Assembly (NCBI GenBank): GCA_964415895.1
Contig: CAYQCC010000001.1
Coordinates: 17,934 to 81,933, forward strand
Source of the DNA: an uncultured Candidatus Saccharibacteria bacterium
GTDB taxonomy: Bacteria > Patescibacteriota > Minisyncoccia > Phycocordibacterales > UBA1006
Reading direction: 5' to 3'
Length of the DNA stretch: 64,000 nt
Positions 1 to 64,000 of this stretch are shown piece after piece. Numbering within the stretch: the stretch's first letter is position 1; the number at the start of each line of letters is the position of its first letter. The translations under genes were made by a program, and so were the position numbers. The notes under the pieces are model-generated. The model was not told where the DNA came from. It ran no database searches and worked only from the letters and a program-made list of their open reading frames with translations.

Positions 1-287
1 GATCAGAAAACGATGATGATAAGAATAATCATGTAGATTTTTATTTACTCATCGAAGTTGGTGGTAAGATACAAAAGATTCCAATTGATTCGAAGAATAC
101 TGCAAGAGCTCAAAAACAAAGTATTTTACGAAACGGTCATCAGTATCCAACTATGAATCTAGAAGGTGTAAAAGAACTTCTTAGAAAAGAACATGGAGAA
201 AAAACCTTTTTATGGAGAATGAAAATATTTGCTTTTGATTATCTTTCAGGCAAACCAGTAAAGAAAAAAAGAATACATTTCTTTTGA
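1..287 (+). CDS. 3' end of a CDS that starts upstream of the window (hypothetical protein; ...KKKRIHFF stop)
   Basis: Frame 3 is open from the window edge to TGA at 285-287. It is followed by a strong terminator. It is not in the ORF track because there is no in-window start. Confidence 0.4.
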   Translation, partial: SENDDDKNNHVDFYLLIEVGGKIQKIPIDSKNTARAQKQSILRNGHQYPTMNLEGVKELLRKEHGEKTFLWRMKIFAFDYLSGKPVKKKRIHFF

Positions 288-290
288 TGC

Positions 291-327
291 ACAGGCGCTC
301 ATTTCATGAGTGCCTGTTATTTTTTTG
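291..327 (+). terminator. rho-independent terminator (12-bp stem ACAGGCGCUCAU/AUGAGUGCCUGU, loop UUC, U-run)
   Basis: Stem with one G-U pair followed by TATTTTTTT. Confidence 0.7.
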
Positions 328-352
328 ATTTTCTGGTAATGTCTGGATATCT

Positions 353-1438
353 ATGTGGTTTCTGAAACATATACTTAATATCATTACAAAGCCTGGCCGT
401 GGACGACGGGCATATGTAGGTGTTTCTGGTGGCGTAGACTCGTCGGTTTCAGCGCTTTTGCTCAAATTATATGGTTATAACGTGTCTGGTGTGTTTATTC
501 GAACATGGCAGCCGGATTGGATTGAGTGTACCTGGCGCGATGAACGACGTGATGCTATGCGCGTTTGTGCGCATTTGGAAATTCCATTTATCGAACTTGA
601 TCTGGAAAAAGAATATAAACAAGGCGTAGCAGATTATATGATTGCAGAATATCGCGCAGGACGAACACCAAATCCAGATGTGATGTGTAATCGTGAAGTA
701 AAATTCGGTGGTTTTCTGACATGGGCGCTTTCACAGAACGCAGATTATATTGCTACAGGTCATTATGCACAAAACATTTCGAATTCGCTTTTTAAAGGAA
801 CTGACCCTACAAAAGATCAATCATATTTTTTATGGACTCTTACGTCAGAACAATTAAAGCACGTATTATTTCCCATTGGCCATATTCAAAAAAAGATCGT
901 ACGAAAATTGGCGTCATGGTATAAGTTGCCAACTGCTATTAAAAAAGATTCACAAGGAATTTGTTTTATCGGTGAAATAGACATGAAAGATTTCTTAAAA
1001 CATTATATCGATGAACAGCCAGGAAATGTTGTTGATGAATCAGGAACTATTATTGGACATCACGATGGTGTACTGATGTATACGCTTGGAGAGCGACACG
1101 GGTTTACGATTACAAAAAAGGGAACAGCTGATGCGCCGTATTATGTTACCGGAAAAGATTTGCATAAAAACGAATTAATTGTTTCTTCATTTCCCGAAAT
1201 AAAAACATCGTTACAGGAAATTAAATTAACAGATTGTGTTTGGCGAGAATCTTTGCAAAATAAACATTATACTGCTCAGATTCGTTATCATGGAGAATTT
1301 AAATCATGTCGCATTCACAAAAATACAAAAGACGAGTATGTATTAGTGCTTGATATGTCAGATAACACTATTGCTCCTGGGCAATCAATGGTATTATATG
1401 ATAATTCGATATGCATTGGTGGTGGAATTGTTGCGTAA
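353..1438 (+). CDS. mnmA: tRNA-specific 2-thiouridylase MnmA
   Basis: N-terminal PP-loop VGVSGGVDSSVSALLLK. Length and overall pattern are typical of MnmA/TrmU. Confidence 0.85.
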   Translation: MWFLKHILNIITKPGRGRRAYVGVSGGVDSSVSALLLKLYGYNVSGVFIRTWQPDWIECTWRDERRDAMRVCAHLEIPFIELDLEKEYKQGVADYMIAEYRAGRTPNPDVMCNREVKFGGFLTWALSQNADYIATGHYAQNISNSLFKGTDPTKDQSYFLWTLTSEQLKHVLFPIGHIQKKIVRKLASWYKLPTAIKKDSQGICFIGEIDMKDFLKHYIDEQPGNVVDESGTIIGHHDGVLMYTLGERHGFTITKKGTADAPYYVTGKDLHKNELIVSSFPEIKTSLQEIKLTDCVWRESLQNKHYTAQIRYHGEFKSCRIHKNTKDEYVLVLDMSDNTIAPGQSMVLYDNSICIGGGIVA

Positions 1439-1443
1439 TTATT

Positions 1444-2493
1444 ATGAGAAGAACTTTTGAAATACTTATTATTATATTTGCATTAATCGGACTGGTCTTT
1501 TCCGGTGTTTTTGTTGCAATGCAATTTGGGTTATTAAATGTTCGTGGAACTATTGAAGAGCGTAATAAGGCAATTCTTGGTGCAGGGAAGTTTGTACGAG
1601 ACAAAGACAAAGAGGCAAGTTCAGAAAGCCGTGCCGTTTTATTATGCAAAATTCATACACTTGCCAATTATGCGCCGCAAACTGCTCAAATTATCAATCA
1701 AGTATTAGAGGAACAAAAAAACCCAGTGCTCGCAGTTGATATGCTGTCAGTGGCAAGGCTTCGTTTTGAATCGACCAGGTTCCCACGTGAAATTCAAGAC
1801 TGTGCACGTGTAACCGTTCCCGACACGACACCACTTGCACAGACTGCCTATGTTTGGGCTGACTCTGCAGAATGGGCTGTTATGAAATCTGCGTTTATTC
1901 GAGATCAAGAATATATAAATAAAGCTGCAAAAGACGCTGGTATTTCTCCGCGACTATTGCTTGGCGGTGTGCTTGGCGAACAGTTTCGATTCTTTACTAA
2001 TTCTCGCGATTCTTTTAAGTCATATTTTGAGCCTTTAAAGATTCTTGCATCATTATCAAAATTTTCATTTGGTATAGCAGGTTTAAAGCCTGATACAGTA
2101 AAAAGAATTGATGAACAGTTAAAGAATCCGTCATCAGTATTTTATCTTGGAAAAGAGATGGAAAATATTATTACCTATCCAGATGAAAGTGATCACGATG
2201 CTGTTCGGTTTGAACGTATTACGGATTCAAAAAATACATATTATTCATATTTATATACAGGATTATTTATGCGTATGGTTATTGCGCAATGGGCTCATGC
2301 AGGATATGATATTTCAAACCGGCCGGGCGTATTATCAACATTGTATAATCTTGGTTTCAATCGATCGATTCCAAAAGAAAATCCAGGAGCAGGTGGTGCG
2401 CCAATTACGATTGGCAACCAAGAATTTTCATTTGGTGAACTGGGTTATGAATTTTATTATTCAGGTGAATTGGTAAATGAATTTCCTTATTAA
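1444..2493 (+). CDS. hypothetical protein with N-terminal transmembrane anchor
   Basis: ORF track 1411..2493. The first ATG after the mnmA stop is at 1444. One hydrophobic helix (ILIIIFALIGLVFSGVFVA) is followed by a soluble domain. Confidence 0.5.
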   Translation: MRRTFEILIIIFALIGLVFSGVFVAMQFGLLNVRGTIEERNKAILGAGKFVRDKDKEASSESRAVLLCKIHTLANYAPQTAQIINQVLEEQKNPVLAVDMLSVARLRFESTRFPREIQDCARVTVPDTTPLAQTAYVWADSAEWAVMKSAFIRDQEYINKAAKDAGISPRLLLGGVLGEQFRFFTNSRDSFKSYFEPLKILASLSKFSFGIAGLKPDTVKRIDEQLKNPSSVFYLGKEMENIITYPDESDHDAVRFERITDSKNTYYSYLYTGLFMRMVIAQWAHAGYDISNRPGVLSTLYNLGFNRSIPKENPGAGGAPITIGNQEFSFGELGYEFYYSGELVNEFPY

Positions 2494-2538
2494 GAATCTT
2501 GTCTTGTCACAAGGTTTTTATTTTACTATAATGAGCAT

Positions 2539-3063
2539 ATGAATAATTATTTCTTTGACTCTCAATTTTTATTGTTTATGACAAAAATGTGTCTTGCAAT
2601 GATACTTGGATTATTACTTGGATTGGAACGAGTATACGCACATAAAACCGCTGGCATGCGAACGTACGCACTGGCATCGGTCGCAACATGTTTCTTTGTA
2701 ATTATCTCTTTGTACATCGGATCGTCGATTTCAATCACTGGTGATAGTTTTAGTCCAGCACAAATTGCAGCTGCCGTTATTACAGGAATCGGATTTTTGG
2801 GAGCAGGTTTAATTTTCTTTAAGGATGATCATGTACAGAACTTAACAACAGCTGCAGGATTGTGGATGTGTGCAGGAATCGGAATGGCAGTAGGGTTTGG
2901 AATGTTTCGCGAGGCAATATTCGCAAGTGTGCTAACGTTTTTTGTGCTCGGAGTACTTACATTTTTTGAGCGATATGTCCGACTGAGGTTTTTCCCAGAC
3001 CCAGCGTTTGAACAAGAAAAAGTAAAAGTGGTTAGGGCTCGGAAGAAGGTTTTATTAAAATAA
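2539..3063 (+). CDS. MgtC/SapB family membrane protein
   Basis: The LGLLLGLERVYAHKTAGMRTYALASVATCFFVIISL signature is typical of MgtC. TATAAT at 2527-2532 sits 6 nt before the ATG. Confidence 0.6.
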   Translation: MNNYFFDSQFLLFMTKMCLAMILGLLLGLERVYAHKTAGMRTYALASVATCFFVIISLYIGSSISITGDSFSPAQIAAAVITGIGFLGAGLIFFKDDHVQNLTTAAGLWMCAGIGMAVGFGMFREAIFASVLTFFVLGVLTFFERYVRLRFFPDPAFEQEKVKVVRARKKVLLK

Positions 3064-3078
3064 TTAACTAATATTTAT

Positions 3079-3507
3079 ATGTCTACAATTTTTATTGCAT
3101 TAATCGCAGCAGCAGCAGCACAATTTGTCGGATTTTTATGGCATGGACCGTTGTTTGGTATGATTTGGGCGCGTGCGTCAGATATGGCAGATATGCCAAA
3201 AGACGGAAAAATGACTCCAGAAATGAAACGACATTTCATGTGGCAGTTGATCATCAATTTCATTGCTAACTTTGTTATGGCGTTTGTATTGTTCTACTTC
3301 CTATCAGGAGTTTCAACATTACCGTTTCCATGGTTATTGAAACTGATGGGAATGCTTTTCATTGGATTTATTCTACCAGTTCAGACTATTGGAACAATCT
3401 GGAATGGACGTTCACCTAAAAAACAATTCATTATTTGGGCAATCGCAGGAGGTTTCCAAATTATCAATCTGTTTGTTTGGGCGCTATTGTTCAAATGGTT
3501 GGCATAG
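3079..3507 (+). CDS. small integral membrane protein (DUF1761-like)
   Basis: 142 aa with 4 predicted transmembrane segments. It resembles the DUF1761 family only loosely. Confidence 0.4.
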
Positions 3508-3523
3508 CAATCAAGTAAAAAGC

Positions 3524-5398
3524 ATGGATTTCCGTGCTTTTTCTGTATCCAAAAAATATGGTATTCTAGGGCATATGAAAACGAAACCAGCTTTTAAGAA
3601 TGCGGCACAATTTTTGGATTATTTGAATGAAACATATAACAAACTACACGTTGCATATGAAAATCTTTTTTGGATTTCATATATGGGCGATCATTCTGTA
3701 GATAAAAAATTAAACAAGGCTTTAGCTCTGCGAGATGCATTTCGTTCTAATCCTGATTTTTTGAAACAGGCAGTATCATACCTAAAGAATTCTTCTGCGA
3801 AAGATGCAAGCCGATTAAAAATATGGAAAATGTTTTTCGAACAACACCAAATTCCAGAAAGTGTATTATCTATAAAAAAACAAATTGACGACCTAGAATC
3901 AATAATCATGGAAAAAAGAACAAGTCGTAAGGAGGGCTATATTGATCCAAAAACAAAGAAGTTTGTAGCAGCATCTGAAAACGCGATGCGTATGATTTCA
4001 AGAACTCATTCAGAGGAAAAATACCGAAAGGCAGCTTATGATGCAATGCAGAAATTACCCCTTGATACACTTGATGAATATGTAGAATTAGTAAAACTCC
4101 GAAATAAGTTTGCAACAGAGCTTGGATTTGAGCATTTTTACGCGTACAAATTATGGAACGAGGAAGGAATGAAGATGAAAGAATTGTTTGATTTATTTGA
4201 TAAAATATATGAAAAGACAAAATATGCATTTTCAGATGTACGTAAGCTGGAAAAAACAAAACCTGGTTTACGTCGCCCTTGGAACTACGCATACATGCTT
4301 AGCGGTAATTTTACAAAAGAGGAAGATCAGTATTATCAATTCGACCAAGCACTTGATCGATGGGGAAAATCATTCGCTGCAATCGGAATTGATTACCAAG
4401 GAGGCGAATTACAGCTCGATCTATTAGATCGTAAAGGTAAATATAATAACGGATTCTGTCATTACCCAAAGTCTGTATATAAAAAGGGAAACAAGCTGCT
4501 AAAAGGATCATCGAACTTCACTTGTAATGTGGTATACGGACAGGCTGGCTCAGGTATGCAAGGAATGCATACGTTGTTCCACGAAGGTGGTCATGCGGCA
4601 GATCGATTGAACAGTACTGAATCTGAAATTTGTGTTAACACTGAATATCCACCAGCATCGACTGCCTGGGCAGAAACTCAAAGTATGTTTTTAGACACCA
4701 TGTTTGCAAGCTTGGAATGGAAAGTAAGATATGCAAAGAATGATAAAGGTGAAGCATATCCATTTGAATTGTTTAAAAAGAAGATAGAACAGTTAGGAAT
4801 CTTATCACCACTTTCTATGAATTCGATTCACGGTATGATGGAGTTTGAAAAAAAGATTTATGAATCCAAATCTTTAACAACAGAAAAAGTTCTCGCCATA
4901 GCAAAACAAACTCATAAAAAGTTTAATGACTATAGTGATGATCTTATCTCAGTATTAAATGTCCCACATATTTATTCATGGGAAAGTGCATGTTCGTATC
5001 ATGGCTATGGATTAGCAGAATTAGGACTCAGTCAGTGGCGACAGCATTTTTATGATAAGTATGGATATATTGTAGATAATCCACAAGTTGGAAAAGAGAT
5101 GACACAAGTTTGGAAGCTTGGATCAACAAAAACATTTCCAGAATTTATTAAATTAGCAACTGGTAAAAAGCTTTTATCAAAAGATTATATCGATACGATT
5201 ACTCGTTCAAACGAAAAACGAATAGCACTTGCTAAAAAACGAGTTGAAAGAATGAAGACGGTAAAGCCTTATACAAAACCTGTTAAGTTAAATGCATTGA
5301 TCAAAATGGTTCATGGAAAGAAAGTGATTGCAGATAATAAAAAGAGCTTCGAAGACATGGCTCGCACATATGCGAAATGGCTCAAAACTCAGGACTAG
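3524..5398 (+). CDS. M3-family (oligoendopeptidase F-like) zinc metallopeptidase
   Basis: HEGGHAAD zinc-binding HExxH motif in a roughly 620-aa helical protein. Track ORF 3362..5398. The first in-frame ATG downstream of the 3507 stop is 3524 (MDFRAF...). Confidence 0.5.
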
Positions 5399-5448
5399 AC
5401 AAAAAAAGCTGCTAAATAGGCGCTTTTTTGCTTAGTCATGAATTGTGC

Positions 5449-5454
5449 TATAAT
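5449..5454 (+). promoter_or_regulatory. -10 box TATAAT (extended TGc) with -35 TTGCTT at 5428-5433; ATG 8 nt downstream
   Basis: Sigma70-like hexamers and their spacing, read directly from the sequence. Confidence 0.4.
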
Positions 5455-5462
5455 GCCACCAT

Positions 5463-6092
5463 ATGTCATTTATCGAAAGATTAGGCTGGCGTTACGCCAC
5501 AAAGAAATTTAACGGAGAAATAGTACCAGATTCAATCATTCAGAAAATTAAAGATGCCATTCGTTTTGCGCCATCATCATTAGGTGCTCAACCATTTCAT
5601 GTGGTTGTGGTGAAATCACAAGAAATAAAAGATACATTATTCCAAGAAGGAATTAAACAACAACAGGTTCCAACATCTTCACATGTATTTATTTTTTGTG
5701 CTCGAACAGATTTTCCAGAACGAGCAGAAGCACTTGTTCAATTGGTTTCGAAAGAGCAAGGAACACCTCGCGAAGAATTACAGGGCTATTTCGATATGGT
5801 AGATGGTGCTGCAAAACGTTTTACAACAGTTGAAAGTCTCCGTGACTGGACTGGAAAGCAAGCATACATTGCTCTTGGTTTCGGACTTGCTGCATGCGCA
5901 GAACTTGGGATTGACGCAGGACCCATGGAAGGAATGAATCCTGATGTTGTAAAACAAGTTTTGAATCTTCCAGATTACATGTATCCGCAAATGGTTATGG
6001 CCGTTGGATATCGTGATCCAAATGATCACAATCAGCCAGAATTCCGATCAAAGGTTCGATTTCCAGAATCAGATATGTTTACAGAGATATAG
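5463..6092 (+). CDS. NAD(P)H nitroreductase family protein
   Basis: RYATKKF...IRFAPSSLGAQPFHVVVV N-terminal nitroreductase signature. Length 209 aa. Confidence 0.7.
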   Translation: MSFIERLGWRYATKKFNGEIVPDSIIQKIKDAIRFAPSSLGAQPFHVVVVKSQEIKDTLFQEGIKQQQVPTSSHVFIFCARTDFPERAEALVQLVSKEQGTPREELQGYFDMVDGAAKRFTTVESLRDWTGKQAYIALGFGLAACAELGIDAGPMEGMNPDVVKQVLNLPDYMYPQMVMAVGYRDPNDHNQPEFRSKVRFPESDMFTEI

Positions 6093-6097
6093 ATTTT

Positions 6098-6124
6098 AAA
6101 AAGCAAGCATGAGCTTGCTTTTTT
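6098..6124 (+). terminator. rho-independent terminator (AAGCAAGC / GCUUGCUU + U4)
   Basis: 8-bp perfect stem, loop AUGA, T-run. Confidence 0.7.
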
Positions 6125-6159
6125 ACATAAATATGGTATTTTGCTGGATAGTTAAAATC

Positions 6160-6633
6160 ATGAATATGACCTTTTCTAATTTTATGGATCTTGTTGCAAG
6201 ATTCGATTCAAAATCCTGGAGTAGAAAAGTGCCGGCTACCACAGGACATGTACATTGTGCATCATTAATTTTACCAGAACATATTGCTCTAGAATCCGTT
6301 GCGTCGATGTTATCGATCGGTAATCCTCTTTTTGTCATTACTGCAGAGTTTGCAGATAAATGTAAGCAGGCGAAAACTTGCTGTATTTATTTTATTGAAC
6401 AAGGATATAAAACTGTAACACTGTCAGAGTATGATACGAATAACAGTGTTGGTCCTATTCATGAGATAAAAGAAGAAAAACACCACGAAGGAATCGTTGG
6501 GATTACTTACGGAATTGCACAAACAGGAATTCTGGTAGGTGCGGCAGGTTTTAATGAAGCTGTAAAAACAGTTGCCAGCGAGATTGAGGTAAGAATTATT
6601 CACAACGCCATTTTTCTGGGAAATAATGGCTAA
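6160..6633 (+). CDS. hypothetical protein
   Basis: The ATG at 6160 is in-frame, downstream of the terminator. No confident family assignment. Confidence 0.4.
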   Translation: MNMTFSNFMDLVARFDSKSWSRKVPATTGHVHCASLILPEHIALESVASMLSIGNPLFVITAEFADKCKQAKTCCIYFIEQGYKTVTLSEYDTNNSVGPIHEIKEEKHHEGIVGITYGIAQTGILVGAAGFNEAVKTVASEIEVRIIHNAIFLGNNG

Positions 6634-6714
6634 CATACAGGCATAAGGTGAGCTTCTAATTTTATATTAGAGGTTCTTTTTTTATTACCAAAATTATGCT
6701 AAAGTCAGCCTATT

Positions 6715-8472
6715 ATGGAAAAACAACACCTTTCTTCATCTGATATCCGAAATAGATTCTTGGCTTTTTTTGAAAAACGCGGCCACGCGATTTTGCCGTC
6801 TGCAAGTTTAGTCCCTGAAAATGACCCTTCGGTGTTGTTCAACACGGCTGGAATGCAACCGCTTGTTCCGTATTTGATGGGACAAAAACATCCACTTGGA
6901 AACCGATTGGCATCATGCCAGAAGTGTGTGAGAACAGGCGATATAGAGGAAGTTGGGAATCACAAGAACCTGACGTTTTTTGAAATGCTTGGAAACTGGT
7001 CATTGGGTGATTATTTTAAAGAAGATGCTATCAAGTGGAGTTATGAATTTTTAACAAACAAAGATGAAGGTCTTGGGCTGGATCCAACGCGATTGTATGT
7101 GACTGTATTTGAAGGTGATGACAATGCGCCACGTGATATGGAAGCAGTTGAGATATGGAAGCAGTATATTCCTGAAAACCGAATTTATTTCCTGCCAGCA
7201 AAAAACAACTGGTGGAGTCCTGGAGATAATGGACCATGTGGACCTGATAGTGAAATGTTTTATGACGTGACACCAAACGGATTGGGTGACATGACTCATG
7301 ACGAATATGTGTCAGCAGATGACGATGGACGGGTTGTTGAGATTTGGAACGATGTATTTATGCAATACCTCTCAAAAGATGGAGCAGTCGTTGGAAAACT
7401 TGATCAAGCAAATGTTGATACAGGATCAGGATTGGAACGAGTGACAATGCTTGTGCAAGGAAAAACAAATGTGTACGAAACAGATTTGTTTGCATCGATC
7501 ATGAACATCATAAAAAATACAGCAGGCGACACATATGAAGAGCGAAGTGCGCGCATTATTGCAGACCATATTAAAGCCGCATTGTTTCTTATGGCAGATG
7601 GAGTATTTCCTTCAAACAAAGAGCGAGGATATATTTTACGAAGAATCATACGAAGAGCTGTATTCCGTGGTGGTAAGCTCAAACTTGATCAAAATGCTTA
7701 CGGGATTATAATGAATCTTTACATTGATATTTATAAAGATATATATCCTGAAGTTACGAAAGAAGGCTTGGCAGAAACTTTTGCTCAAGAAGCGATTAAG
7801 TTTATCAAGACTCTTGATGCTGGATTAAAAGAATTTGAGAAAGGCGTTGATCCGTTTATGCTTGCGACAACATACGGATTTCCGATTGAACTTACGGAGG
7901 AACTTGCAACGGAGAAGGGTATTACGATTGACCGCGCAAAATTCGATCGCGAAATGGCAGAACACCAGGAAAAATCCCGAGCAGGCGCAGAACAGAAATT
8001 CAAAGGCGGGCTTGGTGGAACATCTGACAAGATTGTCCGATCACACACTGCACATCACTTGCTATTAGCAGCGCTTCGGAAAGTTCTAGGTGAACATGTT
8101 CATCAAAGAGGAAGCAATATTACTGATGAGCGTATTCGAATCGATTTTGCACATGATGCAAAAATGACCGATGAACAAAAAACAGAAGTGGAACAACTTG
8201 TAAATGAATGGATTAAAACTGATATGCCAATGCAGCGGATGGAAATGCCACGGGCGGAAGCTGAGCAGATCGGTGCTGAAATGGAATTCGGTGTGAAATA
8301 TCCAGATTTAGTTTCAGTATATTTTATCGGAAACAACCTAGACTCTGCAATTTCAAAAGAATTTTGTGGTGGTCCGCATATTGACCATACAGGATTGATC
8401 GGAACATTCAAGATTCAGAAAGAAGAGGCAAGTAGCGCAGGTGTACGACGCATAAAGGCAGTTATTGAATAG
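6715..8472 (+). CDS. alaS: alanyl-tRNA synthetase, short form (catalytic plus editing domains, no C-Ala domain)
   Basis: The N-terminal class II core matches AlaRS. Editing-site motifs HTAHHLL and CGGPH are present. Only 585 aa. Confidence 0.8.
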   Translation: MEKQHLSSSDIRNRFLAFFEKRGHAILPSASLVPENDPSVLFNTAGMQPLVPYLMGQKHPLGNRLASCQKCVRTGDIEEVGNHKNLTFFEMLGNWSLGDYFKEDAIKWSYEFLTNKDEGLGLDPTRLYVTVFEGDDNAPRDMEAVEIWKQYIPENRIYFLPAKNNWWSPGDNGPCGPDSEMFYDVTPNGLGDMTHDEYVSADDDGRVVEIWNDVFMQYLSKDGAVVGKLDQANVDTGSGLERVTMLVQGKTNVYETDLFASIMNIIKNTAGDTYEERSARIIADHIKAALFLMADGVFPSNKERGYILRRIIRRAVFRGGKLKLDQNAYGIIMNLYIDIYKDIYPEVTKEGLAETFAQEAIKFIKTLDAGLKEFEKGVDPFMLATTYGFPIELTEELATEKGITIDRAKFDREMAEHQEKSRAGAEQKFKGGLGGTSDKIVRSHTAHHLLLAALRKVLGEHVHQRGSNITDERIRIDFAHDAKMTDEQKTEVEQLVNEWIKTDMPMQRMEMPRAEAEQIGAEMEFGVKYPDLVSVYFIGNNLDSAISKEFCGGPHIDHTGLIGTFKIQKEEASSAGVRRIKAVIE

Positions 8473-8499
8473 AAAAACTTCTCGGACAGAGAGGTTTTT
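8473..8499 (+). terminator. bidirectional rho-independent terminator
   Basis: AAAAA-CUUCUC-GGACA-GAGAGG-UUUUU. Confidence 0.55.
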
Positions 8500-8626
8500 C
8501 ATTTATTACATAACATTGACATGTTATCATTTTAAAGATATTGTGTAGGAAATATAAAACCTCTTTGTCAATAAACTAATAAAATCAAAAATAATTAAAT
8601 AACCAAAAAGAAAAACAAAACTACTA

Positions 8627-11362
8627 ATGAAAAACACAATCAAAGTACTATTGGCAATTTTATTGCTGATCTGTACAAAAACAGCGGTGGCTCAAGCAAG
8701 TCACAAGACTGGATTTTATCCGGTCAGTTCTTTAACGTTTAAGTTAAATTGGAATGTTGGCTCTAACCAACGACTCGAAGTACGTGTAAATAATGGTCTG
8801 TGGGCTTCATATAGTGGCGATATTGTTTTAACAGATCGTTCTAACGAACCTAATAGTTGGGAAAATCGTATCTATTCAAACCCAAGTTGTTGGTATCCAG
8901 TGGATACCACAGCAGGAAGCGGTCCTCGAAATAAAATAAATATTATTTCTGTCCGTTTGATAAATACGACCAACATGACGATTGTCAAAGATTCTGTATA
9001 TGGAATAGGAATGGGGTCTTATCCTTATCCTGGCTACTACAGCAGCTTTGTAACAGTTGACCCAGATGAATTTGACTACATGATGAGAAATGAGATGGAG
9101 GACATAGAAATACCTGGATGGGTATTCATATTTTCTCCGATTGGCAAACTTGAGGTTAGTCAAAGAATTACTTTTAATATCGCATCAGGAAGCAGTTCTT
9201 GTATGGCGGATAGAAGTTACTCTATTAAGGGTGACAAGGTAATGAAAACATCTCTTTTGTCAGAAAACGGAACTATTGAGGATTTAAAAAGTGTAAAGGC
9301 ACGATCATTGAAACATTATGCTCCTGCTAATCACGAAATCATGGGTGCTATCCTCGACACTTCACTTATTACGATTGGTGGAATGCGAAGCAGGCCAGCA
9401 ATTCTTTACGTTAATGGTTCCTACTGGAGTCTACGCATGTTTCAAGTAAAGGCAGAGAATGAGAGGGAGTTGGCAAAGAAATGGAATACCGATAAGGATT
9501 CCATTGATATCATTTCACTTATTCATTTCAATTTGTACATTGATACATTGGAGCATGGTTGTATAACGTACACATTTCCATTGGACTCAGTTCTTGGCAA
9601 GCCACATCTCCCACAAACGAGTTGGCGAAAAATGAACGAAGCATATGCTGCATTTCTAAAAGGCGACAAATCTCTTGCACAATCAATTGCAGGAAAAATG
9701 AAAAAACCAAGTTCAACATCAAGATTAATGCGTGATACAAGTATTGTTGTTTGTGGAACATATGTAAAATTTAATTTTGCTTATGATTCACTTTCTACCG
9801 CGTTCTATCTTGCTCTCGGATTTGATAGTATTCAATTTTTTCCAGAAGAATTTGTTCCTGTTGGTAAGATGGTCATTGTTAGAAATCCGTATGACGGACA
9901 GAAGAACATGATCGGTGTTGCCGAAGAAGGGACAGCGGACAGATTTCAGCCGATTGGACAAGAAATGTACGAAATGCGATTCGACACTACTCATAATCAT
10001 TCACAACGATTAAGTATGATTATTGAATCGGACGATTTTCTAAGATGTTTTAATGGAATTCATTGGACTCATGCACATGATGTTATTGAAAACAATGTTG
10101 CAATTGCTCTGTCGAACAAAACAAAGCCAACATTGATTGTGACTGATTACGACGATGGCTCTATTAATGCAGGGCCCTATGGAGACAACTGGGACAATAA
10201 AATCATGCATGATAATACAATTTACGACAAAGGATTTCTTGCGAGTTCTATAAGAATGATATTTAAAGATCCAGAAACCAAAGAAAGAAACTTGTTATTA
10301 TATCAAGGAATGGTAAACAGCATTTATCGTGTAAACCGTACAACAGGAGCGTTAAATAAGATACGTAGCCGATTAATGCCAGCTTACAATTATCATTTCC
10401 ATGCATGGAATGGTGATCCAAACGGCGGGACGGATTCATTAAACGTAGAAGCGTCTTTTGCTCAGCTTAGATACAATTTCGAGCGAAGAAATTTGGGCGC
10501 ACTACAGGCAACAGTGAATTATTGGTTTCCGAACGATTCATTAGATATGAGAAAAGACTATCACGAAATACGTGTTGTCTTTGATTCTATACCTTTGAAT
10601 CTTACTGAAATCGTATTTAATAGAGACACGTTGATGCATTTCAAGAAAAACGCTACTGTTAGTTACTTAAGAAAAGCAATCGAGATTGATGCTAGAAAAC
10701 TTAGCAACAATCCTGATTACGGAAGATTATACTTTAAAGAATACCCAGATTCTGGGCTACATTTTAAATTAATACCTGATAGTGTTATTACACTGACTCT
10801 TGTAATGAGGCCTGTTGAAGTACTGCCAGTTGAGCTTACGTATTTTGTATGTTCATCTAACGCAGAAGGAATATTACTTTCATGGCAAACAGCATCAGAA
10901 TTCAATAGTGATTACTTTGTCATTGAATATGCTTCTGATGACTCGCTTCGTTTTGGTAGCATTGGTGTTGTTAATGCGGCAGGTAATAGTAATACGCTCT
11001 TGAACTATTCATTTTCAGATGCTGGATCAGGTTATTATCGCTTGAAACAAGTAGATAATGATGGGCATTTTACATACAGCAATACGATTGGATGTCACAG
11101 GGTAATTACTGATACACAAATACATATACAAGAAGGAAAACCTTTAATTCTTTTCCCGAATCCTGGAAGTGGTGTTATTTACATCCAAGGTTTAAAAGAC
11201 CAAAAAGGTACTATTACTGTTATTAATGAGCTATCGCAGATCGTTCTGCAGCAAGTTGATAATTTACAACAAATTAATATCTCTTTACTAGCTAACGGCA
11301 TGTACATGCTACAACTTATTAAAGACGATAAAATATATACTGGAAAGTTTATAAAGCAGTAA
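8627..11362 (+). CDS. large secreted protein with T9SS-type (Por) C-terminal sorting domain
   Basis: N-terminal signal peptide MKNTIKVLLAILLLICTKTAVAQA. The C-terminal ~75 aa, ILFPNPGSGVIYIQG...NGMYMLQLIKDDKIYTGKFIKQ, match the Por_Secre_tail pattern. An upstream ~70-aa segment LTYF..W.TASE...F.IE.S....F..IG...AAGNS is also present. Confidence 0.6.
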   Translation: MKNTIKVLLAILLLICTKTAVAQASHKTGFYPVSSLTFKLNWNVGSNQRLEVRVNNGLWASYSGDIVLTDRSNEPNSWENRIYSNPSCWYPVDTTAGSGPRNKINIISVRLINTTNMTIVKDSVYGIGMGSYPYPGYYSSFVTVDPDEFDYMMRNEMEDIEIPGWVFIFSPIGKLEVSQRITFNIASGSSSCMADRSYSIKGDKVMKTSLLSENGTIEDLKSVKARSLKHYAPANHEIMGAILDTSLITIGGMRSRPAILYVNGSYWSLRMFQVKAENERELAKKWNTDKDSIDIISLIHFNLYIDTLEHGCITYTFPLDSVLGKPHLPQTSWRKMNEAYAAFLKGDKSLAQSIAGKMKKPSSTSRLMRDTSIVVCGTYVKFNFAYDSLSTAFYLALGFDSIQFFPEEFVPVGKMVIVRNPYDGQKNMIGVAEEGTADRFQPIGQEMYEMRFDTTHNHSQRLSMIIESDDFLRCFNGIHWTHAHDVIENNVAIALSNKTKPTLIVTDYDDGSINAGPYGDNWDNKIMHDNTIYDKGFLASSIRMIFKDPETKERNLLLYQGMVNSIYRVNRTTGALNKIRSRLMPAYNYHFHAWNGDPNGGTDSLNVEASFAQLRYNFERRNLGALQATVNYWFPNDSLDMRKDYHEIRVVFDSIPLNLTEIVFNRDTLMHFKKNATVSYLRKAIEIDARKLSNNPDYGRLYFKEYPDSGLHFKLIPDSVITLTLVMRPVEVLPVELTYFVCSSNAEGILLSWQTASEFNSDYFVIEYASDDSLRFGSIGVVNAAGNSNTLLNYSFSDAGSGYYRLKQVDNDGHFTYSNTIGCHRVITDTQIHIQEGKPLILFPNPGSGVIYIQGLKDQKGTITVINELSQIVLQQVDNLQQINISLLANGMYMLQLIKDDKIYTGKFIKQ

Positions 11363-11389
11363 TGCTTTAAGTTTTCCTTTTAATAAAAA

Positions 11390-11420
11390 ATCCGTAGCTA
11401 CGTGCTGCGGATTTTCTTTA
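11390..11420 (+). terminator. rho-independent terminator (9-bp stem AUCCGUAGC/GCUGCGGAU, U-rich tail)
   Basis: Stem, loop UACGU, then TTTCTTTACACTTTTTT. Confidence 0.65.
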
Positions 11421-11452
11421 CACTTTTTTAGGTTCAGTGATATACTATTTGC

Positions 11453-12604
11453 ATGTCATTGTTTTCTTCTCCTAATATACAAGAAAATTCTCTTCGAGTT
11501 TTGTGGCGTATTGATAGTGCTGGAATTTCTGTGATGGTTGTAGATACGCAATCACATGTATATTACCATGATTCGCAGCCACTTATCGTTTTTGCGATGG
11601 ATGATCGTCATATGTATGATCAATTATTACATCATACAGAAACAATCCTGATGAAAATGATTCCAGATGTGGTTTCATATATTTCTGGTATTTCTGAAGA
11701 TGTCACAGTAGTTTTGGGTGAGCCATGGGCTCATAGTATTCGACGGCACATTACCTATAAGCGAAAGACTCCATTTAAACTTACAAAGTCATTTATTAAT
11801 GATTTAATTTCTCGTGATATAAAACGAATTCAAAAAGAATATAAAGATGAAGAGATTGAATTTATTGATCCAACCTATCACGATTTACTAATTGCAGGTC
11901 ACGCTGCAATGAACCCATGGGGGAAAACGGTTACTGATATTCGTTTTGATTACGTAACAGGTTTTTCTGATATTCGCATTGTAAAACTTGTAAAACAGGT
12001 CATTCATGAAAAAATGAAGGCGAAATTACTTGATATTACTATTGATCATTACCAAAACTTCTTGATACGATTTTGGAAGCGAACCAATTTGTCAGATGGA
12101 TTATTTATTGATGGATCTGGATTTGTTACCGATTTATCTATCTTCAAGCGCAATCAATTAGTTCAGGCTGGGACGTTACCAATGGGATTTTCAATGATTC
12201 GAAATGAATTGGCAAGTTATCTGGGAATGTATCCAAATGAATTAGAATCACTACTTTCGTTGTATCAAAAAAATCTTCTTTCTGACTCAGTTTCTAGTAG
12301 AATTGAGAAGGGAATGCATGATTTATTTGTTTCTTGGGAAAAAGATTTTCAAATGTTCTGTAATCATGCAACACAGCAAGGTGATATTTTAGATCAAGTT
12401 GTATGGTCAGGAGATTCGAATGATGTTGTTCTGCAATTCTTTATGCACCAACTGGCAGATGACTCGATTCAATTTCCTATTGTATTTGGAACAAGTCAGG
12501 TTGGATTTTTGCATAGTGGAATATTGGTTAATAATCTAAATCAAGAAACAGGATTGGAATCATCTGCGCCAAATACTGATCACATTATTGTTGCAGGATT
12601 GTAA
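11453..12604 (+). CDS. hypothetical protein, possibly actin-fold ATPase (FtsA/PilM-like)
   Basis: The N-terminal LRVLWRIDSAGISVMVVD and the later IDGSGFVTDLSIF..GTLPMGF motifs resemble sugar-kinase/actin-fold phosphate-binding motifs. TATACT at 11441-46 is 6 nt before the ATG. Confidence 0.3.
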   Translation: MSLFSSPNIQENSLRVLWRIDSAGISVMVVDTQSHVYYHDSQPLIVFAMDDRHMYDQLLHHTETILMKMIPDVVSYISGISEDVTVVLGEPWAHSIRRHITYKRKTPFKLTKSFINDLISRDIKRIQKEYKDEEIEFIDPTYHDLLIAGHAAMNPWGKTVTDIRFDYVTGFSDIRIVKLVKQVIHEKMKAKLLDITIDHYQNFLIRFWKRTNLSDGLFIDGSGFVTDLSIFKRNQLVQAGTLPMGFSMIRNELASYLGMYPNELESLLSLYQKNLLSDSVSSRIEKGMHDLFVSWEKDFQMFCNHATQQGDILDQVVWSGDSNDVVLQFFMHQLADDSIQFPIVFGTSQVGFLHSGILVNNLNQETGLESSAPNTDHIIVAGL

Positions 12605-12619
12605 TAATTTACTCACTAT

Positions 12620-13963
12620 ATGATACAGCGGAAAGTAGGACAAGATATGGTAGTGCGAAAAAAACCTTCACAACCAGTGAGGGTTGCTTCGCGTACAGAA
12701 CCTATAAAGGAAAGTGCACCTATAAAAAGACCCGCTCCTGTTGTTCAGGCACCTGTTTATAGAAAGCCGGAACCTGCGCGACCGGCTTCTCGACGTGAAG
12801 ATTCTAATGACGAAATGTTTAAAGAAGTATTTTCGCCACATCATTCGAGTGAGCGTCCACCTGCACGTGGTGGTGTTTTGTGGATCTTGGCTGGCGTTGC
12901 CTTTATTGCACTTGTGATTTCGATTATTTCACTTTTTGCAAAGGCAACTATCAATGTCACACTTGCCGAATCAGTAACTCCTATTGATATGCCAATTACG
13001 TTGTATGCGGAACCTTCTGATGGGCAAATTGCTTTTAAAACTGCAAAAATCGTGGATAAACAGTCAACACTTGTAGTGACGACTAACAAACAATCAGTAT
13101 CTACTGCAGCGTCAGGTACTGTAAAATTATTCTCAACGTCAGCAAAGCTTGTGACTATTGCAGCAGGAACACAATTAATAAATACTGAAAAGAAGACATT
13201 TACCACAAAATCCAAGGTGGTTATTCCAGGTGGTTCTGTTAACAAGCCTGGCTCTGCAGAAGTTATTGTTACGGCAACAGTAGTCGGGGCAGATTCAAAT
13301 ATTAAATTAGACGATTTGAAACTACCAGCCTTTCCAGCAGTGGTAGCTCGAACAACAACAGAAATTACAGGCGGTGTTTCAGGAGATCAATTTATATTGA
13401 ATGAAGCAGAATTAACAGCAGCAAAAGCAAAACTTGATAGTGTCATAAAGGCATCAAATCCTGCTGCATTTTTATCGAATCAGATACCTGCTAATTTTAT
13501 GTTGCCAGAATCATTGCTTCAAATTTCTGATATTACATATCACACAGAATCGACTGATACAGGCGTGTCTGTTATAGCGGAACGAACTATCACAGGAAAC
13601 ATGATCGACAAGGAAAACTTTCATCAATTTTTAATTAATCAACTTCCAGAATCAGAAAGGGAATACATGACTATTTATTCAGACGCCAATACATCATTCT
13701 CTCTTGCTCCAAATTCAGTATCCGTTGATAATTCAACCTTACAAATACAGGCGAAAGGAACATTCACAGCTCGTGCACAGTTTGATGAAGCAGCTGCGCG
13801 AACTGTTATTGCGCGTGTCAAAAAATCTGCAGCAAATACATTATTACGAGCCATACCTGGTGTAATTTCGTCAGATCTTGAACTTTTTCCACCATGGTCT
13901 AGTCGTCTGCCTGGTAAAATCTCTGGTATTATTTTTAACATTTCATACCAATCGGGAAAATAG
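12620..13963 (+). CDS. hypothetical membrane-anchored protein (Pro-rich N-terminus, one transmembrane helix, large extracytoplasmic domain)
   Basis: PAPVVQAPVYRKPEPARPASRRED followed by transmembrane segment VLWILAGVAFIALVISIISLF. No family recognised. Confidence 0.4.
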   Translation: MIQRKVGQDMVVRKKPSQPVRVASRTEPIKESAPIKRPAPVVQAPVYRKPEPARPASRREDSNDEMFKEVFSPHHSSERPPARGGVLWILAGVAFIALVISIISLFAKATINVTLAESVTPIDMPITLYAEPSDGQIAFKTAKIVDKQSTLVVTTNKQSVSTAASGTVKLFSTSAKLVTIAAGTQLINTEKKTFTTKSKVVIPGGSVNKPGSAEVIVTATVVGADSNIKLDDLKLPAFPAVVARTTTEITGGVSGDQFILNEAELTAAKAKLDSVIKASNPAAFLSNQIPANFMLPESLLQISDITYHTESTDTGVSVIAERTITGNMIDKENFHQFLINQLPESEREYMTIYSDANTSFSLAPNSVSVDNSTLQIQAKGTFTARAQFDEAAARTVIARVKKSAANTLLRAIPGVISSDLELFPPWSSRLPGKISGIIFNISYQSGK

Positions 13964-13974
13964 TCATAAAATCC

Positions 13975-14002
13975 TTGACAATTTTCTGGATTTTGCTATG
14001 AT
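13975..14002 (+). promoter_or_regulatory. sigma70-like promoter TTGACA-16-TATGAT upstream of infA
   Basis: Consensus -35 at 13975-80 and -10 at 13997-14002. Confidence 0.5.
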
Positions 14003-14017
14003 GATTTTATTCTATCC

Positions 14018-14233
14018 ATGAATATGAAAGATGAAACCATTGTCCCTGCTACTGTAGTTGAAGCATTACCTAATGCGATGTTTCGCGTTACGTTAAAAGA
14101 CGCAGAAGCACCGATGGTTGCATACCTTTCAGGAAAAATGAAACTACACCGAATTAAGGTGTTGCTAGGCGATACAGTACAAGTTCTCCTTGATCCTTAC
14201 GGAGGCAAGGGACGTATTGTCAAAAGAATGTAA
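14018..14233 (+). CDS. infA: translation initiation factor IF-1
   Basis: 71 aa. The S1-like KDETIVPATVVEALPNAMFRVTLKD..KMKLHRIKVLLGDTV pattern matches IF-1. Confidence 0.85.
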   Translation: MNMKDETIVPATVVEALPNAMFRVTLKDAEAPMVAYLSGKMKLHRIKVLLGDTVQVLLDPYGGKGRIVKRM

Positions 14234-14315
14234 TTGTGCTAGATTGATTTCTGCACAAAGCCCGAATTTACAGGGTATTTATTAGTTTTACATAGGGCAT
14301 CTCTCTCTAATCGAC

Positions 14316-14429
14316 ATGAAAGTACAATCATCAATCAAAAAAATTAGTCCAGATGACATTATTGTGCGTCGAAAAGGTCGTCTGTTCCGCATTAACAAAA
14401 AGAATCCACGCCACAAAGCGCGTCAATAA
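14316..14429 (+). CDS. rpmJ: 50S ribosomal protein L36, zinc-less (C-minus) form; missing from the ORF track (37 aa)
   Basis: ATG at 14316, TAA at 14427-29. The product is [37 protein letters not shown], which aligns to L36 with the Cys ligands replaced by S/D/N. It sits in the conserved infA-rpmJ-rpsM position. Confidence 0.75.
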
Positions 14430-14444
14430 TTTTTTAAACTCTCT

Positions 14445-14825
14445 ATGCGTATCTTAGGTATTACACTTCCAGACAACAAACAAGCACAATATGGCATGAC
14501 GGCACTGTTCGGCATCGGTCTTTCTCGCGCAAAGAAAATCTTAGCAGAAGCTAAGGTTGATGCAGTTAAGAAGATCAAAGATCTTACAGCAGACGAAGAA
14601 GCGGTTATTCGTAAAATTACTGAAGAGTTAAAACTCGAAGGTAACTTGAAACGAGAAGTCAGCCAAAACGTAAAACGATTAAAAGACATTCAGGCATACC
14701 GAGGTTCTCGACATGCACATGGATTACCAACTCGCGGTCAGCGAACAAAAACAAACTCTCGAACAGTTCGTGGTAACAAACGAACGACAATGGCCTCAGG
14801 TCGTCGTAAAGAGAGTAAGACATAG
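14445..14825 (+). CDS. rpsM: 30S ribosomal protein S13
   Basis: MRILGITLPDNKQAQYGMTALFGIGLSRAKKIL. Confidence 0.9.
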   Translation: MRILGITLPDNKQAQYGMTALFGIGLSRAKKILAEAKVDAVKKIKDLTADEEAVIRKITEELKLEGNLKREVSQNVKRLKDIQAYRGSRHAHGLPTRGQRTKTNSRTVRGNKRTTMASGRRKESKT

Positions 14826-14873
14826 TATTAATTATCAACCGATTTCATTATCACTCTATTATTATCATTTCCT

Positions 14874-15308
14874 ATGGGCAAAAAACGTATTGTAAAACAA
14901 GAAGGTCAGCGCGTGAACAAAAGTTTGAAAGATCGAGCTTTGGCACGTGTTCCAAAAAAGAAACTAGTCAGCGGAGTGCTGCATATTCAAGCTACGTACA
15001 ACAATACCAAAGTAGTCCTTACTGATAAGGAAGGTAATGCAATTATGTCGGCATCATCTGGATCTCTTGGATTCAAAGGTGCTAAAAAATCAACACCGTT
15101 TGCTGCTGCAAAAATCGGAGAAGTTCTCGCAGAGAAAGCTCAGATGATCGGTTTGAAAGAAGTTGATATTGTTGTTAAAGGCGTAGGTTCAGGTCGTGAA
15201 TCAGTTATCCGATCGTTTATCGCTCGCGGTGTCGATATCACATCTATCAAAGATAAAACCCCTGTTCCATTCAACGGTCCTCGCCCTAAAAAAGCTCGAC
15301 GCGTATAA
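14874..15308 (+). CDS. rpsK: 30S ribosomal protein S11
   Basis: GVLHIQATYNNTKVVLTDKEGNAI...GFKGAKKSTPFAA signature. Confidence 0.9.
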   Translation: MGKKRIVKQEGQRVNKSLKDRALARVPKKKLVSGVLHIQATYNNTKVVLTDKEGNAIMSASSGSLGFKGAKKSTPFAAAKIGEVLAEKAQMIGLKEVDIVVKGVGSGRESVIRSFIARGVDITSIKDKTPVPFNGPRPKKARRV

Positions 15309-15326
15309 TCTCTTTTCTCATTTATT

Positions 15327-15932
15327 ATGTCATCAACTACTAAAAAATATAAAATCTGTCGCCGACTCGGTGTTGGTATGTTTGAAAAATGTCAGACACA
15401 GAAATTCTTAGCTCGGGCAAAAACCGGGAAAAAGGAAGTTCGCGTTCGACGTTCTGATTACGGTGTCCAATTCCTAGAGAAGCAGAAAATCCGATTCACC
15501 TATGGTGTTCGTGAAAAACAATTCAGTAACTACATTAATTTTGCCATGACTCATGGTAAAAAAGATGTTAAGCCATCTGATTTGCTATCACAACTACTTG
15601 AGCGACGATTGGATAATGTTGTCTACCGATTAGGACTTGCTAATTCACGAGCATTGTCTCGCCAGATCGTTTCCCACGGACACATTTTGGTAAACGGAAA
15701 GAAATTGAACATTCCATCATATCAGGTTGAAAAAGGCGACGTTATTGCAATCCGAGAGGGAAGCAAGAAAACAGTCTTGTTCACAGATGTAGCAACCAAA
15801 CTAAAAGCGTACAAAACGCCAGATTGGATCAAGTGGAGTAGTGATTTTTCAAAAGCGGATATTACAGCAATGCCAAAGGGTGCTGATCCGTTCTTGAACC
15901 CACAATCCGTTATCGAGTTCTACAGTCGATAA
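15327..15932 (+). CDS. rpsD: 30S ribosomal protein S4
   Basis: Match includes the S4 RNA-binding domain LERRLDNVVYRLGLANSRALSRQIVSHGHILVNGKKLNIPSY. Confidence 0.9.
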   Translation: MSSTTKKYKICRRLGVGMFEKCQTQKFLARAKTGKKEVRVRRSDYGVQFLEKQKIRFTYGVREKQFSNYINFAMTHGKKDVKPSDLLSQLLERRLDNVVYRLGLANSRALSRQIVSHGHILVNGKKLNIPSYQVEKGDVIAIREGSKKTVLFTDVATKLKAYKTPDWIKWSSDFSKADITAMPKGADPFLNPQSVIEFYSR

Positions 15933-15965
15933 TCAGTGACTCATCTCACGATGATCACGACCTTT

Positions 15966-15993
15966 CTTGAAACATTCTAGAATCTGTTTCAAG
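15966..15993 (+). other. 9-bp perfect hairpin CUUGAAACA(N10)UGUUUCAAG in the rpsD-rpoA intergenic region
   Basis: Seen directly. The loop TTCTAGAATC is itself palindromic. A second 14-nt palindrome GTTTCAGCTGAAAC lies at 16015-16028. Confidence 0.4.
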
Positions 15994-16044
15994 GCCGAGG
16001 AATTAGCATGCTAATGTTTCAGCTGAAACAACCAAACACGCACT

Positions 16045-17040
16045 ATGTACTCTACTTCAATTGTTCTACCTTCAAAATTTAAAACTATTTCCGAGACAAA
16101 AACTTCCGGTGTATATGAAATCGAAGGCTTGGCTCCAGGTTATGGACACACATTAGGCAACTCGTTACGACGAATTATCTTGTCATCTATTCCAGGAACA
16201 GGTATCACATCATTCAAAATCAATGGAGCTCTTCATGAGTTTGATACACTGCCTGGTATTCATCAGGATGTATTAACTATTATCTTGAACCTGAAACGTG
16301 CACGATTCCATTTAATTGGAGACGAGCCTCAGACCATTACATTAGTTTCTACAAAAACTGGTATTGTAACTGCTGGCGAATTCACCACTGGTGGAGTTGC
16401 TGAAGTTCTAACACCTGATCAAGCCATTGCTGAAATCACTGACAAAAATGCACGACTTGAAATCGATATCACTCTTGCAAAAGGGTTGGGATTGATTTCT
16501 CGTGACAATCTTGTTAAAGAAAAAGCAGAAGTTGGTCACATTGTTATGGATGCTGTATTTACACCAATTATCAAGGCTCACTACGAGGTTGAAAACATGC
16601 GTGTAGGTGATCGAACTGATTACAACCGATTGCGAGTAATGATTGACACTGATGGATCTGAAAGTCCAAGTACAATCCTTTCACAATCAATTCGAATCAT
16701 GCTTGATCAATTCAAGGCAATCCTCGATTTGAAAGAATTTGTCATTCCGGAACCAGTTATGGAAAAAGCAATCGCAGCTTCATCAGTTTCTGAAGAGGTA
16801 GTAGATTACTCTGACCAATCTGACAAGGTAGACATGACGGACGTATTGAAAACTCGAATTGATTCAATTCAGCTTTCAACACGAACATTGAATGCACTTT
16901 CAGAAGCAGGAATTAGAACAGTAGGCGGATTGATCCAAAAGACTGAAAAAGATCTACTAGATCTTGATGGCTTTGGGGAAAAAGGTCTTAAAGAATTAAA
17001 AGAAGTCCTTACTGATTTCGGACTTGCATTAAAAAAATAA
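16045..17040 (+). CDS. rpoA: DNA-directed RNA polymerase alpha subunit
   Basis: N-terminal dimerisation domain and C-terminal alpha-CTD (LSTRTLNALSEAGIRTVGGLI). Confidence 0.9.
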   Translation: MYSTSIVLPSKFKTISETKTSGVYEIEGLAPGYGHTLGNSLRRIILSSIPGTGITSFKINGALHEFDTLPGIHQDVLTIILNLKRARFHLIGDEPQTITLVSTKTGIVTAGEFTTGGVAEVLTPDQAIAEITDKNARLEIDITLAKGLGLISRDNLVKEKAEVGHIVMDAVFTPIIKAHYEVENMRVGDRTDYNRLRVMIDTDGSESPSTILSQSIRIMLDQFKAILDLKEFVIPEPVMEKAIAASSVSEEVVDYSDQSDKVDMTDVLKTRIDSIQLSTRTLNALSEAGIRTVGGLIQKTEKDLLDLDGFGEKGLKELKEVLTDFGLALKK

Positions 17041-17079
17041 ATCAGTAGTATAGCGTTTACTTATTAAATCAAACTCATT

Positions 17080-17436
17080 ATGCGACACCACAATCACAAC
17101 CGAAAATTTGGACGAAAATCAAACGTTCGTAAAGCTTTCATGCGATCACTCGCACGTGCTTTAGTGATGGAAGGTCGCATCATGACAACTGAGCCTCGCG
17201 CAAAGGAATTACGTCCTTACGTTGAGAAAATGATTACTCGTGCAAAAACTGGAAACGCAATTACGAATGTTCGTATCTTGGCTTCTGATATGGGTGGACA
17301 GTTAGATGTTGCTCAAAAATTGATTAAAGATATTGCCCCTAAATACGTTAATCGTAATGGTGGCTATATCCGAATCATGAAGACTCCAGCCCGAGCGAGT
17401 GATGCAGCGCCTATGGCACTGATCGAATTCGTATAG
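17080..17436 (+). CDS. rplQ: 50S ribosomal protein L17
   Basis: MRHHNHNRKFGRKSNVRKAFMRSLARALV. Confidence 0.9.
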   Translation: MRHHNHNRKFGRKSNVRKAFMRSLARALVMEGRIMTTEPRAKELRPYVEKMITRAKTGNAITNVRILASDMGGQLDVAQKLIKDIAPKYVNRNGGYIRIMKTPARASDAAPMALIEFV

Positions 17437-17457
17437 TATCGCTTTAATATAACCTGA

Positions 17458-17802
17458 ATGTTTATGAAATACACACTAGATGCTACAAATAAAAAATTGG
17501 GACGAATTGCAACTGAAATTGCGACCATTTTGCGTGGAAAAAATTCTCCTGACTTCACTCCTAATAAACAATCAGGTAATGTTGTCGAGATCATTAATGC
17601 GAGCAAACTTGACCTTACGGACAAGATGGACGATACCTACAAGACATTCTCTGGTTATCCAGGAGGTCTAAGAATTGAGACTCGCGGAAATTTACTGAAA
17701 CGTCGTGGAATTTCCGAGGTTCTTATGCGAACTGTTCGCGGAATGCTTCCTCGCAACAAATTGCGAGATGACATGCTAAAAAACCTAAAGGTTTCTGAAT
17801 AA
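17458..17802 (+). CDS. rplM: 50S ribosomal protein L13 (short, C-terminally truncated relative to E. coli)
   Basis: DATNKKLGRIATEIATILRGK...GMLPRNKLRDDMLKNLKV. Only 114 aa. Confidence 0.8.
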   Translation: MFMKYTLDATNKKLGRIATEIATILRGKNSPDFTPNKQSGNVVEIINASKLDLTDKMDDTYKTFSGYPGGLRIETRGNLLKRRGISEVLMRTVRGMLPRNKLRDDMLKNLKVSE

Positions 17803-17807
17803 TTACT

Positions 17808-18221
17808 ATGGCTACAACTACTACTCCTAAAACAAAATACGTTCCTGCAATCGGCCGACGTAAAACATCGACTGCGCAAGTTCGCCTAACTGCTGCTGAG
17901 AAGACTTCAGTGACGGTAAACGATCGTTCAATCAACGATTATTTCCCAACATCAGAATTGTTCAAAACTGCAATGGGTGCTCTTCATACTGCAGAAAATG
18001 TTTCTGAATACGAGGTGACTGTAAAAGTTACTGGTGGCGGATCACATTCTCAGGCTGAGGCTGTACGACATGGAATTGCTCGAGCATTGATTAAAATCGA
18101 TGAGGAATTCAAATCTGACTTGAAAAAGGCAGGATTCCTAAAACGAGATCCTCGTGCTAAAGAGCGACGCAAATTCGGACTTAAGAAAGCTCGAAAGTCA
18201 GCTCAATGGTCAAAACGATAA
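17808..18221 (+). CDS. rpsI: 30S ribosomal protein S9
   Basis: IGRRKTSTAQVRL...GGGSHSQAEAVRHGIARAL...KRDPRAKERRKFGLKKARK. Confidence 0.9.
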   Translation: MATTTTPKTKYVPAIGRRKTSTAQVRLTAAEKTSVTVNDRSINDYFPTSELFKTAMGALHTAENVSEYEVTVKVTGGGSHSQAEAVRHGIARALIKIDEEFKSDLKKAGFLKRDPRAKERRKFGLKKARKSAQWSKR

Positions 18222-18336
18222 TTCGTTACAAAACTTTCCCGAGAGGGATTTTTTGGTTATATTTTAACTTGACAAGATAATATAATAATATATAGTTATT
18301 TTAATAAATTATTCTTTCACATAAAAATTTTTAAAT

Positions 18337-18969
18337 ATGAATACAGTAGAAAAATATTACTCCGTACCGCTTAATGTACTTATCGAACTGATCTGCTTCG
18401 GGCCCAAAGAAGTCAGAACCACAATAGATAAAGAAACAATTATCGATTATCATGATGGTCAAAAAATGTTACTTGTAGCCCATTCTGAAGAACAGGATAA
18501 ATTTATAGCTTGTTATGTCGGTGGTACCATTCCTACCTTGGTGCCAGATATAGATTTTGATTCCAGAAACTATATTCTTCCGGATGAGGCAGGAAGCTTT
18601 AATATAGGGAGATTTCTAGAAGATTTATTGTCTGAAAAACGCGAAACATTAGTACTTCATTTAGGATATGAATCCTGGGTACACGAACGCTTCTTTCTAT
18701 GGAAAATAATTTCAGCAGAAAAAATAAAGTCTCTTAATCTCGATATTGATGAGTTTATCAGACTTAGATGTTCGGCCAATATTCCGAGAAAAAAGCAGAT
18801 TATTCAGGAACTGGAAATAATTTCTAATATTACTGAAACACATAAACCAAAAGAAATATGGAGGTTTCCTCAAGGATCTGGCACTACATACCAGCAATCT
18901 GAAGTTAAATATGCATATCCAAAAAGGTATCCAAATTTAGATCAGCAAGAAGGTAATCCTATTGATTAA
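18337..18969 (+). CDS. hypothetical protein
   Basis: 210 aa with no recognisable motif. It is preceded by a very AT-rich 115-nt spacer. Confidence 0.4.
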   Translation: MNTVEKYYSVPLNVLIELICFGPKEVRTTIDKETIIDYHDGQKMLLVAHSEEQDKFIACYVGGTIPTLVPDIDFDSRNYILPDEAGSFNIGRFLEDLLSEKRETLVLHLGYESWVHERFFLWKIISAEKIKSLNLDIDEFIRLRCSANIPRKKQIIQELEIISNITETHKPKEIWRFPQGSGTTYQQSEVKYAYPKRYPNLDQQEGNPID

Positions 18970-19019
18970 TTTTACTATTTAATGAGACCTCTAGTGGGTC
19001 TTTTTTGTTTTAATAAAAT

Positions 19020-19613
19020 ATGTATAATAATAATCATATGACAGAATATGATGAATTTATTGAAAAAGAAGAAGTCGGGGATGACCTGGAATTTGTTGAA
19101 ACTGACGCCATGGGCGACGAATTAAAGGACAAGGCAAAATTGAAAAAACTTCGTGAGGAATTAAAAACTGCCCAAACGGAAGCTCGCGACAGTCTCATGG
19201 CATTACAGCGATCGCGTGCTGATTATGTAAACTTGAAAAAGGAAAACGATGAAATTCGCACTACCGTAAAACAGCGTACTACTGAAAGCGTTATTATGGA
19301 TTTTCTGCCAGTGATCGATAGTTTTGATATGGCGATGGGTAATTCTGCTGCATGGGAAGCCGTAGATAAAAACTGGCGGGTAGGTGTGGAATATATTTAC
19401 AGTCAACTGAATACAACTCTTGATAATCATGGAATTTCCGCGATTGATAGTGTTGGCGTGGAATTTGATCCAAACTTGCACGAGCCGATGAAAACAGAGG
19501 ATACAGAGGATACAGCACAAGATCACAAAATTGCTCAGATTATCCAAAAAGGATACAAAATGGGTGACAAGGTTATTCGTCCAGCACGGGTTGTTGTGTA
19601 TAAATTAAAATAA
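19020..19613 (+). CDS. grpE: nucleotide exchange factor GrpE
   Basis: Coiled-coil N-terminus. The C-terminal VIDSFDMAM...VEFDPNLHEPM...KGYKMGDKVIRPARVVVYK region is typical of GrpE. Confidence 0.8.
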   Translation: MYNNNHMTEYDEFIEKEEVGDDLEFVETDAMGDELKDKAKLKKLREELKTAQTEARDSLMALQRSRADYVNLKKENDEIRTTVKQRTTESVIMDFLPVIDSFDMAMGNSAAWEAVDKNWRVGVEYIYSQLNTTLDNHGISAIDSVGVEFDPNLHEPMKTEDTEDTAQDHKIAQIIQKGYKMGDKVIRPARVVVYKLK

Positions 19614-19661
19614 TGCCTTTTGGCTTTATTTTTTTTATTAAATAGGAATATACTAAATTAT

Positions 19662-20099
19662 ATGAATACAAAAAAAGTTTTAACATCTATTGGAATCGGA
19701 TTAATCGTATTATTAATAGCGTTTTTTGCAGTATTTGGATCGTCTCTTAAAAATTTGAAAAAGGGAACAGTTGAAGTGCCTACCACTACAGAGCAGGTAA
19801 TGCCTACAGCTACAACAACAACTACTACGCCTACTAAAACGACTACATCGACACCTGCAGTTGCTACTGGATATACACTTTCAGATGTAGCAATGCATAA
19901 TTCAGCAACATCATGTTGGTCTGCAATCGATGGAAATGTGTATGATCTTACAAACTGGGTAAATTCACACCCAGGTGGAAAGGCTGCAATTTTGATGATC
20001 TGTGGAAAGGATGGATCGCCAATGTTTGAGTCACAGCATGGTGGACAGAATAAGCCTGCGAACATCTTGGCAAAATATAAAGTAGGTGCACTTAATTAA
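19662..20099 (+). CDS. membrane-anchored cytochrome b5-like heme-binding domain protein
   Basis: N-terminal transmembrane helix and Thr-rich linker. The C-terminus CWSAIDGNVYDLTNWVNSHPGG matches the cyt-b5 HPGG motif. The track ORF starts at TTG 19620; the first ATG is at 19662. Confidence 0.6.
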   Translation: MNTKKVLTSIGIGLIVLLIAFFAVFGSSLKNLKKGTVEVPTTTEQVMPTATTTTTTPTKTTTSTPAVATGYTLSDVAMHNSATSCWSAIDGNVYDLTNWVNSHPGGKAAILMICGKDGSPMFESQHGGQNKPANILAKYKVGALN

Positions 20100-20106
20100 T
20101 TATTTT

Positions 20107-20490
20107 ATGAATAATAGACAATATATTGGGATTAGTATTCTTCGCATTGCACTTTCATTTGTATTCCTTTGGTTTGGATTTTCACAGATGAGCAATGCCG
20201 CGCAGTGGGTTGGTTTTGTTCCAGATTGGGCGACATCAATCATGAGTGCAGGAACGCTTGTGTACCTAAACGGAATATTTGAAATTATTGCTGGACTTAT
20301 GCTTGCGATTGGAATTTTCCCTCGATACGTTGCGTTACTTCTCGGGCTTCATCTGTTGGTTATTTCATCAAGTCTTGGGTTTTCTGCAATCGGCGTTCGC
20401 GATATCGGATTATCGTTTGCAACATTGTCATTATTCTTTTTAGGGAATGATAAGTTGGCATTAAGTTATAAGGAAAGTACTAGTAATTAA
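20107..20490 (+). CDS. DoxX family membrane protein
   Basis: 4-transmembrane pattern; ILRIALSFVFLWFGFSQ is typical of DoxX. ATG at 20107 (the track ORF starts at GTG 20086). Confidence 0.5.
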   Translation: MNNRQYIGISILRIALSFVFLWFGFSQMSNAAQWVGFVPDWATSIMSAGTLVYLNGIFEIIAGLMLAIGIFPRYVALLLGLHLLVISSSLGFSAIGVRDIGLSFATLSLFFLGNDKLALSYKESTSN

Positions 20491-20493
20491 TAT

Positions 20494-20727
20494 ATGACAT
20501 ATATTGATGTACGCACACCCGAAGAGTTTGCATCAGGTCATTATCCTGATGCTATAAATCATCCTGTTGAATTAATCATGCAGGGAATGTTTCCGGAACT
20601 TTCAAAAGACACAGAAATTAATTTGTACTGCAGATCTGGTGCTCGAGCAGGAATGGCTCAGCAGATGATGCAACAGGCAGGTTTTACAAATGTCACCAAC
20701 AAAGGCGGTCTATCAGATTTAAAATAA
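20494..20727 (+). CDS. rhodanese-like domain protein
   Basis: 77 aa with the active-site Cys loop YCRSGARAG. Confidence 0.7.
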   Translation: MTYIDVRTPEEFASGHYPDAINHPVELIMQGMFPELSKDTEINLYCRSGARAGMAQQMMQQAGFTNVTNKGGLSDLK

Positions 20728-20750
20728 AAACACCATTTGGTGTTTTTATT
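20727..20750. terminator. bidirectional terminator AAAACACCA-UU-UGGUGUUUU between convergent genes
   Basis: Perfect palindrome flanked by A-run and T-run. Confidence 0.65.
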
Positions 20751-21291
20751 TTTGAAATATTTTTAACAACTCAGTCTCTGTTTCCGCGTCCAGATTATTC
20801 GTTGTCATGATCATCATTTCTGTCGTCAGGTCCAGATCTTTCTTGATATTCATAAACAGGTGTTCGTAGGGAAATGGGGAAATCCATGCTGAATTTTTGA
20901 GTAATTCAAACCCGGCTTTTTTCAAGAGATATCGCAATGCCTCGCGTTCGGATTTTCGGGATTCTGGTAGATCAAGCAATACGATCCGCCACTGTCCGTC
21001 CCAGTTGGGAACCAGGGTAGAATCCGATTCCAATTGGATACTGACTGCCTTTCGTTTACCAGCCCGGGTCAGCCGTGCATAGTCGTTCTGGCCTGAAAAA
21101 TGGCTCTCTACAAGGCCTGATTCATGCAAACCGCGCAATGACCGATTCAGGGCATATTGTGCCTTTTTTGGGTCATTTTCAGCCTTTTCAGAGACGTCCT
21201 TTATAAGTTTGCCTGCAAGATCAGGAAAGGAAACCGCACGATTCTCAGACAGTATTTTCAATATTTTCTTGGAGTAATCTTGATTTTTCAT
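20746..21291 (-). CDS. putative transcriptional regulator, PaaX-like (winged-helix N-terminus; C-terminal WDGQWRIVLLDLPE region)
   Basis: The DGxW..V..DlPE.....R...R..L...GF motif resembles the PaaX C-terminal domain. The N-terminus is winged-helix-like. The assignment is tentative. Confidence 0.35.
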   Translation of the reverse strand: MKNQDYSKKILKILSENRAVSFPDLAGKLIKDVSEKAENDPKKAQYALNRSLRGLHESGLVESHFSGQNDYARLTRAGKRKAVSIQLESDSTLVPNWDGQWRIVLLDLPESRKSEREALRYLLKKAGFELLKNSAWISPFPYEHLFMNIKKDLDLTTEMMIMTTNNLDAETETELLKIFQK

Positions 21292-21314
21292 AAATAGTAT
21301 TTACCTCACCCTAG

Positions 21315-21383
21315 CCCTCTCCTACATAGGAGAGGGAATAAGCCACAAAACGCGAGTCAGTCCTTCTCCTATGTAGGAGAAGG
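21315..21383. repeat. inverted pair of 22-bp dyad-symmetric elements (CCCTCTCCTACATAGGAGAGGG ... CCTTCTCCTATGTAGGAGAAGG) in a divergent promoter region
   Basis: Each 22-mer is a perfect palindrome. The second is the reverse complement of the first with 2 substitutions. They are separated by 25 nt. The same family recurs at 28325-28440. Confidence 0.6.
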
Positions 21384-21406
21384 TGGCGGCACGCCGGATG
21401 ATGTAC

Positions 21407-21434
21407 TTGACTCTTAAAAAGGATAGCATATAAT
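21407..21434 (+). promoter_or_regulatory. sigma70-like promoter TTGACT-16-TATAAT
   Basis: -35 at 21407-12 and -10 at 21429-34, upstream of the 21486 CDS. Confidence 0.5.
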
Positions 21435-21485
21435 AGACATTGTACAAGTATTTCGCGACCGCGGAATAATTGTTAATATTTAATT

Positions 21486-22010
21486 ATGAAAAGAATTTAT
21501 ATTACAGGAGCATCAGGGACAGGTAAATCTACTATAGCAAAAAGATTGAAAGAATCAGGAATGCCTTCATTTGATTTAGATAAAGAAGAAGGTTTATGTA
21601 CTTGGATTCATAAGACGACACAGGAAAGAAGTAGGTGGAATCCTGAGAAAGATGCAGAATTTTTTGAATCAAATGATTATGTTTGCGACAAGGAAAAGCT
21701 TGCTGGATTAATGAGTCAACACGAAGAAACAGACGAAGCTGTAGTTGTTGTAGGACTTTGCGACAATCAAGCCCAGCTGCTCGATTTGTTTGATAAGATT
21801 ATTCTGCTTACGTGCCCTGAAGAAGTTTTCTTGAAAAGAATAAATGAACGGGAACAGCCTTTTGGAAAGGGAGAATCTGAAAAGCAAATGATATTAGGCT
21901 GGTATAAAGACGTTGAAAAAGAATCTCTTGAAAACGGTGCTATCACTATCAATGTTGATCAGCCTATCGAAGAGGTCATGAATGAAGTTATTAAGCTAAT
22001 TAAAAGTTAA
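21486..22010 (+). CDS. P-loop NTPase, small kinase-like (AAA_33 / adenylate-kinase-like fold)
   Basis: Walker A GASGTGKST at residues 8-16. Length 174 aa. Confidence 0.5.
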   Translation: MKRIYITGASGTGKSTIAKRLKESGMPSFDLDKEEGLCTWIHKTTQERSRWNPEKDAEFFESNDYVCDKEKLAGLMSQHEETDEAVVVVGLCDNQAQLLDLFDKIILLTCPEEVFLKRINEREQPFGKGESEKQMILGWYKDVEKESLENGAITINVDQPIEEVMNEVIKLIKS

Positions 22011-22069
22011 ACAAAAAAAGCCGTTCGAAATGAATCTACTTAGCTTAATACCATACTTTCTTTTTAGAT

Positions 22070-22303
22070 TTAGACTCGCCCTGGCCATGGTGGTCGATGT
22101 TCTTCAACGAAAATCCTTATCAACAAGATAAATGCAATAATGCCTCCAAAGAAGCTAATCAACGCACATAAAAACAACAAGTGTTCGTGGTGAATAAACA
22201 AACCGCTTTCTCTGCCATAAAGAAATAAAATAAAAAAGATGGTGTAAAGAACTAAATAGATAATACGAATTTTTTTCATTGTCTTAGATTTTATTAGAAA
22301 CAT
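22070..22303 (-). CDS. small hydrophobic protein (2 predicted transmembrane helices), hypothetical
   Basis: ORF only. The product is hydrophobic. Confidence 0.3.
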
Positions 22304-22339
22304 AATATCACTTTATTAATTAACTGTCAAATAAACTAT

Positions 22340-24223
22340 ATGTCAAAAATCATTGGAATCGATTTAGGAACCACAAACTCGGCGGTAGCCATCATCGAGG
22401 GTGGTCAACCAAAAATTATTGAAAACACAGAAGGTGCACGAACAACGCCCTCTATCATTGCGCAGGCAAAAAACGGTGACCGAATGGTCGGAGCTTTGGC
22501 TAAACGACAGGCGGTTACGAATCCTGAAAATACCATTTTCGGAATCAAACGATACATGGGTCACAAATTCAGCGACGAAGTAGTGACAAAAGATATTCCT
22601 CATTCACCGTTCAAGATTTCTAAAGGAACAGACGATCGCGTAATGGTGAAATTCGGAGGCGAGGATAAAAGCCCGGAAGAAATTTCTGCAATGATCCTTT
22701 CAAAAATCAAGGCGGATGTGGAGGCAAAACTTGGTGAGAAAATCACCGAAGCTGTTATTACCGTACCTGCGTACTTTGACGACGCACAGCGTCAAGCTAC
22801 AGTTAATGCAGGTAAAATTGCAGGTCTTGATGTTAAGCGAATCATCAACGAACCAACAGCTGCGGCTTTGGCTTACGGATTCAACTCTAAAAAAGATCAG
22901 AAGATCGCCGTGTACGATTTCGGAGGTGGAACATTCGATATTTCAGTTCTGGAGGTTGGGGCGGACTTGGTAGAGGTTAAATCTACTGACGGAGACGCAC
23001 ACATGGGTGGAGAAGACATCGATCGAAAGATTGTTGCATGGATTGGTGATGAATTTAAAAAGGAATCAGGATTGGATGTTACGAAAGACGTTCTTGCATT
23101 GCAGCGTTTGAAAGAAGCAGCTGAAAAAGCAAAGCACGAACTTTCAACAACAACAGAAACTGAAATCAATATTCCGTTTATCGCGCAGAACGACGGAGTT
23201 CCTCAACACTTGATGATGAAGATGTCACGAAGCAAACTTGAAGAATTGGCTGCAGAATTTGTAGATCGATCAATCGAAATCACAAAACGAGCCATTGCTG
23301 CATCACCATATAAAATTGGCGAGATCGACGAAATCATCATGGTTGGAGGACAGACTCGAATGCCAAAAATTGTCGAGGAAGTGAAGAAGCTGTTTGGAAA
23401 AGAACCAAACCGAACAATCAATCCTGATGAAGTGGTAGCTTTGGGTGCTGCAGTTCAGGCTGGAGTATTGCAAGGTGATGTAAAAGACGTTCTTCTTCTT
23501 GATGTAATTCCATTGTCACTAGGAATCGAAACAATGGGAGGAGTAGCGACAAAGCTGATCGAGCGAAACACGACGATCCCGACATCAAAATCACAAGTCT
23601 TTTCAACAGCATCAGACAACCAAACATCAGTGGATATTCATATCGTTCAGGGTGAACGACCGATGACATCTGATAACAAATCTTTGGGACGATTCGTGCT
23701 AGGTGATATTGCACCAGCTCCACGCGGAATTCCACAGATCGAGGTAACATTCGATATCGATGCAAACGGAATCTTGAACGTGAAAGCAACTGACAAGGCA
23801 ACTAACAAGGAAGCTTCAATCACCATCCAATCAGGAGGAGGTTTGTCAGATGCTGATATCAAGAAAATGCAGGAAGATGCCGAGAAATACAAAGAAGAAG
23901 ATGAAAAGAAAAAGGAATTGGTGGATAAAAGAAATACGGCTGAAACATCAATCTTTGCAGCAGAAAAATCTTTGAAAGAATATGCTGACAAATTGGATGA
24001 TGCGACTAAAACTACGATCAACGAAAAAATCACAGCCTTGAAGGATGTGAAAGATAAAGACGATGCGGCAGCAATTGATTCTGCAACATCTTCACTTTCA
24101 GATGAAATGATGAAGATCTACGAAATTATACAGAAAGCTGGAGCGGAAGCTCAACCTGAAGCTGCAACAGAGGAAACTGCGGAAGAAACTAAAACAGAAG
24201 AGGGGGGTGAGGAAGGGAAATAA
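22340..24223 (+). CDS. dnaK: molecular chaperone DnaK (Hsp70)
   Basis: [18 protein letters not shown]-type motifs and the overall length (627 aa). Confidence 0.95.
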
Positions 24224-24236
24224 AAAACAGTCTTAT

Positions 24237-24281
24237 TCAACTAACATCTAAAATGTTAATCGAATAAGACCAGTAAGAAAT
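24237..24281 (-). terminator. terminator hairpin for the small minus-strand ORF (GUCUUAUUC...GAAUAAGAC with nested inner hairpin; U-run on the minus strand)
   Basis: 9-bp outer stem. rc(24225-24236) gives UGUUUUUU immediately 3' on the minus strand. Confidence 0.45.
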
Positions 24282-24293
24282 GAAAATTTCATG

Positions 24294-24494
24294 CTAAGCA
24301 ATTATTACGCCGAATTCTTTGTTTAAAATCTTACGGAAAGAAGAATAGCCAAAAATGACGGCTACTGCACATAAGATTTCAACAGAAGCTGGAAATAAAA
24401 GCTTAGGAAGTTCAATTTTCACATTTACAAAAAATGGAAACGCTACCATGCATACTGCACCACATAGCATAAGAAAAAACGATAGATATTTCAT
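24294..24494 (-). CDS. small hydrophobic protein, hypothetical
   Basis: ORF only; 2 predicted transmembrane helices. Confidence 0.3.
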   Translation of the reverse strand: MKYLSFFLMLCGAVCMVAFPFFVNVKIELPKLLFPASVEILCAVAVIFGYSSFRKILNKEFGVIIA

Positions 24495-24635
24495 AAAGAT
24501 TGTTTAATTGAATTATATATTAGCATATATAGCTTACTTTGTCAATATATTATTCAACCTTCTTTCCGAACATGTCTAAGGACGTGTTTGGTATAGAGGT
24601 GAGAAAATCTCAATCTCGTGTATACTTATAAACTT

Positions 24636-25544
24636 ATGAGTAAAGACTATTACAAAACATTAGGAGTAGATAAAAAAGCAACAGAGCCCGAGATAAAGGC
24701 TGCTTTTCGTAAACTTGCTCATCAACATCATCCAGATAAAAACGGAGGAAAGGATGAAAAGTTCAAAGAAATTAACGAGGCATACCAAACTCTTTCGAAT
24801 TCGCAAAAGCGAGCGCAGTATGACCAGTTCGGATCATCTGGACCAGGAGGTTTTGGAGGTGGTCAGCAGGGAAATCCGTTCGGTGGTGGAGCTTTCAATT
24901 GGGAAGATATCATGCGACAGGCACAACAAGGTCAAGGCGGTGCGCAGTTTGATTTTGGCGATATTGATTTGGGAGATTTGTTTGGTGCATTTGGATTCGG
25001 TGGACAGCGTGTACGAAGAGGGCGAAACATTGAGGTTCAAATGAAAATGACATTCAAGGAGTCAGTTCGTGGATTTACACGTGATATTGATGTTCCTGAT
25101 TATCGTGACGGAAAACAGTCTGGAATGAAAAAAGTTTCTGTAACAATTCCAGCAGGGGTCACGCATGGTCAACAATTGCAAATGGATGGAGCAGGGGAAT
25201 CTGTAACTGATGGTCGTCCAGGAAGTTTGATTATTACAGCTATTGTTGAAAAACATCCTACTATCCGAAAGGAGGGACAGCATTTGGTTATGGATCTGCA
25301 TGTATCGTTGATCGACGCTTTGCTTGGAAAGAAGGTCGAGGTTGAAACATTAGACGGAAAGGAAACAATTGAAATTCCAGAGGGAATGCCAGTGAACCAT
25401 GTGATCAAATTGAAAGGAAAAGGTGTATCAGCAGGATTTATGCGTAATGGTGATTTTCTGATTGAAACACATATTGATATGCCAAAAAAGATTTCTAAGT
25501 CTGCTAAACAGAAAATCGAAGACTTGCGAGGCGACTTGGCATAG
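24636..25544 (+). CDS. dnaJ: DnaJ-like co-chaperone (J domain, G/F-rich, C-terminal substrate-binding domains, no CxxCxGxG zinc finger)
   Basis: DYYKTLGVDKKATEPEIKAAFRKLAHQHHPDKN J domain. GGFGGGQQGNPFGGG linker. No Cys repeats. The track ORF starts at 24618; the MSKDYY start is at 24636. Confidence 0.75.
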   Translation: MSKDYYKTLGVDKKATEPEIKAAFRKLAHQHHPDKNGGKDEKFKEINEAYQTLSNSQKRAQYDQFGSSGPGGFGGGQQGNPFGGGAFNWEDIMRQAQQGQGGAQFDFGDIDLGDLFGAFGFGGQRVRRGRNIEVQMKMTFKESVRGFTRDIDVPDYRDGKQSGMKKVSVTIPAGVTHGQQLQMDGAGESVTDGRPGSLIITAIVEKHPTIRKEGQHLVMDLHVSLIDALLGKKVEVETLDGKETIEIPEGMPVNHVIKLKGKGVSAGFMRNGDFLIETHIDMPKKISKSAKQKIEDLRGDLA

Positions 25545-25598
25545 CATTGACTTCATGTTGCAAAATGGTATCGTGTCTTCAATAAAAACGAAAATACA

Positions 25599-25919
25599 AT
25601 GGCAAAAATTGTTACAACACTTATCAGGGAGTACAAGCAGAATATGAAAGTTAATTTTGGGAAGAATTGGATTGATATAGCTGATTTTACGAATGAAACA
25701 GTATCAAACATCCTGAAGGAATTTCTAAAAAAGAATCCTAACAATTTTGACTTAGTTGCATTCATGATAGAAGATACTACCTGCACTGACCCGATAGTGG
25801 CAATGCTGGTATATCTTTATTCAGCCGATTCCACAAAAGGTGAACAATATAAGCAGCTTGGAAAACTGATAAGTGAACGAAATGACATCTCAGAAATAAC
25901 AAGAGAACTTCTGGCATGA
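25599..25919 (+). CDS. hypothetical protein
   Basis: ORF only. Confidence 0.35.
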   Translation: MAKIVTTLIREYKQNMKVNFGKNWIDIADFTNETVSNILKEFLKKNPNNFDLVAFMIEDTTCTDPIVAMLVYLYSADSTKGEQYKQLGKLISERNDISEITRELLA

Positions 25920-25920
25920 T

Positions 25921-25949
25921 AAAAGGCGATCGAAATTCGAACGCCTTTT
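25921..25949. terminator. bidirectional terminator AAAAGGCG-N13-CGCCUUUU
   Basis: 8-bp stem with palindromic loop, between convergent genes. Confidence 0.65.
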
Positions 25950-25960
25950 ATACTACTTAT

Positions 25961-27346
25961 TTATACTTTTCTAACCTTTTGTCCGTCATCTGTATCTTTT
26001 AATTCGTATCCAAGTGCCTGGATTTCGTTTCGAATTAAATCTGATGTATGCCAGTCTTGTTTTTCACGAGCAATTTCTCGTTCCTTCAACAGTTTTTGAA
26101 TGTGATCTGGAATCTCAAATGGCTCGTCATCTGCCGCAACTTCATTAAGTTTTAATCCAAGTACGCGATCAAAATCAAGGATGGTTGCTTTTTTATCAGC
26201 ATCAGAAACGTCAGGATTCTTTATAAGTTCCCAAACAATCGCAAGTCCACCAGCAGTGTTCAAATCATCATTCACAATATCATTAAATAATGTTTGGTAG
26301 GATTCTGAAATTTCTCCAACTTCTTCTATTCGTGAGATATAACTTTGCAGTTTTTTCAAAGCTGTTTCTGATGCAGACAATGCTTCCCATGAAAACGAGA
26401 TTTGTGATCGATAATGTGATTGTAGATATAAATAACGTAACGCAAGAGGGTTGTGTCCGTTTTCACGCACTGTTTCCATAGTGATAGAATTATCGCCAGA
26501 CTTCGCCATCTTGGTATCACCAATGTTTACGAATTCATTATGCAACCAATAATTCACATAAGGTGCATGCCCTGTAGAGCATTCTGATTGCGCAATTTCA
26601 TTATTATGATGAATTGCTGCAAGATCATGCCCACCTGTATGAATATCTAGATGGTCTCCCAAGTATTTCATTCCCATTCCAGAACACTCGATATGCCAGC
26701 CAGGGAAGCCTTGACCCCATGGTGACTGCCAGCCTTTTGTCTCATCGAATTTCCACAATGCAAAGTCACGCGCACTTTTTTTCTCTGTAACTTCGCCAAT
26801 ACGTGATTCGTTAGAACTTGAAAGTCCTCCCAGTTTTCCATAATCCGGCATTTTTTCTGTATCAAAATATATACCATCTGTAGTTGTATATATAAAACCT
26901 TTCTGCTCAAGTTTTTTAATGATTTCAATATCTTCATCAACATGCTCACTTGCTCGTGGAAGGATCTTTGGAGTTAAAATATTCATTTCTCCAATATCAT
27001 TTACGAATACGTCTTCATATTTGCGAGCAAGTTTCAACATGTTTTCAAGATTAATCTCCATTCCTTCACGTTTCAGCCCCTTTGTCATTTTGTCATCTCC
27101 AGTATCATTATCTTCATTCACAAGATGTCCAATATCCGTAATGTTCATTACCTGGTTTACTTGGTAATCGTTATATTCAAAAACACGACGTACAATATCG
27201 GCTAATGCGAATGCTCGTAAGTTGCCAATATGAAGTGACCCATATACCGTAGGTCCACAATGATACATAGAAACAGAGCCAGGTGTAATTGGCTTAAATA
27301 TTTCTTTCTGCTTTGAAAGCGTATTAGTTAGGTAAATTTGTTTCAT
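25961..27346 (-). CDS. cysS: cysteinyl-tRNA synthetase
   Basis: HCGPTVYGSLHIGN (HIGH), KMAKSGDN (KMSKS) and the overall class I CysRS pattern. Confidence 0.9.
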   Translation of the reverse strand: MKQIYLTNTLSKQKEIFKPITPGSVSMYHCGPTVYGSLHIGNLRAFALADIVRRVFEYNDYQVNQVMNITDIGHLVNEDNDTGDDKMTKGLKREGMEINLENMLKLARKYEDVFVNDIGEMNILTPKILPRASEHVDEDIEIIKKLEQKGFIYTTTDGIYFDTEKMPDYGKLGGLSSSNESRIGEVTEKKSARDFALWKFDETKGWQSPWGQGFPGWHIECSGMGMKYLGDHLDIHTGGHDLAAIHHNNEIAQSECSTGHAPYVNYWLHNEFVNIGDTKMAKSGDNSITMETVRENGHNPLALRYLYLQSHYRSQISFSWEALSASETALKKLQSYISRIEEVGEISESYQTLFNDIVNDDLNTAGGLAIVWELIKNPDVSDADKKATILDFDRVLGLKLNEVAADDEPFEIPDHIQKLLKEREIAREKQDWHTSDLIRNEIQALGYELKDTDDGQKVRKV

Positions 27347-27366
27347 AGTATTTTAATTAGCATATC

Positions 27367-28269
27367 TTACAGCCACTTCTTCTTGTTGAAATACATCATC
27401 ATAATCAAAAGAATAACAACCAGTATTCCTATTACGATCCAAAATCCGTTTTCTCCGTGGAAGATATGTGGCGATGCAGGATCGAATAATATAATTGCAA
27501 TTAATGAAAGAGGGAATGTAACGAACGACATTAATGTAAGTGTTCGCATAATTTCGTTAGTTCTATTTGTAAGTAATGAATCGTATGTCTGACGTAATTC
27601 CTGCGTCATTTCGCGAGAACTATCCATAATGGTTGTCAGGTGATAATACCGATGCATAATTGACTGTACAACAGATTCAAATTCATCACCAAACAATGCA
27701 ATTGCTTCATGTTCAAACGATGTAAGGATTTCATGATGAAACCGCAGTGCTGACTTACAATCAAGTAATTTTCTGTGAAGAGTAATTAATATTTTAGAGA
27801 TTGAAGAATCGTTTTCACCAAAGATTCTATTTTCTACATCAGTAATATCCTTTTTAATAAGTGACAATTCATCAATAAGACCATCATACAGATCGTCGAT
27901 CATTAGTCCAAAAATATTTCCACCATGGATATCTGCCATGGGTGACTTGTTGCTTGCAGTGTGTTTTTTCTCGAACGATAACAACGTATCTATTGGCAAA
28001 TATCTATTAGTAATAATGAACTTTTTATGTACTATAAAATCGATTTCAATAGCGCCTCCAGTTTTATGTGCTGGGTGATCGGGAAAATGAAGAACAAAAA
28101 ACAGATAATCATCGTACCGGACTGCTTTTGCTCGCAAAGATGGACGCAATAATTCGATCGCACATGACTCATTAATATCAAATTCGTTAATAATAGTATG
28201 GATTTCCTCGGTGGTTGGGTTTTCCAAATCAATCCATGGAATGCCGTATAAATCATTGCGGTTTATCAT
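27367..28269 (-). CDS. CorA-like divalent cation transporter (divergent; GMN motif absent)
   Basis: Soluble N-terminal domain plus 2 C-terminal transmembrane helices ending KKKWL. ...FPLSLIAIILFDPASP occupies the position of the YGMNF motif. Apparently co-transcribed with cysS (20-nt gap). Confidence 0.5.
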   Translation of the reverse strand: MINRNDLYGIPWIDLENPTTEEIHTIINEFDINESCAIELLRPSLRAKAVRYDDYLFFVLHFPDHPAHKTGGAIEIDFIVHKKFIITNRYLPIDTLLSFEKKHTASNKSPMADIHGGNIFGLMIDDLYDGLIDELSLIKKDITDVENRIFGENDSSISKILITLHRKLLDCKSALRFHHEILTSFEHEAIALFGDEFESVVQSIMHRYYHLTTIMDSSREMTQELRQTYDSLLTNRTNEIMRTLTLMSFVTFPLSLIAIILFDPASPHIFHGENGFWIVIGILVVILLIMMMYFNKKKWL

Positions 28270-28324
28270 ATGGACAAAAGTATAGCATTTTAGGGACAGT
28301 TTTGGTAGCTTTTTTGTATTTCAT

Positions 28325-28440
28325 CCCCTCCTAAATTAGGAGAGGTGACCGAAGGTCGGGGTGGTATTTTGAGTGCATTACTTATCCATAAATCTTCTTG
28401 ATCCTCGTGCCTCAGGTCAGTCTCCTAATTTATGAGGGGG
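28325..28440. repeat. second inverted pair of CCCCTCCTAAATTAGGAGAGG-type dyad elements, flanking a 72-nt spacer, in the corA/cysS-rplU divergent promoter region
   Basis: 28325-28345 and 28420-28440 are near reverse complements of each other. Each contains the CTCCTAA-TTAGGAG dyad. This is the same family as at 21315-21383. Confidence 0.55.
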
Positions 28441-28453
28441 TTCAATGCTTTGC

Positions 28454-28481
28454 TTGCATTTCTTTTGAAATTATGTATACT
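28454..28481 (+). promoter_or_regulatory. promoter TTGCAT-16-TATACT for rplU
   Basis: Hexamers read from the sequence. ATG at 28492. Confidence 0.45.
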
Positions 28482-28491
28482 GGTACGCATT

Positions 28492-28899
28492 ATGGCATCA
28501 ACAACTACGTCAAAAAAAGCACCTGCAAAAAAGGCTGCTACAAAAAAAGTGAGCACTAAAAAGGCGGTAAATTCTGAGAATTCAGCATTTGCGGTTATTG
28601 CAACTGGTGGAAAACAATACATTGTTCGTGTAGGTGATGTGATCACTATCGAGAAAATGGATGGTGAGTTTGCAGAAGGCCAAGCGACTTCATTTGATCA
28701 AGTATTGCTTACTAACGATGGAACAGCTACAAAAGTAGGCGCTCCAACGGTATCTGGCGCAAAAGTTTCTGCAGAGTTTATCGAAGCAGGACGAGACAAA
28801 AAAGTAATGGTTGTTAAATACAAAGCTAAATCTCGTTACTTAAAGAAAAACGGACACCGACAGCCTCACATGAAATTCAAGATTACTGCAATTGCGTAA
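28492..28899 (+). CDS. rplU: 50S ribosomal protein L21 with Lys/Ala-rich N-terminal extension
   Basis: FAVIATGGKQYIVRVGDVITIEK...KVMVVKYKAKSRYLKKNGHRQPHMKFKITAI. Confidence 0.85.
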   Translation: MASTTTSKKAPAKKAATKKVSTKKAVNSENSAFAVIATGGKQYIVRVGDVITIEKMDGEFAEGQATSFDQVLLTNDGTATKVGAPTVSGAKVSAEFIEAGRDKKVMVVKYKAKSRYLKKNGHRQPHMKFKITAIA

Positions 28900-28902
28900 A
28901 TA

Positions 28903-28929
28903 AAAGACTCCAGATAATGGAGTTTTTTA
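28903..28929 (+). terminator. rho-independent terminator ACUCCA/UGGAGU + U5
   Basis: Stem-loop followed by TTTTTT. Confidence 0.6.
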
Positions 28930-28930
28930 T

Positions 28931-28958
28931 TTGCAAAAACTTATGAAATCTGTATAAT
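28931..28958 (+). promoter_or_regulatory. promoter TTGCAA-16-TATAAT for tRNA-Ile
   Basis: -35 at 28931-36 and -10 at 28953-58. The tRNA starts at 28977. Confidence 0.55.
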
Positions 28959-28976
28959 GATTTTTTGTAGCCACAT

Positions 28977-29053
28977 GCGTGATTAGCTCAGATGGCTAGA
29001 GCATTCGACTGATACTCGAAAGGTCCTAGGTTCGATCCCTAGATCACGCACCA
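28977..29053 (+). tRNA. tRNA-Ile (anticodon GAT), CCA encoded
   Basis: Acceptor GCGTGAT/ATCACGC and D arm GCTC/GAGC. Anticodon stem TTCGA/TCGAA with loop CTGATAC. T arm CTAGG-TTCGATC-CCTAG. Discriminator A, then CCA. Confidence 0.9.
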
Positions 29054-29057
29054 TCAA

Positions 29058-29082
29058 AAATCCCTTCCAAAGAGGGATTTTT
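29058..29082 (+). terminator. terminator AAAUCCCU-N7-AGGGAUUU
   Basis: 8-bp perfect stem. Confidence 0.65.
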
Positions 29083-29150
29083 GACTGCTTGATATTTAGG
29101 TGTAAATCTCTTATACTTGTTTAGTAATTATTAATAATCACATTTATTTT

Positions 29151-29867
29151 ATGACTGAAAGAATCTCTGGACCCTCTGCAGTTTCGTCTGCTTGGAGTGC
29201 ATTTAAAAAGAATTGGAAATTTATTATACCTGCAGGAATTGTGACCGTTGTTGTTATGATTCTGTTACAAACGCTTCAGAAAAGCGTGCAAGACTCGCCA
29301 ATTCTTGGTCTGATCTTTGCCTTAGTCTCTGTAGTTATTGGGATCGCAATTGCGCTAGGTTGGTCACAAGTTATCTTGAAATTAGTCCGCCATCAGCATG
29401 TTGATTGGAACAGTTTCAAAACAAACACAAATACTTGGTTCCCATATTTTGTGTCACGTTTGATACTTGGAATATTTATCTTTCTATCACTATTACTTAT
29501 CGGTATTCCACTATTCTTTATTATTGGTTCAATGATGAGTGCATCGGTTCCATTGATGATCGTAGGAATCATTGTAGGTATTGCAGGAATCGCATTGTTC
29601 ATTTGGATTGGAATTCGCTACATGTTCATTTCGTTTGTTGCTATTGATAAGAATGTTAATGGTTGGAAAATAATGAAAGAATCAGCACGACTTACAAAAG
29701 GGCATACAGTTGAATTATTTGTATTTATCCTATTTATCATATTAATTAATATTATCGGACTCCTACTATTGGTTGTTGGATTGATTATCACGATTCCTGT
29801 TAGTAAGATTGCAACAGGGTATGTGTACGAACATTTGAAAGGGAAACATGAAATGAAAGGTGAATAA
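29151..29867 (+). CDS. polytopic membrane protein, hypothetical (about 6 transmembrane helices)
   Basis: Hydrophobicity pattern only. Confidence 0.4.
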   Translation: MTERISGPSAVSSAWSAFKKNWKFIIPAGIVTVVVMILLQTLQKSVQDSPILGLIFALVSVVIGIAIALGWSQVILKLVRHQHVDWNSFKTNTNTWFPYFVSRLILGIFIFLSLLLIGIPLFFIIGSMMSASVPLMIVGIIVGIAGIALFIWIGIRYMFISFVAIDKNVNGWKIMKESARLTKGHTVELFVFILFIILINIIGLLLLVVGLIITIPVSKIATGYVYEHLKGKHEMKGE

Positions 29868-29870
29868 AAT

Positions 29871-29924
29871 AACTGAGTAACAGAAAAACCACATCATTTG
29901 ATGTGGTTTTTCTGTTACTCAGTT
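29871..29924 (+). terminator. very long perfect hairpin (26-bp stem, 2-nt centre) with terminator core AAAAACCACAUCA/UGAUGUGGUUUUU
   Basis: rc(29871-29896) = 29899-29924 exactly. Confidence 0.6.
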
Positions 29925-29943
29925 ATCCACAGATAAATATGAG

Positions 29944-29999
29944 GTGGGCGCTTGTGTTTCACGGTGGGACAGAGTATTATTGAAGTGGGATGAAATGGG
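29944..29999 (+). promoter_or_regulatory. putative MraZ operator: four (G)TGGG repeats at 29944, 29964, 29985 and 29995 (spacings 20/21/10 nt) upstream of mraZ
   Basis: MraZ binds phased TGGGN direct repeats upstream of its own gene in E. coli and Bacillus. Here the repeats are helically phased. Confidence 0.45.
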
Positions 30000-30032
30000 A
30001 TTTCTAAATCTCATCAGTTCCGACACACATAT

Positions 30033-30467
30033 ATGTTACTCGGAGAATTTCGCCACACATTGGACGACAAAAACAGAGTTTCCTTGCCAGCAAAATTTCG
30101 CAAGGAACTCGGAAAAAAAGTAATTATTACGCGAGGTCTCGATCCTTGTTTATATGTCTTTTCAATGTCTGAATGGAAAAAATTCTCTGACGAGTTAACA
30201 TCTCAAACTAGTTTCAATCACTCAAACAGTAGAGCTGTCGATCGTTTCTTCACCTCTGGTGCGATAGAAACCGATGTCGATAGCTCTGGAAGAATCCTTA
30301 TTCCAGATTTCTTGAAACAATATGGAAATATGGGGAACAAGGTAGTTGTTGCCGGAGTACGCAATCGTTTAGAACTCTGGAATGAAGATGGATGGAGTGA
30401 TTACATGAAAAAAGTTGAGAAGGAAATTGGTGCACTTGCAGAGCAGTTAAATCAGCCAAAGAAATAA
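30033..30467 (+). CDS. mraZ: transcriptional regulator MraZ
   Basis: The tandem DxxxR motifs EFRHTLDDKNRVSLPAKFRKEL match MraZ. Confidence 0.85.
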   Translation: MLLGEFRHTLDDKNRVSLPAKFRKELGKKVIITRGLDPCLYVFSMSEWKKFSDELTSQTSFNHSNSRAVDRFFTSGAIETDVDSSGRILIPDFLKQYGNMGNKVVVAGVRNRLELWNEDGWSDYMKKVEKEIGALAEQLNQPKK

Positions 30468-30468
30468 T

Positions 30469-31407
30469 ATGACTGAAAAAACATCAGAAAAGGAAAGCGG
30501 TCATATTCCAGTATTATTTGCAGAATCCATTGAAGCCTTGGATATTGATCCGAAAGGAATCTATGTCGACGGAACATTGGGTGGTGCAGGTCATGCTGAA
30601 GCGATTGTAGAAAAGTTATCTAAAGCAGGAACATTGATTGGAATAGATGTTGATATCGATGCGATCAAGCGCGCACAAGTGCGACTCGAGAAATATCAAT
30701 GTCAAAAATATTTCATACATAATAATTTCAGAAACCTAGATTCCATTCTTTCAAAGGTGAACATTGAGTCAGTCTCTGGAATATTGCTTGATCTGGGTTG
30801 GAGTAGCTTCCAAATAGATGATGCGACTCGTGGATTATCATTCATAAACGATGGACCTCTGGATATGAATCTTTCAAAAGGTTTAGACGCAGAACGAGTC
30901 ACAGCATATGAGATTATAAATTCATGGGAAGAATCAACACTTGCAGATATCTTTTATGGCTACGGCGACGAGGTAAAGGCTCGTGTCATTGCGCGGCATA
31001 TTGTTTCTGTGCGAAAAGCACAACCAATTGCGACAACCCATCAATTGGCACAAGTTGTTATCGAAGCGATGTTTCCAAAAAAGGTAGCAGCAAACAAGGA
31101 TGCCTATTTCAAAATCCATCCTGCAACAAAAGTATTCCAAGCATTGCGAATAGCAGTGAATGACGAATTACAAACTGTAACGGACGCAATTCATGTTGGA
31201 ATAACAAAGCTTAGAAAGGGAGGACGATTTGCAATCATAACCTTCCACAGTGGTGAAGACAGAATCGTAAAACATTTATTTAAATCATATGTTGACGAAG
31301 GTTTAATAAAACTTATTACAAAAAAGCCAATCGGTCCGACCGATGAGGAAGTTCGAGCTAATCCTCGAGCGCGCAGTTCAAAATTGCGTATTATTGAAAA
31401 ATTATAA
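30469..31407 (+). CDS. rsmH: 16S rRNA (cytosine1402-N4)-methyltransferase RsmH
   Basis: HIPVL...YVDGTLGGAGHAEAI N-terminus. Conserved position after mraZ. Confidence 0.85.
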   Translation: MTEKTSEKESGHIPVLFAESIEALDIDPKGIYVDGTLGGAGHAEAIVEKLSKAGTLIGIDVDIDAIKRAQVRLEKYQCQKYFIHNNFRNLDSILSKVNIESVSGILLDLGWSSFQIDDATRGLSFINDGPLDMNLSKGLDAERVTAYEIINSWEESTLADIFYGYGDEVKARVIARHIVSVRKAQPIATTHQLAQVVIEAMFPKKVAANKDAYFKIHPATKVFQALRIAVNDELQTVTDAIHVGITKLRKGGRFAIITFHSGEDRIVKHLFKSYVDEGLIKLITKKPIGPTDEEVRANPRARSSKLRIIEKL

Positions 31408-31410
31408 TTA

Positions 31411-31758
31411 ATGAAAACTATGTACCACTCAGTCTCAGCAGAACAATCTCCGGTAGCACATATTGCTTCAAACGCACGTGTTATCATTTCACGATCACTT
31501 TCAGTGGTTGCAGTTGGGTGTGTTGTTGTGTATATGGTATTGATGGTGCGTACAATTTCATTAATTAACGAGCGAAAAGATATTCGTGCTGAAATTCGAA
31601 ATACACAAGTTGCTATTTCAGATTCAGAGGTTCGTTACTTTGAACTTGCACAATCTATTGATCAGAAAGTTATTTCAGATCTTGGATTTACCGAATCAAC
31701 GGTTCCAGTCTTTGCTTATACACATCCAGATTATCCAACAGTTGCTTTAGTTCGATAA
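31411..31758 (+). CDS. FtsL-like small bitopic membrane protein
   Basis: 115 aa with a single transmembrane helix plus a coiled-coil-like region. Conserved position between rsmH and ftsI. Confidence 0.4.
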   Translation: MKTMYHSVSAEQSPVAHIASNARVIISRSLSVVAVGCVVVYMVLMVRTISLINERKDIRAEIRNTQVAISDSEVRYFELAQSIDQKVISDLGFTESTVPVFAYTHPDYPTVALVR

Positions 31759-31782
31759 CCTAAATCCCTTTTTCCTTTGTGA

Positions 31783-33525
31783 ATGAGGGATTTTTGGTAT
31801 AATGAACTGATTATGTCAGATGTCTTTGGTTTCCGAATTCGAGTTGTGTCTTTTTTTGTCCTATTGTTAGGATTGTTATTTGGTGTGAAATTATTCTGGC
31901 TCCAAATTATTCATGGGCACGAATATTCTAGTCAAGCTGATCGTCAGTATGTTACGCCAGAAGGTGCACAATTTGATCGAGGTACGATTTTCTTCAAGAA
32001 AAAAAATGGTGAATTGGTATCCGCTGCAAGTTTGCTGCGTGGCTTTACGCTTGCGATGAATCCAAAGTTGGTAAACGACGAAGAGTCTGTATTTACGCAA
32101 TTACAAGTCATTCTACCTGATCTTAATCATGATGATTTTATTGCGCAGGTTGCAAAAAAAGATGATTCATACGAGGAAATTGCCACACGTATTAACGAAG
32201 ATCAAGCTGCACAGGTAAAAGCTCTTAAAATTCCAGGTGTTACTCTGTACCGTATGAGTTCACGATTTTCGCCTTCCGGAACGGTCGCGCCACAGACGAT
32301 TGGGTTTGTGTCGTACAAAGGAAACGATTTAATTGGACGATATGGAATTGAACGTTCTTATAACGATGTACTATCACGAACATCAAGCCGTTTATATGTA
32401 AATTTCTTTGCCGAAGTATTCTCACATATCACAGACTTATCATCCGATGAAAGCCCGACAGAAGGTGATGTTATTACTAACATAGAACCTGCTGTTCAAA
32501 CATCTTTACAAAATGAATTAGAACTTGCTCGTGATCGATGGAATTCAGACCGCACGATGGGTATTGTTATGGATCCAAAAACAGGCAAAGTGATTGCTAT
32601 GGCGTCTAGTCCTGGGTTTGATATCAATAATTATAGAACAGAATCATCTGTTTCAATTTTTAACAATCCTCTCGTAGAAAGTGCTTTTGAAATGGGTTCT
32701 ATTATGAAACCTATTATTCTTGCAACTGCACTTGATCAGGGTGCTGTGACGGCAGAAACGCGCTATAACGACTCGGGTTCAGTGCGAGTAGGAGATCGTA
32801 CTATTCGTAACTTTGACCACAAAGGACGTGGAAATGTGAATATGCAAACAGTATTAAATCAATCATTGAACACAGGTATGGTATTTATTATGAGTCGTAT
32901 GGAACGACCAAAATTCCGCGATCAGTTTGTTAATTTTGGATTCGGCGAAAAAACTGGAATTGATTTGCCTGCAGAAATTGGAGGAATTACTGGAAACCTA
33001 AAAAGCAATCGTGAAGTTGAATATGCTAACATTTCATTTGGACAGGGAATTGCAGTAACACCTATTGGAATGATTCGCGCGATGTCTGCACTTGCCAATG
33101 GTGGAAAGATAATGGAACCACATATAGTGGATTCAATAGAATATCAGGATGGCTCACGAAAGGAAATTGCACCAAAAGAAGTTAAGCAAGTCATCAAGCC
33201 AGAAACATCTGCTGAAATTACGCGCATGATGATTAATGTGTTTGATAATTATTTCAATGGCGCAAAGAAATTGGAACATTATTCTATTGCTGCAAAAACA
33301 GGTACAGCGCAGATTGCCGATCGTGCGACTGGTGGATATTATTCAGACCGGAATATGCACACATTCGTTGGGTACTTTCCAGCATATAATCCGCAATTCA
33401 TTGTATTTCTCTTAAATGAATATCCAAAAAATGGAGCAGAATTTTCATCACAGACATTGATTGATCCCTTTTTAAATCTTACGAAATTTTTAATCAACTA
33501 CTATAACGTTCCGCCAGACCGTTAA
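31783..33525 (+). CDS. ftsI: penicillin-binding protein (class B transpeptidase, FtsI/PBP2-like)
   Basis: N-terminal transmembrane helix. Transpeptidase motifs SIMKP (SxxK), SLN (SxN) and KTGTA (KTG). Confidence 0.8.
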   Translation: MRDFWYNELIMSDVFGFRIRVVSFFVLLLGLLFGVKLFWLQIIHGHEYSSQADRQYVTPEGAQFDRGTIFFKKKNGELVSAASLLRGFTLAMNPKLVNDEESVFTQLQVILPDLNHDDFIAQVAKKDDSYEEIATRINEDQAAQVKALKIPGVTLYRMSSRFSPSGTVAPQTIGFVSYKGNDLIGRYGIERSYNDVLSRTSSRLYVNFFAEVFSHITDLSSDESPTEGDVITNIEPAVQTSLQNELELARDRWNSDRTMGIVMDPKTGKVIAMASSPGFDINNYRTESSVSIFNNPLVESAFEMGSIMKPIILATALDQGAVTAETRYNDSGSVRVGDRTIRNFDHKGRGNVNMQTVLNQSLNTGMVFIMSRMERPKFRDQFVNFGFGEKTGIDLPAEIGGITGNLKSNREVEYANISFGQGIAVTPIGMIRAMSALANGGKIMEPHIVDSIEYQDGSRKEIAPKEVKQVIKPETSAEITRMMINVFDNYFNGAKKLEHYSIAAKTGTAQIADRATGGYYSDRNMHTFVGYFPAYNPQFIVFLLNEYPKNGAEFSSQTLIDPFLNLTKFLINYYNVPPDR

Positions 33526-33527
33526 AA

Positions 33528-33556
33528 AATAGCCTTTGATGGCTGTTTTTTAATTT
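33528..33556 (+). terminator. rho-independent terminator UAGCC-N6-GGCUG + U6
   Basis: Short stem plus T-run after ftsI. Confidence 0.45.
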
Positions 33557-33721
33557 CTTACATGTCTTACATTTAGTTGTGGATAATAAAATTGCTTTAT
33601 CTGACGATAGGTCCATACTTATAACAAGAGGCTCTCATATAAATCATATATATTTTCAAACACGTGGAACGGATATATGGTGCCTCGCTGTTATTAGATT
33701 AATTTTCAATGAAAACTATTT

Positions 33722-34813
33722 ATGAAATCACTAAAAATATTAACTCTTGCTGTTGCCCTGCTTGTAGTCACAGGAATGAGTTTTGGATTAACAAGTAAAG
33801 TTTCGGCAAATAATGACGGATCAATTGGTGTTAAAGTTGACTCTCGCCTTGATTCACGAGGAACAGATATAAAAGGGGATATTAATATACAGGGTGGAAT
33901 GCATGAGGATGATAAACGAGGTAATGATGATTGGAGTAATGGACATGACAAAGATGGTAAGTCTATTCCAATGATGAGAATGGATACATGGGTTGGGACC
34001 GTAATTGCAATTAACGGATCAACGTTAACAATCAAAAGTATGCGTGACGGAAATAATTTTACCGTTAACGCAAGTAATGCGACTGTTTGGAAAGGATCAA
34101 ATAGCGAACTTTCAAAACTAGCTATAAATGATGTTGTTGTTGTTCGTGGAACTGTTTCAGGTAGCGCTATTACAGCGTCAGCCATTGCAGCTGGAGCTTG
34201 GAAAAGTTCATGGCCAGAAAACGGAAACTGGAACAATCTGAAACCTGGAATTACAGGAACAGTAACTGGTATAACTGGGACATCACTTACCGTTAAGAAC
34301 AATCAAGGCGCTATGTTCGCTGTCGAGACAGCAAATGCAAAACTTCAAAAAGAAAAAGGAACTGTAATAACTATCAGCGATATTAAAATTGGTGACACTG
34401 TATTTGTTCAGGGAACAGTATCAGGTAATACTGTAGCTGCAACTAATGTATTTGATGTTCAAATCTATGCAGAAAAAGCAGAGGAAGCATATAATCCCGA
34501 TATTTCTGGAAAGGTAACAGTATTAAACGGGTTAACTTGGACAGTTGTTACTGATAATAATACTTCTTATACTGTCGATGTGAGTAATGCAAAACTACGA
34601 ACATTGCGAAATGGCGAAGTATCATCAAAGTATAGTGTATCCAATGTTAAAGTAGGTGACACAGTTTGGTTAAAAGGATCAATGAGCGGGACAACATTTG
34701 TCGCTACTAGTTTGGTTGATACAGACTTAACTGTTAAAGCAATGGTAGATACTAAGGTTGGATTTTTCCATCGAATCGGAAACTGGTTCCGTGGATGGTT
34801 TGGACGAAAATAG
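33722..34813 (+). CDS. secreted protein with three tandem ~70-aa repeats
   Basis: Signal peptide MKSLKILTLAVALLVVTGMSFG. The repeats, TGTVT.I.G.SLTV....G..F.V.....K.......I....I..GDTV.V.GTVSG....A..V, are visible by eye. Confidence 0.5.
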   Translation: MKSLKILTLAVALLVVTGMSFGLTSKVSANNDGSIGVKVDSRLDSRGTDIKGDINIQGGMHEDDKRGNDDWSNGHDKDGKSIPMMRMDTWVGTVIAINGSTLTIKSMRDGNNFTVNASNATVWKGSNSELSKLAINDVVVVRGTVSGSAITASAIAAGAWKSSWPENGNWNNLKPGITGTVTGITGTSLTVKNNQGAMFAVETANAKLQKEKGTVITISDIKIGDTVFVQGTVSGNTVAATNVFDVQIYAEKAEEAYNPDISGKVTVLNGLTWTVVTDNNTSYTVDVSNAKLRTLRNGEVSSKYSVSNVKVGDTVWLKGSMSGTTFVATSLVDTDLTVKAMVDTKVGFFHRIGNWFRGWFGRK

Positions 34814-34823
34814 AACTATCAAT

Positions 34824-34845
34824 AAAACCGCTTAGGCGGTTTTAT
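34824..34845. terminator. bidirectional terminator AAAACCGC-UUAG-GCGGUUUU
   Basis: Perfect 8-bp stem. Confidence 0.65.
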
Positions 34846-34892
34846 TGATTATGGGTATGAAAAATGAATAAAAAGTGATATGATGAAATCTT

Positions 34893-35948
34893 ATGAAGAA
34901 GCAAAAAAACGAAACACCACTCTTTAAAAGGAAAACTGACATTATTGCAACACTAGGGTCTTCGTGTGACACAAACGAAACAACATTGCAAATGATACAA
35001 CATGGAATAACTATGGTTCGTATTAATATGAGCCATGGTGATCACGCTGAACATCACGAGCAGATCTTACGAGTTCGAAGATGTGCCAAGCAACTTGGCG
35101 TATCAGTAAAGATAATTGTTGACCTCGGCGGCCCAAAGATTAGAGTTGGATCAATGGAAAAAGACGTGTATTTGAAAGAAGGTTCAAAGGTTGTCATTAC
35201 GACAAAACCTTACATAGGAACTGCAAACCGTTTTAGTGTTTCTTATAAAAAGCTTCCACATGAAGTTCGTAAAGGTCAATATATTTTGATTGCTGATGGT
35301 AAAAGAAAACTTCAAGTTGTCTCAATAGACAAATCGGATGAAATTATTTGCAAGGTTATTACGGGTGGATTATTAACATCTCGTCGTGGTGTAAATATTC
35401 CAGGCGCGGAATTAAGTGTTCCATCAATTACTGCAAAAGATAAAATAGATATGCAGTTTGCTGCAGATCACAAAGCAGAATATATTGCATTATCATTTGT
35501 TCGTTCAGTAAAGGATATTAAACAAGCACGACTATTGTTAAAAAAATTAGGATTACATGCTCAAATAGTTAGTAAGGTTGAAACCGTTGAGGCTATAGAT
35601 AGACTTGAAGACATTGTGAAAGAGTCAGATGTGGTCATGGTTGCGCGTGGTGATCTTGGAATGGAAATCGGATATGAACATGTTCCGATCGAGCAGAAAA
35701 GAATGATTGCTTTGGGAAAAAAATATGGAAAACCAGTGATCGTTGCAACACAATTACTTGATTCAATGGAAAAATCACCAGTCCCAACTCGTGCAGACGT
35801 TTCGGATATTGCAGGAGCTGTATATGATGGTGCGTCAGGACTTATGGTTTCAGGAGAAACTGCTGCAGGGAAACATCCTATTGAAGTTATCGAAGTTATG
35901 AATAAGGTTGCAGTAGCAGTGGAAAAAGCAATGCAGCAAAGTATGTAG
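34893..35948 (+). CDS. pyk: pyruvate kinase, barrel domain only (no C-terminal regulatory domain)
   Basis: KTDIIATLG...NMSHGDHAEH and MVARGDLGMEIG...VATQLLDSM motifs. Only 351 aa. Confidence 0.75.
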   Translation: MKKQKNETPLFKRKTDIIATLGSSCDTNETTLQMIQHGITMVRINMSHGDHAEHHEQILRVRRCAKQLGVSVKIIVDLGGPKIRVGSMEKDVYLKEGSKVVITTKPYIGTANRFSVSYKKLPHEVRKGQYILIADGKRKLQVVSIDKSDEIICKVITGGLLTSRRGVNIPGAELSVPSITAKDKIDMQFAADHKAEYIALSFVRSVKDIKQARLLLKKLGLHAQIVSKVETVEAIDRLEDIVKESDVVMVARGDLGMEIGYEHVPIEQKRMIALGKKYGKPVIVATQLLDSMEKSPVPTRADVSDIAGAVYDGASGLMVSGETAAGKHPIEVIEVMNKVAVAVEKAMQQSM

Positions 35949-36006
35949 AAATCTGGCCATTGGTCAGATTTTAGTTTATATGGGTTTATGGTAGCATAGA
36001 GGCAAT

Positions 36007-37848
36007 ATGGGTTATGTAAAGACTTTTTCTCAATTATCTAAAAAAGACGTTGTTAGTGCAGGTGGGAAAGGCGCTTCTTTGAGTGAAATGTTTAATTCTG
36101 GTATTCCTGTGCCAGACGGTTTTGTGATACTTGCCAGTACGTTTGAAGAATTTCTAAAGAACTCGAACTTAACAAGATCAATAAAAGAAATATTAGATTC
36201 TGCCAATAAAAATGACATGATATCAATTGATAGCGCTAGTAATGCACTTCAAGCTTTGATTAAAAGCACATCGATATCGGAGGATGTTATTAAAGAAATA
36301 TATGAGCAGTTTGAAAAGTTGGGTACAGACTTTGCTGCTGTAAGATCAAGTGCAACAGCTGAAGATGGAACAGAGTATGCATGGGCAGGTCAACTGGATA
36401 GTTATTTGAATACTACAAGCGAACAGCTAATTGAGCGAGTAAAAGACTGTTGGGCATCGTTATTTACACCACGTGCAATTTTCTATCGACTTGAGAACGG
36501 TTTATCTGAAACAGATATATCCATTGCTGTTGTGGTGCAAAAGATGGTGAATTCAGAAAAATCTGGAATCGCTTTTTCTGTTCATCCGGTAAGTCAAAAC
36601 AAAGATCATATTATTATCGAGGCAGGTTTTGGGTTAGGTGAAGCTATTGTTTCAGGTGCGATTACGCCAGATAGTTATATTATTCAGAAATCTCACAGAA
36701 GTATTATTGATATTAATGTATCTTCCAAAAAGCGAGCGCTTTATCGAAATCCTACAGGTGGAAATGACTGGATCGATCTTGATTATGTGAAATCTAAATC
36801 ACAAGTGCTAACCGATGATGAAATCTTAAAGCTTGCTGAAATTATCATAACCATTGAAAATCATTATGGCTTTCCGTGTGATATTGAATGGGCATATGAA
36901 GAAGGGAATTTTTATATCGTTCAAAGTCGTCCCATTACTACGCTATCAAAAGATACAGCAGACGATGTTGTTATTACTGAACCTATGAAAGATATGGGAA
37001 AGCGTCGTCCAGATATTCGTCTTGCGTTTTGGAAGATTAGGTGTTGGTCTTTCGAGTGGGAACAGGAGGTTGGAATTGGGTACAAGACAATGGTAATAAA
37101 CTCTGACGGTGAAATATGGGGTGACGAGAAAAGCACTATTGAGATGTATGAACAACTTGATGACAAAGGTGTTGATGTGGCTATGGAGTACATTCAGAAA
37201 ATGGCTGATTTAAACACTGAATTAACAAAGCACGTAGAAACTGATCCGCATGGAACCTATGATGATGGTTTTGTAAAACTGCTTACTTATTTCTTTATTG
37301 TCCGAAGAATTATCGCTAATACTTTCGAAGGTGCAACCGAGGAACAAAAAGAATTTATCGACAAATGGCGTAATTATGACCAAGCATTTTCATCAATGGA
37401 TACATATTTGGAAATAAATCCAGTTGAGAATCCAAAAGGAGATTGGAGCGTGGTATTGCAAAACGGTAAGCTTCAGCAAATTCCAAGGAAAATTAGTTTT
37501 CATGTAGAAAAAGATTTATCTGGCATTCAAGTCTTGAAGGGCTCAATTGGCTATCCAGGAAAAGGAACTGGCTCAGTTCGAGTAATTCAGACACGGGCAG
37601 ACATGGACGCGTTTGAAGAAGGTGAGATTTTAGTGGCAAGTATGACGTTCCCAAGATATTTGCCAATAATTGCCAAATCAGCAGCGTTTGTAACCGACGA
37701 AGGAGGTATTACATCGCATGCCGCTGTTACAGCCCGAGAATTGAAAAAGCCATGTGTTATTGGAACCAAGTTTGCTACACAGGTTTTAAAAACTGGCGAT
37801 ATTGTAGAGGTCGATGCTTTTAATGGAATTGTTAGGAAAATATCATAA
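36007..37848 (+). CDS. PEP-synthase-like phosphotransferase: N-terminal PPDK_N ATP-grasp domain plus C-terminal phosphohistidine swivel domain, no PEP-binding TIM barrel (rifampin-phosphotransferase-like architecture)
   Basis: SAGGKGASLSEM (GGKxAxLxE) at the N-terminus. GGITSHAAVTARELKKPCVIG swivel-domain motif at the C-terminus. Only 613 aa. Confidence 0.6.
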   Translation: MGYVKTFSQLSKKDVVSAGGKGASLSEMFNSGIPVPDGFVILASTFEEFLKNSNLTRSIKEILDSANKNDMISIDSASNALQALIKSTSISEDVIKEIYEQFEKLGTDFAAVRSSATAEDGTEYAWAGQLDSYLNTTSEQLIERVKDCWASLFTPRAIFYRLENGLSETDISIAVVVQKMVNSEKSGIAFSVHPVSQNKDHIIIEAGFGLGEAIVSGAITPDSYIIQKSHRSIIDINVSSKKRALYRNPTGGNDWIDLDYVKSKSQVLTDDEILKLAEIIITIENHYGFPCDIEWAYEEGNFYIVQSRPITTLSKDTADDVVITEPMKDMGKRRPDIRLAFWKIRCWSFEWEQEVGIGYKTMVINSDGEIWGDEKSTIEMYEQLDDKGVDVAMEYIQKMADLNTELTKHVETDPHGTYDDGFVKLLTYFFIVRRIIANTFEGATEEQKEFIDKWRNYDQAFSSMDTYLEINPVENPKGDWSVVLQNGKLQQIPRKISFHVEKDLSGIQVLKGSIGYPGKGTGSVRVIQTRADMDAFEEGEILVASMTFPRYLPIIAKSAAFVTDEGGITSHAAVTARELKKPCVIGTKFATQVLKTGDIVEVDAFNGIVRKIS

Positions 37849-37857
37849 TTGGATTAT

Positions 37858-38955
37858 ATGAATCAAGAAATAGCTGAAAAATTAAAATCTCTAGAATCCA
37901 AATACAGTTATAATCAGGATGAGGTTTATTATTTCAATTCTCATCGTTCTTCAGACCTTGTTTTGTCATTGCAGAATCGGTTTGAAACATTCGATGAATC
38001 AATTATTCCAGAGATCTTTAAAGATTTTGGAGAAGCGGAAAGCTGGACAGTCAATCAAAGTTTTGGAACAGGTCATATTATTATTTTTGTGAGTACAAAA
38101 GATGGAAAGGAATATGTGTTACGTACAAATTATGGAATTGCTGAACCAGAGAAATATATGCAATTTGAAAAGTATTTCGCGCAACAATATGAATCTGTAG
38201 GCATTCCTACCGCAAAAGTGTTGCATAGTGATATTTCTCGCGAAAAATACCCATTTGATTATCAGATCATGGAAAAACTTGGTGGTTATGATTTGAAAAC
38301 TGATCCAGATATTACAGAGGAGCAATATGAAATGATTTCACAAGATCTTGGAAAGGTAGTGGCAAAGCAGTTTTTATTACCCATAAAAGGGTTTGGTCGG
38401 ATCGTTCTTAGGGATAGTATTTATCAAGGAAATTACAATACACACAATGAGTATCTATCGGCGTATGTCGACCATGACCTTGATGTAATGGAATTATTTG
38501 AAATCATTGATCACGAATCAAATATAATGATATTAAATTTTTTCAAATCTGAAGACATAAAAAATCTCTTTGTAAGTACATCATCATATCTAGTACATCA
38601 CGATTTAGCTGATCATAACATTCGAGTAAAGAATGGAAAGCTATTAGCAATTTATGATTGGGAAAATGTCGTGGCGTTTGATCCACTTTCAGAGCTAGGC
38701 TCAATTCCTACGTGGCTATCGCGCTATCCGAGAGCCCCAGGAATGATAATAGGCTTCTTGGAATCTTATGGTCATATGCCTGAAAACTTCGAATTGAAAC
38801 TGTCAGTCTATAAATTGCGTACTATGTTATGGAAGGCTAATCTAGCTTTAAAAGGTGAAAAGTTGTCACATCGGCATATTGATTACCTACGACAAGCATT
38901 ACAAGAATGTGGCTTGGATATAATAATTAATTCTGATCATTTAACATTGAAATAA
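37858..38955 (+). CDS. protein-kinase-like (APH / choline-kinase family) phosphotransferase
   Basis: Brenner motif HHDLADHN (HxDxxxxN) and IYDWE (D-x-E metal-binding loop). The track ORF begins at TTG 37849; the ATG is at 37858. Confidence 0.55.
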   Translation: MNQEIAEKLKSLESKYSYNQDEVYYFNSHRSSDLVLSLQNRFETFDESIIPEIFKDFGEAESWTVNQSFGTGHIIIFVSTKDGKEYVLRTNYGIAEPEKYMQFEKYFAQQYESVGIPTAKVLHSDISREKYPFDYQIMEKLGGYDLKTDPDITEEQYEMISQDLGKVVAKQFLLPIKGFGRIVLRDSIYQGNYNTHNEYLSAYVDHDLDVMELFEIIDHESNIMILNFFKSEDIKNLFVSTSSYLVHHDLADHNIRVKNGKLLAIYDWENVVAFDPLSELGSIPTWLSRYPRAPGMIIGFLESYGHMPENFELKLSVYKLRTMLWKANLALKGEKLSHRHIDYLRQALQECGLDIIINSDHLTLK

Positions 38956-38956
38956 T

Positions 38957-38984
38957 AAAAATACCTTATTAATAAGGTATTTTT
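38957..38984. terminator. 28-nt perfect palindrome terminator AAAAAUACCUUAUU|AAUAAGGUAUUUUU
   Basis: Perfect dyad flanked by A-run and T-run. Confidence 0.6.
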
Positions 38985-39018
38985 ATTATTTCTCGGAATC
39001 TGTTAAAATGGCTGTATT

Positions 39019-39954
39019 ATGAAATCAATACTTATAACTGACTCATTATTTATCTTTCCAGAACACGAACAGAAATTGCGCGACGCGGGTTTTGAACTGA
39101 CTCGACTAGACAAACCAGAAGCAACCGAGGAAGAGTTGATAGAGGCTGTGAAAGGAAAGCATGGGTATATTTTAGGCGGAGTTGAAAAAGTGACCGAAAA
39201 AATCATTGAGGCGGGAGATATGCTCGAAGTAATTTCATTTACTGGGATTGACTATAAGGCTTTTGTTCCAGGTTGGAAATATGCTACGGAAAAAGGAATT
39301 ACTATTACTAACACGCCTGATGCGGCTGCGCACGCGGTTTCCGAATGGGCAGTGACAGTTGCGCTTTGTATGAATCGAGGTGTTTTTGATATCGGAAGGA
39401 CAGGGCAAAAGGATTTTATGACCACACCAGGTCTTGAGAATCTCAAAATTGGTATTATTGGGCTCGGTCGAATAGGTAGGAATATTATTAAAAAACTTGA
39501 AGCATTTGATACTGCAGATATTACATATTATAACAGAAGTCGTCATCAAGAATTTGAAAAAGAGTATAACATTTCTTATATGCCTTTAGACGACGTAATG
39601 AAGGAAAGTGACGTATTATTTCTCTGTGTTCCGGAACAAGCAGGTATCAATTTTATAGGCGCAAGGGAATTATCTTTAATGAAGTCGGGAGCATTACTTG
39701 TCAGTTCGTCTCATTCTGGGCTTATTGATGAAGACGCCTTATTACCTAAGCTTCAAAGTGGCAAGATACGTGTTGCTGTCGATTTCCCGCTGAAACAAAA
39801 TGGCTACAGCGACCTTCCTTTGAGCGTTGCTTATTTCTCGAATGGTCAGAATGCGTTTAATACAAATGCTGGTATTAGGCGAGCAAGCGATACTGTCACA
39901 GAATCAATGATTAATTTATTGAATGGAAAATCTGATCAGTATAAGGCAAACTAA
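39019..39954 (+). CDS. D-isomer-specific 2-hydroxyacid dehydrogenase family protein
   Basis: NAD-binding IGIIGLGRIGRNI and the overall length. Confidence 0.65.
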   Translation: MKSILITDSLFIFPEHEQKLRDAGFELTRLDKPEATEEELIEAVKGKHGYILGGVEKVTEKIIEAGDMLEVISFTGIDYKAFVPGWKYATEKGITITNTPDAAAHAVSEWAVTVALCMNRGVFDIGRTGQKDFMTTPGLENLKIGIIGLGRIGRNIIKKLEAFDTADITYYNRSRHQEFEKEYNISYMPLDDVMKESDVLFLCVPEQAGINFIGARELSLMKSGALLVSSSHSGLIDEDALLPKLQSGKIRVAVDFPLKQNGYSDLPLSVAYFSNGQNAFNTNAGIRRASDTVTESMINLLNGKSDQYKAN

Positions 39955-39956
39955 TT

Positions 39957-40517
39957 ATGAAAAAAGTATTTATGATTCATGGACTGGAAGGTAGTCCAAA
40001 CGGTGGATGGCGACCGTGGTTGATGGCAGAACTTGAAAAGCATAATATCTACGCATGTTCACTGTTCATGCCAAAGCCAAATCAGCCAGCGTTGTCTGAA
40101 TGGTTGGAAGAACTGCATCGTGTCGTGGAATCAAATCCTGATGATGAATTGTACCTAGTAGGTCATAGTTTAGGTGGTACGTTGTTGTTACGATATCTTG
40201 AAAATTATGACAGTAAAAACATAAAAGGAATTGTCACCGTGTCTGCTGTTGCTCATAAGGCAAAGACGGAAAAGCTAGGAGGATTTATCAATGATGATTT
40301 TGATCTCAAGACTATAGCTTCCCGTGTTCCAAGCATTGTTGCTATTCATGGGGATAATGATGAATTTGTGAGCGTCTCGGACGCAGAAGCGATCGAAAGA
40401 GAGGCAGGTGGAAAATTGATTATCATTCCAAATGGTGGACATCTGAATGGTTCTGCAGGATTTTTCCAACTACCAGAATTACTTGATTCACTTCTTGAAA
40501 TGATGAAGATAAAATAA
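39957..40517 (+). CDS. alpha/beta-hydrolase, RBBP9/YdeN-like serine hydrolase
   Basis: MIHGLEGSPNGGW and nucleophile elbow GHSLGG. Length 186 aa. Confidence 0.55.
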   Translation: MKKVFMIHGLEGSPNGGWRPWLMAELEKHNIYACSLFMPKPNQPALSEWLEELHRVVESNPDDELYLVGHSLGGTLLLRYLENYDSKNIKGIVTVSAVAHKAKTEKLGGFINDDFDLKTIASRVPSIVAIHGDNDEFVSVSDAEAIEREAGGKLIIIPNGGHLNGSAGFFQLPELLDSLLEMMKIK

Positions 40518-40537
40518 AAAAGCCTTATGGCTTTTTT
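40516..40537. terminator. bidirectional terminator AAAAAAGCC-UUAU-GGCUUUUUU
   Basis: Perfect stem between convergent genes. Confidence 0.65.
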
Positions 40538-40928
40538 ATTTGGCTGGAATTATTTCCTCAATCATTTTATTTTCATTTTCATCGTAGTAGGTGCAGGTCA
40601 TAGTATCCGTATCAACAGTCCATTTTACAACACCTGTTTGGGCAGCATGTTTACAGAATGTCATGTAGTCGGTTTCGCCGCATTGATGTGCTTCTAAATC
40701 ATCTTTGAATTGTTCCGTATTACTTACATTGCTTATGTTTAGTGCCTCGTATTTTGGTTCTGATTGGATACGATAATCATTCAATCCAACGTATTCAGCG
40801 TGACCATCGGTTACGTATATATCATATGATCTAACTCCAAGTTTGATAATATCCTGCACATAAGCAGGGAAGTCCACACCACTTTTTACATGTGAATGTG
40901 CTTCCTGGATTTGTTCGAGTGTAAACAT
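40536..40928 (-). CDS. hypothetical protein (130 aa, Cys-containing)
   Basis: ORF only. Apparently co-transcribed with the P-type ATPase. Confidence 0.4.
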   Translation of the reverse strand: MFTLEQIQEAHSHVKSGVDFPAYVQDIIKLGVRSYDIYVTDGHAEYVGLNDYRIQSEPKYEALNISNVSNTEQFKDDLEAHQCGETDYMTFCKHAAQTGVVKWTVDTDTMTCTYYDENENKMIEEIIPAK

Positions 40929-40931
40929 AAT

Positions 40932-43334
40932 TTATGCTCGTCTATTCACGAGTTTATATAATTCGTCTGCAATAATGATTACAAGTGATAATACTATTGC
41001 AAGAATAATAAGGTTGTGACCAATTGGGACTGTTTCTAATAATTTATTTCCAACACCGGTAAAGATACTCAGACCTACCAACAAAACTTCAAATACAAGG
41101 ATTCCAGTAATTGATAGGTTGTTAAAAATGTTAAACGTAAATACTGATTGTGTATGTTTTCGTGAATTAATTGCATTAAACCATTGGAATGCAGACACAA
41201 TAACCAACATAAATGTTCGTGCAATTTCAAGTACAACCGTTTTGATAATCACCACGAATGCGACAAGCGATACAATTGACATAGTTAGTGCCATTATCAA
41301 CATGCGAACAATATCATATCTGTTAAGGATATTTCCTCGATAACGTTTATGATTATATTTTTTGAAATTAATCTCTGATCGTTCGCTAGCAATTCCAATA
41401 TTCAAAAATCCATCGATGATTAAGTTGAGCCACAAGATCTGAACAGGCAATAGTGGTAATGGTAGTCCAAGGATTACTGATCCACCAACGATGATCATTT
41501 CGCCTAATGATGTTGAAAGTAGGAATATCAACGTCTTTTTAATATTTTCAACGATCGTTCGTGCTTCAAAAATACCATCACGAATATTTGAAAAACTGTC
41601 GGTTACTAATATAAAGTCAGCAGCTTCTTTTGCAACTTCTGTACCAGTTTTACCCATAGCAATTCCAATATCTGCAAGTGCAATAGATGGTCCATCGTTT
41701 ACACCATCTCCAGTCATTGCAACGATTTCGCCTTTGGATTGTAGGATTCTTACGACGCGCAATTTATCCAATGGATCCGCTCGTGCAATAACTTTAATGC
41801 GATGAATAATACTTGATAAATAGTCATCAGAATATGTTTTTAACTCAGTGCCTGTAACATACAGTTCTGTTTCGATGTTTTCGAGGATTCCAACCGTTTT
41901 TGCTACATGTTTTGCCGTATTGATATTATCTCCCGTAATCATCATTACGGTGACTCCAGCTGCCTTACAATCGGTTATAGCGGCTGCTACATCGGTTCTG
42001 ATCGCGTCTTCAAATATCACTAATGCAATTGGTTCGACATTGGTCAAATCAAAATCTGTATTAATGGACACATTCTTTTTTGCGATACAGATAACGCGGA
42101 ATCCTTCGTTTACATATTTTTCAAACAGCGAATGATCAGTCAAGAATAATTCAGGTGCGCCTTTGAAGATCTGCACATGCTGTCCATCAATAACATATTC
42201 TTTTGCATTGTATTTATTCTCGCTTGTAAATGGTAATTCCTTTGTTTCTTTCCAGGTCAGGTCTGTCGTGATATGTGCATCAATTTTCAAATCCAGAACA
42301 TCGCCGATTTTATCTTTTCCAATTTTCTTTATGTCCAAACTATGTGCGATCAAATCATTCAATTCTTCCTTACCAAGCTTGTTCAGGTTGATAACTTCTT
42401 TCACGGTGATATCTCCATGTGTTAGCGTTCCAGTTTTATCAGTACAAATATACGATACGGTTGCAAGTGTTGCGCCTGACGGTAGGTTTTTCAACAATCC
42501 TTTTACCTTGCTAATGCGCCATGCACCGATTGCAAGCACTACTGTGATTACCATAGGAAGACCTTCCGGAATCGCCGATACAGCAAGCGATATTGCAACC
42601 TTAAAAATCGTCACAATATTCATTCCTCGAATCAGTCCAACAAGGAAAATAATAATCACTGCAACCAATACAAAGTATAAAATGTATTTCGTTAGTTGAT
42701 CTAATTTCTTTTCAAGGATTGTTTTATTCTCTATATTATCCAAGATGTCCTTGCTCAGCTCACCAATCATTGTATCTTTCCCGATCGATGTAACTTTAAA
42801 TATTCCAGTTCCTGAAACGACTACAGTTGAACGAAACACTTTTGTCGAAGACTCGCTTTTTGCAACTGGCATAGATTCACCGTTAATTTTACTTTCATTG
42901 ATCTGCAAATTACTCCACTGAACCAGTTCACCGTCTGCAGGAACAATATTTCCAGGTGATAGAAATACATAATCATCAATCGTTACCATATCAAGTGGTA
43001 GTTCATGTAAATTTCCATCACGAATGACGGTTGTTTTTGCCTTTGAAAGATTTTTCAACGATTCCAGAATATTATTAGCTTTTCGAGTTTGGATCGTTCC
43101 AATGATGGCATTCATAACAACCACCAATAAAATTACAAGTGAATCAGAATAGTCATGCAGGAAAAACGTAACAGCTGCCACAACTAATAAAATATAAATC
43201 ATTGGACTTTTTAGTTGTTTAAACAAGGAAATCAATAGTGTGTCTTGTTTTTTCTCGGGCAAGATATTTAATCCATATTTTTGGATATTAAGTTCAGCTT
43301 GAGCTTGTGTAAGACCGGTAAATTCATGTTGCAT
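40932..43334 (-). CDS. cation-transporting P-type ATPase (P2-like)
   Basis: ICTDKTGTLT, MITGDN and GDGVNDGPSIALADIGIAMG motifs. Ten transmembrane segments. Confidence 0.85.
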   Translation of the reverse strand: MQHEFTGLTQAQAELNIQKYGLNILPEKKQDTLLISLFKQLKSPMIYILLVVAAVTFFLHDYSDSLVILLVVVMNAIIGTIQTRKANNILESLKNLSKAKTTVIRDGNLHELPLDMVTIDDYVFLSPGNIVPADGELVQWSNLQINESKINGESMPVAKSESSTKVFRSTVVVSGTGIFKVTSIGKDTMIGELSKDILDNIENKTILEKKLDQLTKYILYFVLVAVIIIFLVGLIRGMNIVTIFKVAISLAVSAIPEGLPMVITVVLAIGAWRISKVKGLLKNLPSGATLATVSYICTDKTGTLTHGDITVKEVINLNKLGKEELNDLIAHSLDIKKIGKDKIGDVLDLKIDAHITTDLTWKETKELPFTSENKYNAKEYVIDGQHVQIFKGAPELFLTDHSLFEKYVNEGFRVICIAKKNVSINTDFDLTNVEPIALVIFEDAIRTDVAAAITDCKAAGVTVMMITGDNINTAKHVAKTVGILENIETELYVTGTELKTYSDDYLSSIIHRIKVIARADPLDKLRVVRILQSKGEIVAMTGDGVNDGPSIALADIGIAMGKTGTEVAKEAADFILVTDSFSNIRDGIFEARTIVENIKKTLIFLLSTSLGEMIIVGGSVILGLPLPLLPVQILWLNLIIDGFLNIGIASERSEINFKKYNHKRYRGNILNRYDIVRMLIMALTMSIVSLVAFVVIIKTVVLEIARTFMLVIVSAFQWFNAINSRKHTQSVFTFNIFNNLSITGILVFEVLLVGLSIFTGVGNKLLETVPIGHNLIILAIVLSLVIIIADELYKLVNRRA

Positions 43335-43362
43335 AGACCATTATTTTAACATAAAACCGCCA

Positions 43363-44082
43363 TTATTTGACGGTTTTCTTGTTCAGTACATGTTGTTCCA
43401 AAATAGGAAGCAGGAATATGGCAACGGATAATACCGAGAAAATAATATCCGTCGTTTCTGTTTCCAGTGCTACACAAACTGGATTGTGCAAGAAACTGCA
43501 ACCTGTTGTAACTAATAGCTTTAGCCCAAGTAATCCAATAACCAAAAATGCAGCAGATTCAAGTCGTGGATATTTCTTCATTAGTCCAACAAAACGTTGT
43601 GCAACAAATCGCATAGCAAGTATTCCAATTCCGACACCTACCATAATCAACCAAACCTTGTCAGTTAACGCGACAGCAGCAAAAATATTATCGATCGAGA
43701 ACGTAACATCCAATAATTCAACCGCAACAATCGTTGCCCACAACGCGCCAATATACGGAGTCAGTTTTCCAATTAATCCACGATCTGATGCAATAACGTC
43801 ACCGTCTTGTGGTGAATCAGACTTGAAATAATCAAACGCGAGCCAAACCAAGTATGCTCCACCAATAACTTTCAGCCACCAGATATGGATCAGCCATGCT
43901 GCGAATAATAAACAGAGTCCACGGAATACGTACGCACCAATAATTCCATAGCGCAGCGCTTTGGCTTGCTGTTTTTCAGGAAGAGGTGCAACTAAAATCG
44001 CAAGTACTACTGCGTTGTCGATTGAAAGTAATGTTTCGAGTAATAAAAGTGTCAGTATAACTGATAAGTCCTGCCAGATCAT
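43363..44082 (-). CDS. TerC family integral membrane protein
   Basis: LSIDNAVVLAILV and SIDNIFAAVAL repeats are typical of the TerC/Alx family. Confidence 0.7.
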   Translation of the reverse strand: MIWQDLSVILTLLLLETLLSIDNAVVLAILVAPLPEKQQAKALRYGIIGAYVFRGLCLLFAAWLIHIWWLKVIGGAYLVWLAFDYFKSDSPQDGDVIASDRGLIGKLTPYIGALWATIVAVELLDVTFSIDNIFAAVALTDKVWLIMVGVGIGILAMRFVAQRFVGLMKKYPRLESAAFLVIGLLGLKLLVTTGCSFLHNPVCVALETETTDIIFSVLSVAIFLLPILEQHVLNKKTVK

Positions 44083-44146
44083 AAGAGTATCAGTATAAAT
44101 GAAAAGGGAAGTATTTCAAAGTAGTAATCTATGATAACATATTCGT

Positions 44147-44692
44147 ATGTCACTAAAAGTCACTTATTTTGTTCACGGAACGACAACTGATAATGAGAAT
44201 AACATTTCATCAGGGTGGTCAGATGTAGAATTATCAGAACTTGGAATAAAGCAATCGCAGGAGCTTGCCGCGCTAACCGCAGACAAGTATTTTGACGTTG
44301 TTTTCACGTCTGACCTAAAACGCGCCTTTGATTCTGCAAAGATTACTTGGGGTGACACATATGAAATAATTCATGACGCAAGACTTCGCGAATGTAATTA
44401 CGGAGATTTAAATGGAATGTCTTCAGATATTGTCGAACCATTACAAGAGCAATCAATCGAAATTCCGATGCCAAATGGCGAAAGTTATGAAATGGTAAAG
44501 GAAAGAATTGCAGACTTCTTGGAATACTTGAAGCAGAATTATGAAGGAAAACACGTGGCGATTGTCGCGCATAAGGCGCCTCAGCTTGCTCTTGATGTGC
44601 TATTGAAAAAAATGACTTGGGATGAAGCTTTTGCAAGCGATTGGAGGAAGACGAAAGAGTGGAAGCCAGGCTGGGAGTATATTATTGAATAA
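44147..44692 (+). CDS. histidine phosphatase superfamily protein (phosphoglycerate-mutase-like), with non-canonical VHG in place of RHG
   Basis: KVTYFVHGTTTDN...GWSDVELSELG pattern. Confidence 0.5.
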   Translation: MSLKVTYFVHGTTTDNENNISSGWSDVELSELGIKQSQELAALTADKYFDVVFTSDLKRAFDSAKITWGDTYEIIHDARLRECNYGDLNGMSSDIVEPLQEQSIEIPMPNGESYEMVKERIADFLEYLKQNYEGKHVAIVAHKAPQLALDVLLKKMTWDEAFASDWRKTKEWKPGWEYIIE

Positions 44693-44704
44693 GTAATAAA
44701 AATT

Positions 44705-45355
44705 ATGACATACGAAGAAATAATTGCGCTTATAGCTGAAAGCAGACCGTCAGCAATTTACATATCCGGAAAGACGAGTACGGGCAAAAGCACGCTGGCT
44801 AACCAGATTGCAGCTACGCTGGATTATGCGCATATTGAGTTTGACGAAATTGTTATCGAATCGATCATCAAGCCATTCAGCGTGCCAGAACATGATCATT
44901 CAAAGGCATTCATTTCCGCATATCGGGATTCGGAATCTTCGGAGCAAAGAAATGCCTTCATAAGGTCAGCAAAGGAGAAAGTAGGCCAGCTGCATAAGGA
45001 AAAGAATATCGTATCAGAAGGCGCGATTGCGAATCCAGGTATGCTTAAGCAGATATTCGATTCAATCGCTGATTTCATGTTCGTCTATATCCACCCTGTC
45101 AATTTGGATGTGTATGAGCAGCGTCTGACTGAAAGGTTCATGAAAGGAGCAGGGCAGGGGAATGCCGGACTTCCCAAGGCATTTTGGGACCTGGTCGATG
45201 ATAAAAGCCTGAGCGATTTCAGGCAGTCGAAAAGCATGAACCCAGATATCATTTATGCGCTGCATCAATTTGCAATCAGCTCACAGCTTGAATCAGGCGA
45301 AAGATTGAATGACATGAAAAAGGAATTTCAGGATATATGCCTGGTTGAAATATAG
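44705..45355 (+). CDS. P-loop NTPase / small-molecule-kinase-like protein
   Basis: Walker A GKTSTGKST. Confidence 0.45.
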   Translation: MTYEEIIALIAESRPSAIYISGKTSTGKSTLANQIAATLDYAHIEFDEIVIESIIKPFSVPEHDHSKAFISAYRDSESSEQRNAFIRSAKEKVGQLHKEKNIVSEGAIANPGMLKQIFDSIADFMFVYIHPVNLDVYEQRLTERFMKGAGQGNAGLPKAFWDLVDDKSLSDFRQSKSMNPDIIYALHQFAISSQLESGERLNDMKKEFQDICLVEI

Positions 45356-45361
45356 AGACAT

Positions 45362-45411
45362 CAGTATGATATGAAAAACCTCTCAATCGAGAGGTTTTTC
45401 ATATCATACTG
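45362..45411. terminator. 23-bp perfect-stem hairpin (loop AAUC) acting as a convergent terminator; overlaps the NUDIX stop codon
   Basis: rc(45362-45384) = 45389-45411 exactly. Core AAAAACCUCUC/GAGAGGUUUUU. Confidence 0.6.
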
Positions 45412-45958
45412 TATCTTCTCGCGCATGTTGGAAATCAACAGAAGTATTTTTGAGAATTTTCAACGTAAAATGTGAGCGATCATCCTTTAGGTTATCTGCC
45501 GGATTTGCAAGTCCTTCTAGTTTTTTAATCAATTCTTCCATTGTTACCCAAACAAGTTTTGAACCTTGCTCATAATCTTCTGTCGATTGAGGAATCTGAG
45601 GTTCGCCATGAAGCCTGGCTGTACAAAGAATGCTCTGAAAACATTTCATTGTTGAATTGTCGTATGAACCAAAACTTCCAATAGGTTCGATGTCCTGGAT
45701 AGTACAACCTATTTCTTCTTTTATTTCGCGTATAAGTCCTTCTTCCCATTCTTCTCCTTCATTAACACCTCCGCCAGGCAAAGGGTATATACGACCAATA
45801 TCTTCTCGAAAGTTAATAGATGCGACTTTTTTATCATCATTGAAAATCAAAACATAAATTGATGGTCTACTGAAATAGCTTTCTTTATCGCCTTTTAAAA
45901 TAAAGCCAAAATCTTCTGCTTCAAAGTGGTTAGCTGAAAATGGATAAGTTATTTTCAT
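45404..45958 (-). CDS. NUDIX hydrolase
   Basis: Nudix box GGGVNEGEEWEEGLIREIKEEIG. Confidence 0.8.
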   Translation of the reverse strand: MKITYPFSANHFEAEDFGFILKGDKESYFSRPSIYVLIFNDDKKVASINFREDIGRIYPLPGGGVNEGEEWEEGLIREIKEEIGCTIQDIEPIGSFGSYDNSTMKCFQSILCTARLHGEPQIPQSTEDYEQGSKLVWVTMEELIKKLEGLANPADNLKDDRSHFTLKILKNTSVDFQHAREDTV

Positions 45959-46078
45959 CTTTTTATTATATCACTTATTTAACTTTTCTTGGCTAGCATA
46001 ATTTTGTGAGCCTTCTCGAGATAGAACCTTTTGGTTCATTATCCTGTAAGGTTGTTTAAGACTTTTCAGTACATCATT

Positions 46079-46588
46079 TCAACCCTTCTCGTGTGTAGAA
46101 GTTTTACCCCATACGCTAAGAAAATGATTTATGTCTTCATGGATATCTAGGACTACTGTTTTTATAACTGCCTCATCTTTCTCATCACCATCCTCCTTAT
46201 AGAACATGTATGTAACTTTTTTGAAGTTATGAGAAATCTTATATATTAGGAAATTATATTTTACTTTTCCATCAAATACGAGCTCATTCCAATCATGTGC
46301 AAAGGCATTTCTCGGGAGACGAATTCTTTTATTTTTAAAATCGTCTTTTGAAGTTATGGAATAGTAACTTGAAAGTTTTATATACAAAAGCTGAATATTT
46401 AGATCGAGTTGTATTAATTCTCTATTGGCCTGAAATAAATCCATAACAGTGAAATGGTTTAGCATTTCATCTGAAGAGTCTAGGTTATTGCCAGTCAAAC
46501 TAAAAAATAATTCTCTTCCTTCAGAAATAAAGGTAATTAAATTAGCTATTTCTTGCTCAAGTCTTCCTTTGTTATTTCCAGCAATCAT
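46079..46588 (-). CDS. hypothetical protein with HEPN-like RNxxxH motif (PRNAFAHD); downstream partner of a two-gene module
   Basis: 169 aa. RNAFAH matches the R-[NHQ]-x3-H catalytic motif of HEPN RNases. It overlaps the upstream gene by 17 nt, which suggests translational coupling. Confidence 0.45.
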   Translation of the reverse strand: MIAGNNKGRLEQEIANLITFISEGRELFFSLTGNNLDSSDEMLNHFTVMDLFQANRELIQLDLNIQLLYIKLSSYYSITSKDDFKNKRIRLPRNAFAHDWNELVFDGKVKYNFLIYKISHNFKKVTYMFYKEDGDEKDEAVIKTVVLDIHEDINHFLSVWGKTSTHEKG

Positions 46589-47756
46589 ATAATAGTTTTA
46601 ATTTAAAATTGCAATTATTTTCAACGTAAGCAATTAAGGAGTTATTGACCATTAAGTCAAAATAAGAAATCACCGGTAGTAGTTCACTAATAGATATTTT
46701 CTTTCTATCGCGTACTCCTCCTGAAATCGCTTCATAGGCAGAATCATCAAAAGAGTTCATACTTATTAGCATTTGTAGGCCTTCGTGCACATATTTAGAA
46801 CGTGCAACGTATATTCTGTCCACAGTTTTTTTCAGAGGAATGATCTGACTTTCTCCTTTTTCGTTCGTAAACATTGTTTTAGTAAACTCAGCATTTTCTT
46901 TAAGAAGATATTTTTCAAAAAAAGAAACAACTGATTTGAAAGACCCTCTGTTCTCCCACATTGTATTAATTTGACTTAATTTTTCTTTATCCACCAACAC
47001 ATCAATGTATTCAGGAAAATCTTCCTTAAAACTAGACCTACCTTTCTCGATTGACGCTATTCCTTCAATTGCTACAACAAACTTTAGGTAAGCAATATCA
47101 TGATCAATGCCTATATTTTTTAAAGCTTCATGATATTCTCTGAAAGCGTGTATGATATTAAAGTGACCTTTGTCCGGAAGATTCATTACTTTCTGAAAAA
47201 AAGGAACGAGATCACTTGTAAGGTTCTTCTTTTTATCATCAAAAATTGATTTATATTCGCTTACTGTATTTGGTAAAAATATAGGATGAGTTATTTTAGT
47301 TGAGACCCCGGTATTATTTCTACTGACTTGATTTCTTAAATAAAAACGTGCTCTCAGACAAACAGCAAAAATACAAATTAGTTCTCCGGCGAGCCCTTCT
47401 TTAAAATAATAACCATCTTTTCTGGCACTGTCAAAATTATTTAACACTTTTGCACTGTATTCTTCGTTAGTCATTTTCCCTAATAAGGTAGGATTTATTA
47501 TTGTAGGAATCCGTAATAAATATCTATAGTAGCCAAATTCATTTTTCTCAGATTCTATCATTCTAAAAGTAATCGGATGCTTTTCTCCAATTTTAAAAAG
47601 TCCGCAGATTCTAGAATCTGAGAAGTATTCATACTCAGTAGCATAACCGGCAAAAAAGTCATCAGCGGGAACTTCGTATCCCTCTAATTCTTTGACGTAT
47701 GTTATGCACCGCATCCTATTATCAACAATATCTGTTACACTTTCTTTTTCAGTCAT
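46572..47756 (-). CDS. hypothetical 394-aa protein with C-terminal Rx4H motif (RIYVARSKYVHEG); upstream partner of the two-gene module
   Basis: No housekeeping family recognised. R-x4-H is embedded in a predicted helical C-terminal region. It lies next to tRNA-Glu. Confidence 0.45.
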   Translation of the reverse strand: MTEKESVTDIVDNRMRCITYVKELEGYEVPADDFFAGYATEYEYFSDSRICGLFKIGEKHPITFRMIESEKNEFGYYRYLLRIPTIINPTLLGKMTNEEYSAKVLNNFDSARKDGYYFKEGLAGELICIFAVCLRARFYLRNQVSRNNTGVSTKITHPIFLPNTVSEYKSIFDDKKKNLTSDLVPFFQKVMNLPDKGHFNIIHAFREYHEALKNIGIDHDIAYLKFVVAIEGIASIEKGRSSFKEDFPEYIDVLVDKEKLSQINTMWENRGSFKSVVSFFEKYLLKENAEFTKTMFTNEKGESQIIPLKKTVDRIYVARSKYVHEGLQMLISMNSFDDSAYEAISGGVRDRKKISISELLPVISYFDLMVNNSLIAYVENNCNFKLKLLYDCWK

Positions 47757-47784
47757 AAATATTTATTATTATATCATTAAATAC

Positions 47785-47811
47785 AAAAACAGCTCAAATT
47801 GAGCTGTTTTT
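47785..47811. terminator. bidirectional terminator AAAACAGCUC-AAAUU-GAGCUGUUUUU
   Basis: 6-bp perfect stem with A-run and T-run. It lies downstream of tRNA-Glu on the minus strand. Confidence 0.6.
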
Positions 47812-47991
47812 GTATACTTCTCGTGCTAGCACGAGATGTTGGTCACAAGTCACTAAGTAAAATTCTTCGCTACGCTCAAATTGTACTAAGTGCTCGCGAC
47901 CCCGTCTCGCTTGTCCATCATTTCATTCTGGACATAGCTCCGACTTCACACTCGTTCGCACGCAAAGCAGTTTGCGTGCTTTGCACTCGTG

Positions 47992-48063
47992 TGACCCTAC
48001 GGAGAGTCGAACTCCGCTTCCATCCTTGAGAAGGATGTGTCCTAACCGATAGACGATAGGGCC
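47992..48063 (-). tRNA. tRNA-Glu (anticodon CTC)
   Basis: rc reads GGCCCTA-TC-GTCT-ATCGGTTA-GGAC-A-CATCC-TTCTCAA-GGATG-GAAG-CGGAG-TTCGACT-CTCCG-TAGGGTC-A, a cloverleaf with a G2-U71 wobble. No CCA is encoded. A TATAAT box lies about 24 nt upstream at 48087-92 on the minus strand. Confidence 0.75.
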
Positions 48064-48407
48064 AAATTCTGAGAGAAATATGCCAAATTATATTTGAGCA
48101 TATTTCCGAAGAATGCAGGCTCTACAGCAAAATGCTATAGGGCCGAGTTTCGAGCGAAATAGAAAAAGAGGAGCTTGCTCATATTTTTCTATTTCCGAGA
48201 AACGATGTCTCTATCTCGTAAGAGATTGGGACTGGCTTATAGATCTCGTATCAAAAGATAGAGTGATCCAATGGTCATCATTATACAAAAAAAATGTCTT
48301 TTATCAAGAGGGAAAAATCGAAGATTTTTCCCTCTTGTGGTGTAATAAATAATTTTACACAGGTTCATGTTGCAAAAAAGTAATGATGTGCGGTATACTG
48401 GTGATAT

Positions 48408-49100
48408 ATGATTTATTTTAATAATGTTACGAAACACTATAATGATAAAGACCGCTCGATCACAAATGTAGATCTAACAATCAATCAAGGAGAATTTGTC
48501 TCTATTGTTGGGCACAGCGGATCTGGAAAGACAACCTTGATTAAATTGTTGTTGAACGAGGTAAAACCAAATTCAGGAACTGTATTTTTTGAGAATCAGG
48601 ACATTCATAAACTAAAAGGTTCTGCTATTACAACATATCGACGACGGATCGGAGTTGTGTTTCAGGATTTCAGATTGCTGCCTAATAAAACTGCATTTGA
48701 AAACGTTGCTTTTGCAATGGAGGTTGCAGGACGCAGTGACGAAGACATTGTAACTGATGTGCCATATGCATTGGAATTGGTAGGACTTTCAAACAAGGCA
48801 TATGATTTTCCACATGAAATGTCAGGTGGCGAAAAGCAACGACTTGCGATTGCGCGAGCAATTATTAACCAACCCGAAGTGATCATTGCCGACGAGCCAA
48901 CAGGAAATCTTGATCCCGTTGCAACACGTGAAGTTATCGGTATCTTGAAAAAAATTAATGATTTGGGAACAACAGTGATTTTAACGACACACAATACTGA
49001 TGTCGTGAATAATCTTGGTAAGCGAGTAGTGCATTTGGAAAACGGTCGAATTACAAACGATGAAAAAGTGGGAATGTATCCGCATCATCACGCAAAATAA
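48408..49100 (+). CDS. ftsE: cell division ATP-binding protein FtsE
   Basis: ABC ATPase with Walker A GHSGSGKTT and signature LSGGEKQR. Paired with ftsX. Confidence 0.85.
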   Translation: MIYFNNVTKHYNDKDRSITNVDLTINQGEFVSIVGHSGSGKTTLIKLLLNEVKPNSGTVFFENQDIHKLKGSAITTYRRRIGVVFQDFRLLPNKTAFENVAFAMEVAGRSDEDIVTDVPYALELVGLSNKAYDFPHEMSGGEKQRLAIARAIINQPEVIIADEPTGNLDPVATREVIGILKKINDLGTTVILTTHNTDVVNNLGKRVVHLENGRITNDEKVGMYPHHHAK

Positions 49101-49116
49101 TATATCTATCTAATCT

Positions 49117-50049
49117 ATGAGTTTTTCAAGCGACATGAAACGCATTACGCGTTCAGGACTAATTAATTTTTATCGAAACACATTCGTTTCTTTTGCGTCT
49201 GTATTAATGATGACGCTAACATTGATGGTAATCGGTTCTACAATCTTCCTTAATGCAATTCTTTCGTTTACAATTACTAACATTGAACGAAAGGTAGATG
49301 TAAACGTATACTTCTACCCAAATGCGGCAGAGTCACAAATCTTGGAGATGAAAACATCTATCGAACAATTACCGCAGGTTGCAGCAGTATCTTACATATC
49401 ACGTGATGAAGCATTAAAAGCATTCCAAGATCGTCACCAAAATGATTATCTAACACTTCAAGCATTGGATGAACTAGGTACGAATCCATTGGGCGCATCG
49501 TTAAATATTCAAGCAAAGGATTCTGGGCAATATGAATCGATCGCACAATTCCTTAGTGGAGATGACGGAGCTTCAGCAGTAGAAAACAAAGATATTATTG
49601 AAAAGATTAACTACTATCAGAACAAGGAAATTATCGGACGACTGACAAATCTTGCGCATACGGTTCAACGCGTAGGGATTATTCTAACAGTTGTATTTAT
49701 AGGATTGTCTATTATTGTTACATTGAACACAATTCGTATGGCAATCTATGGTGCACGAGAGGAAATCAATGTAATGCGATTAGTAGGTGCCGAAAACAAA
49801 TACATCCAAGGACCATTTATGGTAGAGGGAATTGTATCTGGATTATTTGCAGCTGTCATAACAATTATTGCACTGTTTCCGCTGACGTTATGGATATCTA
49901 AATACACGGTAGATTTCTTTGGCGGATTATCGCTAGTGCGATATTATGGAGACAACTTCTTGCAGCTCTTGCTTATCCTGCTAGTTGTAGGAATCTTGCT
50001 CGGCGCGCTATCAAGTCTATTTGCAATTCGAAGATATTTGAAAAAATAA
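49117..50049 (+). CDS. ftsX: cell division permease FtsX
   Basis: 4-transmembrane FtsX topology with a large periplasmic loop. Lies downstream of ftsE. Confidence 0.8.
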   Translation: MSFSSDMKRITRSGLINFYRNTFVSFASVLMMTLTLMVIGSTIFLNAILSFTITNIERKVDVNVYFYPNAAESQILEMKTSIEQLPQVAAVSYISRDEALKAFQDRHQNDYLTLQALDELGTNPLGASLNIQAKDSGQYESIAQFLSGDDGASAVENKDIIEKINYYQNKEIIGRLTNLAHTVQRVGIILTVVFIGLSIIVTLNTIRMAIYGAREEINVMRLVGAENKYIQGPFMVEGIVSGLFAAVITIIALFPLTLWISKYTVDFFGGLSLVRYYGDNFLQLLLILLVVGILLGALSSLFAIRRYLKK

Positions 50050-50075
50050 AACACCACGACGGTGTTTTATTTTTG
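50048..50075. terminator. bidirectional terminator AAAACACC-ACGAC-GGUGUUUU (same stem sequence as at 20727)
   Basis: Perfect 8-bp stem between convergent genes. Confidence 0.65.
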
Positions 50076-50309
50076 TACTAATTTCATTTTCTCTTCACGA
50101 CTCATCCGTTTTATTTCTGCTTCACGTGCTCGCGCTTCAGCGTAGGTTTCAAACTGTTCTGAATGTTTTAATTCCACTGGTCGGCGAATCTTTGTATAAT
50201 GTGCACCATTCTTTGCGTTATTATGTTGATAAAGACGTTTTTCTAAATCATTGGTAGAGCCTGCGTAAAGCGTCCCATCATTGCATTGTAGTAAGTAAGC
50301 GAAATACAT
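50067..50309 (-). CDS. GIY-YIG nuclease family protein (stand-alone 80-aa domain)
   Basis: YFAYLLQCNDGTLYAGSTNDLEKRLYQHN matches the GIY-YIG pattern. Confidence 0.75.
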   Translation of the reverse strand: MYFAYLLQCNDGTLYAGSTNDLEKRLYQHNNAKNGAHYTKIRRPVELKHSEQFETYAEARAREAEIKRMSREEKMKLVQK

Positions 50310-50319
50310 ATTAATTGAA

Positions 50320-50838
50320 TTATAAGTCTATGACACCAGTCTTTTCAAGAATAAACACAATAATGTAGACTAATGCGATTACAACTCCAAACGCAATCCA
50401 AGGGTTTGGAATAAATGTCATAACACCGATAATTAATAACCAGTACACAACATAGCCAGCCATATTTCCCAAGAAAAGCATTAAAAACGCTCGTTTTAGT
50501 GGAATACGTGCCCACGCTGCTACGAATCCGTTTATGTGCGGAAAGCTAAATATTCCAAGTAAAAAAAGTGCTACATGCTGCTCGCGTTTTGCAACGTAAT
50601 TATGTAAATGATCCACCATGCGATGAATGAATTTCACAATTCGATTGGTGATCATTAACTTTCGCGTATGAATTCCAATAAAATATCCAACAGCAATATC
50701 AATACATGTTGCTACAATAAATAAGATATGAATTAACCAAATTAAATGGTGCGCATTATAGAAATGCAAAAGAACGCCATTTAACATTGCGGACTGTTGT
50801 ACAAACAATGCGATAAGGATAAAGATCCATTTATTCAT
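50320..50838 (-). CDS. polytopic membrane protein, hypothetical
   Basis: Hydrophobicity only. Confidence 0.4.
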   Translation of the reverse strand: MNKWIFILIALFVQQSAMLNGVLLHFYNAHHLIWLIHILFIVATCIDIAVGYFIGIHTRKLMITNRIVKFIHRMVDHLHNYVAKREQHVALFLLGIFSFPHINGFVAAWARIPLKRAFLMLFLGNMAGYVVYWLLIIGVMTFIPNPWIAFGVVIALVYIIVFILEKTGVIDL

Positions 50839-50846
50839 ATACCTTG

Positions 50847-50917
50847 CTGCCAGTCAGGGACTCGAACCCCAATAGTCGGTACCAGAAACCGAAGTCCTAC
50901 CATTAGACGAACTGGCA
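50847..50917 (-). tRNA. tRNA-Gln (anticodon CTG), with U1-A72 and G73
   Basis: rc reads TGCCAGT-TC-GTCT-AATGGTA-GGAC-T-TCGGT-TTCTGGT-ACCGA-CTAT-TGGGG-TTCGAGT-CCCTG-ACTGGCA-G. The U1-A72/G73 identity set is characteristic of tRNA-Gln. The T stem has two G-U pairs. A TATAAT box lies 9 nt upstream at 50926-31 on the minus strand. Confidence 0.7.
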
Positions 50918-50997
50918 ATGAAAGGCATTATAGCTCAAACTTGTTAAAAAATCTAGGTTTCTGTACAAAATCAAATTTATGTGCTATTTTATAACCT

Positions 50998-51759
50998 ATG
51001 AGTAAAGAATTCTATATTTACGGCAAGCACGTAATCGTTGAAACACTACGAACAAAACCCGAGTCACTAAAACGACTTTATATAAAGGAAACTGGTAAAC
51101 AGGCTGCCTATGACGAAATTCGTATTCTTGCAAAACGCGCAGGAGTATTGGTGAGTTCAGCAAGTGAAAAACAAATCACAGGTTGGGTAGGTGATGTAAA
51201 TCATCAGGGAATCCTAGGGTTATCAAAACCATTTGATTATGAAAATCTTGGAAACTTTTTGGAAACCATTAACGAGGATAGCCCATTGCAAACTGTATTG
51301 ATCTTGGACCATATTATGGACGTTGCAAATATTGGTGCGATTATTCGATCTGCTGCAGCAATGTCTATTGACGCCATTATCGTAGCCGAACTTCATCAAG
51401 CACCAATTACCAGTGCTGTATTTAAAACTTCAGCCGGGACTGTTGGACGGATTCCAATCATTCAAATTGGAAACATCAATCAATGTGTTGAAACATTGAA
51501 AAAGAAAAAATTCTGGGTTGTCGGACTATCATCACATGATGAAAAAGGCGAAGCATTGGAACTTTGGAATTACAAGTTTGACTCGCATGCTGCAATTGTA
51601 ATTGGAAACGAAGGTGCAGGTGTCCGAGAAAAAACATTGGAACACTGCGATACACTACTTCGAATCCCTATGACAAATGATGTTGAATCATTAAATGCAT
51701 CGGTAACTGCAGGTATTGTATGTTACGAAGTTATGAAACAGCGGAAAGAAATGAAATAG
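50998..51759 (+). CDS. rlmB: TrmH/SpoU-family rRNA 2'-O-methyltransferase (RlmB-like)
   Basis: N-terminal substrate-binding domain plus SPOUT motifs LILDHIMDVANIGAIIRSA and IVIGNEGAGV. Confidence 0.65.
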   Translation: MSKEFYIYGKHVIVETLRTKPESLKRLYIKETGKQAAYDEIRILAKRAGVLVSSASEKQITGWVGDVNHQGILGLSKPFDYENLGNFLETINEDSPLQTVLILDHIMDVANIGAIIRSAAAMSIDAIIVAELHQAPITSAVFKTSAGTVGRIPIIQIGNINQCVETLKKKKFWVVGLSSHDEKGEALELWNYKFDSHAAIVIGNEGAGVREKTLEHCDTLLRIPMTNDVESLNASVTAGIVCYEVMKQRKEMK

Positions 51760-51820
51760 CCTTAAGAGGGCTTTTTTGATGATTGAAAAACCAGATTATT
51801 ATGGTAGTATTGAAATAACT

Positions 51821-52774
51821 ATGAAAACCTCTAAAAAAATTCTCCTTTCTGGTATAAAACCAACAGGAAAAGCACATATTGGAAACTATTTTGGCGCATT
51901 GAAACAATGGGTGGATCTTCAGAATGAATATGATACATATATTTTTATCCCTACATTTCATGCACTTACTGGCGAGGTAAAAACAGCACAAGAACTAAAA
52001 GAGTTGGAACACGACCTGGTTTTGGATTTACTTGGAATCGGAATTGATCCCAATGTTGTAACGTTATGGAGACAACAAGACGTTCTACAAGTAACAGAAT
52101 TGTCATGGATTTTTTCATGTATCACAACGATGCCGCAATTAATGCGTGCACACGCATTCAAAGATGCTGAAGCAAAGAATAAGGATATTTCCGTGGGATC
52201 GTTTAATTATCCACTGCTAATGGCGGCAGATATTGTTATGTACGATGCAAACAAAGTTCCTGTTGGGCAGGATCAAGCTCAGCATGTGGAAATTGCTCGT
52301 GAAGTTGTTCGAAAATTCCACATTAATTATGGCGATGGAGTATTTACAGAGCCTGAAGCATTGGTGATCTCGTCTGTTGCTGTTGTTCCTGGAATTGATG
52401 GACAAAAAATGTCAAAATCATACAACAATACTATTCCGCTATTTGGTACTGATGAAGAAATTAAAAAAGCAGTCATGAGTATTGTGACTGATTCAAGTGG
52501 AGATCTTCCTGTAAATGTGTTTGCAATTCATAAATTATTCAAGTCAGAATTAGAACTGAAAGATCTTTATGAAGAAAAGAAAGGTAAGTATAAAGACCTA
52601 AAAGAAGCATTACTTGCAGACATTTTAGAATTTGTAACACCTATGCGAAAACGTAGAGAAGAATATGCGAACAATCCAAAGAAAGTCGCAGAAATACTCG
52701 CACAAGGCGCAGAAAAGGCTCGAGCAAAAGCTGTTGAAAAAATGAAATTAGTCCACGAAAGAATTGGATTATAA
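51821..52774 (+). CDS. trpS: tryptophanyl-tRNA synthetase
   Basis: SGIKPTGKAHIGNYFGA (HIGH region), KMSKS and the length (~318 aa). ATG at 51821. Confidence 0.85.
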   Translation: MKTSKKILLSGIKPTGKAHIGNYFGALKQWVDLQNEYDTYIFIPTFHALTGEVKTAQELKELEHDLVLDLLGIGIDPNVVTLWRQQDVLQVTELSWIFSCITTMPQLMRAHAFKDAEAKNKDISVGSFNYPLLMAADIVMYDANKVPVGQDQAQHVEIAREVVRKFHINYGDGVFTEPEALVISSVAVVPGIDGQKMSKSYNNTIPLFGTDEEIKKAVMSIVTDSSGDLPVNVFAIHKLFKSELELKDLYEEKKGKYKDLKEALLADILEFVTPMRKRREEYANNPKKVAEILAQGAEKARAKAVEKMKLVHERIGL

Positions 52775-52775
52775 T

Positions 52776-52802
52776 AAAAAAACCGCAGTGCGGTTTTTTT
52801 AT
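52776..52802. terminator. bidirectional terminator AAAAAAACCGCA-G-UGCGGUUUUUUU
   Basis: Perfect palindrome between trpS and the convergent gene. Confidence 0.7.
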
Positions 52803-53725
52803 TGTTTCTTCATTTGATCAACAACTGCGTTTGGGATTTTCTTGAAATATCCAGGTGTCATTTTTCCTATGGTGAAATCTCCAATTCGAATTCGTACTAG
52901 TCGTGTGACAGTTAGTTTACAAGCGTTTGCCATACGACGAACTTGGTGTTTGCGACCTTCTTGAAGAGTAATGCGATATTCATTACGAGAAACTTTTTCT
53001 GCTAAACAGGGAAGTGTCATTACTTTGTCGAGCATAATTCCAGACTCCATTCGAGATAATAATGCTGGCATAACATCTTCACGAACTGTAACTTGGTATT
53101 CCTTATCAATTTTTGAGTTTTCTCCTGTGACTACTTTTGCAAGTACGCCATCGTTTGAAAGCAAAATTAATCCTTCAGAATCTTTATCGAGTCGTCCAAC
53201 AGGAGCAAGATGTTTGAACTGTGGGAATTTGTCATGAATATCAGTAGCATCAGGAGATGTTTTTGTAGTTTCAATTCCTCGTGGTTTATAAAACAAAAGC
53301 GTTTCTTTTGATTCAAGTACTCCACCGGTAATTTTTACTTTATCTTTTGAAATATCAATACCCATTCCTGGTTCGCGTGCAACTTTTCCATTTACAGTAA
53401 CTAAACGTCTTGTGATTAAATCTTTTGCTTCACGACGTGATGCAATTCCAGATTGTGCCATGTATTTTTCAAGTCGTTCAAGTCCTGGAGCAAGTGTACT
53501 TACAAACGTGGTTCGTTTTCTAACAACTTTGTTTGCTGCGATAGGGGTAGTTGCATAACCACCTTTGGAAGCTGACACCTTTGAAGATCGTGGTTTTTTA
53601 GTAAAGCGGTCAATTGTTTTTTGTCGTGGCGGACTCTTCCGTTTTGATTGAGTCTTCACAAACTTTTTCGGGCCTTGCATCTTTTTCTTGGGAGCTCGGC
53701 CAATGTTTCTTTTTACTGGATTCAT
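52799..53725 (-). CDS. pseudouridine synthase, RsuA/RluB family, with Lys-rich N-terminal extension and S4 domain
   Basis: S4 motif AQSGIASRREAKDLITRRLVTVNGK and catalytic GRLDKDSEGLILLSNDG. Confidence 0.75.
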   Translation of the reverse strand: MNPVKRNIGRAPKKKMQGPKKFVKTQSKRKSPPRQKTIDRFTKKPRSSKVSASKGGYATTPIAANKVVRKRTTFVSTLAPGLERLEKYMAQSGIASRREAKDLITRRLVTVNGKVAREPGMGIDISKDKVKITGGVLESKETLLFYKPRGIETTKTSPDATDIHDKFPQFKHLAPVGRLDKDSEGLILLSNDGVLAKVVTGENSKIDKEYQVTVREDVMPALLSRMESGIMLDKVMTLPCLAEKVSRNEYRITLQEGRKHQVRRMANACKLTVTRLVRIRIGDFTIGKMTPGYFKKIPNAVVDQMKKQ

Positions 53726-53750
53726 AGAAAATATAATACCACATAATTAA

Positions 53751-53785
53751 TAAAAAATCCAGTCTTTTACTTGAAAAGACTGGAT
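53751..53785 (-). terminator. terminator AUCCAGUCUUUU-N5-AAAAGACUGGAU with U-run on the minus strand
   Basis: 12-bp perfect stem. rc(53751-56) supplies UUUUUUA. Confidence 0.6.
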
Positions 53786-53806
53786 CACTGGAAATTTTAT
53801 TACTCA

Positions 53807-54085
53807 TTAGAATAATGAGATAAAAGGAAGGTTTTCTATTTCATTTTGAATTTTTTCAATTTCATGAGAATAACGAATAATATTTTTATCGTTTTCGAGA
53901 AATATCTGCTTCAATACAGGAATGGAATCTGTTGATTCAAATCTTTGAAAGACTATTTGTTCTTGCTGTTCTTGTAGTCTTCCAAGATCTTCTTGGATTT
54001 GTGCTTTTTTAATGAAAGGTGCTGCATAAAAATATAAAATTGTCATGCAGATAATGATTGTTGGAATAAGTAGTATTTTTTTCAT
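53807..54085 (-). CDS. small bitopic membrane protein with coiled coil (FtsB/DivIC-like?)
   Basis: 92 aa, with an N-terminal transmembrane helix and a Q/E-rich heptad region. Tentative. Confidence 0.3.
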   Translation of the reverse strand: MKKILLIPTIIICMTILYFYAAPFIKKAQIQEDLGRLQEQQEQIVFQRFESTDSIPVLKQIFLENDKNIIRYSHEIEKIQNEIENLPFISLF

Positions 54086-54160
54086 TTTTTCTTTTTACCA
54101 TACTTTTTAATTGACCAGTGTCAAGTTTGAATGGAGCAAGCTTCCTGTATAATGGTTGTT

Positions 54161-55861
54161 ATGACACAAGCTGACGCACTATCAATCATGAAAATGGGAA
54201 AGAATATCTATCTGACAGGTGGTGCTGGTTCTGGAAAAACCTATGTTTTAAATTCTTATATTAAATATCTGCGCGATCATGATATTAATGTTGCTATTAC
54301 TGCATCCACTGGAATTGCAGCAACTCATATTGGTGGAATGACAATTCATGCATGGTCTGGAATGGGAATTCGCGAAACGCTTTCTGATTGGGATATCGAG
54401 TCGCTCGAAGAAAAAAAATATTTATGGGACCGGTATGACAAAGTTCAAGTGTTGATCATTGATGAAATTTCAATGTTATCAGGAAAGTTTTTGGATACAC
54501 TAGATCGGATTTGTCGTGCATTCAAACGAAAACCCGCACTATCGTTTGGTGGAATCCAAGTGGTTTTGTGTGGAGATTTATTCCAGCTTCCACCAGTAAC
54601 AAAACGTGATGAGGTTGTATCACAAGTCATTGATTCAAACGCATGGAAAACAATGTCCATGGTAATGTGTTATTTAACAGAACAGCATCGACAAGATGAC
54701 GAAGCGTTTACAGAGATTTTAAATGCGATCCGCCAAAACGCAATTACTGAATATCATTTGGAAGTCTTGAATGACCGACTACGAGAATATGATGCGGATG
54801 ACTTTGAATCAATCACAAAGTTGTTTACACATAATGCAGATGTTGATGCTATTAACTCGGAAGCTCTTGCGGGAATTTCGGAAGAAGAGTTTATATTTGA
54901 AATGACAAGCAAGGGAAAGGAAAATTTGGTTGAAACATTAAAGAAAAGCTGTTTGGCGCCAGTAATGCTCAAATTAAAAATCGGAGCCGAAGTTATGTTT
55001 GTAAAAAATAATATTGAAGCAGGATATGTGAACGGAACACGAGGAACTGTTATTGATATTAATGAAATGAATTTACCCGTTGTAAAAACTCTTGCAGGAC
55101 GTGAAGTTATTGTTGATACGGAAACATGGGCAGTGGAAGATAATGGAAAAATACTTGCATCTATTTCACAAATTCCATTACGCCATGCATGGGCAATTAC
55201 GGTTCATAAATCACAAGGAATGAGCTTAGATGCAGCAGTAGTTGATCTTTCAAAATCATTTGCATATGGAATGGGATATGTTGCACTGTCACGAGTTCGC
55301 ACACTCAGCGGGCTTCACTTAGTGGGATTTCAAGAAAGTTCACTGGCAGTAGATCCACGAATCTTACTTGTTGATCAGCAACTACAACAAACATCAAACA
55401 GAGCTGTTGAGCGTTTGAAAGATTTCGGAAAAGATGAATTGAAAAAAACTCACGAGGAATTCATTTTGAAAGCTGGTGGAACACTCGTTGTGAAAAAAGG
55501 AAAGAAGGAAAAAGATTTGAAAGAAAAATTATCGAATCGAAAAACCCATGAAGCAACATTCGATATGTTGCAACAAGGAAAAAATCTGATGCAAATTGCA
55601 AACGAACGAGATCTGCAATTGGGAACAATTATCGAACATTTGCAAAAATGTAAAGATAGTGGAAAATCACTGCGCGATTTTCCAAACCTATCAGTGGATT
55701 CTGAGTTATTATCACGAGTTCGTGATGCACATGAGGCACTGCGAAGTGAAAACGAAGTGGTGATTGATATGAAACTAACACCGATTAAGCGGTATTTGGA
55801 CAAAGCAGGATATAATGATAGTTTTGATGATATTAAATTAGCTCGATTATTTATGGATTAA
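54161..55861 (+). CDS. PIF1-family (RecD-like) ATP-dependent DNA helicase with C-terminal helix-hairpin/HTH extension
   Basis: Walker A GGAGSGKTY. Motifs LIIDEISM, FGGIQVVLCGDLFQLPPV and WAITVHKSQGMSLD. The track ORF starts at 54131. The TTTGAA-16-TATAAT promoter at 54124-54152 places the TSS at about 54160, so ATG 54161 is the favoured start. Confidence 0.65.
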   Translation: MTQADALSIMKMGKNIYLTGGAGSGKTYVLNSYIKYLRDHDINVAITASTGIAATHIGGMTIHAWSGMGIRETLSDWDIESLEEKKYLWDRYDKVQVLIIDEISMLSGKFLDTLDRICRAFKRKPALSFGGIQVVLCGDLFQLPPVTKRDEVVSQVIDSNAWKTMSMVMCYLTEQHRQDDEAFTEILNAIRQNAITEYHLEVLNDRLREYDADDFESITKLFTHNADVDAINSEALAGISEEEFIFEMTSKGKENLVETLKKSCLAPVMLKLKIGAEVMFVKNNIEAGYVNGTRGTVIDINEMNLPVVKTLAGREVIVDTETWAVEDNGKILASISQIPLRHAWAITVHKSQGMSLDAAVVDLSKSFAYGMGYVALSRVRTLSGLHLVGFQESSLAVDPRILLVDQQLQQTSNRAVERLKDFGKDELKKTHEEFILKAGGTLVVKKGKKEKDLKEKLSNRKTHEATFDMLQQGKNLMQIANERDLQLGTIIEHLQKCKDSGKSLRDFPNLSVDSELLSRVRDAHEALRSENEVVIDMKLTPIKRYLDKAGYNDSFDDIKLARLFMD

Positions 55862-55862
55862 A

Positions 55863-55894
55863 AGCAGAAATGACTTGCGTCATTTCTGCTTTTT
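55863..55894 (+). terminator. terminator AGCAGAAAUGAC-UUGC-GUCAUUUCUGCU + U4
   Basis: 12-bp perfect stem. A TATAAT box at 55898-55903 lies 8 nt before the next ATG. Confidence 0.7.
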
Positions 55895-55911
55895 CAGTAT
55901 AATATTTTTCT

Positions 55912-57717
55912 ATGGCAAAATTACCAAATCTTGAAACTATTGAAAAACCAAAAGGAACCTTTCGGATTTTTTGGTTTATCATAAAACTTTCTTGGCGGAG
56001 TAACAAATGGATATTTTTATCAGCAGTATTGACTACGTTGATTATTGTGGGTTTTCAATTTTTGAACTCTTACAGTTTTGCACAAATTTTGAATATATTG
56101 GTTTCTCCTGATCCAACATGGAAGAGAATTATTCCATTTCTTATTTTAATAGTTTTTTTGGATTATCTGCCTTCCGTATTAGGGTTTCTCCAAGCGTCAC
56201 TTACTGATTTTATTGATCGTGCTCTCCGTATTGATCTTGAGCAATTAGTTTATAAGAAGATTTCTAATTTGGATATTGCAACAATCGAACAGCCCGATTT
56301 CCAGGATATGCTTTATCAAATCAATTCACGGGGAATTGCAGGAATGATCAATATCAATTTCTGGCTCTTTACCTTAATTAGACAAGGTTCGAAAGTGGTG
56401 GTTGCCTTATTTATTCTATTTACGCTTTCAAAGCTCGGATTGTCGATTCTTATTTTAAGTACGATACCAATTTATTTTTATGAGTCATGGCGTGCAAAGC
56501 GTCTTGGTAAAATATTTGCAAGTCAGACTGAGACGAACCGAAAGGCAGGATCACGTGTCGATGCATTTAATAATAAGGATGCGTTAATTGAGGTTAAGTT
56601 TTTTGGACTAGGAAACTATTTCCTTGAAAAAATTAAAGGAATCAGAATGGCACACCATAATCATCTTTCATCTGATGATGTGAAAACTATTCCTCTTTAT
56701 GCTGGCTCACAAGTATTTCCACAAGCAGGAATCATTGTCAGTATTGTTGCTATTATTGGTGATGTTATTAAAGGTGTTCGACCAATCGGAACATTGTCAT
56801 TCATTTGGGGAACTCTTTGGTCATTCTCCGAAGGTTTTACTGCGATCCTTCGATCTGTCGGAAGACTTGAAGAGCATGGAGCCTATGCTTCAAAATTGAT
56901 GAACATGCTCGATATGGACTCTTATGTTTCTGAAAACGTGAATGGTAAAAAATACGACTCAAATTTACCGCCTACAATCGAATTCAAGAATGTTTCATTT
57001 GCTTATCCAGGATCAGATCGGGTGGTGCTTTCTAATATTAATACTGTTATTTCCGCAAATTCCGAAACTGCACTTGTTGGACTTAATGGTGCAGGAAAGA
57101 CGACACTACTTCGACTTTTGTCACGTGTCTATGATCCTACTGAAGGGCAAATTTTGATCAACGGAGTTGATCTGAAAGAGTACTCTTTGAGATCTTGGCG
57201 AGATGCACTTGGTATTATGCTTCAAGATTACAAAGTATATCAGGATGAGTCTATCAAGGAGAACATCACATTCGCACAAGGAAAAGAAGATAAAGATCGT
57301 TTAAGAAAGACAGTCGAAGAAACAGGGGTTGGAGAATATGCAAAATCATATGCAAGTGGAGTTGATCAGATGATTGGAAAGGAATACCGTGGCGGTGTAG
57401 AACTCTCGAAAGGTCAAATGCAGAAACTTGTTCTTGCACGAACTCTCTATCAGAATCATTCATTCTTAATTCTTGATGAACCAACTGCCGCGATTGATGC
57501 GCTTTCGGAAGATTATATTTTCAAGGCATTACGCAATAATCACCGCGGGCAAACACGTGTAATTATTTCACATAAATTTTCAAATGTTCGTGATGCTGAT
57601 AAAATTATTCTTATTAAGAATGGAACAGTTCTCGAACAAGGAAATCATGAGGAACTTATGGAGCTTGGCGGCACATACAAAGAATTATTCGAACTTCAAG
57701 CAGAAGGTTATAAATAA
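55912..57717 (+). CDS. ABC transporter, fused permease/ATP-binding exporter (MsbA-like)
   Basis: 6 transmembrane helices in the N-terminal half. Walker A GLNGAGKTT, signature LSKGQMQKL and Walker B ILDEPT. Confidence 0.75.
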   Translation: MAKLPNLETIEKPKGTFRIFWFIIKLSWRSNKWIFLSAVLTTLIIVGFQFLNSYSFAQILNILVSPDPTWKRIIPFLILIVFLDYLPSVLGFLQASLTDFIDRALRIDLEQLVYKKISNLDIATIEQPDFQDMLYQINSRGIAGMININFWLFTLIRQGSKVVVALFILFTLSKLGLSILILSTIPIYFYESWRAKRLGKIFASQTETNRKAGSRVDAFNNKDALIEVKFFGLGNYFLEKIKGIRMAHHNHLSSDDVKTIPLYAGSQVFPQAGIIVSIVAIIGDVIKGVRPIGTLSFIWGTLWSFSEGFTAILRSVGRLEEHGAYASKLMNMLDMDSYVSENVNGKKYDSNLPPTIEFKNVSFAYPGSDRVVLSNINTVISANSETALVGLNGAGKTTLLRLLSRVYDPTEGQILINGVDLKEYSLRSWRDALGIMLQDYKVYQDESIKENITFAQGKEDKDRLRKTVEETGVGEYAKSYASGVDQMIGKEYRGGVELSKGQMQKLVLARTLYQNHSFLILDEPTAAIDALSEDYIFKALRNNHRGQTRVIISHKFSNVRDADKIILIKNGTVLEQGNHEELMELGGTYKELFELQAEGYK

Positions 57718-57740
57718 AAACGCACATTTGTGTGTTTTTA
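57716..57740 (+). terminator. rho-independent terminator (CGCAC/GUGUG with a G-U pair, + U5)
   Basis: Short stem plus T-run after the ABC gene. Confidence 0.45.
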
Positions 57741-57746
57741 TTTATA

Positions 57747-57775
57747 TTGCAAATACGGCTTAATTTTGCTAATAT
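57747..57775 (+). promoter_or_regulatory. promoter TTGCAA-17-TAATAT driving the aspS leader
   Basis: -35 at 57747-52 and -10 at 57770-75. Predicted TSS at about 57783. Confidence 0.5.
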
Positions 57776-57782
57776 AACTATA

Positions 57783-57930
57783 TTCCAGCGACCCGACTGA
57801 CACTTGGCGAGGAATAAGTTAGAAAGAGTTATAAATGAGGGTGGCACCGCGGAATAATCCGCCCCTCTGAATTTATCAGAAGTTAAGAGTAGTTGCTCAT
57901 AATTTTAAATAAGTTCAGAGGGGTTTTCTT
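57783..57930 (+). promoter_or_regulatory. T-box riboswitch leader (antiterminator/terminator) upstream of aspS
   Basis: Canonical T-box core GAGGGUGGCACCGCGG at 57837-57852. The antiterminator has A1 helix GAGGG/CCCUC, a 7-nt bulge UGGCACC and A2 helix GCGG-AAUAAU-CCGC. The competing terminator is CCCCUCUGAA (57862-71) paired with UUCAGAGGGG (57914-23) plus UUUUCUU. The bulge UGGC can pair with a 3' GCCA acceptor end (G73, as in tRNA-Asp). GACA at 57796-99 is a possible Asp specifier, but Stem I would be unusually short. Confidence 0.65.
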
Positions 57931-58078
57931 GTATTAGCAAGAGCTTCGCAACTATTATTTTTCTATCCTGCGTATTTGTTTCTTTATTTGAGCAGCTCAG
58001 TGGTCTCATACTCGAATGCGAAAAATAATAGTTTGCTTTGCTCTTGTTTTTATAACAAGACTTTTCTGAATCATCTTT

Positions 58079-59500
58079 ATGAAAGATAGAATTTTAATTG
58101 GTGACTTATCAAGTCACAAGGGAAGTGAGGTCACAATCAATGGATGGGTTTCTGTTCGTCGTGATCAAGGGAAAATGGTTTTCTTTGATTTTCGAGATCG
58201 TACCGGATACGTGCAAGGAGTAGTTTTGCCAGGAAGTGCTGCAATCGACATTGCGAAAGAAATCAAAACTGAATATGTTGTTTCTGTTACAGGTAAAGTA
58301 AATGAACGACCAGAACGAAACCGACAGGCTGATAAGCAAAACGGTGATATCGAACTTGAAATTCTTGGAATGGAAATCTTGAACGAGACTGAAACGCTTC
58401 CATTTGAAATCAGTAGTGATACATCGGTAGTAGGTGAGGAAACACGCTTGAAATACCGATACATTGATTTACGCAGCGAGCGTGTTCAGAAAAACATCCG
58501 TATGCGCCACAAGATTCAGAAATTAATTCGTGACTTCTTGGATGGACAAGGATTCATCGAAGTGGAAACTCCAATCCTAACAAAGTCGACTCCAGAAGGA
58601 GCGCGTGATTATATTGTTCCATCACGTCTATATCCAGGAACCGTATATGCGTTGCCACAGTCGCCACAACAATACAAACAGCTGTTGATGACAGCAGGAG
58701 TGGAACGGTACTTTCAATTGGCACGTTGTATGCGCGATGAAGATACACGTGGAGACCGACAACCTGAATTTACGCAGCTAGACATGGAAATGAGTTTTGT
58801 TGATCAGGATGCAGTAATGCAAGTTAACGAGGAATTACTTATTAAAGTTGTGCAGGATTTATATCCAGAAAAGAAAATTCAGCAAATTCCATTTCCACGA
58901 ATTACCTATAAAGATGCGATGGAGAAATATGGAAATGACCGGCCTGATATTCGAAATGACAAAAATGATCCAGACTTGTTAGCGTTTTGTTGGGTAATTG
59001 ATTTCCCATTTTTCGAACCTACTGACAAATCAGACAATCCGGATACACATGGTGCATGGACATTTACTCACAATCCGTTTTCTGCACCAAAACCAGAACA
59101 TATGGAATGGTTAATAGAAAAGAAAAATATTGGTGAAATTTTGACGACACAATACGACATTGCATTGAATGGTTATGAAATTGGTGGAGGATCAATTCGA
59201 AACCATAAACCAGAAGCACTTCGAACAGTGTTTGAAATTATTGGACATAAGTCTGAAGACATTGATACAAACTTTGGCCACATGTTAAAAGCCTTTTCAT
59301 CTGGCACTCCGCCACATGGTGGAATTGCTTGGGGATTTGATCGATTCTTGATGCTGTTGCAAGGTGAGCCAAACATCCGCGAGGTGATCCCGTTCCCAAA
59401 AACAGGGGAGGGACGAGACTTAATGATGAATGCACCAGCTCCAGTTTCAGATCGACAGTTGGAAGAGCTTCATTTGATTGCAAAGAAAAAGAGTATTTAG
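58079..59500 (+). CDS. aspS: aspartyl-tRNA synthetase, short (archaeal/eukaryotic-type, no GAD insertion domain)
   Basis: N-terminal OB anticodon-binding domain and class II motifs (FRDRTG...; QSPQQYKQLLM; GGGSIRNH; GIAWGFDRFLM). Only 473 aa. Confidence 0.85.
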   Translation: MKDRILIGDLSSHKGSEVTINGWVSVRRDQGKMVFFDFRDRTGYVQGVVLPGSAAIDIAKEIKTEYVVSVTGKVNERPERNRQADKQNGDIELEILGMEILNETETLPFEISSDTSVVGEETRLKYRYIDLRSERVQKNIRMRHKIQKLIRDFLDGQGFIEVETPILTKSTPEGARDYIVPSRLYPGTVYALPQSPQQYKQLLMTAGVERYFQLARCMRDEDTRGDRQPEFTQLDMEMSFVDQDAVMQVNEELLIKVVQDLYPEKKIQQIPFPRITYKDAMEKYGNDRPDIRNDKNDPDLLAFCWVIDFPFFEPTDKSDNPDTHGAWTFTHNPFSAPKPEHMEWLIEKKNIGEILTTQYDIALNGYEIGGGSIRNHKPEALRTVFEIIGHKSEDIDTNFGHMLKAFSSGTPPHGGIAWGFDRFLMLLQGEPNIREVIPFPKTGEGRDLMMNAPAPVSDRQLEELHLIAKKKSI

Positions 59501-59505
59501 TAAAT

Positions 59506-59553
59506 AAAACCGCATTTATCCCAGTAGGTCATCCTGCGGGATGAGCGGTTTTT
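59506..59553 (+). terminator. two-tier terminator AAAACCGC...GCGGUUUU with inner AUCCC/GGGAU helix
   Basis: Outer 8-bp stem plus an inner stem. A TATACT box at 59558-63 lies 6 nt before the scpA ATG. Confidence 0.55.
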
Positions 59554-59569
59554 ATGATATACTTTTTCC

Positions 59570-60352
59570 ATGTCATTTCAGCTGAAAACATCATATTTTG
59601 AAGGACCTTTGGAGTTACTCCTTTCCTTGATCGAGGAAAAGAAACTGCATGTTTCTGAAATCACTCTTGCTCAGGTTACCGAGGAATACTTGAACTACTT
59701 GAATATTCTTTCTACGATTCCACAGGATGACGAACGTCATGAAATGATCTTACTCGACCGTTCGCAATTCATTGTTGTTGCAGCAACACTTATCTTGATC
59801 AAAGCACGATCACTCCTTCCTGCAATTGAATTAACCGAGGAAGAAACCGAATCCATTGATGACCTAACAGAGCGATTGCGATTATATGAAATCGTTAAAC
59901 GTTATGGTGAATTGTTTAGTAAACATTTCCAGATGAAGCCAGCCATGTATCGTGGAAATCCACCAAAGGAAAAGAAGGTTCCTGTGTTTACTCCTCACGA
60001 GTCACTAACAACTCAAACATTAATTGACGCATTGCATGATATATTTGCAGCACTTCCTGCAGCGGAAGTCCTTCCAGAAAAATCTGTGAAACTCACTTAT
60101 ACACTTGCTGATGTAATGGAAAAAGTAGAGAAAACCATTTCATCCGGCGCAAGTTTCTCGTTATCTGATGCAACTGATCGTTACAAAAACGCAGTCACTC
60201 CCGCGGAAAAGCGCGAAGCAAAAGTATTTGCGGTACTATCATTTTTGGCAGTACTTGAAATGGTGAAAAAATCAATCGTAATGGTCGAACAAAACGAAAT
60301 GTTCCAGGATATTGTCGCGCATCCTTATCAGTCAACAGAACCAACACAATAA
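59570..60352 (+). CDS. scpA: segregation and condensation protein A
   Basis: FEGPLELLLSLIEEKKLHVSEITLAQVTEEYL N-terminus. Confidence 0.75.
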   Translation: MSFQLKTSYFEGPLELLLSLIEEKKLHVSEITLAQVTEEYLNYLNILSTIPQDDERHEMILLDRSQFIVVAATLILIKARSLLPAIELTEEETESIDDLTERLRLYEIVKRYGELFSKHFQMKPAMYRGNPPKEKKVPVFTPHESLTTQTLIDALHDIFAALPAAEVLPEKSVKLTYTLADVMEKVEKTISSGASFSLSDATDRYKNAVTPAEKREAKVFAVLSFLAVLEMVKKSIVMVEQNEMFQDIVAHPYQSTEPTQ

Positions 60353-60353
60353 T

Positions 60354-60884
60354 ATGAATCCAAACACACAACTTATTCATGCTTTATTATTTACCAGTGG
60401 TGAGACCTGGCGTTTTTCTGAGCTTGCTGAAACATTACAGCTTTCAAAATCCGATGTAACAGCTGCAATTGCAGAACTTGCGGATGCTTTAAAAGATACT
60501 GCAATCATTACGCTTATTCACGAGGAATCAATTACTCTTGTTACACGACCTGAATTAAAAGAAGAACTTCAAAAATTGGAAAAAGAAGAACTTGCAAAGG
60601 AATTTTCTAAAGGTGCAATTGAAACGCTAGCATTGATTGCGTATAAAGGTCCAATTGGAAAATCTGACATTGATTATATTCGAGGAGTAAATTCACAATT
60701 TATGTTACGAAATTTGGTATTGCGTGGAATGATTGAAAAGCAAGTTGGAGGGAAGGGGTATATTATTACAGCTGATGCACTTCGATTTCTTGGTGTGACA
60801 ACGGTTGATCAATTGCCACAATTTAATGAATTTTTTACTGAAATTGAAAAACGTATCCCTGTTTCTGATTCACCTGAAGCATAA
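60354..60884 (+). CDS. scpB: segregation and condensation protein B
   Basis: Tandem winged-helix pattern (IHALLFTSGETWRFSELAE...). Immediately follows scpA. ATG at 60354. Confidence 0.75.
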   Translation: MNPNTQLIHALLFTSGETWRFSELAETLQLSKSDVTAAIAELADALKDTAIITLIHEESITLVTRPELKEELQKLEKEELAKEFSKGAIETLALIAYKGPIGKSDIDYIRGVNSQFMLRNLVLRGMIEKQVGGKGYIITADALRFLGVTTVDQLPQFNEFFTEIEKRIPVSDSPEA

Positions 60885-60895
60885 TTATTTTATTT

Positions 60896-61945
60896 ATGAT
60901 AAACATCATCAAAGTCTTTTTTCCTGCGATACTCGCATTCATGATTGGAATTGCAATCACTCCGATTTGCACGCATTTTTTCTATAAATATAAATTATGG
61001 AGAAAGTCGCGATTGGATAACCCAGATGAAATGAGTGCAGTTTTTAAACAGTTACATGACGAAAAAAGCGAGGTCAACACACCACGTGTTGGTGGGATTA
61101 TAATTTGGAGTTCAGTGCTTATTACGATTCTATTTGTCTATATCTTGAAATCATTATTTGGCGGCGCATTGCTCGGAAAGCTTGATTTCCTTAGTCGTAA
61201 TCAAACATTACTTCCATTACTTGCATTAGTATTTGGTGGAATATTTGGATTATTTGAAGATATGGTAGATATTTTTGCTGATAAACTTAAAACTATTAAA
61301 GAAGGTTTGCCAGTTCGATATCTTGTGATGGTTGTGATCCTTATTGGTTTGATTGCGTCGTCATATTTTTATTTTAAATTAGGATTGCGTGATATCTATG
61401 TTCCGTTTTTTGGATACTGGCATGTAGGATGGTGGTTTATTCCAATATTTATTTTGGTGACACTTGGAACATTCTCAAGTCGGGTAATCGATGGTGTCGA
61501 TGGTCTTGCGGGAGGTGTTATGGCAATTGCATATGGTGCTTTTGGTACAATTGCATTACTTCAAAATCAAATCGATATTGCCACATTTTGTTTTGTAATT
61601 ACAGGAGGAATCTTAGCATTTCTTTGGTTTAATATTCCTCCAGCACGATTTTATATGGGTGAAACGGGAATGTTGGCACTAACACTAACGCTCTCTTTCG
61701 TCGTGTTTTTGGTAGACGGAGTGTTTTTGCTTCCCGTTATTGGTGCATTACTAGTTGCTACATCATTGTCTTCAACTATTCAAATTATATCCAAGCGTTA
61801 TTTCGGAAAAAAGATTTTCAAGATTGCACCACTGCATCATCATTTTATGGCATTGGGCTGGTCACGTGAAAAAATAACTATGCGATACTGGATTTTATCT
61901 CTTATGTTTGCAGTTCTGGGAATTATGATTGCTATCATTGGTTAG
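60896..61945 (+). CDS. mraY: phospho-N-acetylmuramoyl-pentapeptide transferase
   Basis: 10-transmembrane protein with the VIDGVDGLAGG motif and an HHHF-containing C-terminal loop. Confidence 0.85.
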   Translation: MINIIKVFFPAILAFMIGIAITPICTHFFYKYKLWRKSRLDNPDEMSAVFKQLHDEKSEVNTPRVGGIIIWSSVLITILFVYILKSLFGGALLGKLDFLSRNQTLLPLLALVFGGIFGLFEDMVDIFADKLKTIKEGLPVRYLVMVVILIGLIASSYFYFKLGLRDIYVPFFGYWHVGWWFIPIFILVTLGTFSSRVIDGVDGLAGGVMAIAYGAFGTIALLQNQIDIATFCFVITGGILAFLWFNIPPARFYMGETGMLALTLTLSFVVFLVDGVFLLPVIGALLVATSLSSTIQIISKRYFGKKIFKIAPLHHHFMALGWSREKITMRYWILSLMFAVLGIMIAIIG

Positions 61946-61972
61946 TTTTGTGATACAATCATCTTAATAATT

Positions 61973-63100
61973 ATGAAACCAAAAACATTTTCCATCGATA
62001 AAGTATTTTTAATCATCGTAGGAATCCTTATGGGTTCCGGTTTGTTGTTTTTTCTTTCTGCGTCACTTTCATTACTTGGTTCTCATAGTGGGGAATTGTC
62101 ACGAATCTTGTTAAGTCAGATTGTTCTTGGATTAATCGGTGGGATTATTGGTGCGTTTATTATTACAAAAATTCCATTGAAATATGTAAAACAATATGCA
62201 CTTCCTATGGCTATCGCAAGTCTATTATTAACCGCAGCCGTACTTGTTCCAGGAATTGGATTTCGAGCGGGAGGTGCGGCACGCTGGATTAATCTTGGAT
62301 TTATCTCGTTTCAACCGGTGGAGATTTTGAAATATACAATCATTATTTATTATGCGGCATGGCTGTCATATGCAGATAAACTCGAAAAAGATATTTGGCA
62401 TACACTGGTTCCGTTACTAGTGATACTTGGATTGGTTGGTGGAATTTTACTTGCACAACCTGATACTGATAACTTTATGATCATTGCAGTTTCTTGCATT
62501 ATTATGTATTTCGTTTCAGGTGCAAAATGGAAGCATATATTATTATTCGGGGGGATTGGATTATTGGTTGGTGGGGCACTGATTATGACACGGCCTTATA
62601 TTTTAGATCGATTGAATACGTTCTTGGATCCAAGTAAGGACCCATTAGGTTCGTCATACCAAGTTCAACAGGCATTAATTGCGGTTGGATCAGGTGGTGT
62701 GACAGGGCGTGGTTTTGGACAAAGTATTCAAAAATTTAAATATTTACCAGAACCGTTATCAGATTCAATTTATGCTGTTATGGCAGAAGAATTCGGCTTC
62801 GTTGGAGCTCTTGGACTTGTACTCCTTTATATTTTCTTTGGTTTGCGTGGTTATGTTATTGCCATGAAGACAAATGATACATTCCACCGCTATATTGTTG
62901 TGGGTGTCGTATCGCTTATCTTGTTTCAATCGTTATTAAACATTGCTTCAACTATTGCACTGTTTCCACTTTCTGGGCTTCCGTTAGTATTTGTGTCGCA
63001 TGGAGGAACAGCATTGTTTTTCGCGCTCTTATCAATTGGTCTTGTGCTTAATATTTCGCAATATCAAAAAACTGTTGTTATTCCAGTAAAACGTCATTAA
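61973..63100 (+). CDS. ftsW: SEDS-family peptidoglycan glycosyltransferase (FtsW/RodA)
   Basis: 10-transmembrane SEDS pattern with LPEPLSDSIYAVMAEEFGFVG and a GGT..F motif. Located between mraY and murG. Confidence 0.8.
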   Translation: MKPKTFSIDKVFLIIVGILMGSGLLFFLSASLSLLGSHSGELSRILLSQIVLGLIGGIIGAFIITKIPLKYVKQYALPMAIASLLLTAAVLVPGIGFRAGGAARWINLGFISFQPVEILKYTIIIYYAAWLSYADKLEKDIWHTLVPLLVILGLVGGILLAQPDTDNFMIIAVSCIIMYFVSGAKWKHILLFGGIGLLVGGALIMTRPYILDRLNTFLDPSKDPLGSSYQVQQALIAVGSGGVTGRGFGQSIQKFKYLPEPLSDSIYAVMAEEFGFVGALGLVLLYIFFGLRGYVIAMKTNDTFHRYIVVGVVSLILFQSLLNIASTIALFPLSGLPLVFVSHGGTALFFALLSIGLVLNISQYQKTVVIPVKRH

Positions 63101-63128
63101 AATCCCGAAAAATCAAGGGATTTTTTTT
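63099..63128 (+). terminator. terminator AAUCCC-N10-GGGAUU + U8
   Basis: Stem plus a long T-run. A TATAAT box at 63153-58 lies 8 nt before the murG ATG. Confidence 0.5.
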
Positions 63129-63166
63129 GTGGCTGGAAATCCAATGTGTGATATAATCTGTGTTAT

Positions 63167-64000
63167 ATGAAAATCGTTTTGACAGGTGGAGGAACAGGTG
63201 GACACTTTTTTCCAGTGATCGCTGTTGCCGAGGAAATTAATAAAATGGTTGATGAACAGAAAATAGCACATGTTGAAATGTACTATTTTTCAGACGCTCC
63301 ATATGACAAGGAGGCTTTATTTGAAAACCGCATTCATTTCGTAGAAATTCCAGCAGGGAAATTACGAGTTTATTTTTCTTTTCAGAACTTTACTGATATT
63401 TTTAAAACCGCGTATGGTTGTTTAGTTGGTTTATGGGAAGTATTCAAAGTGTATCCAGATGTTATTTTTGCAAAAGGTGGTTATGCATCATTTCCAACAT
63501 TGATGGCTGCAAAGATTTTGCGTATTCCAGTTATTATTCATGAATCAGATTCTGCGCCAGGTCGTGTGACAGCTTGGGCTGGAAAGTTCGCACAGTTCAT
63601 CGGAATTGCATATCCAGAAGTTGCAGAGTATTTTCCAAAAGACAGAGTTGCACATGTTGGTCAACCAATTCGTCCAGAATTAGAACATCCGATTACTGAT
63701 GGTGCACATGAATTTCTACATCTTGAGTCGGGAATTCCTGCAGTATTGGTTATGGGTGGATCTTCCGGTGCTCAAGTTATTAACGACGCTGTAATTGGTG
63801 CCTTGCCAGAGTTGCTTCAAAACTATCAAGTTGTTCACCAAACAGGAAAAGCATTATTTGACGAGGTTTCAGGACGCGCAGCGCTTATTCTTGAAAATAA
63901 CGATTACAAGACTCGTTATCAGCCATATGCTTTCTTAAATCCATTGGCTATGCGTATGGCAGCAGGTGTTGCAGCTGTCACCATATCACGCGCAGGAGGT
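63167..64000 (+). CDS. murG: UDP-N-acetylglucosamine-N-acetylmuramyl-(pentapeptide) pyrophosphoryl-undecaprenol N-acetylglucosamine transferase, 5' portion (runs off the window end)
   Basis: MKIVLTGGGTGGHFFPVIAV G-loop; the frame is open to the window edge. Missing from the ORF track because there is no stop. Confidence 0.8.
   Translation, partial: MKIVLTGGGTGGHFFPVIAVAEEINKMVDEQKIAHVEMYYFSDAPYDKEALFENRIHFVEIPAGKLRVYFSFQNFTDIFKTAYGCLVGLWEVFKVYPDVIFAKGGYASFPTLMAAKILRIPVIIHESDSAPGRVTAWAGKFAQFIGIAYPEVAEYFPKDRVAHVGQPIRPELEHPITDGAHEFLHLESGIPAVLVMGGSSGAQVINDAVIGALPELLQNYQVVHQTGKALFDEVSGRAALILENNDYKTRYQPYAFLNPLAMRMAAGVAAVTISRAGG

Follow-up and report, generated by a model that had tools for sequence, protein, structure and literature searches.

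How does a bacterium of the CPR type come to carry a gene whose product ends like a type IX secretion system (T9SS) cargo? The gene lies in a 64-kb stretch of DNA (the window), where an ORF check placed it at positions 8627-11362 on the + strand, the strand of all features described below. A first-pass annotation had credited its 911-aa product with a signal peptide and a T9SS-type C-terminal sorting domain (CTD), had described the genome as CPR-like and the window as free of T9SS machinery, and had joined the gene to its two downstream neighbours in a possible surface or cell-envelope module. We consider it probable that this is a horizontally exchanged T9SS-cargo-type gene in a CPR host, with a Sec-exported product and a CTD that has been kept, and that it does not form a unit with its neighbours.

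Architecture of the 911-aa protein and identity of its host

The protein consists, in order, of a Sec-type signal peptide, a CotH-family body, an unnamed beta module and the CTD. By sequence inspection, the signal peptide seen in the first-pass annotation spans residues 1-22 (8627..8692); read by eye, MKNTIKVLLAILLLICTKTAVA/QAS at the N-terminus shows the n/h/c arrangement typical of signal peptidase I substrates, with AVA/Q as the predicted cleavage site. Gln23 is invariant across an alignment of seven sequences (A1) and, judged by its place in the sequence, matches the position of the 'Q-rule', which is specific to Bacteroidetes (PMC5837995).

Residues 23-730 (8693..10816) hold an N-terminal region and the CotH-family (atypical kinase-like) body, as indicated by Pfam CotH, the A1 members and a further profile (A4). 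The window protein itself matched Pfam CotH weakly (E 0.073, 13 bits, below the cut-off of 23.8), six of the seven A1 members matched it at E<=0.01 (best 8.2e-16), and the A4 profile matched CotH in the PDB (5jd9, E 0.009). The closest A1 members, P0002 and P0003, are 42-43% identical to the window protein over 98% of the query. D485, N490, D507 and D509 are invariant in the A1 alignment, and the spacing of the conserved Asp residues resembles that of D228/D251 in B. subtilis CotH (PMC7821199), the mapping being by spacing and not by alignment. With this Asp/Asn/Asp pattern kept, as expected of an active CotH-type kinase, the likely role of the body is to modify a substrate outside the cell or on its surface.

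Directly N-terminal of the CTD lies a beta-rich module of ~95 aa (10820..11107), with the pattern LPVEL...W.TASE.N..F.VE.S.DG..F..IG...G.SN....Y.F.D...YYRLKQVD.DG. In the Pfam scan of the 911-aa protein no family matched this module; a custom HMM built from A1 also found it preceding the CTD in two proteins on non-CPR contigs (L022, L023). The sorting domain itself, a T9SS type A CTD, occupies residues 842-911 (11150..11359; PNPGSG ... GMYML ... KFIKQ). Profile searches bore out its first-pass assignment: over residues 842-909/911, PF18962 (Por_Secre_tail) scored 35.6 bits (E 1.1e-8) against a gathering cut-off of 27 bits, and TIGR04183 scored 38 bits (E 1.2e-9) against 23 bits, both models aligning full length at the extreme C-terminus. 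Consistently, the PDB matches of the family profile were T9SS CTDs only (8glk_D, 7pzj, 5jvk, 5uyt, 8glj_D, 8qb1). No system other than the type IX secretion of Bacteroidota is known to use this C-terminal 'address label'.

The gene content of the window is CPR-style housekeeping only, and the same alaS junction recurs on a 'Candidatus Saccharibacteria' MAG contig (L006), where the C-terminus of AlaRS is 87.5% identical. On gene content and the NCBI label of this related contig, the host is assigned as a tiny, reduced Saccharibacteria-like CPR bacterium, in line with the initial description. Equally, no T9SS component was found among the 62 ORFs of the window with Pfam, nor with NCBIfam among the 10 ORFs that lacked a Pfam match; this search covered 64 kb of the genome, and absence beyond it is an assumption from CPR knowledge. 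That scope, together with at least two different CTD cargos at one related MAG locus, would leave room for genes of a T9SS, or of some equivalent machine of the envelope, in other parts of the genome, with the CTD as an ordinary secretion signal. We hold this to be very improbable, given the lack of any component in the window, the need of T9SS for large proteins such as SprA (>2000 aa) and the description of CPR cells as devoid of an outer membrane.

The alaS insertion site and the downstream gene pair

The order alaS / 911-aa / 383-aa / 447-aa / infA is identical in two independent SRA assemblies (L001, L002), and is therefore not an assembly chimera. Two sets of relatives, L018/L019 (383-aa homologue 79% identical) and L020/L021 (50%), share with the window the order MnmA-x-MgtC-PepF-x-AlaRS-383-447-infA-S13-S11-S4-RpoA, the 911-aa gene aside, and have no 911-aa gene between alaS and the 383-aa gene, which lie only 80 or 55 bp apart. 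Since alaS directly precedes the 383-aa gene in these same-order relatives, the 911-aa gene is a lineage-variable insertion, and judged by its flanks it sits as its own transcription unit in an otherwise ~80-bp spacer between alaS and the downstream pair. Comparison of the junctions with those of relatives showed that the alaS hairpin and the -10 box/ATG of the 383-aa gene are conserved on both sides of the insert. In L006, the copy that fills the same alaS site has an identity of only 32%.

The left edge of the insert is the terminator-like hairpin of alaS (8472..8500), found by a terminator scan and matched by an equivalent hairpin after alaS in L018 and L020. It is followed by a consensus match to a promoter for the 911-aa gene (TTGACA-17-TATTGT, 8516..8544), in a region where promoter-like sites are no more numerous than expected from shuffling, and by an A-rich leader of ~80 nt from which a Shine-Dalgarno motif is absent. 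The right edge is a hairpin with a T-run (11387..11421, inverted repeat I23; AAAATCCGTAGC-TACGT-GCTGCGGATTTT-CTTT), the likely terminator of the gene, which the consensus terminator scan did not list. The promoter-like site of the 383-aa gene (11417..11446), a consensus match conserved in L018, has a -10 box that ends 6 nt 5' of the ATG, so that the transcript looks leaderless.

The Bacteroidota hallmarks of the gene (CTD, Q-rule) might also be expected if assembly or binning had wrongly joined a Bacteroidota gene into a CPR contig. Such an artefact is scarcely credible here, since the junctions are the same in the two further assemblies and, on the alaS side, in L006, the intergenic DNA on either side of the gene shows continuity with that in relatives and the composition of the gene matches the window (GC 0.367 versus 0.379; GC3 0.299 versus 0.294).

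Outside the insert, the 383-aa protein (11453..12604), in which FtsA/PilM-like motifs had been noticed, is by its predicted fold an actin-type protein like FtsA/PilM: the AF2 model (pLDDT 86.9) had as top Foldseek matches FtsA (4a2a, E 6e-16, TM 0.62) and PilM (5eox, E 7e-14). At the profile level, Pfam FtsA matched it weakly (E 0.027) and matched six of 18 homologues (best 6e-4), and the Pfam and NCBIfam scans gave no significant match of the 383-aa sequence to FtsA or PilM families; its homologues are 46-81% identical. The 447-aa protein (12620..13963) has, by sequence and predicted topology, the bitopic form and Pro-rich N-terminus first ascribed to it, with a conserved peptide at its N-terminus (residues 1-15), then a linker, Pro-rich and disordered, up to about residue 79, a single TM helix (residues 84-105, nt 12869-12934) and a beta-rich, Baseplate_J-like beta-barrel ectodomain (nt 12935-13960).

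The proposed grouping of all three genes into a single surface or envelope module had to be abandoned, since L018/L019 and L020/L021 have the same gene order and no 911-aa gene, and since further homologues of the CotH-CTD type have unrelated neighbourhoods (behind S12-S7, behind trigger factor, or ahead of S14-S8-L6), none of them with a homologue of the 383-aa or 447-aa protein. The 383-aa and 447-aa genes are, by gene order, a conserved pair independent of the insert.

Probable exchange with Chitinophagales-type bacteria and the fate of the CTD

Proteins of the CotH+CTD family are rare (40 cluster representatives in 1.84 billion) and are shared by Patescibacteria-labelled MAGs and low-GC Chitinophagales-labelled MAGs; contigs of the latter with family members also carry PdxJ, cytochrome oxidase, NorQ and GDP-mannose dehydratase. 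Identity across phyla reaches 70%, between the copies from a Saccharibacteria MAG (L008) and a Chitinophagales MAG (L009), and in an NJ tree, which would fit transfer between Patescibacteria and Chitinophagales in either direction, the copies from Chitinophagales fall within the CPR clade. The invariant Gln23 of the A1 sequences, at the Bacteroidetes-specific Q-rule position, also speaks for exchange, and Bacteroidota are reported to be over-represented among HGT donors to Patescibacteria (PMC12455944). The best reading of these sequences is that the 911-aa gene was exchanged horizontally with Chitinophagales-type bacteria and inserted alone. No known relative is more than 48% identical to the window copy, which matches its host in GC and GC3 and is thus not a fresh arrival.

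The CTD is present in the window copy, P0002-P0006, L006 and L008 (overall identity 30-48%), and is intact in all copies examined with a Patescibacteria-labelled or CPR-like context. In the sole CTD pair close enough for dN/dS measurement (L012 versus L013, both assigned to CPR from context), pN was 0.15 and pS 0.52 (dN/dS ~0.19; 72 codons, synonymous sites near-saturated). From these comparisons the CTD looks selectively maintained. It is also the least conserved region between distant copies (17-33% identity), which is normal for CTDs and would also fit relaxed constraint, and it is missing from some clade members, such as P0057. Together with the cross-phylum identity and the interleaved tree, both suggestive of ongoing exchange, and with the presence or absence of the gene between close relatives, these two observations would suit a functionless passenger, undecayed because transfers from Bacteroidota are frequent and recent enough, with only the CotH body at work, if anything. 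We regard this as rather unlikely, because the window CTD passes both curated cut-offs although the copy is not fresh, and because of the low pN and the intact CTD in every CPR-context copy.

Under the preferred reading of a maintained CTD, the 911-aa protein would cross the cytoplasmic membrane by Sec and signal peptidase I and end on or outside the cell surface. The canonical T9SS comprises an outer-membrane SprA translocon, a PorV shuttle, a PorU sortase and an A-LPS anchor; since no such system would be expected in this kind of bacterium, outer-membrane translocation is probably not what the CTD drives in the CPR host. Given its integrity in all CPR-context copies and a pN far below pS in one pair, the CTD most likely still has a function as a folded, Ig-like domain at the surface, which either serves retention or adhesion or is recognised by a Bacteroidota partner.

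Taken further, the last option would amount to host mimicry or hijack, in which the T9SS surface components (PorV shuttle, PorU/attachment complex) of a Chitinophagales-type Bacteroidota partner recognise CTD-tagged proteins that the CPR cell displays or releases; if true, these would mediate adhesion to, or anchoring on, the partner's surface. Maintenance of the CTD where neither outer membrane nor T9SS is expected, exchange specifically with Chitinophagales-labelled genomes and a second CTD-tagged protein in the Saccharibacteria MAG (an M43 peptidase with InlB-type repeats on L008; PF18962 31.7 bits) point this way, as does the very fast divergence at the L006 site (32% identity) beside an AlaRS tail of 87.5% identity, fast divergence being typical of interaction proteins. 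We nevertheless judge it improbable, since a T9SS makes contact with CTDs from the periplasm, so that a CTD on the outside would depend on some non-canonical route. Moreover, the Saccharibacteria hosts named in an activated-sludge study were Actinobacteriota (PMC12592800).

Comparison with known systems

The reference for the 911-aa protein is the T9SS type A cargos (TIGR04183 / PF18962; e.g. gingipain RgpB and the F. johnsoniae cargos in PDB 8glk and 8glj), with which it shares a Sec signal peptide and Gln as the +1 residue, the succession of enzyme body and beta module, and a ~70-aa CTD at the extreme C-terminus with PNP..G, G.Y and K..K motifs. Unlike them, it is encoded in a CPR/Saccharibacteria-like segment without T9SS genes in the 64-kb window, its secretion and any cleavage of its CTD are putative, and neither an outer membrane nor an A-LPS anchor is expected in its host. 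To CotH kinases (PF08757; Bacillus spore-coat CotH, PDB 5jd9/5jda) it is linked by the family-level profile similarity of its relatives and a conserved D..(x4)N ... DxD pattern. In contrast to Bacillus CotH, a spore-coat protein, it is predicted to be secreted or surface-directed and is much larger (~250 extra N-terminal residues, beta module and CTD); with the window protein itself under the Pfam cut-off, its kinase role is putative.

CTD-less CotH-like homologues in Chitinophagales-type polysaccharide-biosynthesis clusters (P0007/L024, 28-31% identical to the window protein; L010, 24-34% over aligned segments) agree with it in signal peptide and Gln, in the N-terminal region and in the CotH body, but lack the beta module and the CTD. 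Their neighbours (Wzm/Wzt, PhyH, radical-SAM and carbamoyltransferase genes) suggest surface-glycan modification for these homologues, a role not to be presumed for the window protein. Finally, the 383/447 pair resembles the actin-like ATPases FtsA or PilM with their bitopic partners (FtsN, PilN) in the fold of the 383-aa protein, in a partner gene 16 nt downstream, and in a bitopic partner whose conserved cytoplasmic part is the extreme N-terminus; it differs from FtsA/PilM loci in that no ftsZ or pil genes adjoin it, and from PilN and FtsN in the Baseplate_J-like ectodomain of the 447-aa protein.

Domain make-up of the 911-aa protein

The three consecutive plus-strand ORFs of the first-pass annotation were recovered as described, at 8627-11362 (911 aa), 11453-12604 (383 aa) and 12620-13963 (447 aa). 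The Por secretion C-terminal domain recognised there in the first product stood up to profile searches: PF18962 (E 1.1e-8, 35.6 bits; gathering score 27) and TIGR04183 (E 1.2e-9, 38 bits; cut-off 23) both matched over the full length of the model, and this T9SS type A C-terminal sorting domain (CTD) occupies residues 842-911 of 911, the extreme C-terminus. When a profile of the 911-aa protein and six homologues (A1, n = 7) was compared with the PDB sequence set, the sole matches were solved T9SS CTDs (8glk_D, 7pzj, 5jvk, 5uyt, 8glj_D and 8qb1). Consistently with the signal peptide proposed earlier, the N-terminus, read from the sequence by eye, is shaped like a signal peptidase I substrate (MKNTIKVLLAILLLICTKTAVA, with the putative cleavage before QAS). 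Small residues occupy positions -3 and -1 in all seven A1 homologues and the Gln at +1 is invariant among them, which fits the Bacteroidetes-specific 'Q-rule' of Gln at +1 (PMC5837995). A lipoprotein reading was rejected, since Cys16 lies outside any lipobox and is not conserved in A1. The architecture thus runs from the signal peptide through an N-region with a CotH-like body and a beta module of ~95 aa (residues 732-827) to the type A CTD. The beta module has no Pfam name; a custom HMM for it also matches directly before the CTD in two proteins on ordinary non-CPR contigs (L022, L023).

Pfam CotH (PF08757) matched the 911-aa protein alone weakly (E 0.073, 13 bits, below the gathering score of 23.8) while six of the seven A1 members matched at E<=0.01 (best E 8.2e-16), so that membership of the CotH family is, at sequence level, by transitive homology. 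The two closest of them, P0002 and P0003, share 42-43% identity with the 911-aa protein, 98% of which is covered. No CotH structure in the PDB was matched by profiles A1 and A5, and the sole support for an atypical kinase fold comes from a 37-sequence family profile (A4), which reaches the Bacillus CotH structure 5jd9 weakly (E 0.009). Residues D485, N490, D507 and D509 are invariant in A1 (n = 7) and their spacing resembles that of D228 and D251, the catalytic/metal-binding Asp of B. subtilis CotH (PMC7821199), the correspondence being drawn from spacing and not from residue alignment. The CotH-like body would act on an extracellular or surface substrate. CTD-less relatives (P0007 on contig L024, and one on L010) lie within polysaccharide-biosynthesis clusters (L024 1-22049; L010 643-21963) encoding a Wzm/Wzt ABC exporter, five PhyH hydroxylases, radical-SAM/SPASM proteins and a carbamoyltransferase, a setting that hints at surface-glycan modification as the original function of the subfamily.

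The 911-aa gene is an insertion independent of its neighbours

The 911-, 383- and 447-aa products had been grouped as one possible surface or cell-envelope module, a grouping that synteny contradicts. In two pairs of related loci (L018/L019, with a 383-aa homologue 79% identical; L020/L021, 50%), gene order (MnmA-x-MgtC-PepF-x-AlaRS-383-447-infA-S13-S11-S4-RpoA-L17-L13-S9) matches the window except that the 911-aa gene is missing and alaS is separated from the 383-aa gene by 80 or 55 bp. Comparison of the junctions showed conservation of the alaS terminator hairpin to the left and of the -10 box and ATG of the 383-aa gene to the right, which delimits an insert from ~8504 to ~11430 (+ strand) with a promoter-like site at 8516-8544 (+) and, after the coding sequence, a hairpin and T-run at 11387-11421 (+). 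Elsewhere, CTD-bearing relatives of the gene (CotH-CTD genes) were found after S12-S7 (L012-L014), after trigger factor (L003/L005, L008) and next to S14-S8-L6 (L016/L017), with no homologue of the 383- or 447-aa proteins near any of them. The 911-aa gene is therefore independent of its two downstream neighbours, and in a streamlined genome neighbouring genes are poor grounds for proposing a functional module. The insertion locus is also variable and fast-evolving, since the copy at the same site on contig L006 is only 32% identical to the 911-aa protein.

No direct or inverted repeats beyond chance-size matches flank the insert and no transposase or integrase gene lies near it, so that a mobile-element origin was rejected. 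A phage origin was rejected because an IMG/VR search returned no relative, and a diversity-generating retroelement (DGR) target because the window holds no reverse transcriptase and the published CotH-DGR link concerns a viral protein. An imperfect inverted repeat at 8485-8569 (32 nt, 78% complementary, 21-nt spacer) overlaps both the terminator of alaS and the insert's promoter-like site. A missing Shine-Dalgarno motif was discarded as a Bacteroidota mark of the insert, since an SD-like motif lies within 20 nt of the start in only four of the 62 window ORFs. Many window genes have a TATAAT-like box 6-12 nt 5' of the ATG (examples at 2539, 5463, 11453, 27367-, 45404-, 46572-, 48408, 52799-, 55912 and 59570), a sequence pattern which suggests that leaderless mRNAs are widespread; the 911-aa gene is an exception, with an A-rich leader of ~80 nt.

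The 383- and 447-aa genes are always adjacent to each other, between alaS and infA (window 11453-13963; L018 10001-12494; L020 10001-12560), with homologues 46-81% and 37-75% identical, respectively. The FtsA/PilM likeness noted in the 383-aa protein was substantiated by its model, an actin fold of FtsA/PilM topology (pLDDT 86.9), and by Foldseek matches to FtsA (4a2a, E 6e-16, TM 0.62) and PilM (5eox/5eou, E 1e-13). Its score against Pfam FtsA was 15.2 bits, below the threshold of 31.8, NCBIfam gave no match, and its gene is flanked by alaS (or the insert) on one side and on the other by the 447-aa gene and then infA, with no phage-tail, ftsZ or pil genes, pilN/pilO included, near the pair. 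The 447-aa protein is bitopic as annotated: residues 1-79 are disordered, Pro-rich and cytoplasmic, the first ~15 being nearly invariant, and a TM helix spans 84-105. Its ectodomain is Baseplate_J-like (PF04865, wedge-like fold), and no phage tail or contractile injection genes (sheath, tube, spike and others) were found in the window or in L018/L020; the protein is anchored in the membrane, its tail being cytoplasmic. The precedents of PilM-PilN and FtsA-FtsN suggest that the ATPase may be bound by the conserved N-terminal peptide. The pair looks like a lineage-specific envelope system, independent of the insert. Further downstream, between infA and rpsM, lies rpmJ (L36, 37 aa; 14316-14429), whose shortness keeps it out of the default ORF calls.

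Host genome and distribution of the family

The earlier impression of a reduced, CPR-like (Patescibacteria) genome was supported by both gene content and the record labels of relatives. The rest of the window is housekeeping only, encoding MnmA, a 585-aa AlaRS, S13, S11, S4, RpoA, L17, L13, S9, GrpE, DnaK, DnaJ, CysRS, CorA, L21, MraZ, RsmH, FtsI, a 351-aa pyruvate kinase, a P-type ATPase, TerC, FtsE/X, TrpRS, Pif1, a 473-aa AspRS, ScpA/B, MraY and FtsW. The alaS junction is the same on L006, a contig labelled uncultured Candidatus Saccharibacteria bacterium whose AlaRS tail is 87.5% identical to that of the window, and full-length relatives of the 911-aa protein lie on MAG contigs labelled Candidatus Paceibacteria and Candidatus Saccharibacteria. 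Window gene content and the L006 label thus do not place the host in Bacteroidota or a close FCB group. Several housekeeping proteins are short, which fits a streamlined CPR genome: AlaRS (585 aa, 6715-8472) has the catalytic domain and second additional domain only, AspRS has 473 aa (58079-59500), pyruvate kinase (351 aa, 34893-35948) is reduced to the barrel, and DnaJ (24618-25544) gave no zinc-finger domain match. On the minus strand, two overlapping ORFs of 169 and 394 aa (46079-47756) without Pfam or NCBIfam matches lie beside tRNA-Glu (47991-63) at a local GC of 0.333 and may form a small island, and a 181-aa protein with a PaaX_M (Cas2-like) central domain (20746-21291) is conserved at the same place in L018.

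As stated in the first-pass annotation, the 62 window ORFs include no T9SS machinery (SprA, PorV, PorU, GldK/L/M/N and others) by Pfam, in a scan in which 59 further ORFs were concatenated into pseudo-proteins; the same scan found no outer-membrane or LPS genes in the window, and NCBIfam found no T9SS family among its ten Pfam-less ORFs. Neither the T9SS machinery nor an outer membrane nor A-LPS is to be expected in an organism of this kind. A T9SS encoded elsewhere in the genome would give the intact CTD a conventional use, and we consider it very unlikely given the type of organism that this 64-kb window describes. An artefact of assembly or binning would explain a Bacteroidota-style gene in such surroundings without any biology. 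The alaS/911/383/447/infA stretch is identical in two independent SRA assemblies (L001, L002), which argues against a chimeric join, and we regard an artefact as extremely improbable; a 'T9SS type A sorting domain-containing protein' annotated in a CPR MAG is not necessarily a contaminant.

Residues 1-730, used as the query of an exhaustive HMMER scan of 1.84 billion cluster representatives, matched only 40 of them at E<=1e-3, and a metagenome scan added only two short loci. About 24 of the 40 carry the CTD (family HMM) and about ten also the beta module. Members occur on Patescibacteria-labelled contigs and on low-GC 'Chitinophagales' MAG contigs, the latter carrying PdxJ, fatty-acid hydroxylase, cytochrome oxidase/NorQ and GDP-mannose dehydratase genes and therefore not CPR. 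The copies on a Saccharibacteria MAG contig (L008) and a Chitinophagales MAG contig (L009) share 70% identity from end to end, the CTD being no exception, and in a neighbour-joining tree the Chitinophagales copies are nested within the CPR clade. Another contig (L026) carries an N-terminal fragment, 45% identical, beside genes with signal peptides ending in AQ or SQ. Bacteroidota have been reported as over-represented gene donors to Patescibacteria (PMC12455944). Taken together, the cross-phylum copies, the tree nesting, the Q-rule and this report indicate that a Bacteroidota-style cargo gene was exchanged repeatedly, in one direction or the other, and horizontal acquisition of a cargo gene is the most likely story. 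Composition was uninformative as a sign of recent transfer, since the gene does not stand out from the window in this respect and low GC is found in the candidate donors too. On L016 (9129-18095; also on L017), the CotH-CTD gene comes first in a series whose products look secreted (a GDSL lipase, a 1106-aa GEVED-domain protein and a CarboxypepD_reg protein) adjoining S14-S8-L6-L18-S5-L15-SecY, in which no L30 gene was called between S5 and L15.

Retention and possible roles of the CTD

The window copy and all copies examined from a Patescibacteria-labelled or CPR-like context have an intact CTD, despite overall identities of 30-48%. The 911-aa gene does not differ from its genome in GC or GC3 and has no known relative more than 48% identical, so that it is not a fresh arrival. 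For the CTDs of L012 and L013, the only pair close enough for a pN/pS comparison, we obtained pN 0.15, pS 0.52 and dN/dS ~0.19 over 72 codons with synonymous sites near saturation. In addition, L008 encodes a second CTD protein, unrelated to CotH (967 aa, 15612-18515, 3.4 kb downstream of the CotH-CTD gene), with an M43 metallopeptidase domain, five InlB B-repeat (Flg_new_2) domains and a PF18962 match of 31.7 bits. Another reading has the CTD carried along as a functionless passenger; the intact domains, the age of the gene, the dN/dS value and the second CTD protein together favour retention for a reason rather than a pure relic, and we hold the passenger reading to be unlikely.

In the reading that we favour, the 911-aa protein would be exported by Sec/SPI and would undergo no canonical T9SS step, since a cell of this type should lack the machinery, the outer membrane and A-LPS. 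The CTD would serve as a folded Ig-like surface domain, possibly in retention, adhesion or recognition by a Bacteroidota partner. A more specific proposal is that CPR epibionts (Saccharibacteria/Paceibacteria-like) keep CTDs as mimics, which the PorV/PorU surface machinery of a Chitinophagales-type partner recognises. It would make the CTD an inter-species docking or anchoring tag, and the gene exchange would mark Bacteroidota as hosts of these lineages that had so far gone unrecognised; the cross-phylum copies are in keeping with it, and we judge mimicry improbable.

T9SS sorting domains count as a hallmark of Bacteroidota and as having no meaning where the outer-membrane translocon is lacking, and nothing relevant on T9SS CTDs in CPR was found in the literature searched. 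Here, at least two cargo types, a CotH-like enzyme and an M43 peptidase, bear CTDs that are intact and appear to be selectively maintained, in Patescibacteria-labelled or CPR-like genomes where the machinery is not expected. Either the CTD fold has a second, surface or adhesion use, or contact between CPR and Bacteroidota is close enough to exchange and use cargo genes, and the 70% identity between Saccharibacteria- and Chitinophagales-labelled copies is a concrete lead to the partners of uncultured CPR lineages. The 911-aa protein itself is a recognisable combination of known parts, and what is unusual is its genomic host.

Follow-up and report, generated by a model that had tools for sequence, protein, structure and literature searches.

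Paired dyads beside a PaaX-like regulator gene as probable BoxC/PIT/TM-type repeats in a CPR-like genome, and their association with DUF559 genes

The locus and its paired dyads

The stretch of DNA analysed here (64 kb, referred to throughout as the window) has a G+C content of 37% and a gene content typical of a CPR/Patescibacteria-like genome. A gene on its minus strand (20746-21291) has as its product a short member of a large protein family, with winged-helix and PaaX_M domains (the latter at E 2.7e-20). Divergently from this gene, a plus-strand promoter at 21407-21434 (TTGACT-16-TATAAT; 11 of 12 positions match) has a P-loop kinase gene behind it. The earlier note had placed two dyads, at 21315-21383, between this kinase promoter and a leaderless start of the PaaX-like gene. 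The PaaX_M gene and the promoter are both borne out by our analysis; the leaderless start is unsupported in this genome, since the sole promoter-like site on the minus strand (TTAACA-18-AATACT, 21476-21447) implies a leader of ~150 nt, inside which the element would lie.

Dyad 1 (21315-21336; CCCTCTCCTA-ca-TAGGAGAGGG) and dyad 2 (21362-21383; CCTTCTCCTA-tg-TAGGAGAAGG) each have 10-bp arms that are perfectly complementary. They had been described as perfect 22-bp palindromes 25 nt apart; the distance and the perfection of the arms are correct. The two-nucleotide centres, CA in one and TG in the other, lack self-complementarity; they orient each dyad and limit the term perfect palindrome to the arms. 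Dyad 2 is indeed dyad 1 inverted, apart from one change that is compensated in the other arm (C3>T together with G20>A). We found three matches to CTCCTA-N2-3-TAGGAG in the window compared with none in 100 shuffles, which excludes chance and agrees with the earlier view that such a motif is unlikely to recur by chance, and a mismatch-tolerant dyad search of the window added as its sole extra copy a degenerate fourth one at 28422-28436. In the predicted fold, calculated from Watson-Crick pairs only, the two dyads pair with each other and the 25-nt spacer between them (21337-21361; AATAAGCCACAAAACGCGAGTCAGT) forms the tip of a long hairpin. The doublet spans ~105-120 bp (21286/21303-21405), with a predicted folding energy of -57.2 kcal/mol as RNA (z-score -7.5) and -22 kcal/mol as DNA (z-score -4.2).

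A different dyad, unique in the window, is found just downstream of the TATAAT box at 21444-21473 (ACAAGTATTTCGCG-ac-CGCGGAATAATTGT; 14-bp arms). It occupies the same place in the related loci L003 and L005, is recognisable in L210, and has as its counterpart in L006 a perfect palindrome with 14-bp arms (ACAAGTTTTTTGCG-tt-CGCAAAAAACTTGT). Judged from the sequences, it would be a better candidate operator of the PaaX-like protein than the dyads at 21315-21383.

The PaaX-like gene sits between grpE and dnaK in relatives. Across 19020-25544 of the window and in L003, L005, L006 and L210, a short PaaX_M gene can be seen between grpE and dnaK/dnaJ, divergent from dnaK, and no hrcA-like gene was noticed beside grpE in any of these regions. 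In the window, the P-loop kinase gene (21486-22010) and a 77-codon membrane ORF (22070-22303, minus strand) lie between the promoter and dnaK. This arrangement suggests that the PaaX_M protein is a CPR heat-shock regulator in the role of HrcA/CIRCE. The dyad at 21444-21473 resembles a CIRCE/HrcA operator in being a promoter dyad at the grpE-dnaK-dnaJ locus beside a repressor-like gene, whereas the dyads at 21315-21383, unlike such operators, are absent from the orthologous loci.

Presence and absence in related lineages

The PaaX-like proteins of L003/L004 and L005 are 89-90% identical to that of the window and are encoded in the same gene order, and the promoter region of these loci aligns with the window base for base. 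In these relatives, the ATG of the PaaX-like gene lies directly against the -35 box of the divergent promoter and even overlaps it, whereas the window carries ~120 extra bases between the -35 box and the gene, with both dyads inside. Alignment with L003, L004 and L005 places the segment that is absent from the orthologous loci at 21286-21405, beginning just past the rightward promoter's -35 box and reaching codon 2-3 of the PaaX-like gene, with ends that are accurate to a few bases. The ATG itself (21289-21291) and a GGTGAGGT run 11 nt upstream of it are inside or at the edge of this segment, and the rightward promoter retains a good -35 box (TTGACT instead of TTGACA). The locus A dyads are also absent from L006, L210 and L209 (75%, 73% and 70% identical, respectively), so that the comparison of orthologous regions covers five related lineages without them (L003/L004, L005, L006-L008, L209 and L210).

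The element type had also been reported to recur at 28325-28440, and an inverted pair is indeed present there, but decayed. The first hairpin of this locus B (28325-28345; CCCCTCCTAAATTAGGAGAGG) has one arm mismatch, and the second is a remnant (28421-28440; TCTCCTAATTTATGAGGGGG); the predicted DNA fold (z-score -5.0) joins the two by base pairing. They are found in ~165 bp of DNA between corA and rplU that is extra in the window, where the corA-rplU spacer measures 222 bp compared with 56 bp in L003 and L005. Locus B is a second, older, decayed doublet gained between these two genes. Since the window has extra DNA with dyads where its relatives have none, loci A and B are both lineage-specific gains, which is not the behaviour expected of operators of a conserved regulator. 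The term insertion rests here on presence versus absence, and on the sequence comparison loss in all relatives would be a formally possible, less parsimonious account.

We found no clear target-site duplication at locus A and no sharp element ends at either locus. TCAAG and ATG-like strings occur on both sides of locus A and are indistinguishable from partial homology to the ancestral gene start. At locus B, the left flank is not significantly similar to the right one (123 of 300 shuffles gave a score at least as high), and the right flank alone is homologous to the ancestral spacer.

Relatives of the region 28267-28500 have corA and rplU 56 bp apart with overlapping divergent promoters (L003, 1903-1958), and their corA mRNA may be leaderless or almost so, to judge from a TATACT -10-like box ~7-9 nt before the corA ATG. 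In the window, the corA and rplU promoters were moved apart by the repeat insertion.

Triplex units and their relatives in other phyla

BoxC elements were rediscovered as PIT (potential intrastrand triplex) elements and later renamed triplex motifs (TM; 'TMECO') (Hoyne et al. 2000; Holder et al. 2015, PMC4666352). A TM unit consists of a pyrimidine arm, a loop, a purine arm, 2-3 nt and a G-rich third strand, a typical E. coli unit being CCCTCTCCC-tgt-GGGAGAGGG-cc-GGGGTGAGGG, and such units have been found in E. coli and >260 other genomes (PMC4666352). All 23 copies in E. coli are intergenic, and at five sites two subtypes are combined in an inverted pair; the elements show an association with local genomic variability, and no mobility genes were found nearby (PMC4666352). 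Triplex formation by TMs was undetected in double-stranded DNA or in vivo, and earlier tests of PIT elements in E. coli showed no promoter or terminator activity (PMC4666352).

Module A1 of the window (21303-21336, minus strand) is a complete intrastrand-triplex unit of the BoxC/PIT/TM type. Read on the minus strand, it comprises the hairpin CCCTCTCCTA-tg-TAGGAGAGGG (21336-21315), the linker CTA and the third strand GGGTGAGG(T) (21311-21303). All eight of its eight triads obey the purine-motif rule, under which the third run is antiparallel to the purine arm and forms G·G, A·A and T·A contacts, and the linker is 3 nt long. A finder that was blind to the actual sequence returned A1 as the only perfect unit in the 64 kb. 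Module A2 (21362-21403, plus strand) is a slightly decayed copy of a second subtype, with the hairpin CCTTCTCCTA-tg-TAGGAGAAGG (21362-21383), a GC mini-hairpin GGCGGCACGCC (~21385-21395) and the third strand GGATGATG (21396-21403); it has seven of eight triads and a 12-nt linker, and so does not fit the strict definition of ITxF, in which loops measure 1-6 nt. The third strand of A2 has A where its purine arm (GGAGAAGG) has A, in agreement with the covariation of the GGAGAAGG subfamily described below.

At locus B, module B1 (28325-28365, plus strand) is a decayed copy of the CCCCCTCC subtype with the hairpin CCCCTCCTAA-a-TTAGGAGAGG, the mini-hairpin GACCGAAGGTC and the third strand GGGGTGGT, and it passes a relaxed version of the triplex-unit test. 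Module B2 (28400-28440, minus strand) repeats B1 in inverted orientation and is so strongly decayed that it fails this test; its inner flank CTGACCTGAGGCACGAGGATC is the counterpart of the mini-hairpin and third strand of B1. Hairpins of the BoxC/PIT/TM type have stems of 6-15 nt with an all-pyrimidine 5' arm and an all-purine 3' arm; these arms are perfect in A1 (CCCTCTCC(TA)/(TA)GGAGAGGG) and A2 (CCTTCTCC/GGAGAAGG), and B1 has one mismatch. In related DNA (~74 kb from L003, L005, L006, L209 and L210), the search gave no triplex unit.

Four long perfect inverted repeats elsewhere in the window (29869-29926, 38949-38992, 45362-45411 and 47781-47815; arms of 17-28 nt) are A/T-rich with a short G/C core, and the first of them directly follows the stop codon of the ORF at 29151-29867. 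They resemble long terminators and bear no relation to the triplex modules.

The similarity of A1 to the E. coli repeats extends to sequence. The three 8-mers of A1 are identical to those of TMECO type B units (Table 1 of PMC4666352), and TMECO units such as CCCTCTCCCTGTGGGAGAGGGCCGGGGTGAGGGC share the three blocks of the window modules (PMC4666352). The blocks of A1 (CCCTCTCC, loop, GGAGAGGG, 2-3 nt, GGGTGAGG) have the same order and nearly the same sequence as those of BoxC/PIT/TM units. As in that family, the elements of the window follow the purine-motif triad rule, are intergenic, can be solitary or combine two subtypes in an inverted pair, and are tied to presence/absence variation between close relatives; the window holds two intergenic loci, each an inverted pair, with A1 and A2 representing different subtypes. 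The window hairpins differ from those of E. coli in being longer by a TA step with a 2-3-nt centre (CTCCTA-NN-TAGGAG) rather than a 3-5-nt loop. The GC mini-hairpin between the A2 hairpin and its third strand is a further difference, as is the host, here a small CPR-like genome of 37% G+C.

A scan for CCYYCTCCTANNTAGGAGRRGG in one genome per species gave at least 120 matches, compared with ~9 expected by our own estimate, in at least 54 genomes of many phyla. The matches listed include Patescibacteria, Saccharibacteria, Chloroflexota, Melainabacteria, Gammaproteobacteria, Bacteroidota, Latescibacterota, Cloacimonadota and Spirochaetota; among them are the cultured gammaproteobacterium Agitococcus lubricus and the Chloroflexota MAG JAIFLK01, which carries the module on >30 contigs. 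A one-sided flank (ACCTCACCCC or GGGGTGAGGT, arranged as ACCTCACCCC-nn-dyad or its reverse complement) accompanies 115 of the 133 copies among these matches, and A1 also has this family flank, at 21303-21314. A perfect 8/8 purine-motif third strand can be found within 45 nt in 120 of the same 133 copies, whereas shuffled flanks gave a mean of 1.3 and a maximum of 5. Hairpin arm and third strand covary between subfamilies: GGAGAGGG occurs with GGGTGAGG or GGGAGAGG, GGAGAAGG with GGTTGAGG or GGATGAGG, and GGAGGGGG with GGGGGTGG.

Among the matches listed, the copies occur in both orientations relative to neighbouring genes (54 vs 53), modules are far commoner singly than as pairs, and both head-to-head and tail-to-tail pairs are seen. 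No recurrent gene was found directly downstream of the GGGGTGAGGT end in these matches, the neighbours being assorted housekeeping genes. In several other genomes, the GGTGAGGT run is located 5-14 nt before a start codon.

In JAIFLK01 (L010, L015, L021 and >30 other loci), the module is nearly always joined, in inverted orientation, to a second triplex unit (CTCCCCCCGATGTCGGGGGGAT + TAAGGGGGGTAG). This composite doublet is present in high copy and combines two subtypes, as do the A+B pairs of E. coli. Rfam searches of the window at gathering thresholds returned three tRNAs only, and at lenient E-values the region 21200-21520 and the L057 cassette (described below) gave only chance-level matches to microRNAs and leaders.

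We conclude that the dyads are very probably the hairpins of two inverted, lineage-specific copies of a BoxC/PIT/TM-type repeat and not an operator of the neighbouring regulator. The earlier suggestion of a REP/MITE-like mobile palindrome was of the right kind, the segment being lineage-specific and its family multi-copy, intergenic and spread across phyla; that family is BoxC/PIT/TM, not REP or classical MITE.

The DUF559 association and the alternatives weighed

We clustered all ORFs of the at least 120 motif-selected loci. DUF559, a family of Vsr-like PD-(D/E)XK nucleases, was the most recurrent small-gene family among the matches listed, with eight genes in eight genomes of different phyla (Pfam E ~1e-33), seven of which are within ~70 nt of a module. 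The DUF559 gene is exactly bracketed in L057 (Saccharibacteria) and L059 (Nomurabacteria), in the order tail-dyad(CA)-gene-dyad(TG)-tail, and one end of the L057 cassette is identical to 21303-21336 of the window at 34 of 34 positions. A tblastn search found no DUF559 homologue in the 64-kb window.

The cassettes at L057 (244-692) and L059 (~6180-6630) are nearly identical, each having ~450 bp made up of a triplex module, a DUF559 gene and an inverted module. Since their flanks are similar too, a shared insertion or horizontal transfer between CPR classes is possible. On a Saprospiraceae contig (L028, 2211-3413), the module is found four times in direct orientation, always preceded by the same ~45-nt flank. 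The copies follow one another at intervals of 306, 563 and 312 bp, with a DUF559 gene in the 563-bp interval; this layout resembles a cassette array.

We also examined a gene-first sample of 80 DUF559 loci from metagenomes, scanned with a 3-sequence alignment independently of the motif. A perfect unit is located within 200 bp of 40 of the 80 genes, and on both sides of 16 of them; the units are diverse in sequence and all follow the triad rule. Unit density is 2.44 per kb near the DUF559 gene compared with 0.21 per kb farther away (P 7e-33). A crude control confined to non-coding DNA gave 2.9 vs 1.2 units per kb (2.4-fold, P 0.0035), and cassette-carrying genomes are rich in triplex units generally. 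A unit was present in 48 of 114 intergenic gaps beside DUF559 genes (42%) and in 1 of 18 others (6%; P 0.003), a comparison that has only 18 control gaps. These controls weaken the DUF559 link and do not remove it.

In E. coli K-12, TMECO no. 9 lies ~165 bp from the 3' end of ycjD, which is annotated as encoding a DUF559 protein, and a degenerate hairpin overlaps the ycjD stop codon. The ycjD gene is present in 3378 of 5426 complete genomes. In ycjD-negative strains such as O157:H7 SS17, homology to K-12 stops ~40 nt before the TM and an efflux operon occupies the site. That the homology ends ahead of the TM in strains without ycjD indicates that TM and ycjD vary together as one block.

The site is located between fabI and sapF, where K-12 (L211, 1351040-1351830) carries TMECO no. 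9 and ycjD, and O157:H7 SS17 (L212) carries the efflux operon, with genes for a TetR regulator, an RND pump and an MFS transporter. In the K-12 spacer, part of the ycjD 3' end is also present as a short duplication, with two occurrences of gaatattctccagcaccgtctcc.

To our knowledge, DUF559 is a very large family to which almost no function has been assigned. Its closest solved structures are those of an uncharacterised DUF559 protein of Neisseria (3HRL) and of the homing endonuclease I-Bth0305I (3R3P). In the open-access literature, we found no paper that links DUF559 to BoxC/PIT/TM repeats.

Based on this association only, we tentatively propose, at somewhat less than even chances, that BoxC/PIT/TM repeats are cis-acting partners of DUF559 endonucleases in a REP/RAYT-like system. 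The full unit would be a ~350-bp DUF559 gene bracketed by inverted hairpin-plus-third-strand modules, and copies that lack the gene, whether single or in doublets like that at 21303-21403, would be non-autonomous derivatives or homing targets of the DUF559 cassette. The DUF559 nuclease might act on the hairpin or triplex structure of the modules. The parallel with REP/REPIN-RAYT systems lies in extragenic palindromes that are often inverted doublets, and in a small nuclease gene bracketed by inverted repeats with gene-less copies scattered in the genome. The systems differ in that the bracketed gene encodes a Vsr-like PD-(D/E)XK protein of the DUF559 family and not a Y1 HUH transposase, and in that the present repeats have a predicted triplex-forming third strand, lack a GTAG head and are near-identical across phyla.

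Four other explanations need to be weighed against a BoxC/PIT/TM identity. A classical MITE, an IS deletion derivative moved by an IS transposase acting on terminal inverted repeats, would account for a short (~105-bp), non-coding segment with inverted terminal modules, a long hairpin and presence/absence polymorphism, as well as for longer cassettes with the same ends (L057 and L059). Correia elements of Neisseria and RPEs of Rickettsia are likewise short and non-coding, with inverted ends and hairpin folds, and insert near or into gene starts, where they can supply expression signals. We nevertheless regard this origin as improbable. Unlike these MITEs, the window elements have no target-site duplication that we could find at locus A or B and no known parent IS; no transposase family recurs among the matches listed from the at least 120 motif-selected loci, and the gene between the cassette ends is that of a DUF559 nuclease and not of a known transposase. 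The modular units, mostly solitary and paired in both head-to-head and tail-to-tail fashion, are also unlike MITE ends. A still lower probability attaches to REP/REPIN elements kept by a RAYT (Y1 HUH) transposase, which seem extremely unlikely here even though the segment is an extragenic palindrome of a multi-copy family in which an inverted doublet gives one long hairpin. REP sequences are normally specific to a species, whereas the A1 34-mer is common to several phyla; the window has no RAYT or IS200-like gene and none recurs among the matches listed from the at least 120 loci; the conserved GTAG head is absent; and a conserved third strand that covaries with the hairpin is not a REP feature.

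The remaining alternatives concern the regulator gene itself. Paired operators of a dimeric regulator, possibly the adjacent PaaX-like protein regulating itself, had been proposed in the earlier note; that protein would be the likeliest candidate, controlling its own and the divergent promoter, and dyad symmetry, pairing and a divergent promoter region adjoining a winged-helix regulator gene all agree with that proposal. The dyads are not kept with the regulator, however, as the five related lineages retain both the regulator and the orthologous promoter without them; the corA/rplU locus is a lineage-specific gain as well; the 22-mer and its flank, forming the 34-nt A1 sequence, are found in distant phyla (among them Chloroflexota, Gammaproteobacteria, Melainabacteria and Bacteroidota) beside unrelated genes; and it is the 14-bp-arm dyad at 21444-21473 that is kept across orthologues. 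We therefore give the operator reading next to no credence. A main role at the RNA level, with the element acting as a stabilising or attenuating 5'-leader hairpin and providing a ribosome-binding site for the PaaX-like gene, would fit the very stable predicted hairpin (-57 kcal/mol, z-score -7.5) and the position of the GGTGAGGT run before the PaaX-like ATG and before start codons in several other genomes. Against it stand the relatives that do without the element, the even split of orientations (54 vs 53 among the matches listed), and covariation that obeys the triad rules of a DNA purine motif, a type of triplex that is not formed in RNA. The absence of promoter and terminator activity in the earlier tests (PMC4666352) also speaks against it. 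A transcript-stabilising hairpin is thus unlikely as the primary role, an RNA-level main role in general is very improbable, and any effect on PaaX-like expression is better seen as a by-product of insertion.

For a BoxC/PIT/TM-type repeat, the G-rich run would fold back on the purine arm in single-stranded DNA to give a purine-motif triple helix, and the repeat may be selfish or structural, with a sequence constrained by its own fold or by an enzyme that recognises the fold. Local side effects of the doublet on the PaaX-like gene are likely and, as we infer them, require no function of the element. Its insertion would have parted the coding sequence from the former promoter; a PaaX-like transcript from the old promoter region would begin with a leader that includes the element and folds strongly, and in which the GGTGAGGT run may serve as the ribosome-binding site.

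Triplex-motif repeats, which are tied to genome instability, are abundant in E. coli, cyanobacteria and Neisseria and, on our findings, in CPR bacteria too. Two divergent promoter regions of this small genome have been remodelled by repeat insertion, and at locus A the start codon and the likely ribosome-binding site are now at the edge of the inserted segment. Our result does away with a tempting wrong regulatory annotation, and the dyad at 21444-21473 now stands out as the candidate operator of the PaaX-like/dnaK locus. The finding at locus A is an ordinary one; greater interest lies in the association with DUF559 and in the dyad at 21444-21473. BoxC/PIT/TM repeats have been orphan elements for ~30 years. 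If the DUF559 proposal is true, they would belong to a second, mechanistically different REP/RAYT-like system that uses a structure-specific nuclease and occurs in most bacterial phyla, including the CPR. The reproducible physical link between DUF559 genes and these repeats makes both the mobility of the repeats and the function of DUF559 approachable by simple biochemistry.

Follow-up and report, generated by a model that had tools for sequence, protein, structure and literature searches.

The 222-nt spacer between corA, a magnesium-transporter gene, and rplU, the gene of ribosomal protein L21, contains a long inverted repeat (locus B), and the question arose of whether this repeat regulates one of the two genes, is a gene in its own right or is DNA that was inserted between two promoters. 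The locus lies in a 64-kb stretch of DNA, the whole of which was analysed and is called the window here, with a G+C content of 37%. The source genome belongs to the Patescibacteria and is of the Saccharibacteria type, and the nearest CorA homologs in public genomes are labelled Candidatus Saccharibacteria. To our knowledge, Patescibacteria have very compact genomes, for which descriptions of mobile or repeated non-coding elements are scarce, and a search of the literature on repeats, MITEs and leaderless promoters of Saccharibacteria and Patescibacteria revealed nothing relevant. A sequence-only reading of the window had assigned locus B to a family of dyad elements, together with a second locus (locus A), and had raised the possibility of an L21 leader.

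Locus B is a long quasi-palindrome outside of both flanking mRNAs

Two arms had been described as near reverse complements and, indeed, CCCCTCCTAAATTAGGAGAGG (28325-28345) and GTCTCCTAATTTATGAGGGGG (28420-28440) were found exactly there; the stretch between them (28346-28419) measures 74 nt and not 72 nt as counted before. Since each arm, the 5' arm included, is a near-palindrome by itself, the repeat search listed the two both as inverted repeats (26-nt arms with 85% complementarity) and as direct repeats (83%). Pairing extends inward via TGACC/GGTCA and AGGTCGGGG/CCTCGTGCCT and outward to GTAT...ATGC, and the long-range helix that had been predicted was recovered, albeit with about 41 pairs over 28316-28448 instead of about 20 bp; 38 of the 41 modelled pairs are canonical in the window copy. 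The same coordinates delimit the whole quasi-palindrome of 133 nt, whose plus strand folds better with RNA parameters and is called the sense strand in the following. A covariance model built on locus B scored 142 bits on the plus strand and 48 bits on the minus strand.

The inner helix is formed on the plus strand by AGGTCGGGG (28353-28361), which is identical in all four sequence variants, and CCTCGTGCCTC (28403-28413), with two G.U pairs and one bulged U between the two sides. On the 3' side, CTCGTGCCTC is the same in all variants, and the helix AGGUCGGGG/CCUCGUGCCU as a whole, including the G.U pairs and the bulged U, is invariant. Non-coding DNA flanking the element is ~77% identical between the window and the variant of L007 (described below), and at a background identity of roughly 77% invariant runs of 9-10 bases are, by our estimate, not unexpected. 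The apical region (28362-28402) is AT-rich, poorly conserved in its 3' half and contains no stable structure common to the variants. The GACC-GAA-GGTC mini-hairpin (28347-28357) and the GGGGTGGTATTTTGAG stretch noted earlier in the enclosed region are both present; the mini-hairpin competes with the long helix and is not retained in the L007 homolog. Folding of 28320-28445 as RNA, a check that had been suggested, gave -52.9 kcal/mol compared to -32.4 ± 3.6 kcal/mol for shuffled sequences (z = -5.7), and none of 200 shuffles was as good. With DNA parameters both strands of the element fold equivalently (-24.2 and -22.9 kcal/mol, z about -5.5). A small ORF in the element (GTG/ATG-ACC-GAA-GGT...) was rejected since its frame shifts from the window to L006 and its start is missing in L007; locus B encodes nothing.

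On one side of the element lies corA (27367-28269, minus strand) with cysS (25961-27346, minus) next in line, and on the other side rplU (plus strand, ATG at 28492) is followed by tRNA-Ile. The corA -10 box TATACT (28279-28284, minus) is located 9 nt before the ATG at 28269, outside of the element and facing away from it. The rplU promoter consists of TTGCAT (28454-28459), a spacing of 16 nt and TATACT (28476-28481), with the ATG 10 nt on, and is located on the plus strand outside and downstream of the element; the earlier placement of the arms just upstream of these two divergent promoters was thus confirmed from the sequence. Both promoters are kept in every relative examined, whether the element is present or not: the corA -10 box is found in relatives without the element, and the rplU promoter in all of them, even behind another upstream gene. 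Since each promoter separates the element from its gene and is directed outward, locus B is upstream of both the corA and the rplU transcription start and is part of neither flanking mRNA. A consensus scan revealed no promoter-like or terminator-like site inside the element. A function as intrinsic terminator was rejected because no terminator-like site was found across 28150-28600 and the flanking genes diverge from the element.

The -10 boxes of corA, rplU and the PaaX-like regulator gene next to locus A are found 6-10 nt before the ATG and no Shine-Dalgarno sequence is present (window 28267-28284, 28476-28494 and 21289-21300; L142 2470-2503), which implies that these mRNAs would be leaderless or nearly leaderless. 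For corA and rplU, the -10-to-ATG spacing and the absent Shine-Dalgarno sequence predict nearly leaderless mRNAs.

Searches against Rfam did not assign locus B to a known RNA family. At the gathering threshold only three tRNAs were found in the whole window, and a cmscan of 28200-28600 at E <= 10 gave only spurious miRNA and sRNA matches of at most 14 bits. The L21-leader and other ribosomal-protein leader models, which had been proposed for this region, had no match at E <= 10, and the rplU promoter lies downstream of the element.

Distribution of locus B among relatives

The divergent arrangement of corA and rplU is kept over a graded series of relatives, and the element is present in some and absent from others. 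CorA identities given here are pairwise values, apart from those of L002, L003 and L004, which come from a separate search for homologs; the homology search gave 89, 84 and 80% for the L006, L007 and L011 lineages. In the window and in L001 (CorA 100% identical) the spacer of 222 nt contains the 133-nt element with its sense strand toward rplU. The same orientation is found in L006 and L141 (CorA 90%; spacer ~223 nt, element 134-135 nt) and in L086 and L119, which contain a variant similar to that of L006 in a spacer of ~223 nt. L007, L008, L009, L139 and L140 (CorA 85%) have a spacer of 261 nt and an element of 123 nt, which is inverted. The site is empty in L011 (CorA 82%; spacer 109 nt), L002 (72%; 105 nt), L003 and L004 (77% and 63%; 58-76 nt) and L013, L014 and L017 (78-79%; 56 nt). 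A spacer of no more than 56 nt serves both divergent promoters in several relatives.

No signal for the element was obtained in the empty spacers, neither with the profile (nhmmer) nor with the covariance model, and local alignment of the spacers of L011, L002, L003 and L004 in both orientations revealed no remnants beyond chance. An origin of locus B in situ was rejected on this basis. Lack of conservation of the arms in relatives had been named as an argument against the element, and the picture is divided: the arms are kept, with co-variation, in lineages with a CorA identity of at least 85%, and the element is absent from all others. The CorA tree unites the window, L006 and L007 as ((window, L006), L007), and the sister of this clade, L011, lacks the element, which fits a single gain; one gain followed by one inversion would be the simplest history. 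To judge from this distribution, locus B is a young insertion confined to the closest relatives.

Some assemblies with an identical L21 protein differ in the genes upstream of it (L134, 1380-1520, compared to L136, L139 and L140): corA and the hairpin element are found in some, a Na+/H+ exchanger-TrkA gene in others, and homology breaks directly upstream of the rplU -35 box (TTGCAT). The site upstream of rplU is, on this comparison of assemblies, apparently a recurrent rearrangement breakpoint, and locus B may mark a rearrangement hot spot.

The element was inverted in one lineage and its arms changed together

The sense strand of the element runs toward rplU in the window, in L006 and in L086. 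Reverse complements of the motifs AGGTCGGGG and CTCGTGCCTC in swapped order are found in the L007 group, and there the covariance model scored 59.7 bits on the strand toward corA compared to 30.9 bits on the other strand. Both orientations share the position of the left junction, indicating inversion in place and not a second insertion. Only one orientation was found per lineage in independent assemblies, with two copies of the window type, four of the L006/L086 type and five full copies of the L007 type (11 full copies). Beside the inverted copy, L007 contains ~53 extra nt (551-603; in window orientation between the element and TTGCAT) that include a palindrome, GGGCTAGCCC, and a stretch weakly resembling an arm, CCCCTAATTCAAG; either a third arm or the inverting rearrangement may have left this remnant.

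In an alignment of the four variants that was fitted to the structure, and hence leans toward it, canonical pairs (Watson-Crick or G.U) make up 37-40 of the 39-41 scorable ones in each variant. In L007, about 10 pair positions carry changes on both sides with pairing retained, and there are matched indels: TGAA is missing from one arm and TTCA from the other, and each arm has gained one base. All of this co-variation falls on one branch, and template-switch correction from arm to arm of a DNA quasi-palindrome would give the same pattern as selection on an RNA. Self-palindromy of the single arms did not follow the same course; self-complementarity extends to 12-14 of 15 positions in the window, L006 and L086, but only to about 8 of 15 in L007 by our count.

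With RNA parameters, folding of the sense strand is favoured over that of its complement by 6-13 kcal/mol in all variants, the inverted one included (sense/antisense -55.5/-42.6, -64.2/-57.7, -71.9/-60.4 and -54.0/-43.7 kcal/mol), because the sense strand forms more G.U pairs (5-8 compared to 1-3 in the antisense strand). The G+T content of the sense strand is 55-61%.

Copy number and signs of mobility

Locus B is present in a single copy in the window, and no further copies were found in about 90 kb from relatives. A metagenome scan with AGGTCGGGG-N36-50-CTCGTGCCTC, which needs an exact 19-nt core and would let diverged copies escape, gave 115 loci; two of them were real (L086 and L119), both at the same orthologous locus, and the remaining ones were unrelated sequences, mostly of high G+C. 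The only match in a scan of a viral collection was unrelated, and BLAST against plasmid and phage collections returned no similar DNA. Among the ~65 ORFs of the window, Pfam revealed no transposase, integrase, recombinase or HUH-enzyme domains and no Y1_Tnp match. No direct repeat, i.e. no target-site duplication, was found at the ends of the element in the window, L006, L086 or L007. A mobile origin is nevertheless suggested by the clean presence or absence of the element, its terminal inverted arms and a second insertion of the same style, locus A.

Locus A (21287-21405, minus strand) is located between the gene of a PaaX-like winged-helix regulator (20746-21291, minus) and a P-loop NTPase/kinase-like gene and is a clean insertion of 119 nt relative to L142 (2380-2520); L143 is also without it. 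It contains two 22-nt palindromes, CCCTCTCCTACATAGGAGAGGG (21315-21336) and CCTTCTCCTATGTAGGAGAAGG (21362-21383), both with a core that matches the locus B arm. The insertion falls within the first codons of the regulator gene, splits the ancestral start (ATGTCAAG/AAAT), brings a new in-frame ATG (21291-21289) and keeps the ancestral promoter TTGTAC-16-TATCCT as well as a divergent TTGAC-type -35 box, so that the PaaX-like gene now has either a hairpin-bearing leader of ~125 nt or else a new promoter. The regulator is 89% identical in L142 and 70% in L143. Since these relatives with nearly the same regulator lack the palindromes, the latter cannot be a conserved operator of the PaaX-like protein.

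With up to three mismatches, the arm core had 5 matches compared to 1.25 expected, a number reached by none of 100 shuffles, and CTCCTA-N0-8-TAGGAG occurs three times in 64 kb, always within loci A and B, at an estimated chance expectation of ~0.03. Local alignment limits the likeness of the two loci to ~21 nt of the arm; it was matched by none of 500 shuffles for the window copy, had p-values of 0.01-0.02 for L086 and L006 and was absent for L007. Locus A was not detected by the nhmmer profile or the covariance model of locus B. Like locus B, it is a lineage-specific insertion in a divergent promoter region. Membership of both loci in one dyad family, as proposed earlier, therefore stands for the ~21-nt arm motif and for the insertion of both, but not for homology by profile or covariance model. 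As far as these alignments go, the link is real in arm motif and behaviour, and locus A is only possibly the same kind of element. A 13-mer, ACCGCGGAATAAT, shared by the vicinity of locus A and the T-box described below was disregarded, as exact 13-nt repeats are, by our estimate, expected by chance in 64 kb.

The PaaX-like regulator gene lies inside a grpE-dnaK-dnaJ neighbourhood and is conserved far better than the neighbouring genes; the protein keeps 89% identity in a genome with a CorA identity of 66% and has more than 2000 homologs at E <= 1e-15. It may be a core regulator of the clade. A palindrome, TTTCGCG-AC-CGCGAAA, is conserved in its divergent promoter region (window ~21453-21470; L142 ~2449-2466).

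Other hairpins in the window

A CCCCTC...GAGGGG hairpin (57862-57923) was considered as a third dyad and rejected, since it is the unrelated terminator of a T-box leader. The 3' part of this leader (RF00230; 57814-57866, plus strand) was found with 27.8 bits and E = 1.8e-4, far below the gathering score; it contains the motif GAGGGTGGCACCGCGG, is followed by the long terminator hairpin with TTTT and is located upstream of a class II aminoacyl-tRNA synthetase gene of the D/K/N type (58079-59500). The T-box is probably reduced or divergent, and standard annotation would miss it. Four further long palindromes are found at gene 3' ends. Those at 29869-29926, 45362-45411 and 38949-38992 have perfectly matched arms (23-28 nt); at 8485-8569, the arms measure 32 nt and match imperfectly, with 78% complementarity. 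AAAAACC...GGTTTTT is the form of several of these palindromes, and they look like bidirectional intrinsic terminators, a class distinct from loci A and B.

Comparison with known hairpin elements

Locus B resembles MITE-type elements such as the Correia elements of Neisseria and the enterobacterial ERIC/IRU sequences in its size (~120-135 bp), its terminal inverted arms of at least ~26 bp, its non-coding nature and intergenic location near promoters, its occurrence in either orientation, its presence or absence in close relatives and its fold into one long hairpin. As in a MITE, inverted repeats bound a short non-coding unit, and pairs are formed from GTAT...ATGC inward. Unlike Correia and ERIC families, which have tens to hundreds of copies per genome, locus B has one copy and a distant look-alike; multiple dispersed copies were found neither in the window nor in the ~90 kb of relatives or by the metagenome core scan. 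Correia elements have a TA target duplication but locus B has none, and in the plasmid, phage and metagenome searches it had no sequence similarity to any known element.

REPINs, which are inverted REP doublets mobilised by RAYT, a Y1 HUH transposase, are similar to locus B in having two inverted palindromes with a spacer of ~70 nt; each palindrome can form a hairpin and the whole folds as one long hairpin. The strand preference of locus B would fit a single-stranded DNA intermediate, as in REPINs. However, locus B does not have a multi-copy population (the arm motif occurs at two loci only in 64 kb), a GTAG-type 5' motif or a RAYT gene in the window, and its arms in L007 are no longer self-palindromic. 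The palindrome-associated elements derived from IS200/IS605 (PATEs) have no target duplication either, and locus A is similar to them as an insertion with two similar hairpins 22-28 nt in from the ends; in contrast to PATEs, there is no tnpA or tnpB nearby, no known target tetranucleotide is visible and pairing in locus B reaches the very ends, like in terminal inverted repeats. Invertons are also short intergenic segments between inverted repeats that are known in both orientations, but in the assembled copies of locus B the orientation is fixed by lineage, the window contains no recombinase gene, and the segment has no internal promoter and is only 74 bp long.

Discussion

In sum, locus B is most likely a regulator of neither flanking gene. 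We give a probability of about 0.45 to the reading that it is an orphan, lineage-restricted relic of a MITE- or REPIN-like hairpin element that acts at most as a passive spacer or cruciform. An imperfect DNA palindrome of 133 bp would have entered the short corA/rplU promoter spacer once, in the ancestor of three sister lineages, and it would behave as what remains of a small non-autonomous hairpin element (MITE, REPIN or ERIC/Correia type), because it is present or absent in close relatives, its arms reach the ends of the insert, it is found in either orientation and it is non-coding. After insertion, the interior of the element flipped once in one lineage, most simply by recombination or template switching between its own arms, and the arms have since changed together, probably by arm-to-arm correction of the quasi-palindrome. 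The effect on the neighbouring genes is likely passive: the two promoters would have been pushed ~130 bp apart, and the element could extrude as a cruciform under negative supercoiling generated by divergent transcription. Against such a mobile relic stand the single gain as the only sign of mobility, the single copy in the window and ~90 kb of relatives, the missing target-site duplication, the lack of transposase, integrase and HUH domains in the ~65 ORFs of the window and the lack of anything similar in plasmid and phage collections. The preference of the same strand for folding as RNA by 6-13 kcal/mol would fit a strand-specific RNA instead.

The main surviving rival is an independently transcribed, structured small RNA gene of ~125-135 nt with a long hairpin formed from the sense strand (plus strand of the window), and as a free-standing gene it could take either orientation between corA and rplU. 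The sense strand out-folds the antisense strand in every variant, the inner helix is invariant, many pairs are altered on both sides and a single copy is what is expected of a gene. Nevertheless, we regard a small RNA as unlikely: in neither genomic context is a promoter-like site found upstream of or inside the sense strand, nor a terminator after it, and no Rfam family, including SRP RNA, 6S RNA and ribozymes, matched even at E <= 10. As the element is missing from the sister lineage and all other relatives, a core RNA is excluded. The high G+T content of the sense strand can account for the strand asymmetry, and the co-variation falls on one branch and comes from the structure-fitted alignment.

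It is possible, though improbable, that either a low-copy family of Saccharibacteria hairpins exists, with loci A and B as its first two recognised members, or locus B is a new lineage-specific RNA of ~130 nt. Members of such a family would be mobile as single-stranded DNA, like REPINs or derivatives of IS200/IS605, would land in short promoter spacers of compact genomes and could rebuild gene starts, as locus A appears to have done with the start of the conserved PaaX-like regulator.

A role of the arms as double-stranded DNA operators for a dimeric regulator, e.g. the PaaX-like protein, with loci A and B as a small regulon through which the divergent promoters would be controlled, is doubtful to a high degree. 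Each arm of the window copy is a near-palindrome (CTCCTAA-A-TTAGGAG) with a promoter at a distance of 13-40 nt, locus A contains these half-sites twice immediately upstream of the PaaX-like regulator gene, and CTCCTA...TAGGAG is confined to the two loci in 64 kb. However, L007 has lost the self-palindromy of the arms yet keeps arm-to-arm pairing, the half-sites are spaced by 2 nt at locus A compared to 3 nt at locus B, the genomes with regulators 89% and 70% identical (L142 and L143) are both without the locus A palindromes, and most relatives run both promoters without any such site.

Very improbable is a programmed inverton, in which the 74-bp interior would be turned around by a site-specific recombinase so as to alter how corA or rplU is expressed. 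A short promoter-region segment bounded by inverted repeats and the occurrence of both orientations among related genomes would be in line with this, but the orientation is fixed within each lineage over independent assemblies, there is neither a recombinase domain in the 64-kb window nor a promoter-like site within the segment, and corA and rplU keep their own outward-facing promoters. For synapsis by known invertases, an interior of 74 bp would be very short.

Last, a cis-acting mRNA leader, either autoregulatory by L21 for rplU or Mg2+-sensing for corA, is rejected: although the element adjoins both genes and forms a strong hairpin, the -10 boxes are found between it and the start codons, 9-10 nt from the ATGs, neither a ribosomal-protein-leader nor an M-box model of Rfam matched, and L007 has the element in reversed orientation with respect to rplU, and most relatives lack it and keep the same promoters.

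For annotation it follows that locus B, being no leader of rplU or corA, should not be modelled as one. The finding of a probable hairpin-element relic is a modest one, an instance of the turnover of non-coding DNA in a compact patescibacterial genome and, on present evidence, no new kind of system. Gain, inversion and co-evolution of the arms inside a spacer of 56 nt bear on how non-coding DNA enters compact genomes and persists there.

Follow-up and report, generated by a model that had tools for sequence, protein, structure and literature searches.

Two minus-strand genes lie 3' of a tRNA-Glu(CTC) gene in the window, which is the whole 64,000 nt stretch of DNA that was analysed. In agreement with the first-pass annotation, they encode proteins of 394 and 169 aa, overlap by 17 nt (46572–46588), and are flanked by the tRNA, identified by both ARAGORN and Rfam, and by a NUDIX hydrolase gene, identified with Pfam. 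The features of the region are given in Table 1; homologous loci are referred to by L numbers.

Table 1. Features of the tRNA-Glu region of the window.
Feature	Position	Strand	Basis or remark
Perfect palindrome, 23-nt arms	45362..45411	.	inverted repeat
NUDIX hydrolase gene	45404..45958	-	Pfam NUDIX, E 7.9e-14
NUDIX own promoter, TGATATAAT	45965-45973		promoter box
Small gene, 169 aa	46079..46588	-	ORF
RNxxxH HEPN-like codons, R93-N-A-F-A-H98	46295..46312	-	family conservation
Large gene, 394 aa	46572..47756	-	ORF
Recombination junction, large-gene block / small-gene block	46609..46614	-	homology limits
Rx4H codons, R319-S-K-Y-V-H324, putative HEPN catalytic	46785..46802	-	C-terminal end of helix 308-325 (HEPN helix H3)
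Pair promoter, TTGAGC, 18-nt spacer, TG-extended TATAAT	47768..47797	-	promoter scan 10/12 plus TG extension
Perfect hairpin, 17-nt arms	47781..47815	.	inverted repeat I7, 100% complementary
tRNA-Glu trailer motif, GCTAGCACGAGAAG, conserved, candidate att core	47817..47830	-	
Structured element, ~160 nt, between tRNA 3' end and conserved tRNA trailer	47831..47990	-	
tRNA-Glu(CTC)	47991..48063	-	ARAGORN; Rfam tRNA, 52.2 bits

The structured element that follows the tRNA belongs to a strongly folding segment (MFE -92.5 kcal/mol for 47776–47992, z = -9.16 against shuffles), and related copies are present at 4426–4560 of L007 and 8636–8705 of L022. It matched no family in an Rfam scan of 45300–48400, in which the tRNA was the only hit and the RsmY and Phe-leader matches on the 45362–45411 palindrome were far below threshold. 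The trailer motif, for which 0.02 matches are expected by chance in the window, is also found 3' of tRNA-Glu in L001, L025 and L038 and after the att copies of L007. The hairpin beside it is the final helix of the MFE fold. Since this hairpin stands between the tRNA and the pair promoter, it is likely to terminate transcription of the tRNA, and the pair is not bracketed by it. The second palindrome is the bidirectional terminator between the NUDIX gene and the convergent gene at 44705–45355 and, being beyond NUDIX, is not a pair boundary either. The bidirectional terminators that had been proposed to bracket the pair are both perfect palindromes, but neither bounds it. The promoter from which both genes would be transcribed (47797–47768) ends 11 nt from the ATG, giving a short-leader mRNA; TGnTATAAT boxes shortly 5' of start codons recur across the window. 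The NUDIX gene has its own promoter, lies inside the low-GC trough, and had no counterpart in the related loci. It is regarded as a downstream neighbour, and its membership of the islet is uncertain.

The large protein consists of a beta-rich N-terminal domain (approximately aa 39–156) and a split HEPN domain in its C-terminal part (approximately aa 179–382), in which the four-helix HEPN core fold is present. The R-x4-H motif reported from its C-terminal region within VARSKYVHEG is there, with the R319 codon at 46800–46802 and the H324 codon at 46785–46787. Of the 48 aligned sequences of the large family, 44 have R319, S320 and H324, and the remaining four, three fragments among them, have gaps or a substitution at the motif. 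Placement of the motif in H3 agrees with ApeA and HepT. HEPN_Apea (PF18739) is the sole Pfam family to recur within the large family, with weak matches in 8 of the 48 members (best E 0.0036). The match in P0046, which scores 16.8 bits and is below the gathering cut-off of 24.4, covers the equivalent Rx4H motif. The large window protein itself had no HEPN_Apea match in Pfam at E ≤ 1, no ApeA N-terminal family was found by Pfam in the 48 members, and a PDB sequence-profile search with the family found nothing. Taken together, the evidence supports a HEPN fold for the large protein, in which the Rx4H is conserved.

In the small protein, three N-terminal helices lead into the Rx4H loop, after which come a three-stranded sheet and a C-terminal helix (AF2 pTM 0.79), with low pLDDT (51–61) for the R93–H98 stretch of the model. 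The exact R-N-x3-H signature noted in PRNAFAHD is present, its R93 codon at 46310–46312 and its H98 codon at 46295–46297. Across the 25 homologues that make up the small family, with identity down to 45%, R93, F96 and H98 never vary, and N94 and A97 are conserved in at least 90%. When distant relatives were sought with an exhaustive HMMER profile search, 13 matches were obtained among 1.84 billion representatives, all of them family members. Nothing recurrent was found when Pfam was searched with the 25 members at E ≤ 10, a PDB profile search returned only noise (diaminopimelate epimerase, E 0.25), and no match better than E 0.076 was found for the small protein by Foldseek in BFVD. The small and large families show no profile similarity to each other by hhalign (probability 2.9%). 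The small protein is considered to be an orphan family for which a HEPN fold is plausible.

Neither window protein matched in Pfam, NCBIfam, PADLOC or PHROGs, so the profile searches assigned no family to either; PADLOC likewise had no match for P0035, P0036 and P0069. NCBIfam gave only noise for ten diverse members of both families, and neither family was found in the scans of viral contigs. The earlier remark that the pair does not correspond to MNT-HEPN, AbiE or RnlAB is borne out by the PADLOC, Pfam and NCBIfam results. The dN/dS of both genes is 0.08–0.13 (about 0.1), which indicates purifying selection, and by this measure both are functional. Judged by family conservation, both motifs exceed chance. 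Both genes are probably RNA-cutting and of a defence type.

A large- or small-family gene is found 3' of tRNA-Glu in six loci, with one or other gene there in the relatives and the pair only in the window. In L001, L007, L025, L038 and L035/36 a homologous tRNA-Glu is directly 5' of a gene of one or other family, and the cassettes that follow it differ among the window, L001, L007, L025, L035 and L038. The pair is the segment of lowest GC in the window. Its GC content is 31.9% as compared to 37.5%, in the lowest 1% of stretches of the same size, and by tetranucleotide distance it ranks in the top 2.2%. Identity to homologues is 84% for the large and 83% for the small protein, against 44–58% for RsmH and FtsI when these genomes are compared. 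These features support both genes being non-core and, by composition, foreign. Together with the variable content of the tRNA-linked loci, they support the region 3' of tRNA-Glu being a variable accessory or defence islet, the insertion hotspot that the first-pass annotation had envisaged. In L007 there are serial att duplications of the tRNA 3' end, in four copies, and L001 has a serine recombinase. No att copy was detected in the window (score 12, against 19–24 in shuffles), and no recombinase homologue was found in it; the route of acquisition here is therefore deduced from the relatives. Downstream of the small gene, a degenerate GCTAGCCAAGAAAAG was considered as an attR remnant and rejected, being no better than shuffles.

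The HMMs of both families were run on six-frame ORFs from all 38 loci retrieved, a limited sample in which several contigs are short. Matches were found in 13 distinct loci for the large family and 11 for the small family, and both families are together in the window alone. The closest large homologues, with 84, 76, 74, 68 and 55% identity, are all without the small gene. That with 84% stands alone, with SLFN_AlbA_2 and a serine recombinase as neighbours, that with 68% is followed by DUF2441 and DUF3800, and those with 55, 76 and 74% have unrelated neighbours. Across its 13 loci the large gene behaves as a single gene with no conserved neighbour. The closest small homologues (approximately 80–83% identity) have HNH, an unknown protein of 299 aa, or a tRNA upstream, one of them being directly behind the 3' end of tRNA-Glu. 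Other contexts of the small gene are RES/resolvase/ParA, after rpoD, and, in high-GC bacteria, after SMODS-SLATT_4. In 8 of the 10 informative loci it begins within 50 nt of the end of a preceding gene or tRNA on the same strand. The spacing is -17 nt from the large HEPN gene, +40 from the 299-aa RSAIIHG protein, +20 from HNH, +18 from a 590-aa unknown, +23 from rpoD, +8 from a 257-aa membrane protein, +49 from SLATT_4, and +38 from the tRNA. The small gene is a separate, stand-alone orphan that sits behind many different upstream genes.

Defence and mobile-element neighbours recur near both families, including restriction-modification, SMODS-SLATT, DruA-like, SLFN_AlbA_2 and DUF3800 genes, recombinases, and reverse transcriptases. 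When the 299-aa protein of L007 was compared with the large family by hhalign the result was 3.4%, though the RSxxxHG motifs align. The labels 'PIN-like' and 'HEPN-like' for the neighbours in L035 (196 aa) and L037 (208 aa) are based on motifs only, because a phmmer search against PDB gave no significant matches for them.

The overlap between the two genes coincides with the recombination junction. Homology to L001 stops at 46614 and homology to L007 begins at 46608. The large ORF of the window is without its native end (...NTVV*) and runs through the small-gene leader TTTTAAATTAAAAYTA, which is common to L007. Comparison with these two loci places the 17 nt overlap at the junction of the homology blocks, where the last few codons and the stop of the large gene were lost. 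The proposal of a translationally coupled two-gene module does not fit this position, nor co-occurrence in 1 of 13 and 1 of 11 loci. As each gene is found elsewhere without the other, this is a chance juxtaposition rather than a new two-gene toxin system.

The best explanation, with a probability of about 0.6, is a variable islet of a Patescibacteria genome in which two independently mobile genes have been set side by side by recombination. The pair would then be an operon by accident, without co-evolution. By analogy with ApeA, the large protein would be a single-protein sensor-effector. Its N-terminal domain, or the pocket this forms with the HEPN domain, may sense a signal derived from infection, after which the HEPN dimer would cleave tRNA or other RNA, leading to growth arrest and abortive infection. 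For the small protein, the invariant RNxxxH and the helical core suggest a minimal HEPN-like RNase as the most likely activity. A functional interaction between the two proteins that has arisen in this genome alone is possible.

One or both genes could instead be non-defence, with an accessory role in RNA metabolism, such as a Las1-like HEPN processing RNase, or a non-catalytic one, such as nucleotide binding. This is unlikely given the patchy distribution, atypical composition and signs of horizontal transfer, the repeated presence of defence and mobile-element neighbours, and families that are very small for a housekeeping role.

It is improbable that the small protein is a promiscuous add-on for any adjacent effector, acting as a regulator, adaptor or broad immunity factor. 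Such a role would account for its near-constant tight packing behind another gene, seen in the spacing described above, and several of the neighbours are nuclease- or effector-like. However, its partners have neither fold nor chemistry in common, yet the small proteins are approximately 80–83% identical, unlike specific immunity proteins, and some of the neighbours are housekeeping (rpoD) or tRNA. The genomes of Patescibacteria (CPR) are small, and tight spacing is usual in such compact genomes. An extended version is a long shot, in which the small orphan family is a promoter-less mobile add-on that lands behind genes, here clipping the upstream stop, and cooperates with neighbouring effectors (HEPN, HNH, SLATT and perhaps PIN), its role being for instance that of a universal HEPN-type modulator or co-nuclease, with a heteromeric HEPN RNase formed with the large protein being conceivable.

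A genuine toxin-antitoxin or Abi module, coupled via the overlap, in which one protein is a HEPN toxin and the other neutralises or activates it, is very improbable and as a conserved system is largely refuted. In its favour, the genes overlap and are on the same strand with apparently one promoter, each has a conserved Rx4H motif, and HEPN RNases work as dimers with composite active sites, so that a large-small heteromer is conceivable, but the nearest homologues of each gene are without the other, the overlap is on a junction at which the native stop codon was lost, and the two proteins share no profile similarity and match no PADLOC model.

With the accidental pairing as the preferred reading, a supposed new two-gene system is removed as a false lead. 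What the locus offers is, first, an unannotated HEPN family, defined by the large protein, whose N-terminal domain is new and extremely conserved and would be a new infection sensor if the protein works like ApeA, and, second, a small protein that is truly an orphan and whose RNxxxH is invariant. It also documents a tRNA-Glu hotspot where the shuffling of small cassettes extends across distantly related Patescibacteria.

ApeA is a single-protein HEPN anti-phage system, represented in Pfam by HEPN_Apea, PF18739 (Juozapaitis et al., bioRxiv 10.64898/2026.01.26.701840). The large protein resembles it in being one polypeptide with an N-terminal region without known homology and a C-terminal split HEPN domain, in the insertions between helices H3 and H4, in the presence of Rx4H in H3, and in being encoded by a mostly solitary gene in defence neighbourhoods. 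It differs in its length of 394 aa, compared to approximately 580 aa for ApeA, in having a beta-rich N-terminal domain of approximately 170 aa without a separate Mid domain, and in HEPN_Apea scores under the gathering cut-off and no PADLOC match to ApeA. For both proteins, the minimal HepT toxins of MNT-HEPN toxin-antitoxin systems (HepT/MntA; PDB 7ae2, 8xdj, 5yep) rank among the best matches by structure, and HepT is close in size to the small protein and has an RNxxxH-type motif. However, there is no adjacent MNT nucleotidyltransferase gene in any locus; in L030/31 there is a SMODS nucleotidyltransferase two genes 5' of the small gene, but this is paired with SLATT_4. The small protein also has no sequence-profile similarity to HepT, has a three-stranded sheet before its last helix, and is without the HxY extension. 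The single-gene HEPN Abi proteins of lactococcal type, AbiV and AbiA (with a C-terminal HEPN), differ in having no sequence similarity, another N-terminal domain, and occurrence in other taxa.

The islet itself differs from tRNA-linked islands in being tiny, at approximately 2–2.6 kb, with no integrase or far-side att copy detected. Like them, it has its genes immediately 3' of a tRNA, a gene content that varies between related genomes at one anchor, and atypical composition; in the relatives there are also att-type duplications of the tRNA 3' end (L007) and, in some versions, recombinases. Current ideas are not overturned by this locus; rather, the known themes of HEPN effectors and tRNA-linked islets are extended to a poorly studied group.

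The HMMs of both protein families were run over the six-frame ORFs of all 38 fetched loci. The window is the only locus in which the families occur together (1 out of 13 distinct large-family loci and 1 out of 11 distinct small-family loci); the pattern-based scans for loci yielded only a small number (genomes gave 6, metagenomes 7), and some contigs are short: L021 ends ~270 nt past the large gene, and L035 begins inside the tRNA. The pair is therefore not the two-gene module proposed in the first-pass annotation, nor a new two-gene system. The closest homologues of the large protein are all encoded without the small gene. Downstream of P0002 (84% identity) comes a convergent SLFN_AlbA_2 gene, and the block also contains a serine recombinase and UmuDC-like genes; P0003 (76%) has a 208-aa ORF before it and a convergent gene after it, and P0004 (74%) lies after tRNA-Glu with an unrelated ORF downstream. 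P0005 (68%) is followed by DUF2441 and DUF3800, and P0007 (55%) by an unrelated 257-aa ORF. Among more distant members, some stand alone and others are found beside Dam-DpnI restriction-modification genes and a recombinase remnant, Bro-N, or DUF5677.

The neighbourhood of the small gene likewise differs from locus to locus. It follows proteins without known family of 299 aa (L007) and 590 aa (L012), an HNH protein (L025), the tRNA-Glu 3' end directly (L035/36), rpoD (L009/L033), or a 257-aa membrane protein (L028). In L027 the context is resolvase, RES and ParA, and in the high-GC non-Patescibacteria contigs (L029-L032) it comes after SMODS-SLATT_4 or beside DruA-like, ASCH and ResIII genes. 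It is considered improbable that the small gene is a mobile add-on that works together with the various effectors it lies beside, or that its product pairs with the large protein in a heteromer in the window. A 196-aa ORF in L035 (580-1170) starts 1 nt past the small gene; it recalls PIN-domain toxins in two segments, LDTCIIIY near the N-terminus and LLTSNKRDF near the C-terminus, and a PDB sequence search with it gave no match.

The two ORFs do overlap by 17 nt, as had been claimed, and translational coupling had been read from this. At the DNA level, the window is homologous to L001 in the large gene alone (47762 to 46614) and to L007 in the small gene and the 20-nt leader before it (46608 to 46102); the two blocks meet at 46609-46614. 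Relatives of the large protein end in '...EKNTVV' (stop) or similar; the window protein has instead the unique tail NFKLKLLYDCWK, read from the small-gene leader (TTTTAAATTAAAAYTA, common to the window and L007) and the first codons of the small gene. The overlap is therefore a by-product of juxtaposition and no evolved coupling device.

Features of the locus in the window
Feature	Coordinates	Strand	Remarks
Large gene	46572..47756	-	ORF, 394 aa
Small gene	46079..46588	-	ORF, 169 aa
tRNA-Glu(CTC)	47991..48063		upstream of pair
NUDIX hydrolase gene	45404..45958		downstream of pair; Pfam E 7.9e-14
Perfect palindrome	47781-47815		
Perfect palindrome	45362-45411		23-bp arms, between convergent genes
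Promoter-like site	47797-47768		TG-extended TATAAT; 11 nt between its end and large-gene ATG
Trailer motif	47817-47830		
Structured element	47831-47990	-	~160 nt, between tRNA-Glu 3' end and trailer motif; MFE z = -9.2

Both expected neighbours, the tRNA-Glu upstream and the NUDIX gene downstream, were found. The promoter-like site gives the pair a promoter of its own, from which the large and small genes are probably co-transcribed; that of the NUDIX gene is separate. TGnTATAAT boxes also stand shortly 5' of other start codons in the window, including that of NUDIX. There are seven in the window (at 5446, 10305, 31795, 39535, 45973, 47776 and 63149), several of which shortly precede a start codon. 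This suggests that many mRNAs of this genome have a very short leader or none at all. The palindromes had been described as terminators bracketing the pair. Both exist, but the one nearer the tRNA is the hairpin that terminates the tRNA transcript and does not bracket the pair; the other is most simply a bidirectional terminator. Rfam candidates for region 45308-45411, RsmY (27.9 bits against 57) and the Phe leader, were all below threshold and were rejected as hairpin artefacts.

A tRNA-Glu homologous to that of the window lies directly upstream of either gene in L001, L007, L025, L038 and L035/36, and tRNA-Gln is found upstream of the large homologue in L004. This recurrence of either gene 3' of tRNA-Glu agrees with the insertion hotspot suggested earlier. 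In L007 the tRNA-Glu 3' end is present in four copies, the tRNA itself (4352-4425) and partial copies at ~4560-4600, ~6600-6642 and 7476-7491, which bracket successive small gene blocks with no integrase. One of these blocks consists of DUF2188, the 299-aa protein and the small gene. The arrangement indicates that, in a related Patescibacteria genome, mini-cassettes entered at tRNA-Glu by serial site-specific integration. A far-side att copy (the repeated tRNA 3' end) and a recombinase were searched for in the window, and neither was found.

The pair has the lowest GC of the 64-kb window, at 31.9% against 37.5%; among segments of its size it is in the lowest 1%, and its tetranucleotide distance is in the top 2.2%. 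The large and small proteins share 84% and 83% identity with their L001 and L007 counterparts, whereas RsmH and FtsI of the window share only 44-58% with theirs. Together with the hotspot linkage and composition, this contrast shows both genes to be horizontally mobile accessory genes; the behaviour of the locus is that of a tRNA-linked islet.

Several loci have a trailer motif, GCTAGCACGAGAAG, behind the tRNA or the att copies. As GCTAG[CT]ACGA[GT]AAG it is found a few bases past tRNA-Glu in the window, L001 (5941-5954), L025 (4204-4217) and L038 (~155-168), conserved in several distantly related genomes with ~0.02 chance matches expected in the window. An att core is one possible reading of it, a tRNA trailer or processing signal another. 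The structured element has related copies in L007 (4426-4560) and L022 (8636-8705) and no Rfam family match. It contains a long hairpin whose arms (GGGGTCGC..., ...GTGACC) look like the 3' end of the tRNA acceptor and the complement of that end. A recombination scar, a miniature mobile element and an unknown RNA are possible explanations for it. Two further unannotated ORFs that adjoin members of the two families, of 299 aa in L007 (5061-5960) and 208 aa in L037 (107-733), contain the HEPN-like motifs RSAIIHG and RNLLLHGH respectively, with no Pfam, PADLOC or PDB match; HEPN-like genes seem to cluster at the tRNA-Glu hotspot.

For both genes dN/dS against the closest homologues is 0.08-0.13, therefore both are functional. 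A single-sequence search with the large protein found 9 homologues, and a profile search 48 clusters. The Rx4H motif reported in its C-terminal region is present (RSKYVH, residues 319-324) and conserved, with R319, S320, H324 and G326 kept in 44 of the 48 aligned sequences; the remaining four, three fragments among them, have gaps or a substitution at the motif. The window protein has no match in Pfam, NCBIfam, PADLOC or PHROGs. HEPN_Apea is the only recurrent Pfam family among the 48 members (8 members, best E 0.0036, below gathering), its match in P0046 (residues 221-308) containing an RSTYLH motif, and P0036 carries the NCBI name 'HEPN domain-containing protein'. In the AF2 model (pTM 0.83) the N-terminal domain (~39-156) is rich in beta strands and the C-terminal domain (~179-382) is helical; helix 308-325 bears the Rx4H at its C-terminal end, and a long insertion separates it from the last helix. 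Taken together, these lines of evidence show a HEPN fold with a conserved Rx4H. Conservation in the family is highest in the N-terminal domain, for which the structural search gave no meaningful match. Sixteen residues are invariant in 48/48 sequences (E43, S46, R49, G52, E70, Y79, G115, Y116, F118, G124, E125, R137, F138, N178, F186 and H198). The large proteins form a HEPN effector family that had no annotation and whose N-terminal domain is new. Member P0044 (L016 3968-5695; 575 aa) has a C-terminal extension of ~200 aa, and P0072 (408 aa), a partial sequence, carries a fused transglutaminase-core domain (PF01841, PF04473).

The small gene is an orphan gene, with homologues in 25 clusters. 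The HEPN RNxxxH signature attributed to its product is present (RNAFAH, residues 93-98), with R93, F96 and H98 invariant and N94 and A97 at least 90% conserved, but no library links the family to HEPN. The protein and its relatives are unrecognised by Pfam, NCBIfam, PADLOC and PHROGs. Searched by profile against 1.84 billion representatives, the family finds only itself, and its profile shows no similarity to that of the large family. The AF2 model (pTM 0.79) has helices 4-32, 45-54 and 56-79, a low-confidence stretch at 80-110 that includes the motif, a three-stranded sheet (111-148) and a last helix (149-166). This order of third helix, motif, insertion and last helix is compatible with a HEPN core with an H3-H4 insertion, and a HEPN fold is slightly more likely than not. 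The small family is also found outside Patescibacteria, on the L029-L032 contigs (up to 669 kb), where DUF6791-ThiF/DUF6527 and SNF2-type helicases are further neighbours; these are defence-island contexts. In one lineage (L009-L011, L033; dozens of contigs) it is fixed directly after dnaG-rpoD, with a 176-aa unannotated ORF and then a DUF2779 protein past it. For a gene that is otherwise mobile, so stable a position beside housekeeping genes is unusual.

Each gene is thus found to occur alone, in defence or mobile neighbourhoods, and to be mobile. In ApeA, a single HEPN protein, the non-HEPN region and HEPN domain form a ligand pocket, and ligand binding leads to tRNA anticodon cleavage and abortive infection (bioRxiv 10.64898/2026.01.26.701840). 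The large protein would work like ApeA; the small protein would most simply be a stand-alone minimal HEPN-like RNase, which is proposed less firmly. ApeA is a 'split HEPN', with catalytic residues in H3 and insertions between H3 and H4 (bioRxiv 10.64898/2026.01.26.701840), and the large protein has the same layout. The two are alike in logic and HEPN subtype. However, in the large family HEPN_Apea is below threshold, PADLOC gives no match and there is no signal of the ApeA N-terminal or Mid domain, and the large protein has 394 aa against about 580 aa for ApeA. The small family resembles the minimal HepT-type HEPN toxins in structure, but differs from them in having neither an MNT partner nor a profile link.
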